DNA from: a virus
Lineage: Duplodnaviria; Caudoviricetes
IMG/VR virus record: IMGVR_UViG_3300005805_000225
Span: 1-36,643 of that record
DNA: 36,643 nucleotides
Reading direction: 5' to 3' (one strand)
Position numbers and translations under genes: made by a program
In this document: piece after piece, positions 1-36,643 of the stretch
How the letters are laid out: each line of letters begins with the position of its first letter
Position numbering within the stretch: position 1 is the stretch's first letter
The notes under the pieces: generated by a model
The model's input: the letters and a program-made list of their open reading frames with translations, nothing else
Database searches by the model: none
What the model was told of the DNA's origin: nothing

Positions 1-1
1 G

Positions 2-979
2 CCAGAGTGTAACCCATTGCTCTGGGTCTTCGTGGGTTTCGAGTAGAGCTGGCATAGCCAGATATGTCCAAGGGACCTGACCACCTGGGTAGCGATCTGG
101 GGAACGTAGTTCCTTGTATAAATCTACAGCGGCAACACGAGTGCCGATAATAATTAACTTACCGGTAGGGTTAAGACGAGACCTAACATCCTGCTGGAGC
201 CACTTAATCTGCTTTTCAAAGTCATTGGCGTTAGATAAAGTTACTGCGTCATCTACGATGATCATATCGGCACGTTTACCGTATATCTGACCGCCGATAC
301 CTACGGCCTCTAGGTTGGGGTCCTTTTCGCTAGATTCGCGTAGTTCCTCACCAAAGGTAACTCGGTTAGCCTGCCAAGAGGCTGTCTTGGTATTAAAGCC
401 CACACCGGCTGCATAAGCATTCTGAAGCTCTTCATACATTGGGTGGGTAAGGCGCTGCTTGATAGCGTAGAGAAAATCAGCCGCTAGGCGCTGAGTCTGT
501 GAGACTATCAGGATTCTAAAGTTGGGGTTGTTAACTATCTTATAGGTGGCATAGTCAACGGTAATCGTAATTGACTTGGCGTGGTTCGGTGGGATGTTAA
601 CTAGGATGCGGTTATCTGCAATACCCTTTTCGTACTTCATCGACTGGTGAAACCAGGATGGGTCCCTACCTTCAATCACATCTACCAGGTTCATCTGGTG
701 AGGGAAGGTCTCTTGCTTTAGGTACTTTAGGCGCCAAGTCTTAAAGTCTAAATTCTTAGCGGTCTCTTCGGTGTAATTCTTCTCTAGAGACCCTAGCCTA
801 GTTCTGTCAGCTAAGGACTTAAAGGCTGGGTCGGAGCGACGGTAGTACTCATAGGTCTTGACTGATTTGCCTGCAACTATGCAGGCTTGCTCTACAGTAG
901 AGCCTTCAGCCATAGCCGCGAGAATTGTCTTCTTAGCCTTCTCGCTAGCTTTAGACCTCGTTGGGTTGGGTGTGTACAC
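2..979 (-). CDS. terL: Terminase large subunit (N-terminal part; runs off the left edge) with an N-terminal HTH extension
   Basis: Not in the ORF track; translated by hand from GTG at 979 (overlapping the upstream TAG): MYTPNPTRSKASEKAKKTILAAMAEGSTVEQACIVAGKSVKTYEYYRRSDPAF...; Walker A-like RILVNIPPNHAKS, GIGGQIYGKRAD, Walker B MIIVDD, motif III LIIIGT; open to the window edge. Confidence 0.93.
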   Translation of the reverse strand, partial: MYTPNPTRSKASEKAKKTILAAMAEGSTVEQACIVAGKSVKTYEYYRRSDPAFKSLADRTRLGSLEKNYTEETAKNLDFKTWRLKYLKQETFPHQMNLVDVIEGRDPSWFHQSMKYEKGIADNRILVNIPPNHAKSITITVDYATYKIVNNPNFRILIVSQTQRLAADFLYAIKQRLTHPMYEELQNAYAAGVGFNTKTASWQANRVTFGEELRESSEKDPNLEAVGIGGQIYGKRADMIIVDDAVTLSNANDFEKQIKWLQQDVRSRLNPTGKLIIIGTRVAAVDLYKELRSPDRYPGGQVPWTYLAMPALLETHEDPEQWVTLW

Positions 980-1326
980 TATTTCTTTTTCTTAGACTCC
1001 CGTCTTGCAATAGCAGAGACGCGGTTATAGGTACGCTCACGGTCTGACCTCATTTGGGTAACTTGACCCTTAGCCCTCTTAATAGCCTTACGTTGTTTTG
1101 GGGTATAGGCAGGTTCATAGACATCTACAATCTCACGTTGGTTTACACCCACGAACTTAAACCCAGCGGATTTCTTACCTTTAGGTTTACCTACGTTAGC
1201 AATCTTTTTTGCTAAGGCTTTACCGCTTTTGCCTTTGGTTTCTTGAAGTAATTTCTTGGTACGTAAGGTTTCATACTGAGCTTTAGTTAAAGGGGTACCA
1301 GAAATTATTGTCTTTCTTTTTGCCAT
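979..1326 (-). CDS. Lys/Arg-rich hypothetical protein
   Basis: 115 aa ORF, AGGAGA RBS upstream, stop overlaps the terL start. Confidence 0.75.
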   Translation of the reverse strand: MAKRKTIISGTPLTKAQYETLRTKKLLQETKGKSGKALAKKIANVGKPKGKKSAGFKFVGVNQREIVDVYEPAYTPKQRKAIKRAKGQVTQMRSDRERTYNRVSAIARRESKKKK

Positions 1327-1424
1327 TAGGTCTCCTAGATTAAACGCCGCGAGATTGATTTTCTCAATGGGATTGGAATGATCTATCAGTGGAATCTGAA
1401 GATAGACCCCTCCCCACTAAAAGA

Positions 1425-1556
1425 GGTGCGAAGCACCGCACTCGGGCTTGAGCGCCCGAGGCGACCACAGGAGCCGAGGGGTAAGTACCGTACGGTTACT
1501 AGGGGCGCGTAAGCGCCCACCGTGTCGCAAATGCTAGGGCGCGTTCGCATTTGCTC
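1425..1556 (+). other. Cluster of GC-rich hairpins with GAA/GTAA/ACA loops (single-strand-origin-like element 1)
   Basis: GGTGC-GAA-GCACC (1425-1437), CTCGGGC..GCCCGAG, GGC-GA-CC-ACA-GG-A-GCC (1460-1475), GGGCGC-GTAA-GCGCCC, GCAAATGC..GCATTTGC; partly repeated at 13774-13812. Confidence 0.55.
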
Positions 1557-1621
1557 CCTATACTGTACTAAGGCGGGAAAAAAAACGCATTTCCCGCTTT
1601 TATCGCAAAAATCTTTCCATT

Positions 1622-1637
1622 TGTGACCAACCTCACT
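1622..1637. promoter_or_regulatory. CRP/GlxR-like binding site
   Basis: TGTGA-CCAACC-TCACT, 9/10 match to TGTGA-N6-TCACA, in non-coding DNA. Confidence 0.5.
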
Positions 1638-1750
1638 TACAAAGGTATACAAAACGGACATATCGTTCACTTTAGTCGAGATATTTATTTGGGGAGTACA
1701 GGCACACCCGCCCGCCCGTTAATAACCCGGGGTGTCTTTTTTGCGCGGTT

Positions 1751-1798
1751 TGCCGGTCTTGTCCGGTCTTGTCCGGTCTTGTCTGACTTGTCCGGTTT
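1751..1798. repeat. Tandem 10-bp repeat (GTCCGGTCTT), about 4-5 partly degenerate copies
   Basis: tgccggtctt gtccggtctt gtccggtctt gtctgactt gtccggttt. Confidence 0.85.
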
Positions 1799-1987
1799 AT
1801 TTATTGAAAGCACGGGAGGGCTTGCTATCCCTCCGGCACACTTTCCCAATTCCTAACACTCTCCCAATTTAATAAACCGCCAGCGCCTACCGGATAGCTA
1901 GCGCCCTGCCGGTGATCTTCCGCCCTGCCGATCTCGCCCCTCTTATTGTTGAAAGTTCAACCAATTAAACCCGCGCTCGGGCGTGTC

Positions 1988-2007
1988 TGTGGATAAATTG
2001 TGGATAA
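1988..2007 (-). promoter_or_regulatory. Two tandem perfect DnaA boxes
   Basis: TGTGGATAA at 1988-1996 and 1999-2007 (TTATCCACA on the minus strand), 11-bp period. Confidence 0.7.
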
Positions 2008-2110
2008 CTTTGTTATGAAACTCTAAGCAATAACTAGGGGAGAGATACCCATAAAGGGTGATAGTGTGCGCCTATCGCTAGCAGATAGCTAGCGGGGAAA
2101 GGGTAAAGCA

Positions 2111-2482
2111 ATGGCAAGATCAAAAGAAGAGAAACGGGCTTTCATAGATCACTTACGCGCTAGCGCTAAGGCGCTAGGCGAAACTAATCCGGTGATCCCT
2201 AGCAATATCGGGGCGAGCTTCTCGCCTAGTAATGCGCTAATGATCCTCTTCCAGCGCCCTAGCGCGACTCAATGCGCGGGTTTCCACGCGTGGCGTGAAG
2301 CAGGGCGGGCGGTGCGTAAGGGTGCGCGAGGAATAGCGATCTTAGTTCCGCTAGGAACACGCACCGATGAAGCGGGCGAGGAAACGCCCGTGTTTAGCTG
2401 GCGATATGTCTTCGACATAGCCGACACCGATCCGCTTAATGATAGCTCGCCACGCCTAGCGCGTGAGTTAGTAGGTGCGTAA
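2111..2482 (+). CDS. ArdC-like ssDNA-binding domain protein (ArdC N-terminal/DUF1738 family), putative anti-restriction
   Basis: FSPSNALMILFQRPSATQCAGFHAWREAGRAVRKGARGIAILVP...VFDIADT fits the family pattern; GAAAGGG RBS; first early gene. Confidence 0.8.
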   Translation: MARSKEEKRAFIDHLRASAKALGETNPVIPSNIGASFSPSNALMILFQRPSATQCAGFHAWREAGRAVRKGARGIAILVPLGTRTDEAGEETPVFSWRYVFDIADTDPLNDSSPRLARELVGA

Positions 2483-2631
2483 TGTCTAAGTCAATGCGTA
2501 AAGAGTGGGCGCTAATAGATAGCGAGGGCGTGGCGTGGGTTATCGCCACCCTAAGCGATACGCGGTTGAGGGTGTTAATGCGTGAGTATCAGAAGCAAGG
2601 AATCACCCTCACGCCTAGGGCGGTGGCGTAA
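2482..2631 (+). CDS. Hypothetical protein, 49 aa
   Basis: Hand-translated MSKSMRKEWALIDSEG...RAVA; TAATG overlaps at both ends. Confidence 0.7.
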   Translation: MSKSMRKEWALIDSEGVAWVIATLSDTRLRVLMREYQKQGITLTPRAVA

Positions 2632-2813
2632 TGTCTAAGCCTATGAGCGCGGTAATGTTGATCCAATGCCTAGCCGGTGAGCTTTATACCGATCCGGCGC
2701 TATTAGTAGAAGCTATCAAGGAAGACCCCGACACCCTGGCGCTAGTGCGAGAGTATGGCGCGGGGCGTGAAGATTACGCCACGATCTTAGAGAGAGTGGG
2801 CGAGCTTATTTAG
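2631..2813 (+). CDS. Hypothetical protein, 60 aa
   Basis: ORF track; TAATG coupling to the previous gene. Confidence 0.7.
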   Translation: MSKPMSAVMLIQCLAGELYTDPALLVEAIKEDPDTLALVREYGAGREDYATILERVGELI

Positions 2814-2898
2814 CGCTTACTATGGGGGAGAGATGCTATCCTCTCCCTCGTGGTATCCGCTAGCAAGGCGCTAGAGGATAAACGAAAGGGAAAAGAGA

Positions 2899-3426
2899 AT
2901 GGAAAGAGTAAGGCTGACCTGTGCGGAAACCGCTAAATTGATCCGCGCCGACTTAAAGGCAAACTATCCGCTAACGAAATTCAGTGTTAAGTCTGACACT
3001 TATTCCGGTGGCGCTTCTATCCGTGTTCGCTGGACGGACGGGGAAACTGTCGAGGAAATCGAGCGCCTAGTTAAGAAATACGAGGGCGCTTCTTTTGACG
3101 GAATGATAGACCTAAAGTCATATAACGAGCCGACACTAATGGCATTCGCGGGGCAGGATGCGCCGGTGCTGGTGTCTTTCGGTGCTGACTATGTATTCAC
3201 CGACCGCGATCTCTCGCCGGAATATATCGAGCAACTATCGAAAGAAGCTCAAAGAGTGCTGGACGATAATCAAGCAACATCGGGGCAGGTATTCGATTAC
3301 AAGGAGTTTAACAGTATGGAGAGTCTAGCGACCGGCTTTGGCGTGGTTGCTTATCCGGTGAGCGGATATTCTCTCGTGCGCTTCCTTTCTCGCCATATCA
3401 AACCAAACGCGAAAGTGGGCGCGTAA
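2899..3426 (+). CDS. LPD29 (large polyvalent protein-associated domain 29) protein
   Basis: TAKLIRADLKANYPLTKFSVKSDTYSGGASIRVRWTDG...FDGMIDL...FGADYVF fits LPD29; CGAAAGGG RBS. Confidence 0.75.
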   Translation: MERVRLTCAETAKLIRADLKANYPLTKFSVKSDTYSGGASIRVRWTDGETVEEIERLVKKYEGASFDGMIDLKSYNEPTLMAFAGQDAPVLVSFGADYVFTDRDLSPEYIEQLSKEAQRVLDDNQATSGQVFDYKEFNSMESLATGFGVVAYPVSGYSLVRFLSRHIKPNAKVGA

Positions 3427-3758
3427 TGAATACGGAAAAGAAGATAAAGCGATCCCTATTTATTGAGGGGCGCGAGTGGTTTGACAAAGTGAACGGAAAT
3501 TCTTACTTTTCCGCAAGGATATGGGTAGACGGGGGGCAGGTTGCGATCCTTACTTTCCAATATGGATACGGAGAACAGTATCTATTCGAGGCTCATCGAA
3601 AACTTATCGAACTCGGCTATTTAGAGGAAGGGGAGTTTATGCGCTCGCTTTGGTCTATCGCTGAAGAGTTAGGGTTTGACTTTTATTCCTCAAAGTCCAG
3701 CGCTAAGAAGTCTGAAATGTTTAAGAAGTATCCAAACTATGAGGAGAGGATCGCGTAA
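3426..3758 (+). CDS. Hypothetical protein, 110 aa
   Basis: ORF track; TAATG coupling at both ends. Confidence 0.8.
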   Translation: MNTEKKIKRSLFIEGREWFDKVNGNSYFSARIWVDGGQVAILTFQYGYGEQYLFEAHRKLIELGYLEEGEFMRSLWSIAEELGFDFYSSKSSAKKSEMFKKYPNYEERIA

Positions 3759-4024
3759 TGAGTCACGCAATAGACGAGTGCGAGTTAAGCACCGCAACAC
3801 TAGACGAGTGCGATCAATGCGGGGAATTAACCGCGTGTATCTGCCTAGGTGCGTTTATAGATGAGTGGGAGATAGAAGCCACCGGCTTAGACGGGTGGAT
3901 GAGCTTCCGCTACCAATACAAGGAGAAGGGGAGTCTAATCGGGCGTTTCGGTTATGCCTCAACCTACCGCGAGGCTATGGACAACATCGCCCACGCGGTA
4001 ATATGCGAAAGAGAGGGCGAGTAG
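3758..4024 (+). CDS. Hypothetical Cys-containing acidic protein, 88 aa
   Basis: ORF track; CDQC..CIC; coupled. Confidence 0.7.
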   Translation: MSHAIDECELSTATLDECDQCGELTACICLGAFIDEWEIEATGLDGWMSFRYQYKEKGSLIGRFGYASTYREAMDNIAHAVICEREGE

Positions 4025-4173
4025 TGTTCGAGATCGGTTTAGAGTGGTGGAGGGGGGCGCTTCAATGCCTAGTCTATGGCGTGGTTATTGTTGCGATCTG
4101 CTGGCTATTGACTAAGATAGATTTACCGGATAGGGGAGAGTCTCCTATCGGCAAAGAGAAAGGGAAAGAGTAA
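4024..4173 (+). CDS. Small single-pass membrane protein, 49 aa
   Basis: GTG start overlapping TAG; hydrophobic ALQCLVYGVVIVAICWLL; 3' part of track ORF 3865..4173. Confidence 0.6.
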   Translation: MFEIGLEWWRGALQCLVYGVVIVAICWLLTKIDLPDRGESPIGKEKGKE

Positions 4174-4478
4174 TGAAAACGAGTGAACTGTTGGGAGGAA
4201 GTGTTAGCCCGTACAAGGAAGCATTAGAGTGGGGAGGAGAGCCTAGCGAAAGAATAAGACAAGGGCAGATGATAAGAATAACCCGCGAAGGCTTAAAACC
4301 TAAGACCGGCTACGCCTACAAGGAAGAGAACTGTTGGTTAGGTATTAGGTACACCTGGCGAAGTAGTAGGTGGTGGAGTTTGCTTAACTACAATAACCCT
4401 TTAACGAAGTTAGAAGCAAAAGAGTTAGACGGACAAGGGAAAGAGTATTGGGTGACACTATGGGAAAGGGTGAGGTAA
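4173..4478 (+). CDS. Hypothetical protein, 101 aa
   Basis: ORF track; GAAAGGG RBS; TAATG coupling. Confidence 0.8.
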   Translation: MKTSELLGGSVSPYKEALEWGGEPSERIRQGQMIRITREGLKPKTGYAYKEENCWLGIRYTWRSSRWWSLLNYNNPLTKLEAKELDGQGKEYWVTLWERVR

Positions 4479-4597
4479 TGAGAGAGGCTGAAGAAATACC
4501 CGCTAAATATGCTAAATGGATATGGGATTTGATAGACCAATTAGCCTTGGCAAGAGTACGGATCAAAGAACTAGAGGAAGAGAAAGGGAAAGAATAG
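4478..4597 (+). CDS. Hypothetical protein, 39 aa
   Basis: Hand-translated MREAEEIPAKYAKWIWDLIDQLALARVRIKELEEEKGKE; GAAAGGG RBS; coupled at both ends. Confidence 0.65.
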   Translation: MREAEEIPAKYAKWIWDLIDQLALARVRIKELEEEKGKE

Positions 4598-4731
4598 TGG
4601 AAGAGATACTAAACCCTGCTAAGTGTATAGACTGTGGGGAAATCTACGAGTTAGACGGGTTAGACCTAGACCTCCGGTGCGAGGACTGCGTAGAACAATG
4701 GGAGATAGACGAATTAGAAGGGAAAGAGTAA
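4597..4731 (+). CDS. CxxC..CxxC Zn-finger microprotein, 44 aa
   Basis: GTG start with GAAAGGG RBS; CIDC...CEDC. Confidence 0.65.
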   Translation: MEEILNPAKCIDCGEIYELDGLDLDLRCEDCVEQWEIDELEGKE

Positions 4732-4859
4732 TGAATGAAGAACAATGCCGACTTTGTGGCTATTGGGTAGATGAGGGTGGTTTATCTTCTCGTGGCTTCT
4801 GTGGAATATGTCAAACCGCTTTCGAGGCAGGGCTAAGTGAAGGGAGTAAAAATGCCTAG
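4731..4859 (+). CDS. CxxC..CxxC Zn-finger microprotein, 42 aa
   Basis: MNEEQCRLC...CGIC; GAAGGG RBS; TAATG coupling. Confidence 0.65.
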   Translation: MNEEQCRLCGYWVDEGGLSSRGFCGICQTAFEAGLSEGSKNA

Positions 4860-4995
4860 ATATAACTTTGAGGTAGTGAAGAGCTATCAAGTCACCGCCG
4901 GATCAAAAGAGGAGGCGCTGGAGATGATTAACTCTGAGCAGGAATACGACTACCTAGTGAGCGAGGAATGGGGAGAAGTGATCGTCAGTGACTAG
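4852..4995 (+). CDS. Acidic hypothetical protein, 47 aa
   Basis: Hand-translated MPRYNFEVVKSYQVTAGSKEEALEMINSEQEYDYLVSEEWGEVIVSD; GAAGGGAG RBS. Confidence 0.65.
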   Translation: MPRYNFEVVKSYQVTAGSKEEALEMINSEQEYDYLVSEEWGEVIVSD

Positions 4996-5079
4996 TGATT
5001 TACTTTGTCAAGTATCCTCGACTTTCGGGAGTGTCGCCGTTTGCGATCTGCCAAAATTGGATACCAGCAAAAGTCACTT

Positions 5080-5088
5080 TGATACAAT
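5080..5088 (+). promoter_or_regulatory. Extended -10 promoter (TGA-TACAAT)
   Basis: In the intergenic gap 4996-5127, upstream of a hairpin and GAAAGGG RBS. Confidence 0.55.
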
Positions 5089-5127
5089 AGGGGAGTGCCA
5101 CCAAGTCGGTGACACAGAAAGGGAAAG

Positions 5128-5298
5128 ATGACTCACAAGATAATCGCTGAAGTGCTACACCAATATAAGGAAGGTATGGGTGGGGCGTGGTTCTCAGACC
5201 TGATAAATGAAATGGCGACTCGGCTATACCTAGAAGATGACCGATTCGACATAGATCAATTCATCAACGAGTGCCAAAGGGGGAGAGCTAATGTCTGA
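5128..5298 (+). CDS. Hypothetical protein, 56 aa
   Basis: Hand-translated MTHKIIAEVLHQYKEG...EDDRFDIDQFINECQRGRANV; GAAAGGG RBS. Confidence 0.7.
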   Translation: MTHKIIAEVLHQYKEGMGGAWFSDLINEMATRLYLEDDRFDIDQFINECQRGRANV

Positions 5299-5410
5299 GA
5301 AGGAAGAGCAAGAGTGGAACCCTGAACTCTGCTGGCGGTGTCAGAAGAGACCAAGGCGACACTATGAAAGCAAGTATTGTCAGAAGTGTAAGGACTGGTT
5401 GAAATCATAA
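5291..5410 (+). CDS. CxxC..CxxC Zn-finger microprotein, 39 aa
   Basis: MSEKEEQEWNPELCWRC...YCQKCKDWLKS; AAAGGGGG RBS. Confidence 0.6.
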   Translation: MSEKEEQEWNPELCWRCQKRPRRHYESKYCQKCKDWLKS

Positions 5411-5526
5411 TGAATTGCGATCTTTGCTTCACTTATGGAGTCCAAACAATATCAACCTCAATAAAAGGAGAAAGGGTAGAAGTATGTTTCAAGTGTATGG
5501 AGGAGAGAAGTAATGCGCGAGTATGA
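5410..5526 (+). CDS. CxxC..CxxC Zn-finger microprotein, 38 aa
   Basis: MNCDLC...VCFKC; TAATG coupling. Confidence 0.6.
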   Translation: MNCDLCFTYGVQTISTSIKGERVEVCFKCMEERSNARV

Positions 5527-5713
5527 ATATGAAGTGACCTTCTTTGGATCGCATTGGAAAGCTTCCGTTTATGTCTATCACGAGTTAGACATAGAGGAAG
5601 GGGAGGAGGAACGCGACAAGGTTCAAGGGTGGGCAGAAGGCGTAGCCGATCAGTTAGGACTTGGACTTGGCGATTTCCACGAGGTAGTCATTACGAAAGT
5701 GGCGACCCTATGA
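5513..5713 (+). CDS. Acidic hypothetical protein, 66 aa
   Basis: ORF track; GGAGGAG RBS. Confidence 0.7.
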   Translation: MREYEYEVTFFGSHWKASVYVYHELDIEEGEEERDKVQGWAEGVADQLGLGLGDFHEVVITKVATL

Positions 5714-5874
5714 AGTGCGGAGTATGCCAGCAACATTATGGCGAGTTAATGATTCCTCACGCCGAAGTGTGCGAGGATGATAGAAAAGCACCGGCGCAGA
5801 GATACTCGCCGGAGAAAACAATAAACGACATCAAAAGAGAAAGGGATGAAAATGAAGGTCACAATTACAGATAG
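5710..5874 (+). CDS. Putative Zn-finger microprotein (CxxC..H..C), 54 aa
   Basis: ATGA overlap; MKCGVC...HAEVC; 3' part of track ORF 5554..5874. Confidence 0.6.
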   Translation: MKCGVCQQHYGELMIPHAEVCEDDRKAPAQRYSPEKTINDIKRERDENEGHNYR

Positions 5875-6127
5875 AGAGATACACAGTTATAGCCTAGATG
5901 TAATGGTAGAAGTTGAGGGCAGAAAAGATCGGGTAAAGATTTACTACGATCCGCAAGACGGCTATGAATTATTATTCTTTGACTCAACGGGCAGGATAGG
6001 AAGTAAGCCTCAATGGGCAATAGATTATGAAGAGAACAGTAGCAGTTGGGATTCTCTAGGCTATTGGCTAGAGGAGCAGGCTAACGGGCGTTGGGTTTGG
6101 ACAGATAAGGAGGAAAGTAATGTCTAA
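5852..6127 (+). CDS. Acidic hypothetical protein
   Basis: ORF track; start chosen from spacing to GAAAGGG at 5839-5845. Confidence 0.75.
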   Translation: MKVTITDREIHSYSLDVMVEVEGRKDRVKIYYDPQDGYELLFFDSTGRIGSKPQWAIDYEENSSSWDSLGYWLEEQANGRWVWTDKEESNV

Positions 6128-6281
6128 TCAACTAACAACAGAGGAACAGATAGCCTTGATCATAAAGGCGACAAAGCTAGGCAAGAGAGCCAAAGTCCGG
6201 CGAAACCTTGTCTATATGAAGACAGCACTCGGCGCGACCCTCGTGCCGGTAGAAGTGGAGGATGAAGATGAAGTTAATTAA
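6120..6281 (+). CDS. Hypothetical protein, 53 aa
   Basis: Hand-translated MSNQLTTEEQIALIIKATKLGKRAK...; AAGGAGG RBS. Confidence 0.65.
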   Translation: MSNQLTTEEQIALIIKATKLGKRAKVRRNLVYMKTALGATLVPVEVEDEDEVN

Positions 6282-6558
6282 ATTCTATGAGGTATGCGAT
6301 CCCCAGGATAACGCGGTATGGGGAGGGACTAGCACTATCGAGGCGCTGGAGTGGTTTCGCAGGGCGCTAGACCGGAAGGTCTATGTAAGTGTATGGGATG
6401 AGGAAGACCCTGAAGAGCCTCGCCTAGTCACCGACAAGATAGAAGTGACTCCTATTATGAGAACCTGCCTAGCTTTTACCTTAAATAATACCTTTAATCC
6501 TAAATCTACTAAACCTTGGGATGAAGGAAAGACTAAACAATGGAGGAAGTTTCAATGA
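6262..6558 (+). CDS. Hypothetical protein, ~96-98 aa
   Basis: ORF track; GGAGG upstream of the second ATG (6268). Confidence 0.75.
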   Translation: MKMKLIKFYEVCDPQDNAVWGGTSTIEALEWFRRALDRKVYVSVWDEEDPEEPRLVTDKIEVTPIMRTCLAFTLNNTFNPKSTKPWDEGKTKQWRKFQ

Positions 6559-6632
6559 TGATGCTTGGGGTAATCCTTATGTGTCTGATAGCCTATGTCC
6601 TATTATGTATGGAGGGAGATAACGAGTGGTAG
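6555..6632 (+). CDS. Tiny hydrophobic peptide, 25 aa
   Basis: MMMLGVILMCLIAYVLLCMEGDNEW; GGAGG RBS; fills the gap between neighbours. Confidence 0.5.
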   Translation: MMMLGVILMCLIAYVLLCMEGDNEW

Positions 6633-6910
6633 ATGTAGAGAGGCGGATAAAGACCGCCACTACCCACGCAGTAAGGCAACGCAACTACCGGAGGCAGAGA
6701 GATCGAGCGCTAAGACGCTTAGGTAATCTCTACCCCGACCAATACCGAGAATTATTGGAGGAGGAGAGGGCGCGAGATGAAGCTGAGGGTAAAGTTTGGC
6801 TTGATATTAGTGGCAGGACTAACGCTAACTTGGGCGCACCAACCCCAAGCAAGGCAAGTCAAACTGCCAACGGACTTGGTAATAGTAGCGAAGAAGGCGA
6901 GCTGGGATGA
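6626..6910 (+). CDS. Hypothetical Arg-rich helical protein, 94 aa
   Basis: ORF track; GGAGGGAG RBS; overlaps the next gene by 134 nt. Confidence 0.65.
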   Translation: MVDVERRIKTATTHAVRQRNYRRQRDRALRRLGNLYPDQYRELLEEERARDEAEGKVWLDISGRTNANLGAPTPSKASQTANGLGNSSEEGELG

Positions 6911-7190
6911 GAAGCAAGAGAACCGGAGAATCGCCAAGGCTTACGCTAGTGCGGGATGGGGATGGAGTGGGAAGGAATGGGTCTGTCTCAGATTACTCTG
7001 GACTTACGAATCTCGTTTTGACCACTTGGCAAAGAACCCAAAATCATCAGCTTTCGGAATCGCTCAACGACTTGGAGAGCGAAATCCAGACCCTAGAATC
7101 CAGATACTTAGAGGTTTGCGCTACATTGAACATCGTTATCAGCGACCTTGTAAGGCTTGGGCTTTTTGGAATAAGAAAGGACACTACTGA
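6777..7190 (+). CDS. Secreted or membrane-anchored lytic transglycosylase (SLT/Rpf-like lysozyme fold)
   Basis: N-terminal signal-like segment; CLRLLWTYES (catalytic Glu), NPKSSAFGIAQ, GLRYIEHRY..PCKAWAFW..KGHY. Confidence 0.8.
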   Translation: MKLRVKFGLILVAGLTLTWAHQPQARQVKLPTDLVIVAKKASWDEKQENRRIAKAYASAGWGWSGKEWVCLRLLWTYESRFDHLAKNPKSSAFGIAQRLGERNPDPRIQILRGLRYIEHRYQRPCKAWAFWNKKGHY

Positions 7191-7351
7191 TGTATAGACT
7201 ATGGCTACGCTTTGGGATCAAACGAGGGTGGATAAGTAAACCTTATTGTATGACTCACGAGGGTAATTATGATTATATGACAGAGGAAGAGCGTGATGAG
7301 TGGGATATTGGCGGAGATCCTTGCCATATCGCTATCTCTGTATTAGAATAG
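7190..7351 (+). CDS. Small Cys/His protein, 53 aa
   Basis: Hand-translated MYRLWLRFGIKRGWISKPYCMTHEG...GGDPCHIAISVLE; TGATG coupling; GAAAGGA RBS. Confidence 0.7.
   Translation: MYRLWLRFGIKRGWISKPYCMTHEGNYDYMTEEERDEWDIGGDPCHIAISVLE
7321..7349 (+). promoter_or_regulatory. SigmaA-type promoter for the downstream sRNA
   Basis: TTGCCA (7321-7326), 17 bp spacer, TAGAAT (7344-7349); predicted start ~7355-7356. Confidence 0.65.
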
Positions 7352-7354
7352 AGT

Positions 7355-7421
7355 TGCTAGGTAGTTATCCCCTTTCGACCTAGCAAAGAGAAAGCCCTGG
7401 TGTATAGCCAGGGCTTTTCTT
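7355..7421 (+). ncRNA. Putative ~65-nt sRNA with an anti-Shine-Dalgarno-like loop
   Basis: Stem TTGCTAGGT/ACCTAGCAA (7354-7362/7378-7386) with 15-nt loop AGTTATCCCCTTTCG, then an intrinsic terminator; own promoter; no ORF. Confidence 0.6.
7391..7421. terminator. Intrinsic terminator between convergent units, probably bidirectional
   Basis: AAAGCCCTGG-TGTATAG-CCAGGGCTTTTCTT with an A-rich 5' flank. Confidence 0.85.
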
Positions 7422-7593
7422 ATTGGTCGGTTGAGTAGAACCCAGCGCCTCGGAAGGTGATAGGGGGTGAGGACCAGACCCTACTCATTAGACTGCCACA
7501 GTTAGCACAGGAGGGAGTGCTAGCTTCGGCGTGGATAGAACGCTCAACGAATGAAGTAATTGAGCAGTCCAGACATCTGTATTCATAAGTCAC
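7420..7593 (-). CDS. FmdB-family zinc-ribbon protein, 57 aa
   Basis: Hand-translated MTYEYRCLDC...CANCGSLMSRVWSSPPITFRGAGFYSTDQ; YEYxC and F.G.GFY.TD motifs. Confidence 0.85.
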   Translation of the reverse strand: MTYEYRCLDCSITSFVERSIHAEASTPSCANCGSLMSRVWSSPPITFRGAGFYSTDQ

Positions 7594-7973
7594 AATGGTA
7601 ATCCATAGTCAGTATGAAGGAAGCCAACAAGTTTCATCTTCTTAGAAGTGTTAGCAAACTCTGTAGTCGTAGGCATCCAGCGCTCTTGCCAAGCAGGTTC
7701 GGGAACGCGGGAGAGATCGAAGCCCCACTTACCTTCCGGTGTGGAGTTGATGTACCAAGGCGCTAGGTTATGGTAGGTAGCTTCTAACATCAGTCTTTCA
7801 TACTTACTCTTCTCAATGAGAAGTTCAGGGTAGTGAGTATGCCTACATTTGAGTTCAATGAATAGACCTCTGGCTATTGTGGTGCAGTCAAAGGAATCGT
7901 AAGTGGATTCTGATTTAACAAGATCGGGGAAGTGGCTACCTTTAAGATAGTCAAAGAGTTCTTGTTCGTTCAC
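7590..7973 (-). CDS. PD-(D/E)XK-like nuclease
   Basis: FDC...FIELKCR catalytic-type motif. Confidence 0.6.
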   Translation of the reverse strand: MNEQELFDYLKGSHFPDLVKSESTYDSFDCTTIARGLFIELKCRHTHYPELLIEKSKYERLMLEATYHNLAPWYINSTPEGKWGFDLSRVPEPAWQERWMPTTTEFANTSKKMKLVGFLHTDYGLPL

Positions 7974-8602
7974 GCCCAGGGACTCTCTCCGCCGAGTGCT
8001 TGCTGAAGTTTACGCATAGATGAAGTAGCTCTTCTATCAGCGCTAGATACTGCACACTCTAGATACTGTGCTAGTTGGTGTAGCGTAGCCGCTTCGTGAT
8101 AGCGCATACGCAAAATCGTTTGGTCTTCCTGCTCTAACTTTAGATAAGCCTTCTTGATATCTATGAGCGTAGCTAACAGGTTGCCACCCTCAGCCGGAGC
8201 TGACTGCTTCTTTGGTTGCCCATCGTTAATCATATTCTGAGCCTGCTCTAAGGCTGTGTTATCTATGATAGATGCAATAACAAAGGGCAGTAATTGAGCT
8301 AAGGTAGCAGTGTCATAGAAGGCTTCATCGCCTATCCGATAGCCGGACTTTGCAGCCTTTTCTTTACGAGCATAGCGCTCTGCGTGGCGCTTCATCTGCC
8401 AAGCGATACGCCTTTCATTAGCGATACGCTTGATAGTATTCTCTTCGTTTAACTGATCTTGAAAGCTATCTGACCTAGAAGTAGCCCAGGCATAGCATTC
8501 CTGTAGCACATCTTCCTTCTCTACATATCCTCTAAACCTGCGATAGACAGAATGGGCAACGCCAGGTGCTATCTCAAGTAGAGTAGGATGCAGTTCAGTC
8601 AT
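7970..8602 (-). CDS. Phage sigma70-family (ECF-like) sigma factor
   Basis: EKEDVLQE (region 2-like) and LEQEDQTILRMRY...TLHQLAQYLECAVSSADRR...MRKL (region 4 HTH); start trimmed to MTELHP. Confidence 0.7.
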   Translation of the reverse strand: MTELHPTLLEIAPGVAHSVYRRFRGYVEKEDVLQECYAWATSRSDSFQDQLNEENTIKRIANERRIAWQMKRHAERYARKEKAAKSGYRIGDEAFYDTATLAQLLPFVIASIIDNTALEQAQNMINDGQPKKQSAPAEGGNLLATLIDIKKAYLKLEQEDQTILRMRYHEAATLHQLAQYLECAVSSADRRATSSMRKLQQALGGESPWA

Positions 8603-9014
8603 TAGGTATCTCGGGCCACTTCTTATCAAGAACCATAATTGCAATGGCTGAGTAGTTAAGTAAATCTATGAAGGAGTCTCGGAGACTTTCGTTTGAGGGA
8701 GATACTCTGCTATCAAGGAGGTTATTGATGCGAGCCACTTTGTCCCACATTCGCACTCGGAGTCCGTTGAGTGCGCCACCTGGACTGTGAGCGATGTTCT
8801 TCGGGCCGTAATCACGATGCTTGCGGATGAGCAGATTTCCAGCGGAGTCCAAGATGGTCCAGATATCTCTAATGAACTCATCATCTACTTCCTTGTGGGG
8901 ATTGGCTTGCAGGTTATCGTTCCACTCTTGTAATCTATCGAGACTATTATCATCCCCATATCCATCAATAATCTGGCTGCCTCTTGGAGATCTTTTTTCT
9001 TGCTCATTCATCAT
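8595..9014 (-). CDS. DUF1599 / nucleotide-modification-associated all-alpha domain protein
   Basis: KHRDYG..N...VRMWDKVARINNL...ESLRDSFIDLLNYS. Confidence 0.75.
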   Translation of the reverse strand: MMNEQEKRSPRGSQIIDGYGDDNSLDRLQEWNDNLQANPHKEVDDEFIRDIWTILDSAGNLLIRKHRDYGPKNIAHSPGGALNGLRVRMWDKVARINNLLDSRVSPSNESLRDSFIDLLNYSAIAIMVLDKKWPEIPND

Positions 9015-9652
9015 ACTCCTCCTACTAGGTTGGTTAGTTCGTCTTTACCATTAGCCAGATAAAAGTCCGTAATGTCCATACCTGGTGGTAATTGTACTAT
9101 TTGTGAATTTACTACCTCACTTGCGACACGCCGAGCGAACTCAGCTCCTGGATTAGTTTCCTTATCCTCTCTTGTGTCGTTATCTCCGATGACATAGATG
9201 ACATCAAAGCCAGTAAATAATTTTGGATAGAAAGGTTTCCAAGCAGCAACTCCTGGTACTCCTACTGCTGGGATACCTGTCTCATTCATAATGATCGCAT
9301 CAAACTCACCTTCACAAATGACTATCTTTGGTGAGTCATAACTCGTTGCAACAACATTATAGAGATGACTCTTCTGACCTACCGGAGCGCCATACTTTGG
9401 CTTGCCATCATCTAACCTACGAAACTTGAAACCTACACAGATATCTAAAGCTGTGAAGTAGGGAATAGATATCCAGCCGGCGTAACCCTGATGACCCTCA
9501 ATAGGATCGACTATAGTTCCAAGACTATAGCGAGCGGCAGTTACTTCAGATATTCCACGTGCGTCTAGATATGCCAGCGCCTCTTCGCTTATTGCCTGAG
9601 CGTACCTGTGCGCCGCCTCGCTTAGCAATGTCGACTGCGTAGTTGAGAGCAT
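9011..9652 (-). CDS. DNA primase, catalytic Toprim part
   Basis: YLDARGI, KPKY, VICEGEFDA, GVPG, GDND, DITD motifs. Confidence 0.9.
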   Translation of the reverse strand: MLSTTQSTLLSEAAHRYAQAISEEALAYLDARGISEVTAARYSLGTIVDPIEGHQGYAGWISIPYFTALDICVGFKFRRLDDGKPKYGAPVGQKSHLYNVVATSYDSPKIVICEGEFDAIIMNETGIPAVGVPGVAAWKPFYPKLFTGFDVIYVIGDNDTREDKETNPGAEFARRVASEVVNSQIVQLPPGMDITDFYLANGKDELTNLVGGV

Positions 9653-9929
9653 CCTTAAACCCCATATTCTCGTTAGCCATTACAACATCTACTGCTGAAC
9701 CACCCTTACCGCAAGTGTGGCAGTAATATAAATTATCGTAAGTGTTCATCACTGCACTCCGGCGTGAGTCATCGTGCATACAACATCTTACTGAAACGCT
9801 TTTACCCTGCTTAACTTCGCCACCGTAGTGAGCGACTATCAAGTCTATGGGGATTGCACTCGCATCTGAGTTGCCTTTTCCCCTACCTTTACGTACCACC
9901 CTGCTCCAGTCTTGTGTAGACAAGTGCAA
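9546..9929 (-). CDS. DNA primase CHC2 zinc-binding domain (separate gene)
   Basis: CCMHDDSRRS...YYCHTCGKGG..VD.V......FKDA. Confidence 0.85.
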   Translation of the reverse strand: MHLSTQDWSRVVRKGRGKGNSDASAIPIDLIVAHYGGEVKQGKSVSVRCCMHDDSRRSAVMNTYDNLYYCHTCGKGGSAVDVVMANENMGFKDALNYAVDIAKRGGAQVRSGNKRRGAGISRRTWNI

Positions 9930-10021
9930 TCTCCTTTGCAGTATCCGTGTAGCTCTTCTGCCTTATCGTAAGTACCTTTGGCATTGAAGTCACCACCTAC
10001 CTGACAGTCAGTGCAGATCAT
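9845..10021 (-). CDS. Small Cys/His-rich protein, 58 aa
   Basis: MICTDC...HGYCKGDCTCLH; ATGA overlap with the resolvase stop. Confidence 0.65.
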   Translation of the reverse strand: MICTDCQVGGDFNAKGTYDKAEELHGYCKGDCTCLHKTGAGWYVKVGEKATQMRVQSP

Positions 10022-10491
10022 TCTGTCTTCTTCTTTCTTGTTGACTTTGGTTTTGGTTCTTCTTTTACATCTTCTGCTGTTGACGGATTTGGTTCGTCCT
10101 TGCTCTTCCAACCTTCCGTGCTAGTTATATTTCCTTGTGGTACTGGCATCTGCTCAATCCATTTCTCTAATGATTGTATTACCCAAGCATCTTCAATAGA
10201 TGCGTTCCTTCTTTTGACTATGACAAAGGCCGGAGGAATAACGGGCAAACCTCTAGCCTTTGCATAGTTGGCTGCCTCAGTCTGGGCCTCAGCCCAGAAC
10301 TGTGGAAGACTCATTGACTTACGGTTCTTACATTCCAAAATATAGGTCTGACCTGCGATTATGGTGACGATATCACCCTCATCATTGGCCCCCGCCTTGG
10401 CTAATCTTTCAGCAAAATGTCCCAGGGATCTCAAGTACCTCATAACGTCACTCTCAAACTTGCTTCCCTTTTGCTTGTTGTAAGAACTCAT
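10018..10491 (-). CDS. Holliday junction resolvase (Hjc-like PD-(D/E)XK)
   Basis: KQKGSKFE...GDI...ILECKN. Confidence 0.8.
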   Translation of the reverse strand: MSSYNKQKGSKFESDVMRYLRSLGHFAERLAKAGANDEGDIVTIIAGQTYILECKNRKSMSLPQFWAEAQTEAANYAKARGLPVIPPAFVIVKRRNASIEDAWVIQSLEKWIEQMPVPQGNITSTEGWKSKDEPNPSTAEDVKEEPKPKSTRKKKTE

Positions 10492-11315
10492 AAGACCTTA
10501 TTCGAGTTGTAGATCATTCTTCCGTAGGAATCTGAATCTGATATCTGACAAGCTGAATAGTTTGTAAACAAAGCAATCCAATCCTTGCCATCAGCAGTAT
10601 GCCTACCGAATCTATTCTTGACTGCAGCAACCCTAAGAGTATGGTCATACGGGTTATAGCCAAGAGTTAATATCAGCGCTGGTAATTGACTTACCTTTCC
10701 GTGAATCGCCTTTCGCGGTGACGGTTCAAAGACTGAGCCATACTCACTCTGCTCTGATACGTGGTGCAGTACCATCACACAGGCTTCGGTTTTCCTAGCC
10801 ATATCGTGCAGTTCTGCCATTATCGCTCGTAACCCTGCCCATTCATTATCTGTTTCAGCAACGACATTCATCAGGTTATCTATCACTATCAACTTTGGAG
10901 CTATTCCATAGAGTTCTATGTAAGCCTTTACCTCCGCCTCGATGTCATCAAGCGAAGGGCTAGAGTCAAAGACCCACTGTATGTGGCCCATCTTCTCTAA
11001 ATAGTCTGCGTAATAGTCAGGGTTAGCCCTGATGTTATTCTCTACTGTCGTTTGTATATGACCTGAAGTATGTGCAGCAGCTCTTATCATAACTGTTGCA
11101 GTATCAGTATCTGCCGAGAAGAAAAGTGTAGGCACCTGAGCTTTGATCGCATAGATCATAGCGAACATAGACTTTCCAGCGTTTGGTGCAGCGGCAACCA
11201 TACACACTTGACCTCGCCGGAACTTTATATCCTTTGTCGTTAAGTCTTTCCAGACTACTGGCAAAGGTTCTGCGTTGCTATGAGAACTGCGCCAAGCCCT
11301 ATCAAGCCTAAGCAC
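10488..11315 (-). CDS. DnaB-like (SF4) replicative helicase, ATPase domain only
   Basis: AAPNAGKS Walker A, LIVIDNL Walker B, VLHH, VKNRFG. Confidence 0.85.
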   Translation of the reverse strand: MLRLDRAWRSSHSNAEPLPVVWKDLTTKDIKFRRGQVCMVAAAPNAGKSMFAMIYAIKAQVPTLFFSADTDTATVMIRAAAHTSGHIQTTVENNIRANPDYYADYLEKMGHIQWVFDSSPSLDDIEAEVKAYIELYGIAPKLIVIDNLMNVVAETDNEWAGLRAIMAELHDMARKTEACVMVLHHVSEQSEYGSVFEPSPRKAIHGKVSQLPALILTLGYNPYDHTLRVAAVKNRFGRHTADGKDWIALFTNYSACQISDSDSYGRMIYNSNKVL

Positions 11316-11565
11316 TTTTCTCCTTCGGTAGAATTATGTTGTTTTTTCTACGGATTCTCTTTCTTTCCTGTGGTGTAGTACCACCCCAGATTCCGTGTCG
11401 TTCATAAAGAACACCCCATCTGCGGCATTCAACTTGGTGGGTGCATACCTGACAGATTCTCTTAGCTCGTATGACATTTGTAGTGTCACCGCCTTGGTCT
11501 GGAAACCAGAGATCGCCACCAACTTGTGAACAGAGCGGAGCCTCGTAGTCACGCGGCTCTCGCAT
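11308..11565 (-). CDS. whiB: WhiB-family Fe-S transcription factor
   Basis: C...WFP...AKRICQVC...EC...GIWGGTTPQER; four Cys plus the G(I/V)WGG turn. Confidence 0.93.
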   Translation of the reverse strand: MREPRDYEAPLCSQVGGDLWFPDQGGDTTNVIRAKRICQVCTHQVECRRWGVLYERHGIWGGTTPQERKRIRRKNNIILPKEKSA

Positions 11566-11569
11566 AGCA

Positions 11570-11959
11570 TTACCGTACCCAGATTGTTGGACACTTTTCA
11601 GATTGTGGTGTGCCTTTTGGTGATGCACACATCCAACCCTTCCAAGGACCTTTGGCGCTTACTCCTTCGTTGTATCTCATATTTCCGTGTCTACAGACGT
11701 GATGACTTGCCGCTGGTTCAGCGGCTGGCTTAAAAGGGTACTGCTCTGCTACCTGCTTTGGTGTTTGACTAACTTGAACGGGCGCAGCAGGAGCAACGCC
11801 TGAGAAAGATTGGCTAACGCTTGCAATAAGGGCGGAAAAGTCCTGCGCTGCTGTTAGCAACGCTTCTAGTTCCTCCTTGTTTGCAGCATACAGATTGATA
11901 AGAGTTCCATCGGGTGACTTAAAGTTCACCTGGAACTTGGTTGATTCGGGTGCAGCCAT
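11570..11959 (-). CDS. Hypothetical protein with a C-terminal CxH..C..C Zn-binding motif
   Basis: ORF track; CRHG...WKGWMC...C; GGAGG RBS. Confidence 0.75.
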   Translation of the reverse strand: MAAPESTKFQVNFKSPDGTLINLYAANKEELEALLTAAQDFSALIASVSQSFSGVAPAAPVQVSQTPKQVAEQYPFKPAAEPAASHHVCRHGNMRYNEGVSAKGPWKGWMCASPKGTPQSEKCPTIWVR

Positions 11960-12907
11960 TTATATTCCTCCAGTTTGTTTGACGGAAAGCCTTGCGCTTT
12001 CCTTGCCTTGCTTAGTCGGTACGTAGCCTAGTGCTTTCTCCACCGCTTCCTTATCGACTGTATTGTTTTGGACTGTCGTCCATTTAATCTCGAAACCAGA
12101 TTGAGTTACGCCGAGTAATCCAGAAAGACCATCTCTCAATGCTTCCTTTCGTTCGGTCAGTTCCTTAATCTGGTTGTCGAGTTGTAGATATTCCATAGCA
12201 GAAGTATCTGCATCAGGATTATCAATAATAGGTAGCTCAGTTTTTGTACGATCTTTTTTTAGACCAACGCATCCCATCTCGCCAGAGGCGTCATAGTATT
12301 TGCAATAAAACTTACAGTAACTCTCATCCCTCTCTGGAGATGGAGCCGTGTCCGATTGCTTTATTGCTTCTAACCAGTTGAGCGCCTCTAGCGCAATGGT
12401 CTCGTCATAGGGTTCGGAATGTACTAAGACATCCCTCTCATCCCCATCACGAGGTATGGCTACTAGGTTCACAGTCTGAACCTTCCCCAATCCAGATTTG
12501 CTAATCAGGTAGCCATAAACTTGTACTTGCCAACGCTGTTGATTGCTTGGGAAGTAGTTAAGATTCTTAGCCTTTACTGTTTTCCAATCAACTACAGCCC
12601 CAGTAGAGGGAATATAGCAGTCCACGTGCGCTTTCATACCGCCGTATTCGACAGTCTGTTCAAGCACTACTTCTTTATTGTCAGCAAGTGCATTCTCTAT
12701 TGCAGCGTGGATAGCAGTACCCATAATCGCTGCGAGCTTTAGCTCGTTGTCATTGGTCTCCGGCTGATTATTGAGCCGGTACCAAACCTTACGGCGGCAT
12801 CCGCCTAACTCAGAAGGTCCTATCTGAACCTGAGTTGATCTTGCTTTCTTGCTCTCCTTGTCGTGTAGAGCTTTAACTAGCAATTCTTTTATATCCATCT
12901 TACCCAC
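11960..12907 (-). CDS. Cas4/RecB-like PD-(D/E)XK exonuclease
   Basis: GPSELGGCRRKVWY, GTAIH, HVD...VVDWKT, QVQVY, CKFYC...C Fe-S-type cysteines. Confidence 0.85.
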   Translation of the reverse strand: MGKMDIKELLVKALHDKESKKARSTQVQIGPSELGGCRRKVWYRLNNQPETNDNELKLAAIMGTAIHAAIENALADNKEVVLEQTVEYGGMKAHVDCYIPSTGAVVDWKTVKAKNLNYFPSNQQRWQVQVYGYLISKSGLGKVQTVNLVAIPRDGDERDVLVHSEPYDETIALEALNWLEAIKQSDTAPSPERDESYCKFYCKYYDASGEMGCVGLKKDRTKTELPIIDNPDADTSAMEYLQLDNQIKELTERKEALRDGLSGLLGVTQSGFEIKWTTVQNNTVDKEAVEKALGYVPTKQGKESARLSVKQTGGI

Positions 12908-13089
12908 CTTGTTATTGTGATGTTAAAGAATAGCAGGTTAATCTGACAAATCCTTGCATTTAATCTACGTACTTCAGATCGTGGATAATTCAAATCTGTG
13001 TATTCGTGGTAATAGTCAATACCAATAGCCCAGTTACTGAAATGGTGTCTATTGATATAGATAGTCCATAGTCGCCAATCCTTGTTCAT
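12889..13089 (-). CDS. Hypothetical protein, 66 aa
   Basis: ORF track; TAATG coupling. Confidence 0.6.
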   Translation of the reverse strand: MNKDWRLWTIYINRHHFSNWAIGIDYYHEYTDLNYPRSEVRRLNARICQINLLFFNITITRWVRWI

Positions 13090-13652
13090 TAGATCTCCCG
13101 TCTTTGAGTTACAAACTGTACCGGCGGGTGGGTATTGACATCAAGCACCGCAGATATAGCGAGCGCTTTTCGGGCGTGTCGTTCTACATTGGCAAGAGTA
13201 ATAGAATCAGAAGCACCATAGAGGTAACCAAGAGCGAAAGCGCCACCCGACCCCAGACCGTAGAGTCCCAAGTCTGATTGGATGAACGAGAGGTCCGTCG
13301 CAATGTGGAAGACATTACCATTAAACGCAACAATGTAGTCGAACCCTGCGTCTTTCTCTTTCGTAGCTTCATAAGGGTCATATCCATTCTCTTTGAACGC
13401 CGCGAGTATTGACGGCAGTATCTTCTTACCCATCCATTGGATGGGATCTGCACCTTTATAATTCGGTGGAGACCAGTTATAGGCAAGGATGTCACCAGGT
13501 CTAGAGTCACCAGTGATACCCAATAGGTACTTACCAATGGAGATTATCTTTGGAGTAGAAGTGCTTATAGTTCTAAGATTATCTTCAGTGATTTGAGAAT
13601 CAGCAGCTAAGATACATTGGTCCTCAAGTTGAATACCGACTAATGTGGTCAT
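13089..13652 (-). CDS. Ntn-hydrolase peptidase (HslV/proteasome beta-subunit-like)
   Basis: N-terminal MTT, AADSQ, KI, GITG, GSGG..ALG. Confidence 0.8.
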   Translation of the reverse strand: MTTLVGIQLEDQCILAADSQITEDNLRTISTSTPKIISIGKYLLGITGDSRPGDILAYNWSPPNYKGADPIQWMGKKILPSILAAFKENGYDPYEATKEKDAGFDYIVAFNGNVFHIATDLSFIQSDLGLYGLGSGGAFALGYLYGASDSITLANVERHARKALAISAVLDVNTHPPVQFVTQRREI

Positions 13653-13658
13653 AGAAAA

Positions 13659-13713
13659 ATCTTACCTCTCCTCCGGCGTGTCGCTTCTGCGACACTCCCA
13701 AACTTTCTACAAT
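13659..13713. promoter_or_regulatory. Divergent promoter pair, each with GACAC upstream of a -10 element
   Basis: Minus: GACAC (13682-13678), 13 bp, TAAGAT (13664-13659), 6 nt, ATG (leaderless). Plus: GACAC (13691-13695), 12 bp, TACAAT (13708-13713). Confidence 0.6.
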
Positions 13714-13714
13714 A

Positions 13715-13815
13715 TGAGCGTTAGCGAATCTACGGTAGGCGCCGCTTGTGGTGAGCGCCGTACCGACCGAGGCGGCGCGAAGCGCCGAGGCGACCGACCA
13801 CAGGAGGGAGCCGTC
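13715..13815 (+). other. Hairpin cluster (single-strand-origin-like element 2, or structured leader)
   Basis: GAGCGTTAGCGAATC, GGCGC-GAA-GCGCC (13774-13786), GGC-GA-CC-GA-CC-ACA-GG-A-GG-GA-GCC (13789-13812). Confidence 0.55.
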
Positions 13816-13822
13816 CTGAGCA

Positions 13823-14056
13823 ATGCTCCGTCTACTTAGGCTGTTGAAAAACAGAAACAGTTTACCACCGATACAAGCCTCCGACCTGCGCTCTGTAGGT
13901 CCAACCCACCGATGTGTCTGTGGTTGCACTGTCTTTTCTACCTATGTCCAGTTCGATGACTATGAGATCTGTTGGTATGCACTAGATGTCCAATGCGCTA
14001 ATTGTGGCAACCTACTGAAAGCTCCTTGTCCTATAGATAAACCTGAGTTAACATAA
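13823..14056 (+). CDS. Cys-rich Zn-binding hypothetical protein, 77 aa
   Basis: HRCVCGC...CANCG...CP; AGGAGGGAG upstream; lone plus-strand gene. Confidence 0.75.
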   Translation: MLRLLRLLKNRNSLPPIQASDLRSVGPTHRCVCGCTVFSTYVQFDDYEICWYALDVQCANCGNLLKAPCPIDKPELT

Positions 14057-14162
14057 GTAAATTGATTTTGAGTTGAGGCGTTTTGATTTCATCTCTAGGC
14101 AATCACCTTACCCTTTGCTGAAAGTGTCTCAACTCGCCATAAAACCACCCTTAAAAGGGCAT

Positions 14163-14198
14163 AAAAAAAGAAGGCCCCAGGATTTCTCCCAGGGCCTT
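14163..14198 (-). terminator. Intrinsic terminator ending the late operon
   Basis: AAGGCCCUGGGA-GAAA-UCCUGGGGCCUU followed by CUUUUUUU. Confidence 0.85.
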
Positions 14199-14215
14199 TG
14201 CCTCGCGCTACTGAA

Positions 14216-14404
14216 CTACTTCTTCTTGCGTCCAAACTCTGGCGCATTTGGGTCTAGCCATTTAAGGACTGGACCAAGGAAGCCTGCAAGTGCTGCAGTT
14301 CCTAGTACCTTTACGTCAGTCTCTCCTGCTAGGTAGAGTGCAATAGCAGCAGATGCTGCAGCACGGAACCAGGTGAGAGCTACTTGCTTGAACTGTTCCT
14401 TCAT
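14216..14404 (-). CDS. Holin-like membrane protein
   Basis: 62 aa, two hydrophobic segments, basic tail, directly after the endolysin. Confidence 0.65.
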   Translation of the reverse strand: MKEQFKQVALTWFRAAASAAIALYLAGETDVKVLGTAALAGFLGPVLKWLDPNAPEFGRKKK

Positions 14405-14919
14405 TAGATTGCCTTTCGTTTGTTATTGTGAACCTTGCAACAGGTGCAAACTTCTGCCTCTGCTGGTTTCTTCTTAGGCTTAGGCGATAACTTAGCCTTC
14501 ACCTGATTCACAATCTTAGGTTGATTCATCCACCAGAACCAAGGGCTAGTATCGCCAGCGGTATCAGGATTGATAGAAATATGAAGATGCTTAGTGTGAG
14601 GGTTGCTACCAGTGTAAACACGATTGCCAGACTTAGCCAACTTGCGTGACCAAATTTTCTTATTGAAGATAAGGTAAGTAACCCTTTCATCTTCCTTAAG
14701 TTTTTCAAAGATAACTGCACAATCAACCCCACCTTCTGGGTCGTGGGTCAAGTCAACAGCAAGACCGGTATTATGATCGCTGTTCGGACTGGCTACTAGG
14801 TGAGCCGATGAAGGCAATAATCCGTCTGACAGTTTCTTGCGCTTGGGCCACAACGCTGTCGCTTGCCTCAGAACAGCAATAGCCGCAGGACTCGCTACCT
14901 TCGCAACCTTGGGTTTCAT
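14404..14919 (-). CDS. Endolysin, M15-like zinc peptidase
   Basis: SDHNTGLAVD (SxH..D) and HTKHLHIS (HxH) zinc ligands; flanked by membrane-protein genes. Confidence 0.7.
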   Translation of the reverse strand: MKPKVAKVASPAAIAVLRQATALWPKRKKLSDGLLPSSAHLVASPNSDHNTGLAVDLTHDPEGGVDCAVIFEKLKEDERVTYLIFNKKIWSRKLAKSGNRVYTGSNPHTKHLHISINPDTAGDTSPWFWWMNQPKIVNQVKAKLSPKPKKKPAEAEVCTCCKVHNNKRKAI

Positions 14920-15123
14920 TCATCTCCTAATGGCTTCCTTGACTAAATCTGTGAGCAGGTCAACCTTCTGCTCTAATGCGTTTACTTTGTCCTTAATGGA
15001 CGACCCACCATTGGGCTTTAACTCGGTTAGGTAATGCTTTACAAGCCACCTTACAAGGCCTGCAAAGGCTGTTACAAGGGTTGTTACAGCTACGGCTATG
15101 CCAGCCCATTCGGTAGGGGTCAT
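14920..15123 (-). CDS. Membrane protein with coiled coil (lysis cassette)
   Basis: One TM helix, then LKPNGGSSIKDKV and a coiled coil. Confidence 0.65.
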   Translation of the reverse strand: MTPTEWAGIAVAVTTLVTAFAGLVRWLVKHYLTELKPNGGSSIKDKVNALEQKVDLLTDLVKEAIRR

Positions 15124-15132
15124 TTAAGGCTC

Positions 15133-17334
15133 CTATACGGATCTAATGGTGACAAGCAAGGTACCTCCAAAGCCGGAGAATCTCTTGTCAGTAGGTGTGC
15201 GGTTAATGAAATCCATCTCTTCGATAAGTCCAATATATGACTCACCGGTTCTAAAGTCTTGGACACGGATGGTGTCGCCCAAGTTCTCTACTGCTTCTAA
15301 CTGCTGCATACGATCCCAAGCGCTACCTTCGTAGCCAACTTCAACTCCGAACTTATCGCTCTCGTGGTCATAGCAGAAGACTGGGTATTGGATTAGTCGC
15401 TGTCTTGGGATAGCAGGCAAAGCCTTGATTTGATATCCGTTGAAGATAGGACCTTTGGTGTTATCGCTAGAAGACCTAGACATTACAAACTTAAAGCCAA
15501 GATATTCTTGTGCAGAACTAGGATAAGGGATACCGGTCTCACCGATATCATCTCCTTGAGCATAGTTACCAATGATGTATTCCGTGCCAGCATCGTCAAT
15601 AGAATCAATCTCTAGACTTCCATCGGTAGAGATAAATCTAGGTAGAACTAACTTAAATATCTTAGGCTCTAATGTGTTGTAGCGGATGTAACCTGTCTGT
15701 AGGTAACCGTTCTCTACAAGTCTGCCTGTATCTGTAGCGGTCTCTATGTAGACTGCGCCATCGGTAGTAGCGTAGTTAGTTGTAAATGCTAGGCGGTCTG
15801 TTCCATTGATAAATGCACAGGCGGTAGTCTTACGACCTGAGCCTGCAGCGTAGTAAGTATCCCAGGCATAAGGGAATATCAACTGACCCAACTGCTGGCC
15901 TAGATCAATACGAGTAGTTCCAGGTGCGCCATCAACATTGGTTGCACACCAGACATATCTGTCTCTAGCTGCAAAGTCATAGACTGGTTGCTTTGATTCA
16001 AATAGTAACGGGCCATAGGCTAATGAGCCATCATCGGATACTGCTGCTACTCGTACACCCTTAGATGTACCAATAAGCATATAGCCAAGGTAATAATAGA
16101 TTCTAAAGATTAGTTCACCTACTGGCATTTCAGCGGCAGTAATGGCGCTGGTCAAGGTAGGCATAGCACCAGCAGTAGTAAGTGTGAACTTCTGGATATT
16201 AGATTGTCCACCAGAGTATCCGGCAACATAGATTGCAGCACCAGATGAAGTGATGGTGGTATAGACAAAGTTATCTACTGGGTGGGTATAAACAGCAGTA
16301 GGTAGAGCAGTTGCTGTTGTTGAAACTTCAAATACTTTGTTATTGATACAGGTAACGATACGCTCTTTAGTGAACTCCATCTGAGCTGTGTTGACTATGA
16401 TGGAGGTAGTCTTAAACATCTCAGTAGCTGCTACCGTTGCATCATCATTTAATAACTTCTTGTACATAGCAGTCTTATCGGTACCGGCATCGTCAATCAA
16501 AGCTATCCAGTAGGCATAGACTCCATCGTCGCAGTAAGCATAAATCTTATATGCGCCAACTACTGCATAGTCCTGGAAGTGGGTATCGTTGCTGTATACA
16601 GTTCCTGTTGCAGCGGTAGAAGTTACGTTAGATGCAGTCTTAGCGTATGAGAATGTAGTGCTGGTTACTGCTGTGATCGTATAAGAACCATTGAATGTAG
16701 CATCTACGCCGCTTACCTCAGCGGTCATACCTACTGCAAAGCCGTGAGCAGCAGAGGTAGTAAGGGTAGCCACGTTAGAAGTCAAAGCCTTATTGGTAAC
16801 GGTTGCAGTGATGGTTGGATAGACCTTGTTCATATCGTAACCATCTAGTAATAAACAACCCTGATAGGTGTTACCGCTCTTGGTCCACTCGATAGAACGT
16901 AGGTATTGACCAGGCTTACCGTTAGATTGGATAGCAGTAGTAGTGTTATGACCAACATCAACATCGTTGATAAGGGTTACTTGACCCTTCTCCCAGACAT
17001 TTAGACCTTTGCTTTCGGTATATTGAAAGCGAAGCGACTCATCCTGTAGAGGTTCAAAGTATTTAATGCCTTGACCGAAATGGAAGGACGACTGAGATCT
17101 AAGCCACCAACCGGTAAGAGTCTGTTCACCAGGTTCTCTTGATTGGTCAATCTGTTGCTTACGATACTGCGCTGTAACCCTGCGATAAGGGGTATCGTCA
17201 GATGCAGCAAGGAAGAACGGTAAGCCAGCAAAGGCTATATCGTAGGCCTCGCCAGTTGTTGAGTAACTGGTAGCACCTGCAGGGTTCGAGAGGCTATAGG
17301 GTAAGCCTTCGGTGACATCAGATCCGTAGGACAA
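15133..17334 (-). CDS. Tail protein (nozzle/tubular B-like), 733 aa
   Basis: Beta-rich, size and position in the tail module; inserted Thr-rich domain (TTSAAHGFAVG...FNGSYTITAVTSTTFSY). Confidence 0.6.
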   Translation of the reverse strand: MSYGSDVTEGLPYSLSNPAGATSYSTTGEAYDIAFAGLPFFLAASDDTPYRRVTAQYRKQQIDQSREPGEQTLTGWWLRSQSSFHFGQGIKYFEPLQDESLRFQYTESKGLNVWEKGQVTLINDVDVGHNTTTAIQSNGKPGQYLRSIEWTKSGNTYQGCLLLDGYDMNKVYPTITATVTNKALTSNVATLTTSAAHGFAVGMTAEVSGVDATFNGSYTITAVTSTTFSYAKTASNVTSTAATGTVYSNDTHFQDYAVVGAYKIYAYCDDGVYAYWIALIDDAGTDKTAMYKKLLNDDATVAATEMFKTTSIIVNTAQMEFTKERIVTCINNKVFEVSTTATALPTAVYTHPVDNFVYTTITSSGAAIYVAGYSGGQSNIQKFTLTTAGAMPTLTSAITAAEMPVGELIFRIYYYLGYMLIGTSKGVRVAAVSDDGSLAYGPLLFESKQPVYDFAARDRYVWCATNVDGAPGTTRIDLGQQLGQLIFPYAWDTYYAAGSGRKTTACAFINGTDRLAFTTNYATTDGAVYIETATDTGRLVENGYLQTGYIRYNTLEPKIFKLVLPRFISTDGSLEIDSIDDAGTEYIIGNYAQGDDIGETGIPYPSSAQEYLGFKFVMSRSSSDNTKGPIFNGYQIKALPAIPRQRLIQYPVFCYDHESDKFGVEVGYEGSAWDRMQQLEAVENLGDTIRVQDFRTGESYIGLIEEMDFINRTPTDKRFSGFGGTLLVTIRSV

Positions 17335-17345
17335 TTACCTACTCC

Positions 17346-17570
17346 TTACTTAGAAAGGGCTGCGATTTCTTCTGCGGTTAAACCAAGTGCTGCAAGTTTC
17401 GCCTGAGCGCTTGCCTTAGCAGCCTCAGCCTCAGCCTTTGCTGCTTCTTCTGCGGCCTTAGCCTCAGCGAACGCTGCTGCATCAGCCTCTCTTTGTTCTA
17501 TTTCCTCGGCGGTTAATTCAACCTCTGAGGTGATTCCGGTGGAGCAGTCCACTATGAGTTTAGTTGGCAT
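17346..17570 (-). CDS. Fibre-associated Ala/Glu-rich small protein
   Basis: ELTAEEI...AKASAQAKLAALGLTAEEIAAL; GAAAGGA RBS. Confidence 0.7.
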   Translation of the reverse strand: MPTKLIVDCSTGITSEVELTAEEIEQREADAAAFAEAKAAEEAAKAEAEAAKASAQAKLAALGLTAEEIAALSK

Positions 17571-17581
17571 TGTTTCCTTTC

Positions 17582-18103
17582 CTAACTGGATTTTATTCCG
17601 TAAATTGTTGCTGACGAATTTACAACCCAGTTACCAGTATTGGTTTCTAATTTAACTGAGGTTATAGCAGATGAATTACTCCAATATCCAGCAGTAAGGG
17701 CTAAAACTCCCCCATCTTGTGCATTCTGCTCACTGACGGAATCACTAGAAATAGATTTATTATTGCTTGAAAGATAATTTGGTATGTAGATTTCTCCGTT
17801 TGAAAATGTTGATGCGGTTGCATTGGCAGCAGAGCCATACATATACCGGAAATTGGCTTGGTTTGATGAAGAAACAGAACCGTTTTGTGTTCCAGTTCCA
17901 TAAAGTAACAGATAATAATAACCACTGCCATTACCATTGAAGGTGACACGGAAACCGCCATCGGTAAAGGTGGCAGCCTCTGTGCTTCTCAAAGAAAATT
18001 TAACTAATAAATCGGTATAAGTATTAGGTATGTTTGTAAATTCAATACTAGTGCCTTGACTTGCAAGAGAGGTGGTGGCTATTGCTACATAAGTGTTTGC
18101 CAT
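17582..18103 (-). CDS. Virion fibre/adhesin-like protein, paralog 3
   Basis: TYVAIAT...FTNIPNTYTDL...SAITSV...ATIYGIK. Confidence 0.7.
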   Translation of the reverse strand: MANTYVAIATTSLASQGTSIEFTNIPNTYTDLLVKFSLRSTEAATFTDGGFRVTFNGNGSGYYYLLLYGTGTQNGSVSSSNQANFRYMYGSAANATASTFSNGEIYIPNYLSSNNKSISSDSVSEQNAQDGGVLALTAGYWSNSSAITSVKLETNTGNWVVNSSATIYGIKSS

Positions 18104-18594
18104 TATGCCGCCTTTATTCCGTAGAGGGTGAAGGTGCTACCTGAAGAAAATGTTCCTGTGTGCGTTTTCACATCAATAGTTGTAATCGCAGATGTGGAAC
18201 GCCATAAACCAACGATTGCATCCGTGCCTGTGCTAGCATTATTGAAACGACTTAAAACAGTTTTATATGTAGTGGCATTTGAATAATTCATAATGCTAAT
18301 AATCGCATTGGCTCTAAATGTAGTCTGAACATAACCTTGAAAATTAACCTCTATAGAAGTTTGATTACTTGCACGGCTAGAAATAGCAGAAGAACCCGAA
18401 CCACCAAGATTAGTTTTAGAATAATTGGAACCTGTGTCGCTGTTAAATTGCATCAAAACATTTATGTCGGTTGAACCGGCAAGACCAAGAACCAAAACTA
18501 AATCGGTGTAACTTCCACTAATGCTAGAAAATGTCAGAGTTGCAGCGGTGCTTCCAAGCGTTGTCGTTGCTATCGGTTCATAAGTCGCTGTCAT
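18103..18594 (-). CDS. Virion fibre/adhesin-like protein, paralog 2
   Basis: TYEPIAT...FSSISGSYTDL...SAITTI...FTLYGIK. Confidence 0.7.
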   Translation of the reverse strand: MTATYEPIATTTLGSTAATLTFSSISGSYTDLVLVLGLAGSTDINVLMQFNSDTGSNYSKTNLGGSGSSAISSRASNQTSIEVNFQGYVQTTFRANAIISIMNYSNATTYKTVLSRFNNASTGTDAIVGLWRSTSAITTIDVKTHTGTFSSGSTFTLYGIKAA

Positions 18595-18597
18595 TGG

Positions 18598-19176
18598 TTA
18601 TGCAACTCCTTTTATTCCGTAAAGCGCGAAGTGTGAGTATTGTAGAAAATTAGAGCCAACATTAGGCGTGAATGTTAAAGTGGTAATTGCACTTGTGTTA
18701 TTCCATAAACCGGAACTCAACCAAATTTCACCAGCGCCATTCAAGTCTACTCCACCTAGACATCTGATTGTTGTGTTTTTGTTTGTGTTTGCATAATCTA
18801 AAACATCTATAATTAGACCGCCCCAAATGCTAGTAGCCGAAGTATTACCGGCCGCACGAAATGTCACAATTTCATTTAGATTAGCGCCACCATCGGCAAA
18901 GGCAGAAGCGCCATCGCCATATAATCCGTGCCAAGCATAAGGAGAACCTGTGCTCACACTATTCATACGCATTCGCACACCATCTCTGTTTAGTGCTCGG
19001 TCTGTTTTAGCAAACATTCTCACTTGTAAATGCGTGTATGTTCCAGGAATAGAAGTGAACTCAGCGCTAGCAGCGCCGCCAGAGCCAACGGTAACGGTGG
19101 CTATGGATTCAAAAGAGGTGGTTGAAACTCCGCCAGTTACAGCAGATGCAAAAATACCAAGAATTGGTGGAGTCAT
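18598..19176 (-). CDS. Virion fibre/adhesin-like protein, paralog 1
   Basis: SFESIAT...FTSIPGTYTHL...SAITTL...FALYGIK; extra N-terminal ILGIFASA peptide. Confidence 0.7.
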   Translation of the reverse strand: MTPPILGIFASAVTGGVSTTSFESIATVTVGSGGAASAEFTSIPGTYTHLQVRMFAKTDRALNRDGVRMRMNSVSTGSPYAWHGLYGDGASAFADGGANLNEIVTFRAAGNTSATSIWGGLIIDVLDYANTNKNTTIRCLGGVDLNGAGEIWLSSGLWNNTSAITTLTFTPNVGSNFLQYSHFALYGIKGVA

Positions 19177-19592
19177 TGCAATAGATCTCCAATCACTGTA
19201 AAGGTATTACTAGCAGTGCAGATGACAGATGCTGCAGAGTATTGCTCTCTAAGTTTAGGAGCAGATGAAGTAGCACCATTTGAGGTAATGGTAGTTCCGC
19301 TTGCACCAGCAAACGATACTTGTCCAGCACCTATTTGCTGCACATTGACAATATCGTTAGCAGAATAAACCGATGCTGGGATAGTCACTGTAATTGCAGA
19401 TGCGTTAGAGCAGGTAACGATTTTGTCTTTATCACCAATAACCAAGGTATAAGTTGTACCGGTCTGGGCATTGAAGCCAGCAAGATTGGTGCCAGAGGCA
19501 CCGGTTGCTCCGGTAGTACCTGTCGGCCCAGTCGGTCCTGTCGGTCCGGTAGGTCCTACGGTATTGGGATTAGGCGTGATTCCGACTGACAT
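19173..19592 (-). CDS. Short collagen-like fibre protein with a C-terminal beta domain
   Basis: (GPT)n/GAT repeats, then NAQTGTTYTL...VIGDL, paralogous to the end of 19924..20781. Confidence 0.75.
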   Translation of the reverse strand: MSVGITPNPNTVGPTGPTGPTGPTGTTGATGASGTNLAGFNAQTGTTYTLVIGDKDKIVTCSNASAITVTIPASVYSANDIVNVQQIGAGQVSFAGASGTTITSNGATSSAPKLREQYSAASVICTASNTFTVIGDLLQ

Positions 19593-19924
19593 TAGGCTAT
19601 CTCCGATCCGAACGCACTAAACGAACTTGTACCGTTAGTCGAATAGATTGTAATTACATCTGTTGCGTTAACGGTAATACCGCCAGTGTAGGTAAATGTT
19701 GCACCGGCAGAAAGACTTAAACCATAAACAAGGTAATGTTCATTTGCTAAAGTTGCACCATCAGGACGAACTGCGATACGGATAACATCAGCAGTTGATG
19801 CGTGGGTATTGACCACATTGATAGTAGAGATAATTGCCTCTGTAGCAGAAGGCACTGTATACAGCGTTGATGCTACAGTAGCCGAAGGTGCCGACTGTCC
19901 TAGTACTTTATATGTAGTTGCCAT
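19592..19924 (-). CDS. Small beta-rich virion protein, 110 aa
   Basis: MATTYKVLGQ...SFSAFGSEI; coupled within the fibre cluster. Confidence 0.7.
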   Translation of the reverse strand: MATTYKVLGQSAPSATVASTLYTVPSATEAIISTINVVNTHASTADVIRIAVRPDGATLANEHYLVYGLSLSAGATFTYTGGITVNATDVITIYSTNGTSSFSAFGSEIA

Positions 19925-20781
19925 TACGCAATATCTCCAATCACTGTCCAGGAATCTGTGCCAGTCTTGATAATGCTTGCTGCAGAGTATTGCGCTCTAG
20001 TTACCGGAGCAGTAGCAGTAGCGCCGGTTGATGTAATGGTAACTCCGCTTGCTCCTTGGATAGTTACCTGTCCTGCACCAATCTGTTGAATGTTGATAAT
20101 TGCGCCGGTTGCGTATGCAACAGATGAGTTAAGTGGCACAGTTACTGTTATGGCAGCAGCGTTATTAAGGGTAACTAGACGACCATTATCTGTTAGCACC
20201 AGGGTATATGTAGTTCCTGTCTGGGCATTAAGGGTTAGGTTCTGCCTAGCATCATTGATTGTAGGCGTATTAAGAGTTGGGCTAGTCAGTGTCTTATTGG
20301 TTAATGTATCAGTTGTATCTTTACCAACTAAGGTATCTGTGGCTGCTGGAAGCGTTAGAGTTCCTGAAGCAACTGCGGCTGCCTGTACCGTTGTAGTACC
20401 AGAAGATGATCCAGAGAATGCAAAGGAATCTACTGGGCTGGTGTTTGACTCAAACCAACTTAAATCATCAGAGGTAAGGACGTGCTTTACTGTAGCGCCA
20501 GATGAATGTGATACTCCGGTAGATCCAGCCCTAGCACGAACGATTGTTAGGGTATCGCTTGAGACATACTGGACGAAGCAGATTTCCTCGTTAGTAGTAT
20601 CAGGGTCGATTGCGATTGTGAACTGGTCAGGATAGACACCGCCGACCGAGGCACCGAGAGTTACTCCACCTAACAAGGCAGAGGCAGTACCAGTGGCAAC
20701 AGTAGCAGTGGTTGTGCTGCTATTAATACCAGATGCCAGCGTAGTCTCTACGCTGATAGATGAGAACTTACGGTTAGCCAT
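19924..20781 (-). CDS. Tail fibre protein
   Basis: Thr/Ser-rich; TLTIVRARAGS..HSSGATV anchor-like domain, TDTLTNKTLTSP shaft motif. Confidence 0.75.
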   Translation of the reverse strand: MANRKFSSISVETTLASGINSSTTTATVATGTASALLGGVTLGASVGGVYPDQFTIAIDPDTTNEEICFVQYVSSDTLTIVRARAGSTGVSHSSGATVKHVLTSDDLSWFESNTSPVDSFAFSGSSSGTTTVQAAAVASGTLTLPAATDTLVGKDTTDTLTNKTLTSPTLNTPTINDARQNLTLNAQTGTTYTLVLTDNGRLVTLNNAAAITVTVPLNSSVAYATGAIINIQQIGAGQVTIQGASGVTITSTGATATAPVTRAQYSAASIIKTGTDSWTVIGDIA

Positions 20782-20790
20782 AGTCCTTCC

Positions 20791-21693
20791 TTACTTCGTG
20801 TAATGTAGGCGAATCGGATATTTGTCAGACAACTTCAGTGCCTCCTCTTGAAGTCTCTGTTGATATAAAGCAAAGATGTAACGGGATGCAGAAGCACCAG
20901 AGTTATATGGATTCTTAGTATCGTTAAGATCAGCCTCAGCGCTACTTAGGTTTATTCTGCCAGCGTCAAGGAAAGAGAGAAGTTTGTACGAAGCACCAAG
21001 GACAGTGACATCATAAGTGCTAGCAGGTAAACCAGTAACATCCTCATAATCGTCGGTACTAGAATCAAGGGTATTTGGTTCTGTGGTGTACCACACTTGA
21101 ACTGTACGTCCAGGTTGAATGTTTTCATAGATATTCACCGTATTGTTCGTATCAAAGGTTGCAGAGTTAGCCATTGGGTCCATACGCCAACGGTTGATAG
21201 GTAGCCATTCTTGGCTAGAGCCAGTAGTCTGCCAAGACATATAAAGAATTTGTTCTGCATCATCAGGTAGTGCATAGGTAACCTGAGAGGCATTAAAGGT
21301 AAAGGTTGTTGAAGCAACAGACCAGAGCTTAGGATAGTAACTGTTGATAGTGTCGTTAATAGCCTTCTTAATGTTAACCCTTGGGAATGTTGGAGATAAG
21401 GTTACTTGGGCATATTGTGAGTGAGGAGCAGCAGTAGTTCCCTGATAACCTCTACCAAAGCCTGGGGCTACAGTCATAGTGTTAGTTGACTGCGAGAATG
21501 AATCAATCCAGATCAATTCGTCATCAATCTCAATGACGCCTTTAGCAAGGTTGTTAGCAGAACCGACAGTTATAGAATTGCTGGTAGTAGTCAAACCACC
21601 TGAATTGGTTACATAAGTTAAGCGATCTTGACGAAGAGCATAGCCTTGTAGATTGGCTCTGATCTCATCAATCATTTCTCCCAGTGTTGGCAT
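20791..21693 (-). CDS. Head-tail adaptor / tail tubular A-like protein
   Basis: TLGEMIDEIRANL, INDTIN, YALP, ALYQQRLQEE; start trimmed to MPTL after a GAAGGA RBS. Confidence 0.6.
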   Translation of the reverse strand: MPTLGEMIDEIRANLQGYALRQDRLTYVTNSGGLTTTSNSITVGSANNLAKGVIEIDDELIWIDSFSQSTNTMTVAPGFGRGYQGTTAAPHSQYAQVTLSPTFPRVNIKKAINDTINSYYPKLWSVASTTFTFNASQVTYALPDDAEQILYMSWQTTGSSQEWLPINRWRMDPMANSATFDTNNTVNIYENIQPGRTVQVWYTTEPNTLDSSTDDYEDVTGLPASTYDVTVLGASYKLLSFLDAGRINLSSAEADLNDTKNPYNSGASASRYIFALYQQRLQEEALKLSDKYPIRLHYTK

Positions 21694-22753
21694 TGTTTCC
21701 TTCCGTATACCAGCCATCCCCCCACAAGGTCTCTAACCTGCGGAAGTAGTTCTCATACTGTTTGGCTATGACATCTACAGAGTAGAGCGATACAGCCCTA
21801 TCTCTAATAGCCTGCCTATCCAAGTTCTTTACATTCTGTGTTGCCAAGATAAACTCTTCAACATTACGACATCTAAAGCCAGTAACACCTTGCACTACTG
21901 TCTCTGTAAATGCACCCCAGTCTGTTGTTATCACTGGAGTTCCACAAGCCTGTGACTCGATATTCACATTGCCAAATGGTTCTAAGTAAAGCGTTGGGAC
22001 GAATGTAGCTATAGCTCCACCCATCAACTCTGCCCGCTTCTCAGGTCCAACAGGTCCTAGATACTCACCATAATTTGGTATGTGTGGTCCTGGTCCTGCA
22101 AATATCAACTTAGCGCCGATTACTTTGCAGATATGCGCTGCAATATCTACGCCTTTTCTTGGAATCATTCTGCCTATGTAAAGGTAATAACCTCCATCGC
22201 CTTTACCTAGTGGGAACATCTCAGGATCTAGATAGCCTGGGATTACCGCATCAAAGAATGAACCATCCACCATTGCAGCATTCTGATGCTGGGCATAGAT
22301 TGCGTGCATCCAAGCATAGGATTCAAAAACTCTATACTTAGCAAATACTCCTGCGTATCCAACACCAAACTCTACTGTCATCATTTCCGGTAGAGCATCT
22401 GCGATTGGCTTGTGGCTACCGCCACCGATTACGCATACAAAATCTTTTTGTTCGGCTCGCTTACGGATTTCCTTAGCAGCCTTCTTATTAAACTTTTCCC
22501 AATGTGGCAAGCGATAGTCAAAAGGCGCTTCGACATAAGGTTTCTTGCCTACTACTATTCTGCGCTGTGTCTCAGTTATGCAGGGAATCAGTTCATCTAC
22601 ATCTGCCTCATTTTCTTCTCCGGCATATAAGTAGACTGTATGGCCTAGACCTTTCATCATATTACAGAAGCGTCTGACCTTTTCGGTGTATGCACACCCA
22701 GCGAAGGCTTTAGTTACTTGGGTATGTGGCAGTGCCACTACGTGGAATCTCAT
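21668..22753 (-). CDS. Glycosyltransferase, GT-B fold (GT4)
   Basis: YIGRMIPRKG, EPFGNVNIESQACGTPVITTDWGAFTETV..GVTGF. Confidence 0.92.
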   Translation of the reverse strand: MRFHVVALPHTQVTKAFAGCAYTEKVRRFCNMMKGLGHTVYLYAGEENEADVDELIPCITETQRRIVVGKKPYVEAPFDYRLPHWEKFNKKAAKEIRKRAEQKDFVCVIGGGSHKPIADALPEMMTVEFGVGYAGVFAKYRVFESYAWMHAIYAQHQNAAMVDGSFFDAVIPGYLDPEMFPLGKGDGGYYLYIGRMIPRKGVDIAAHICKVIGAKLIFAGPGPHIPNYGEYLGPVGPEKRAELMGGAIATFVPTLYLEPFGNVNIESQACGTPVITTDWGAFTETVVQGVTGFRCRNVEEFILATQNVKNLDRQAIRDRAVSLYSVDVIAKQYENYFRRLETLWGDGWYTEGNNANTGRND

Positions 22754-22762
22754 ACCATAAGT

Positions 22763-23343
22763 CTAGTTAAAACCCTGGAAATCAGAGACTAACTCGCCGC
22801 GTAAATCTGAAAATCCTTCATATTGGATTACTAGGTTTGGGTGGGCTATGTAGGCATTAGTCCTATCGGCCCAGAGCCTATAGGCAACATCTATCCATCT
22901 GTCAAACTCTCTGGCTATCTGGATAAATAAATCCACCTTAGCCGGATTTACACAGTAGGCCTGAGTTCCTGTTGAGACTACCTGCCTGACCCAATGTTTA
23001 TTGACTGGCTTGACATCGTTCTTTATAGCGCCAAGATAGAAGATATCCCAATTCTTGGGTAGGTCAGCCATATACTCATCTAGAGCTTCGTTGAAATCTT
23101 CTCTGAAGAAAGCATCATCTTCACAGATTAGAACCATCTCATCAGGTTTAATCTTGCGTAAAACCTCTATGTGGCTGAGTCTGCCAGCATCTATTGGGTC
23201 CATACCCATAACTTTGCCATCCATAGCAGGATGGATTTCAAAGTCAAAGCCTATTCTTTTAGCCTCTTTAGTGAAGGTTTCTAGCCGATCCGAGCGCCTT
23301 GGAACATTGATGACAATGATTCTGTCAAAGTATTTTTCAAGAC

Positions 23344-23347
<4 letters not shown>
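22763..23347 (-). CDS. Glycosyltransferase family 25 (GT-A)
   Basis: [36 protein letters not shown]. Confidence 0.85.
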
Positions 23348-24068
<721 letters not shown>

Positions 24069-24072
<4 letters not shown>

Positions 24073-24413
24073 GAGGTTGTCACCGCTCCTGTCACAATAA
24101 ACTTACCTTCAAGAAGTCTTGTAGTAGTTGCACCAGTTGTAACTACCAAGTCATAGGCATACCTACCAGCAGCGATAGCGCCAGTAGTTGTGGCATCAAT
24201 AGTCACTGTAATTCTGCCATTTGCATTATCAAATACCATACGACCATTAGCAGTAGTTGCAACTACTGTGGTCGTTGAAGCGCCAACAAATGGGCGCACA
24301 GTCATAGTTCCGGTATAGCCAGTTAGATTCCAAGGAGTAGAATCATTCTTGATTTGGAACTGAAAATTAAATGTAGTTGCCTGATCGCAGACTAAGTTAT
24401 ATTTCGCACTCAT
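24069..24413 (-). CDS. Beta-sandwich virion adaptor-like protein
   Basis: DQATTF...[13 protein letters not shown]...GRITVTI...YAYDL...RLLEGKF.V; precedes the collagen gene. Confidence 0.6.
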
Positions 24414-24700
24414 CAGGAAGAGACCTGCCTGAGAGCAGCCGCTGCAGGTAGACCAGAAGTGCTAGCGATGTAATTACATACGCCATTAAAATCAAGCCAA
24501 TCGGCTTTAGAAGCAATCCCAGCGATTTCATTCAAGACTCCTACAGTATCTGTAACAGTAAGAGTGACACTGCGTTCAGCAGCCCATTGCTGGGCAGCCT
24601 TAGCCATATCAACCATATCGGCAGCAATGCGATAGGTACCACCATTTGCAAGACGATTCAACTCATCATTAAGAGTTGTACCATAGACTCCCAGTGCCAC
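24413..24700 (-). CDS. Hypothetical virion protein, 95 aa
   Basis: ORF track; AAGGAG RBS. Confidence 0.75.
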   Translation of the reverse strand: MALGVYGTTLNDELNRLANGGTYRIAADMVDMAKAAQQWAAERSVTLTVTDTVGVLNEIAGIASKADWLDFNGVCNYIASTSGLPAAAALRQVSS

Positions 24701-24710
24701 TTCTTACTCC

Positions 24711-24869
24711 TTACTTCTTCTTTTTTGCTACTGCTGCGTTATCAACCAAGTTAGGATAGGGACGACCTGCTGCCTTAGCTCGCTTCTTAGCGGCAGACTT
24801 TTGTGCAGGCGTTAACTTCTTTGAGGTCTTCTTAGGATTCTTTGTATCCCAAAATGCTTTCTTCTTCAT
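24711..24869 (-). CDS. Small Lys-rich protein, 52 aa
   Basis: Hand-translated MKKKAFWDTKNPKKTSKKLTPAQKSAAKKRAKAAGRPYPNLVDNAAVAKKKK; ATGA overlap. Confidence 0.75.
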   Translation of the reverse strand: MKKKAFWDTKNPKKTSKKLTPAQKSAAKKRAKAAGRPYPNLVDNAAVAKKKK

Positions 24870-25144
24870 CGGCAACTACAATCCCAAGCCCGTAGGGACT
24901 TGTTTATTCTAGAGTTTGGATTCTTTGCAGTTTTTGCAGATGTGAGTTTTGATTTCATACCGCACATCCTTGAGCAGAATGACTTGCGTCTTCCTGCTGC
25001 TTTAGGAGATTTCTTAGCCTCAGCCTTCTTGACTGGTGGCTTCAGGTTCATCCCTTGCGCTTTGGCAGATGCTCTGCCTTTAGCGTTCAATCCACCCTTT
25101 GGGTTCTTACCCTCTGATCTTTGCCAAGCCGGTGACTTTGCCAT
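24866..25144 (-). CDS. Small basic protein (DUF6321-like)
   Basis: GKNPKGGLNAKGR...RRKSFCSRM...SRINKSLRAWDC. Confidence 0.75.
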   Translation of the reverse strand: MAKSPAWQRSEGKNPKGGLNAKGRASAKAQGMNLKPPVKKAEAKKSPKAAGRRKSFCSRMCGMKSKLTSAKTAKNPNSRINKSLRAWDCSCR

Positions 25145-25265
25145 ACTCTCCGTACTTTCCTAGGACGGCTCTGATAGTTCCATTCTTGTTAAGACGAACT
25201 ACCATTCCATCTCTGATTTGGACTTTATTAAATTTCTCGCGTCTGCGATATTGCCCTGAAGACAT
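25107..25265 (-). CDS. Small basic protein, 52 aa
   Basis: Hand-translated MSSGQYRRREKFNKVQIRDGMVVRLNKNGTIRAVLGKYG...; TAATG coupling. Confidence 0.65.
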   Translation of the reverse strand: MSSGQYRRREKFNKVQIRDGMVVRLNKNGTIRAVLGKYGEYGKVTGLAKIRG

Positions 25266-25450
25266 TACTTCTTCTTGCCCATTTTCTTCATACTTGCTTT
25301 GGGCTTTGACATTCCTGCTTCGCTCATAGCGATAGCAATGGCTTGCTTACGAGACTTAACTACTGGTCCCTTTTTGCCGGAATGAAGAGTTCCTGATTTG
25401 AACTCGCGCATTACTTTGGCGACTTTCTTCTTTCCGTTCTTCTTCTTCAC
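25265..25450 (-). CDS. Small basic protein (DUF6496-like)
   Basis: KVAKVMREFKSGTLHSG..GPVVKSRKQAIAIAMSEA. Confidence 0.8.
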   Translation of the reverse strand: MKKKNGKKKVAKVMREFKSGTLHSGKKGPVVKSRKQAIAIAMSEAGMSKPKASMKKMGKKK

Positions 25451-25593
25451 TTGGCAGCCTTTCCTGGTGCGCCCTTCATCAAGGACTCATAGGTCATAAA
25501 TGGCTTGTCATTTGTATCTGGTGGCCAAGGAGTGTATTCATTCTCCTCTGGTTCAAACTTATTACTGTATTCGTTTGGGTAGTTTCCTGGCAT
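25447..25593 (-). CDS. Hypothetical protein, 48 aa
   Basis: Hand-translated MPGNYPNEYSNKFEPEENE...GKAAK; AAGGAG RBS; GTGA overlap. Confidence 0.6.
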   Translation of the reverse strand: MPGNYPNEYSNKFEPEENEYTPWPPDTNDKPFMTYESLMKGAPGKAAK

Positions 25594-25594
25594 T

Positions 25595-25885
25595 TTAGTT
25601 CTCCTTGAACTTCATAGTGTTTCCATCGAAAGCCTTACCAGCCTCATTGGAAAGCATCATTGCTGCATCTATATCTTTTTTCTTGGTTGATATTGGCTCT
25701 ACCCCTTGGCGTACTGCCGAGTAGTATGAATCCAATTCTGAGTCCCACTTCTTTTCTTTATCCTTATCCCAGCCTTGCCTGGTAGGGAAGCACCCTGCAA
25801 AACTAAAGTTCGCTGCCTGTAGGCAGTCTGAATAGGACTGATGATCTTGTGTCTTGCAACCTGAACGACAGTTTGATTTACTCAT
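25595..25885 (-). CDS. Hypothetical protein with an N-terminal Cys/His motif
   Basis: CRSGCKTQDH.SY.DC. Confidence 0.75.
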   Translation of the reverse strand: MSKSNCRSGCKTQDHQSYSDCLQAANFSFAGCFPTRQGWDKDKEKKWDSELDSYYSAVRQGVEPISTKKKDIDAAMMLSNEAGKAFDGNTMKFKEN

Positions 25886-26205
25886 ATCTGTGTTACGTAA
25901 CTCCCATATCCTGCGTCAATAAATATCTGCGCTTCTGAATCAGATATCTCATATTCGTGACCGCCAAGATAATAGGAATCTGCAGCGGCTAGGTCATCCT
26001 GACTTGGAGTACGTTGGGTTGTAACTGTTGTCCCATTGACAAGGAATGTAATTCCTCTAGGCACATCAGTGAGGAAGGGATTTATAGTTCCAGTTATGGA
26101 ACCACCAGTTATAGGCCTACCAGCAAGACGTGAGTATGGGGTAAATGTGTAGTAATCAGATCCCCAAGTTTCCCAAGTCCAAGTTGTATTAAGCCTATAG
26201 GTCAT
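25882..26205 (-). CDS. Hypothetical virion protein, 107 aa
   Basis: ORF track; GAAAGGA RBS; follows the capsid gene. Confidence 0.75.
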   Translation of the reverse strand: MTYRLNTTWTWETWGSDYYTFTPYSRLAGRPITGGSITGTINPFLTDVPRGITFLVNGTTVTTQRTPSQDDLAAADSYYLGGHEYEISDSEAQIFIDAGYGSYVTQI

Positions 26206-26220
26206 ATCTTCCTTTCAGAA

Positions 26221-26262
26221 TTGACTCACCACTAGGCAGGGTTTCCCCTGCCCAGCAGTCAA
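26221..26262 (-). terminator. Strong stem-loop after the capsid gene (partial terminator or mRNA stabiliser)
   Basis: CUGCUGGGCAGGG-GAAA-CCCUGCCUAGUGG inside UUGACU/AGUCAA; no U-tract. Confidence 0.55.
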
Positions 26263-26269
26263 TCAACTA

Positions 26270-27211
26270 CTAGTTGATGGATGTTGCAGTCTCAATGCGG
26301 TATAGAGCCGCTTCACGGAGACGTGCGAAACCACCGAAGTAGTACCAACCGATGGTGCGGAAACGACGGAGTGCGTCAATTTCTGGACCGATAACGGTTG
26401 AGATATCTTGAACGGTTGCTTCTGCAAGTGCTTCACGTCCAGCAACGACTGCCTTGTAGACAGTAACGGCTGGTGATTGAGTGTTTGCAGCAGATGGAAC
26501 ACGAGGCGTTTCCACGATAAATGCACCTTCAAGAACGCCGACTGCACCAGCCACGAATGGTGTGCGATCTACGTACTTGGTCAACTCCTGGAATCCACCG
26601 GTACCGGACTCGGCACGGAGGTCAGCAGATTGACGTGGGTGTAGGTAGGCAGCGTACAACTCGCCAATGCGAGGAACTGCCTTGTTGCTGCGAAGCTGAA
26701 CAACAGCCTTACGGATGTTTGCAGCAGTGATGGTACCTGAAGATGTGATGCTGTTGGTACCTGTTGCGTTGCCACCGTAGATGACGTTCGTTCCGGTTGA
26801 ACCGGTAAGAACAGATGCTACAACAGTGTCGATAGAATCGGCTGCGTTGTAAGCAATGATATCAGCGAGTGCTGTATCAACATCGTTGAATGAAGTTAGG
26901 TTTAACTTCTTGGTGGTTGTTACGGCATTGCCGTACTCGTTGAGTGTAACGGTAACCGTCGATGGGTTACCAAGAGCAATGGAGTCAACGTCACTTGTCT
27001 CAGTTAAAGTACCGGTTGCGGTGCTTAGATCTGAGTAGATGGAGAATACAACTGACGAACCTGGCATTGCTTGCTGTACCGGCTTGACATCTGCAAGCGC
27101 TCTCATCACTGGGATGGAGCGGAGAGCCATACGTACATACTGATCGTATGCAGTGGTGACTAGCGCAGAGATTGTCGAAGACGATGTAAGCGTACCTGTA
27201 GGTAGTGCCAC
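26270..27211 (-). CDS. Major capsid protein (HK97 fold)
   Basis: 313 aa after the scaffold; PGSSVVF, LTE, TVTLNEYGNAV, LHPRQSADLR, G.VG..EG...VET, IGWY. Confidence 0.88.
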   Translation of the reverse strand: MALPTGTLTSSSTISALVTTAYDQYVRMALRSIPVMRALADVKPVQQAMPGSSVVFSIYSDLSTATGTLTETSDVDSIALGNPSTVTVTLNEYGNAVTTTKKLNLTSFNDVDTALADIIAYNAADSIDTVVASVLTGSTGTNVIYGGNATGTNSITSSGTITAANIRKAVVQLRSNKAVPRIGELYAAYLHPRQSADLRAESGTGGFQELTKYVDRTPFVAGAVGVLEGAFIVETPRVPSAANTQSPAVTVYKAVVAGREALAEATVQDISTVIGPEIDALRRFRTIGWYYFGGFARLREAALYRIETATSIN

Positions 27212-27238
27212 TTATTTTGCCTTTCGATTAGGTTCGGA

Positions 27239-27700
27239 CTAGAGTCCAGACTGCCTAATGATTTCATCCAATTCTTCACGGCTTTGTGCATTTAACAACT
27301 TACGATGAATCTCTGCTTGGAACTCAGGAGTTACTCCTTGTTCTACAGCATTGGTCATCCGTTGATAAGCAGCAGCCTGCTTAGGATCTACATTAGGTGT
27401 AGCCTGGTTTGCTTGAGTTTGAACACCGAATACATCGGCATAATCCTCAAGCCATTTTGATACAGACTCCTCAGTTGGGTCTATATCCTGTGGGATAAAT
27501 GCAGCAATCTTGCTGTTCACCCCGCGACTAGCGAGTGTGTCTTTGATTGCTCTATCTCTGTTCTGTTTTGCAAGGGATTCATACTGAGCCTTAAGTTCGG
27601 CTAGTTCTTTATCCTTGGCTTTTGTTGCTTTACGCAACTGCTTGACGAGATCATTTGAGTCATTCTCAAAATCATCATCATCGTAGTCGTAGTTGGACAT
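27239..27700 (-). CDS. Capsid scaffolding protein
   Basis: Acidic N-terminus and coiled coil, directly upstream of the capsid gene; start at MSNYD. Confidence 0.75.
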   Translation of the reverse strand: MSNYDYDDDDFENDSNDLVKQLRKATKAKDKELAELKAQYESLAKQNRDRAIKDTLASRGVNSKIAAFIPQDIDPTEESVSKWLEDYADVFGVQTQANQATPNVDPKQAAAYQRMTNAVEQGVTPEFQAEIHRKLLNAQSREELDEIIRQSGL

Positions 27701-27715
27701 AGGTCCTTCTCCCAT

Positions 27716-27820
27716 TCGTTGTAGTTTTCGCAGGCCTCATACAAGCTCGGGGGCTTCTTGTATGGCTCCTACTACCGGTCTTGATGTCTCTCTAACAGGC
27801 CGGTCGTTCTGTTAGTAGGC
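27716..27820 (-). promoter_or_regulatory. Structured RNA leader upstream of scaffold/capsid (possible pseudoknot plus hairpin)
   Basis: CUAACAG/CUGUUAG stem whose loop ACGACCGG can pair with downstream CCGGUAGU; second hairpin AUACAAG/CUUGUAU with a CCCC loop. Confidence 0.5.
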
Positions 27821-29134
27821 CTAAAATGCTCCGGCTCGTTCTCTGCCTAGAGCGCCACCAGCAGCTCCAGATGTACCGGAGAATGCTGCGGTTTCAAGTT
27901 CAGCAAGTTTGCGACGCTTGCGCCCCGCCTCTGCTGAACCTGGGATAGCAAAGACTTCTTGCTCTGCTGTCTCTTGTGTAAATGGACCAAGGCCTTGCTT
28001 GGCATAACGCTCTCCAAGCACTTGAGCCTGTGGTAGAAATTCTGAAATTGTTGTAAATCCTTGACGTGCTTGCTCGGCAGTAACTCCAAAGCGTTGAAGT
28101 TCTTCTGCTCTAGCGCGTCCTGCTCCAAGGCCAGCCATAGTTGCAGCGCCACCGATTTCAGCGGCACCAACCTTACGCTTGATATTCTCAATAGCCTTCT
28201 CTGGGTCTAGAACATAAGCCAAGATATCGCCATTGGAAATCTCATCACCGTAGTATTGAGTCAAGGCATCCTTGATTTGAGGTGCTGCATTGATAACTCT
28301 GCGTTGTGCTGTTTGGATACGATCTTCTAGTTCAATGGGAGATACATCTCCAGCGATTAGTTTTTCAAATCCCTCTTGACGACCCATATCCCCGCGAGCG
28401 TAATAGGTATTCGGTAGACCATAACGGCGCATTACGTCCTGATATTTGTCTTCTTCTAAAATGTATTCTGCTTCAGATAAAGCGCGTAATCCTTTATTGA
28501 TTCGTGCTTGGTTAGCAGCAAAGCGTTTCTTGTAGGCATCCGTCTCGCGTAATCTAATAGTAAACTCTGCTGGAGATACGCCAGACTCAATCAATCCTCG
28601 TAGTGGCTCTACTAATGCCTGCAATCCATAGTTACCGAATTGTTGCAGTAGAAGATCAAATGCAGATTGGCGTTGCGCTTTTGCTGCAGCTTCTGCCTCA
28701 GCTTTTGCCCTAGCAGCATCTGCTGCTTTTGTTCCTCTAGCTTGTAGAGTTCTGCTACCATCAGAATAGACTAAATAAACATCGCCAGTCTCTGGGTCAG
28801 TATAAGTTCCAGTAACGGTTTTGCCACCGCCACCACCGGTAGGTCCTGTGCCACCTGTAGGACCGGTTCCGCCTGTGGGTCCGGTACCTCCTGTTGGACC
28901 GGTGCCACCTGTTGGTCCTTGAGGACCAGTGGGTCCAGGTGGCTCTTCTGTTGGTACTTCTTGTGGTGTAGTGGTGACAGGCGTTGGAATAACACCCATA
29001 GCCTGTAATCTTCTACGCTCAGGTTCATCAAATACTTCTGGGGTAGGTGTGGGGAAACCAGTCATAGAGGCTTCTTCAGCCATACGGAATCTTGCCGCAT
29101 CAAATGATGGCGTACTCTTCTTTTTCTTAGCCAT
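27821..29134 (-). CDS. Probable internal virion (ejection) protein with GPTGGT repeats, 437 aa
   Basis: Helical Ala/Glu/Arg-rich body, (GPTGGT)x4 linker; position in the late operon. Confidence 0.55.
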   Translation of the reverse strand: MAKKKKSTPSFDAARFRMAEEASMTGFPTPTPEVFDEPERRRLQAMGVIPTPVTTTPQEVPTEEPPGPTGPQGPTGGTGPTGGTGPTGGTGPTGGTGPTGGGGGKTVTGTYTDPETGDVYLVYSDGSRTLQARGTKAADAARAKAEAEAAAKAQRQSAFDLLLQQFGNYGLQALVEPLRGLIESGVSPAEFTIRLRETDAYKKRFAANQARINKGLRALSEAEYILEEDKYQDVMRRYGLPNTYYARGDMGRQEGFEKLIAGDVSPIELEDRIQTAQRRVINAAPQIKDALTQYYGDEISNGDILAYVLDPEKAIENIKRKVGAAEIGGAATMAGLGAGRARAEELQRFGVTAEQARQGFTTISEFLPQAQVLGERYAKQGLGPFTQETAEQEVFAIPGSAEAGRKRRKLAELETAAFSGTSGAAGGALGRERAGAF

Positions 29135-29136
29135 TA

Positions 29137-30126
29137 TTACCCCTGGAATCCGAAGTCACGAAGTACGTTCAATACATTGGTTGATACTTCTTGTCTTGCT
29201 TTATCTGTATATTGCCAACGAGAATCCTTGCGTAGCGATCTTCTAAAGTCAGCAAGTGTGGTCTGCTTTGCAAGAGCATCCTGAATAAATTTATCAGTCA
29301 CATCTACAGAGTTGTATGGTAGTTCAAGTTCGTCAACCATTACGCTACGGTAGGGATTGATAATTTCATCTAGATCTTCACCTTCATCTAACAAACCTTT
29401 AACATAATCAGGCATAGCCGTTTTTGCATACATACGAAACTTACGCTCAAATGTTTTTATATCTTCGCCAGATTGAAGAGCTGAGATTATTTCTTCTATC
29501 GAACCAAAACCTAATACAGATGGAATCATATTTTCAGATATACCGTTACGCCTTGCAGCAACTTTCAGTTCGTCGTATTGGCTACCTATTCTCCCGCCTA
29601 CTTTACCTGGAGCAAACTTAAAAGTCTTTGCTACATCACGGAAAATATCGGCTTCATTCTTACCTGTCTTGAAGTATCCCTCAAGGGTTGCGTCATCTAG
29701 TTTGTTATAGCCTTCTTCAACAAGAGCCTTGTTTATTTGGTCCTTAAACTTCTGAAGTTCAGCAAAATAGGTATCGCTTTTTTCTAGGAATAAACCATAG
29801 TTATTTCTAGCGGTAGATGTTAAACGACCCCAGGCGCTCTTGTATAAATCATCCAAAGCCTTAGTTGGATTAGTGCGCCAAGTCTTTAGTATGGACATCA
29901 ACTCTGGGCCATACTTCTTATCAGAAAGAAGTGCTAAACCTATACCAAGCGCTGCTCCTGGAGCAGTCTTTTTAACTTCCTCTAGGATACTTAAAGGATC
30001 ATACTCTGAGAAGGCATTAGCAGCGGCATCTGCTGCAGCTTTAGCCTCGCTCGGTGTATCTCCACGAGCGATTGCTTTTTGGTAGGTTTGGTCATAAGCC
30101 TCTTGTCGTGTTGTTGGTTCAGCCAT
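29137..30126 (-). CDS. Probable internal virion protein, 329 aa
   Basis: ORF track; helical; position. Confidence 0.5.
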   Translation of the reverse strand: MAEPTTRQEAYDQTYQKAIARGDTPSEAKAAADAAANAFSEYDPLSILEEVKKTAPGAALGIGLALLSDKKYGPELMSILKTWRTNPTKALDDLYKSAWGRLTSTARNNYGLFLEKSDTYFAELQKFKDQINKALVEEGYNKLDDATLEGYFKTGKNEADIFRDVAKTFKFAPGKVGGRIGSQYDELKVAARRNGISENMIPSVLGFGSIEEIISALQSGEDIKTFERKFRMYAKTAMPDYVKGLLDEGEDLDEIINPYRSVMVDELELPYNSVDVTDKFIQDALAKQTTLADFRRSLRKDSRWQYTDKARQEVSTNVLNVLRDFGFQG

Positions 30127-31325
30127 TATCGACCTCCAAGGGCTTGATTCATCCAGGTAATAAAATCAATACGTTCGTTACGTGCCAAAGATTCTGGGTC
30201 AGCTTTCTTTAGGCGACGCTCAATCAGGGCTTCAATATCTTCCTGGGCAAACCCTGGTGTAATCTCAGTTCTACCAGCCTTGCCACCGCCACTAACGCTG
30301 GTGGTAGTTGTCCCGCGTTCAACCATTTTATTGATTGAACCGACTAATTCCTTATACCAATCTTGCTGTTTGTCTTCAGGAGTTATTTCTCTACCTAGAA
30401 CATTAAGAGCAATATCATTTATATCTTTATTGATATCACCCTTAGTCCTGCGAGAGACGGTGGTAGTAGTTGTCTTAGTCGGAAGACCAACTCCACCAGC
30501 AGTTTCTATGCCAAGGTCAATGTCTCCAGGATTAGCAAGAAACTCTCTAAATGTACCCTTACGTAAAGATGTTGGAAGTTTCTCTCTAGACGTAGCAGCA
30601 TTTGCGATAGCATTTTGGAAATTGATACTCCAGCGACCATCTGCCTTACCTGACCATCCAAAGTTCTCAATCAAGTCCTTTTGGACATCAATCAACTCTT
30701 GTTTATTTTTAGGATCAGCAAGGAAATCAAAAAATTCATTTATATTAGATACTTCAGGCTCTGCTACCTCTTCGCCTGCTTTAGCCTTTGGTTTTTCCTT
30801 CTTAGTTTCAGGAACAGCAATCTTTTGAGCAGGAAGAGCCTTTGGTTTAGCGCCAGATTCAACAGCAGTATCATAGGCTGCCTTGGCTTCACGATAGGCT
30901 GTCTGATATTTTTGTTCACCCTGATATGTTTCTATATCAAGTTCAGCCTCGCGTAACTTTTCAAGAGCCTTTTCGTAGCCACTAGTGGCTAGTTTCTGCT
31001 TAGCCTCTTCTTCTTTAAGTTTCTTATCTTCCTTTTCAGCCTTACTTAATTCCTTACGTAGAGCATTCTTTTGTGTTTGCAGTTTCTTATACTCAGCCTG
31101 ACGTCTTTCCCATTCAGGCTTTAGGGCATCTAGGATATCCTTATTGTCTTTACTTGGATTCTTTTCGTAGTCACTTAGGGCAAGCTTGTATTTCTGGTCT
31201 AAACTCCCACCAGCACCCTTAAAACCGCGTCCACTGGAGCGACTATAGATATTATCGTATGCCTCTTTTGTGAGGTCAGTAATAGTATCGAACTCATCCT
31301 TAATTTCTTCTAGGCTCTTTGCCAT
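30126..31325 (-). CDS. Probable internal virion protein, coiled-coil, 399 aa
   Basis: K/E-rich coiled coil; LIDVQKDL..FG.SGKADG resembles a peptidoglycan-binding motif (weak). Confidence 0.5.
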   Translation of the reverse strand: MAKSLEEIKDEFDTITDLTKEAYDNIYSRSSGRGFKGAGGSLDQKYKLALSDYEKNPSKDNKDILDALKPEWERRQAEYKKLQTQKNALRKELSKAEKEDKKLKEEEAKQKLATSGYEKALEKLREAELDIETYQGEQKYQTAYREAKAAYDTAVESGAKPKALPAQKIAVPETKKEKPKAKAGEEVAEPEVSNINEFFDFLADPKNKQELIDVQKDLIENFGWSGKADGRWSINFQNAIANAATSREKLPTSLRKGTFREFLANPGDIDLGIETAGGVGLPTKTTTTTVSRRTKGDINKDINDIALNVLGREITPEDKQQDWYKELVGSINKMVERGTTTTSVSGGGKAGRTEITPGFAQEDIEALIERRLKKADPESLARNERIDFITWMNQALGGR

Positions 31326-31328
31326 CTA

Positions 31329-34300
31329 TTACTCCCTGATACCTGGTAGTCTTGAGAACAAGACATCAAAAGCGGCTTTTGTGTTTTCGTTATATTCTGA
31401 AAGTCGGCGTAGTTTAGTTCTAACATTTAACTTAAGGTTTTGAACCATAACATCACTACCATACTGTTCTAGATTTCCGCGCTGGATATTATAGTCACTG
31501 TAAACTTTGACCATCTGGCGCAGAACATCTTGAACATCAGTCCTAATGTTTATATTTTGGTCTAACATATCCTCAAGTTCATCTACTGTATTAAGGCGCT
31601 GGATAGCCTTAGCGCTACCTTCGGATAGTTCTTCTTGAACTAATGGACGACCAGCAAAGAAAACCTTCTTCCAGGCTTCATATTCTTTTCGTAACTGAGT
31701 CTTGCCATAGTCAGAGAAACTGTTCTCTAAGCCTTGCTCAAATTGACCTTTACGATCATAATAAACCTGAAGGTCTGCTGCAGTCTGGACATCTCTTAAG
31801 TAATCGTCTACCCGCTTATTTTGGATTAGACCGATTTCCTTCATTGTCTGGTACGCATCCCAAGAGAATCCTGATTTATGCGGTATTAGGAATGGAGCAG
31901 CCTTTGGATACTTTTTGAATAATTCTTCGTTATTGTTTACAAAGTACCCAGCCTCTTCGGCGTACCTTAGAGGAGCTATTGTTTTTCTCTCTGATTCGGT
32001 TACAGTAAATGCCATTTGGTTTGGATATAACTCAATCCATTTGGCTATAGCAGCATCGTAATCGCCAGGGTATTCATCAAGCAGGTTATTAAACAACTGC
32101 TTAAAGTTAGCCCTACCGTTATCGCTAATCCATTGAGCCATATCACTCTTGAGTTGCACCTGTGGTGATGCTGGAGCGAAGAATCCGAATACGAATCGTG
32201 TACCCAAGATATTCAAAGTAGTTGTTTTTACGCGCTGACGATAAGACTCAAGTTCCTCAGACGTAGGAGGTAGCAGAGTTCCATCTTCGTCGTAGCGCTT
32301 TGGAATGCCGTTGCCTGATGCTTCAAGGTAAGTAACTGCTTTGCGCCAAGCTGAAGAGTATTGGCTGTTGCGGTCATCTTGATCCATAGCCGCATATATT
32401 CGGTTAATGTGAGCAGGAAGTATTAGCGATAGAAATGGTTGTTCTTCTGCATATCTTCCGAGTGCGTAACCCTTAATGGTATCTGCTGCGCCTGGTGAGA
32501 ATATATTTACAATCTGAGAAATGGTTCCTACTGATAGACCAGCGATAGGTCCAGAGAATGTAGGCACAATGGCTTCTGGATTTAGAGACGGTGTAACCAT
32601 CTTCAACTTAGCGCCAAACTCTACAGGAAATGGTGTCTTAAACTCGTCGCCAATACCTATTGCAGATAGTGCAGACTGAACCGCATTGTATACCGGCGCT
32701 AAGCCAGGATATACGAAGTATGCCTCACCTTGGTCATCTCTTTGGACAAAACCTGAATGTGTTATGCCATCATAGGTAAGCGCTGCTTTTACTATCGCTT
32801 CAGGATTGTACTTAACAACACGATACATACGACGATAGAAGTCTTCAGTAGCGCGATAGAAACGGGCAAAGTTACGAGCAGAGAAAGCTAACTGAGTACG
32901 GACAAGGGGATTATCTACATAAGCCAGTGTCTGACCTACAGCTCTTTCCTCTACAACTACTGCTAAATCTCTCTTAGCCTTTTCGGTAGCCTGAGCAACC
33001 TTCTTGGTATCAGATGGGTCAATTCCACGTAGATAAGATTTTACCCAAGCATCCTCGAAGCCAGTCTTACGCATTTGACCACGAATCTTTATCATCTCTT
33101 GAAGGACAAGAGGTTGACGCGAATAACGTGCGTTGGCAAGACCAAGCCAGGTCCAACCATTGGTCATAAGGTTAGAGGCAATCTGTCCAATCTCAACTGC
33201 TGGTATAAGGGTTGGACCTACTACATAGTCCGGTAAGTCAGCATCTGCTTTAGGTAGATCATCAAGTGAAATCTTTCCACTGACAACCCATTCGCCCTTT
33301 TCAGCATTAAATACACGAATCTTGTTAAGTAGTTCTGTGTTAAGAACAGGATTAGGAACATCTATTGAACCCTTAACGAATACTTCTTTTGTTCTATTTA
33401 GGGCAACCTGAGCAATACTACGAGCATCTAGATCATTAGATAAACGGGCATCTTTTAGGAACTGCTTACCCTCTGGGGTTTCCTTCATCCAAGTAACCAT
33501 CTTGGTAAGGATTGCAGCGTCATCAACATTATCTAGGTTTGCTATAGCAATAGCGCCTAATGGATCATTGGCAAAATAACCAATACGCATCATCCAGGCA
33601 ACCATTGATGATTCATCCTGAGTACCGATTCTTTGAACCGTATACTGACGCTCTCCAGGCTTCTTAACATATCGTTGCTCTGGTGGAACGACAGTCAGGG
33701 CGTGGGTACGAACATTGTTTACTCGAACAAAATCTATGGCTCTAGAGATATAATCATTACCGGTAGCAAAATTCATACCACCTTCAGAGACTACTGATAG
33801 AGCATTTTCTATATCGCCATAGATAATTTGCTCTGCTAGTAAGTCTGCCTCTTCTTTATTTAGAGGCTTAAGACCTAATCTGTCACGGAAGCGATTGATG
33901 CGACCTTCAGTTAGGGCCTTAGCAAATATCTCACGAGTCTGACGAACTACTCCACCTTGGGTGGTTTTAGCCAAATCGGCTATCTTTGTCTCAATATCTG
34001 CTTTTTTGATTGGGTCAACTGTTGTCTTTAATGTTGCTCTTAGGAGAGAAATCTCTTCTTTTGTTTTTTCTATACGCTCTGCAAGGCCGTCAAATTCTAA
34101 TCTGTAACGCTCTGCATCTTTCTTGTTAACCATACGCAGAAGCAGACCCATTGGGTTCTCTGCTGCTCTTTCAAATCTTGTACCAGTTTTTGGTGTTAAA
34201 CCAGCCATAACTGTATTTAGACGCGTTGAAAGCATACGGCTCTTTGCCAAACCCCAAGGAGACTGACCAATAGCCAAGCCAACCATTAGATCCTCAGTAG

Positions 34301-36209
34301 CATTACGAATAGCGTAACGAGGTCCGGCAAGGGTTAAGAAAGACCAGGCGCTAGTCATTCTGCTTGCAAAGTTACCGTTGGCAACTCCAAGCATCCACTG
34401 CGTAAATCCATTACGAGCCGCTGCAAGATCTAAGTCTGCAAGGGTAGGAACAGATACAAAGTCATTAAAATCAGAAGGCAATACGCCTTTGTCTGGGAAG
34501 GCATCATCTGCCTTACTCACAGAATGAATAGACTGTCCCTTACCTGAAAGATATCTAGCAAGAGCTTGTCCTGGAAGGGTAGTATTTAAGCCTCGCATCT
34601 CGGCAATGGTCTGCCAAAGGCCATAATAAACATCTTTACGCTTGCCGGTTTCTTCTATATTATCAAATGCTGCTGATAGCAACCTAGCCTCACGTCGAGG
34701 CATAATCAATACCGCTAGGCGATATATCTTTTCGCCAGCATCGGCTGCCCTTACATTCATAACATCATCTTGAAACATTGGCGCTAATACAAATTTAGCC
34801 TTGGCGCGATCAATACGATATTTGATTTTAGCAGTAGATAATCTAAAGATTCCCTTAGACTTCGTTGCTTCTGTTACCTTCTCAATTATCTGCTTCTTGC
34901 CATTGATTATGGTCTCAGCAATACCATCGGTATCTGTAGCGCCACCAAAGAACATATCATCAATAAGTTCTGGGCCAACAACATTTAGATTAAGTACTTT
35001 ACTTCCGGTAGTCAACGCTGCTACACGCAACCTGCGACCAGCAGACATACGTGGCAGTATTATGCGTTTGCGACCAATGCCACCTTTAATGATTTCGTCA
35101 GTCTGTTTTGCATTCTGAAAGAACGCTTTAGCAGTAATAGCGTTAGATACTCCGCCACCATCTGCATTTTGAAATGATTTGATTACGGCTGGACCAAACT
35201 CTGGTGCGAGAATCTCAAGGTCTCGTTTTGCTTGAAGAATAGCTTCAGGGTTCTTAGCGGTTTCGGCCTTCTTTAACTCTTCTAGTTTTGCGCCATAACG
35301 ATCCCAGAACTGAACTACCTGTGGCTTGGCAAATACTTCGTCTACCTTGTTTGCTCCAACGACAACATCAAGGGCGTACTTACTGGCATCGTATAGTCTC
35401 TTAACTTTTCCAGCAACTAATAACGGATCTGCGATGATTCGATAAGCAGCGTCAAAGAATCCTGATATAGTTTTGTAATATAAACCAGAACCTTCCATCT
35501 GTTCTGGGGTTACAAGGTTAGCAATGGCTCTTCCTGGAGAATACTTAGATGCCTGAACTGCATCTAGAGTATCTTGAAAGTTCTTACGAGCCGCTTCTAT
35601 TTCTTCTTCTGAGCCAAAGCCTGGAATAACTTTATTCCTTGCATCAGCAAGCATCACATACTTTTGCTGCTCAGGTCCTACTGACTTGAGAATCTTCTCA
35701 GGATCTTCACCTGCTGCAATACGCATAGCGATATTTACAGCAGCATTGCCATATTTAGCCTTTGCATTAGCAATGCGATTAGGATTAAAGACTTTATCGC
35801 CTTTATCATTGGCTAAAGTCCAAGCATCATCTAAATCTACATCTTGAGTTCCTGCAATAGCGAGAGTTCTATAGGCGCGAGTGCTAAAATCAGAGACATT
35901 ACCAAGGCCAGCAAGGGTCATACGACCGGCAGTTGCTAGACCTCGACCGACTAATCCGCCTGTATAGTGCCAAGCAGTGCCAAACCAGCCACGATTTGGC
36001 TTTATTGATGGGTCTTCTTCGCCAAAATTGTTTTTAAGGCTTTGCTTTTGAGCATCAGTTTTACGTTCGTAAGCCTTATTGGCTATATCGCTAGGCAAAT
36101 TAGATAGTTCTCTATGCGCCTTAAGGGCCTGATTAAACTGATCTATCTTCTTTTGCTCTTCTGGCGTAAGACCTGCAGCTAGTGCTGCCGCTTTTAGTTT
36201 ATCCGCCAT
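31329..36209 (-). CDS. Large probable internal virion/DNA-ejection protein, 1626 aa
   Basis: Largest ORF, helical, no tape-measure-type repeats; podovirus-like context. Confidence 0.55.
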   Translation of the reverse strand: MADKLKAAALAAGLTPEEQKKIDQFNQALKAHRELSNLPSDIANKAYERKTDAQKQSLKNNFGEEDPSIKPNRGWFGTAWHYTGGLVGRGLATAGRMTLAGLGNVSDFSTRAYRTLAIAGTQDVDLDDAWTLANDKGDKVFNPNRIANAKAKYGNAAVNIAMRIAAGEDPEKILKSVGPEQQKYVMLADARNKVIPGFGSEEEIEAARKNFQDTLDAVQASKYSPGRAIANLVTPEQMEGSGLYYKTISGFFDAAYRIIADPLLVAGKVKRLYDASKYALDVVVGANKVDEVFAKPQVVQFWDRYGAKLEELKKAETAKNPEAILQAKRDLEILAPEFGPAVIKSFQNADGGGVSNAITAKAFFQNAKQTDEIIKGGIGRKRIILPRMSAGRRLRVAALTTGSKVLNLNVVGPELIDDMFFGGATDTDGIAETIINGKKQIIEKVTEATKSKGIFRLSTAKIKYRIDRAKAKFVLAPMFQDDVMNVRAADAGEKIYRLAVLIMPRREARLLSAAFDNIEETGKRKDVYYGLWQTIAEMRGLNTTLPGQALARYLSGKGQSIHSVSKADDAFPDKGVLPSDFNDFVSVPTLADLDLAAARNGFTQWMLGVANGNFASRMTSAWSFLTLAGPRYAIRNATEDLMVGLAIGQSPWGLAKSRMLSTRLNTVMAGLTPKTGTRFERAAENPMGLLLRMVNKKDAERYRLEFDGLAERIEKTKEEISLLRATLKTTVDPIKKADIETKIADLAKTTQGGVVRQTREIFAKALTEGRINRFRDRLGLKPLNKEEADLLAEQIIYGDIENALSVVSEGGMNFATGNDYISRAIDFVRVNNVRTHALTVVPPEQRYVKKPGERQYTVQRIGTQDESSMVAWMMRIGYFANDPLGAIAIANLDNVDDAAILTKMVTWMKETPEGKQFLKDARLSNDLDARSIAQVALNRTKEVFVKGSIDVPNPVLNTELLNKIRVFNAEKGEWVVSGKISLDDLPKADADLPDYVVGPTLIPAVEIGQIASNLMTNGWTWLGLANARYSRQPLVLQEMIKIRGQMRKTGFEDAWVKSYLRGIDPSDTKKVAQATEKAKRDLAVVVEERAVGQTLAYVDNPLVRTQLAFSARNFARFYRATEDFYRRMYRVVKYNPEAIVKAALTYDGITHSGFVQRDDQGEAYFVYPGLAPVYNAVQSALSAIGIGDEFKTPFPVEFGAKLKMVTPSLNPEAIVPTFSGPIAGLSVGTISQIVNIFSPGAADTIKGYALGRYAEEQPFLSLILPAHINRIYAAMDQDDRNSQYSSAWRKAVTYLEASGNGIPKRYDEDGTLLPPTSEELESYRQRVKTTTLNILGTRFVFGFFAPASPQVQLKSDMAQWISDNGRANFKQLFNNLLDEYPGDYDAAIAKWIELYPNQMAFTVTESERKTIAPLRYAEEAGYFVNNNEELFKKYPKAAPFLIPHKSGFSWDAYQTMKEIGLIQNKRVDDYLRDVQTAADLQVYYDRKGQFEQGLENSFSDYGKTQLRKEYEAWKKVFFAGRPLVQEELSEGSAKAIQRLNTVDELEDMLDQNINIRTDVQDVLRQMVKVYSDYNIQRGNLEQYGSDVMVQNLKLNVRTKLRRLSEYNENTKAAFDVLFSRLPGIRE

Positions 36210-36614
36210 TTAATCGCCTCTAGATAATGCTTCTTGATAAAGAATTGCTATTTCTCCAGTGTTATCCAAAGGGATTAACTTAGCTAATGCGTCCGATGTT
36301 TTCTGTCCTATGCGATTCATACCTAATGCTTCTGGTCCTGGACCTTCGCCCATTGGGATGCCTGAAGTAATCGGTTCATCGGGACGCTCTGTTGGTGCAA
36401 ATAGTGGAGTTACTCTTTCAAGTTGGCTAGGAGCCATACCCATCTCTGATCGAGATTGTGGTCTTACATCTGGTGTCCTAGCGAGTGGAGCGCCTGATTG
36501 AATTGCGGCTGTCTCAACACCTTCGCCATAGGCGGCAGATGGAAGTCTCATTCCATCGGTTCTCTTGGAGAACTTGCCTGGACCGGCTGCACCTGCGAGT
36601 GGTCCTCTAGCCAT
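36210..36614 (-). CDS. Pro/Gly-rich virion-associated hypothetical protein, 134 aa
   Basis: ORF track; GGAGG RBS. Confidence 0.75.
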   Translation of the reverse strand: MARGPLAGAAGPGKFSKRTDGMRLPSAAYGEGVETAAIQSGAPLARTPDVRPQSRSEMGMAPSQLERVTPLFAPTERPDEPITSGIPMGEGPGPEALGMNRIGQKTSDALAKLIPLDNTGEIAILYQEALSRGD

Positions 36615-36643
36615 TGTTGTCCTCCATCGTTTCTAAATCTACT

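Follow-up and report, generated by a model that had tools for sequence, protein, structure and literature searches.

The DNA analyzed here, called the window, is the whole 36,643-nucleotide stretch of a 36.6-kb virus record (IMGVR_UViG_3300005805_000225, completeness 91%). Its minus strand carries the terminase, capsid, tail, lysis and replication genes together with genes for WhiB and a sigma factor, and a cluster of small genes is located on the plus strand at positions 2111-7351, of which the first is an ArdC-N gene and the last are a transglycosylase-like gene and a 53-aa ORF. This plus strand cluster is referred to as early, the labels early and late being assigned from gene content. In a phage collection, the top matches for the transglycosylase (45%) and the capsid (51%) were the cultured Planktophila phages F5 and E7 (PMC10202952, available text), and the host is therefore probably a freshwater actinobacterium, as judged from these protein matches. 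When genome contigs were searched for a host link, the 53-aa protein gave no matches, and the transglycosylase matched three short proteobacterial MAG contigs that were taken as uninformative on the host. At the end of the plus strand cluster the following features were identified:

6777..7190, plus strand: transglycosylase-like gene, which served as anchor in the search for relatives
7190..7351, plus strand: conserved 53-aa ORF of no known family, which hosts the promoter-like site and is absent upstream of 57 of 97 RNAs
7321..7326, plus strand: -35-like hexamer TTGCCA, within Pro-Cys-His codons of the 53-aa ORF
7344..7349, plus strand: -10 hexamer TAGAAT, overlapping the Leu-Glu-stop codons of the 53-aa ORF
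7355..7421, plus strand: predicted small RNA of ~65 nt with two hairpins, its start placed from the -10 position
7354..7386, plus strand: 5' hairpin with a 9-bp stem (arms 7354-7362 and 7378-7386), supported by stem covariation
7363..7377, plus strand: 15-nt seed loop AGUUAUCCCCUUUCG, with the core CUUUC at 7372-7376 and variable "address" bases 5' of the core
7390..7418, plus strand: intrinsic terminator between the convergent gene blocks, scoring on both strands
7420..7593, minus strand: FmdB-like gene, the last of the convergent minus-strand block

An earlier note on this DNA had described a promoter-hairpin-terminator unit here, and all parts of it were found where it had placed them and are conserved in relatives. 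The promoter, which it had set in the intergenic gap, lies instead within the last codons of the 53-aa ORF, the last T of the -10 box (7349) being the first base of the TAG stop. With its 17-nt spacer, TTGCCA-TAGAAT is the top promoter-like site in positions 1-10000 of the window (score 10/12); since it is situated inside the end of an ORF, it could, from the window alone, be a coding accident. The element is non-coding, the fold z on its plus strand is -5.4 to -6.0, and the covariance model R1 finds it as a single copy in the window. A search of the window against Rfam 15 at E<=5 returned rli61 alone, at 26 bits where the cut-off is 50, and no match at gathering score fell on the element in nine relatives.

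Two other functions of the loop were considered and rejected. Its resemblance to what we take to be a DnaA box motif is not conserved, and for a minus-strand mini-gene using the loop complement as RBS, a start follows in only 23 of 96 cases, is ATG in 2, and lies in no conserved frame. Elsewhere in the window (~1988-2008), two TGTGGATAA repeats, presumably DnaA-box-like, are located upstream of the first early gene; they also occur in L045.

To follow the unit in other phages, relatives were fetched from IMG/VR with the 53-aa protein, a downstream protein and the transglycosylase. The element was taken as the first terminator-like hairpin 3' of the transglycosylase gene; eight loci were corrected by hand, and for about 20 RNAs the 5' end was placed using the loop motif itself. 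The anchor gene was present in 170 of 194 sequences. Seven sequences with no terminator in reach, six with another genome layout and three that were set aside (L147 was later found to carry the element) were dropped, as were L176 and L193, which have a terminator without a clear anti-SD loop. In total, the unit was found at 152 IMG/VR loci, which correspond to 97 distinct RNA sequences with differing upstream genes, and an estimated ~1100 IMG/VR stretches match the anchor-gene patterns. One locus (L023) contains the 53-aa gene and lacks the element, and the element is absent from the cultured Planktophila phages F5 (whole genome) and E7 (13.5 of 39 kb).

A promoter-like site, defined as a TAnnnT box with TG or a -35 element, was present upstream of 82 of the 97 RNAs, namely in 34/40 behind the 53-aa gene, 29/36 directly behind the transglycosylase gene and 19/21 behind others. 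A similar promoter count gave 74 of 93 RNAs versus 6% of background windows. Within the 53-aa gene, the codon supplying the TA of the -10 box ends in TA in 37 of 40 relatives; in the -35 region the Cys codon is TGC in 39 of 40, and the Pro codon is mixed. As the site is kept behind varied genes and the TA codon is biased, it is maintained independently of the 53-aa protein. In 27 aligned two-hairpin sequences, six of seven base pairs in the 5' stem have substitutions in both partners, a covariation score that was reached by none of 500 shuffles nor by slid controls, while the CUUUC of the loop is 90-100% conserved. An exposed pyrimidine core, (C/U)UUUC, was detected in 88 of the 97 RNAs, compared with backgrounds of 4% and 18%. 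Some relatives display the anti-RBS loop on the terminator hairpin, or have an additional anti-RBS stretch at the 5' end. On this comparative evidence the unit appears to be a real and uncatalogued phage RNA gene family. The RNA is undescribed in the literature as far as available to us; the readable tables of Fremin et al. (2023; PMC10690425) contain no match, and it may sit unnamed among the 10,006 candidates of that study.

The position of the unit also bears on the possibility that it is a 3'-UTR element of the early mRNA, which would fold back on upstream RBSs in cis or as a processed fragment, the internal promoter being secondary. Only a few bases separate the unit from the last stop codon, its terminator is also that of the operon, and the early region of relatives contains hammerhead ribozymes and long hairpins able to cut mRNA. 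Moreover, a clear promoter was not recognized in 15 of the 97 RNAs (including L148, L161, L179 and L182; stem overlapping the upstream stop codon). What speaks against a 3'-UTR element is that the promoter-like site of the other 82 is found behind unrelated genes and constrains a synonymous codon position, and that the RBSs matched by the loop lie 1-5 kb upstream. We regard this explanation as unlikely; it is at the same time compatible with an RNA that acts in trans.

The loop is complementary to the purine-rich RBSs of several early genes, from which the following predicted targets were derived:

2097..2103, plus strand: predicted target RBS (GAAAGGG, duplex) of the ArdC-N anti-restriction-like gene, start 2111
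2883..2890, plus strand: predicted target RBS CGAAAGGG of the LPD29 gene, start 2899; 8-base match behind a conserved hairpin leader
4158..4164, plus strand: predicted target RBS (GAAAGGG, duplex), start 4173
4464..4470, plus strand: predicted target RBS (GAAAGGG, duplex), start 4478
4582..4588, plus strand: predicted target RBS (GAAAGGG, duplex), start 4597
5117..5123, plus strand: predicted target RBS with the strongest plus strand duplex (-16.2 kcal/mol), start 5128
5276..5282, plus strand: predicted target RBS AAAGGGG (duplex), start 5291
5839..5845, plus strand: predicted target RBS (GAAAGGG, duplex), start 5852
6611..6623, plus strand: possible further target, RBS of a 94-aa ORF (start 6626); wobble-rich, -15.5 kcal/mol, with a weak family signal (z 2.2)

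Besides the ArdC-like and LPD29 genes, six small ORFs thus have matching RBSs. Of the 11 copies of GAAAGGG in the window, seven stand before plus strand starts. The other copies are at 5470 before a 9-codon frame, at 17353 on the plus strand with no start, at 14688 inside a minus-strand gene and in the loop's own complement. The seven early sites listed in the earlier note are real, but the numbers quoted there as starts are motif positions, the starts being at 2111-5852. Its assignment of GAAAGGC or GAAAGGA to the minus-strand starts 27211, 26205, 17570 and 14404 was confirmed as well; the strand called late, though, also carries replication genes, and on the plus strand the 53-aa ORF (7190-7351) has GAAAGGA as its own RBS.

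Loop matches of at least 7 bases were found at 8 of 23 plus strand and 2 of 47 minus-strand starts (p 0.0014; hand-checked starts, counted with a loop slice that is shifted by one base and includes one stem A). The two exceptions on the minus strand are the RBS of the major capsid gene, with 8 bases of which one is from the stem, and that of the holin gene, with 7 bases. In terms of energy, the best of all starts is at 21717 on the minus strand (-18.7 kcal/mol, via wobble pairs). Pairing with the host anti-SD is stronger for early RBSs (-10.6 kcal/mol) than for minus-strand RBSs (-6.9 kcal/mol), so early RBSs are stronger SD sequences in general, and the early/late contrast is in part due to this difference. 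In the bare duplex, a change of the last G of GAAAGGG lowers the stability by 3.3-4.1 kcal/mol. The proposal that the RNA discriminates by a single base holds to that modest extent, but the capsid and holin RBSs also match.

Several of the matched RBSs are preceded by long and irregular hairpin leaders (window 2814-2884, 2037-2097 and 4126-4158), the first of which is conserved in L068, L117 and L129; presumably these could be RNase III processing sites, as in T7. More generally, a structured leader followed by one of the best-matched RBSs is often found at the start of a unit, and in some relatives this leader contains a hammerhead ribozyme: a Type II hammerhead (Rfam match) is located at L068:6952-7018 just 5' of an early RBS of the loop-matching type, and hammerhead-like cores were recognized by eye in L073, L106, L113 and L129. 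Many inner early genes have overlapping stop-start codons and a different RBS, so that blocking the leading RBS might also lower the expression of coupled downstream genes. Upstream of the start at 5128, the window contains a non-coding element, TTTGTCAAG...TCGGGAGTGTCGCCG (4995-5128), which recurs directly 3' of the terminator in L092, L098, L099, L116, L118 and L179 and may mark the end of a mobile cassette.

Across the 97 RNAs, the loop bases 5' of the core vary (ACCCUUUC, AUCCUUUC, CCUCUUUC, ACUCUUUC, UACCUUUC, CCCCUUUC and others), and these variable bases track the RBS of the own phage (GAAAGGG, GAAAGGAUAAG, GAAAGAG, GAAAGGUAG, AAGGGGUA). The relation was quantified at 85 loci whose early region spans 2.5 kb or more. 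Per kb of early sequence, GAAAGGG was found 0.54 times at loci with the matching loop versus 0.09 without, GAAAGGA 0.41 versus 0.13, and GAAAGAG 0.55 versus 0.21; for GAGGGC and GAAGGC, the loop class did not predict the early RBS. The longest perfect complements of the loops, up to 14 bases, are mostly located just 5' of start codons. The nearest relative by anchor gene (L068, 96%) has the loop CCCUUUC and six GAAAGGG sites, and L196, which has nearly the loop of the window in a different stem, has GAAAGGG before its 110-aa gene. The check proposed in the earlier note, covariation of loop and early RBS in related phages, thus came out positive.

In a 78x78 matrix of predicted duplexes, RNAs fitted their own early starts better than those of other phages (z -0.70, p<1e-4, in a permutation that ignores relatedness). 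Own minus-strand starts were fitted no better (p 0.17), a contrast that is not relied on because the early and minus sets differ in gene-call thresholds. On the minus strand, GAAAGGA was not rarer where the loop reads GAAAGGA (5 in 118 kb versus 10 in 412 kb), which argues against discrimination by one base as a general rule; for GAAAGGG, the counts of 0 in 177 kb versus 6 in 353 kb comprise too few sites to show avoidance of the cognate tag. In relatives with a GAAAGGA loop, specificity appears to come from pairing that extends into the spacer, up to 12-14 bases.

When 51 gene families were tested, covariation was concentrated in three early ones, a beta-clamp-like family (z 4.0), a 110-aa family of no known family (z 3.7) and an Ocr-like family (z 3.0), of which only the first two passed correction for 51 tests; the labels are weak profile matches, with the Ocr-like one at E ~1e-3. 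Most early families showed covariation near zero. None of the three best-covarying families has a member in the window, whose own targets are therefore predicted by analogy. The 110-aa gene is found with at least six RBS variants (GAAAGGGU, GAAAGAGAG, CGAAAGGAUAAG, GAAAGGUAG, AAGGGGUA and GAUAGGA), each of which complements the loop of its own phage, while several members of this family do not match. Over the families as a whole, mismatches with the own loop are numerous (e.g. L272, L314 and L080). As for the notion that the RNA silences the early gene class as a whole, a subset does match, but this comprises only 8 of the 23 window starts at 7 or more bases and 3 of the 23 early families that clearly covary. 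The loop is therefore more aptly called an address of 7-13 bases, specific to a subset of early genes, than a class-wide one-base switch.

For replication, 160 further loci were fetched by target gene, at which 66 gene-RNA pairs were callable. Per family, 25 non-redundant new pairs were tested, mis-called RNAs included; "new" denotes upstream sequence outside the original family set, and a few (L199, L201) are near-copies of loci viewed earlier. Own loops matched more bases than permuted loops in one of the three covarying families (6.04 versus 5.12, n=25, p<1e-4) and in a second (5.88 versus 5.07, n=25, p 0.0007). Shared ancestry was addressed on trees. Among the pairs listed, binary independent pairs pointed in the expected direction but were too few to be significant, and plain sign tests on tree-disjoint pairs were not significant either (p 0.14, 0.29 and 0.31, the first two on 13 tree-disjoint swaps). 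In these swaps, gains were large (2-9 bases) and losses were all of one base, for which reason a sign-flip test of magnitude was chosen afterwards; this post hoc test gave p 0.021 and 0.012, compared with p 0.13 for the clamp-like family (4 pairs) and p 0.09-0.62 for six control families. Taken together, these sequence comparisons suggest that compensatory change of loop and RBS is well supported but not proven, and relatedness may still account for part of the signal.

Two side observations concern individual families. The early 200-aa protein (L007:905, L149:7687 and relatives) resembles two DNA polymerase III beta clamp domains and could be a clamp mimic or decoy. For the DUF1599 gene (window 8598-9014, minus strand, and homologues), the RBS matches the own loop less than expected by chance (z -4.2), being GAAAGGG only where the loop reads GAAAGAG; this pattern is clade-confounded and was left out of the argument.

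The match between loops and RBSs could also have arisen if the RNA targets host mRNAs and both loop and phage RBSs merely follow the SD habits of the host. The loop core would then be what we take to be a mimic of the host 16S tail. In 16 of the 97 RNAs there is moreover a second, constant loop GAGUGCUA, mostly without a partner elsewhere in the phage locus, and a precedent exists in the actinobacterial 6C sRNA, a chaperone-independent repressor of many mRNAs that acts via C-rich loops (PMC6486639, available text). A common dependence on the host does not account for matches that extend to spacer bases unread by the 16S tail (AUAAG), that differ between close relatives of one clade (L121/L122 versus L125-L127) and that are confined to particular phage gene families, and we give host targeting as the origin of the matches very little weight. 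The GAGUGCUA loop itself is found in the terminator loops of L026, L027, L071, L095, L120, L134, L135 and others; it resembles what we assume to be a CIRCE half-site, making host groES/groEL a possible target. In L008, L070, L078, L101 and L112, a complement of GAGUGCUA lies just 3' of the terminator.

Early RBSs are strongly homogenized per genome, which suggests recombination or gene conversion. The loop might accordingly be a copy of such RBS cassettes within a hairpin that stabilizes the 3' end, or the RNA might protect or activate the matched RBSs. The match, though, is inverted and single-copy, is held open in a loop by covarying stems, and was sometimes moved into the terminator loop or doubled. 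In addition, the pairing covers the SD itself. A role other than repression therefore seems very improbable to us.

We favor, as the probable explanation, a phage sRNA that acts in trans to prevent some of the phage's own early genes from being translated. What the sequence shows is the unit with its covarying stem and exposed pyrimidine core, together with the match of loop and own RBS at homologous genes; that the unit is transcribed, that the RNA pairs in infected cells, in which direction it acts and when are inferences from these features. According to this model, the unit at the end of the plus strand cluster would yield a stable RNA of ~65 nt, whose exposed loop would nucleate on the purine core (GAAAG/CUUUC), zip into the spacer and cover the SD. 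Specificity would reside in this fixed core together with 2-8 variable address bases reaching into the spacer, not in one base. The effect is predicted to be repression because the paired stretch is the SD itself. The promoter looks host-type and would fire from the start of infection, so that the delay would arise from accumulation of the stable RNA. The result would be a pulse of anti-restriction and takeover proteins, with ribosomes freed later, as RegB does in T4. The central claim of the earlier note, a self-contained small RNA gene with a loop that reads the phage's own plus strand RBS signature, is thereby supported at the level of sequence comparison.

T4 RegB acts on early mRNAs at their SD regions, leaves late mRNAs and most middle mRNAs untouched, and was proposed to free ribosomes at the early-to-late transition (PMC3014915, available text). 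Both systems would address early SD regions through a phage product for a similar purpose. RegB, however, is a protein nuclease that needs S1 and recognizes a fixed GGAG consensus, whereas here a base-pairing RNA with a phage-dependent address is predicted. As the element is non-coding, it does not belong with protein effectors such as RegB and RegA, neither of which was matched in the profile scan of window ORFs.

Closer in design is the c4 antisense RNA of phages P1 and P7, a structured RNA whose loop occludes an RBS and whose variable loop bases set the target (PMC5320573, available text). As with c4, loop and target RBS region covary between related phages. In contrast, c4 has three stem-loops, is cut by RNase P and serves a lysogeny immunity system (PMC5320573), while the unit has one or two hairpins, its own promoter and several dispersed early targets. 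The Rfam C4 model did not match the element in the window or in nine relatives. No integrase, repressor or antirepressor was found among the 60 window ORFs scanned (record 91% complete), and there is hence no sign of lysogeny.

The parallel raises superinfection exclusion, in which a resident phage would block early genes of kin with the same address, the variants being exclusion groups as with c4 of P1/P7. The address exists in at least six variants, between which the tree shows repeated switches, a pure self-timer offers no obvious cause for such diversification, and the covarying targets include Ocr-like proteins. This is countered by the scan for integrase and repressor genes, by the core common to all variants and by wobble pairing, which blurs the classes (only 41 of 78 RNAs had their own genome among the best-ranking quarter). 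Exclusion as the main function thus appears improbable.

Among bacterial RNAs, 6C/B11 likewise uses C-rich loops to pair with several mRNAs without Hfq, in the likely phylum of the host. It is host-encoded, with conserved C-rich loops and host targets (PMC6486639, available text), whereas the unit presents a single main C/U loop that contains 2-4 C, and a variable address; its targets are predicted to be the phage's own, and it does not match the family model. Features of trans-acting sRNAs in general, i.e. an own promoter and intrinsic terminator and a conserved unpaired seed complementary to target RBSs, are recognizable here as sequence predictions. PreS of lambda, which is Hfq-bound and has mainly host targets (10.1101/2024.10.31.621285), and VpdS, which regulates host and phage mRNAs (PMC12197685), are likewise phage-encoded base-pairing sRNAs of the lytic cycle. 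In the available text of the latter, a 2025 review, and of 10.1101/2024.10.31.621285, no sRNA is described that targets an RBS signature shared by the phage's own early genes; the targets of most characterized phage RNAs in the available sources are host mRNAs or a single site in cis.

A phage-specific extended RBS, termed SAS, precedes many non-structural genes of cluster K mycobacteriophages; it contains conserved bases that 16S cannot read, and whether an RNA or a protein binds it was left open (Pope et al., 2011; PMC3203893, available text). No partner RNA is described in the available text of that study, whereas the phage family of the window has a candidate reader. More tentatively, we propose as a possibility that an RNA address code exists, in which one small RNA and dispersed early RBSs share a phage-specific tag that changed on both sides together on several occasions; it would time the shut-off of anti-restriction and takeover genes, might define exclusion groups, and the same design of separate origin could account for extended RBSs such as the cluster K SAS and the GACAGGAG tag of F5. 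If true, an RNA reading a coevolving RBS tag on several own genes would represent a different solution from the protein RegB and would be widespread in an abundant phage family. The SAS question of Pope et al. (2011) would become directly testable, and natural orthogonal RNA/RBS pairs expected to function without Hfq would be available.

Two further observations in other phages are given as leads only. In Angelica (L352, HM152764), a single reverse SAS is located at ~28620-28665 in the loop of a long plus strand hairpin, inside the annotated hypothetical gp92, and is a candidate anti-SAS RNA; within two mismatches, no reverse SAS was found in 28-52.8 kb of TM4. In Planktophila phage F5 (L350, OX376641), a 21-bp hairpin on the minus strand (32683-32738), with a loop complementary to GACAGGAG, belongs to the replication operon leader and follows the holin terminator and an AT-rich promoter region. 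Seven starts of the F5 small-gene cluster (22847-25468), as well as the next gene downstream, have ACAGGAG before them, and the hairpin may represent an analogous design in a cultured phage.
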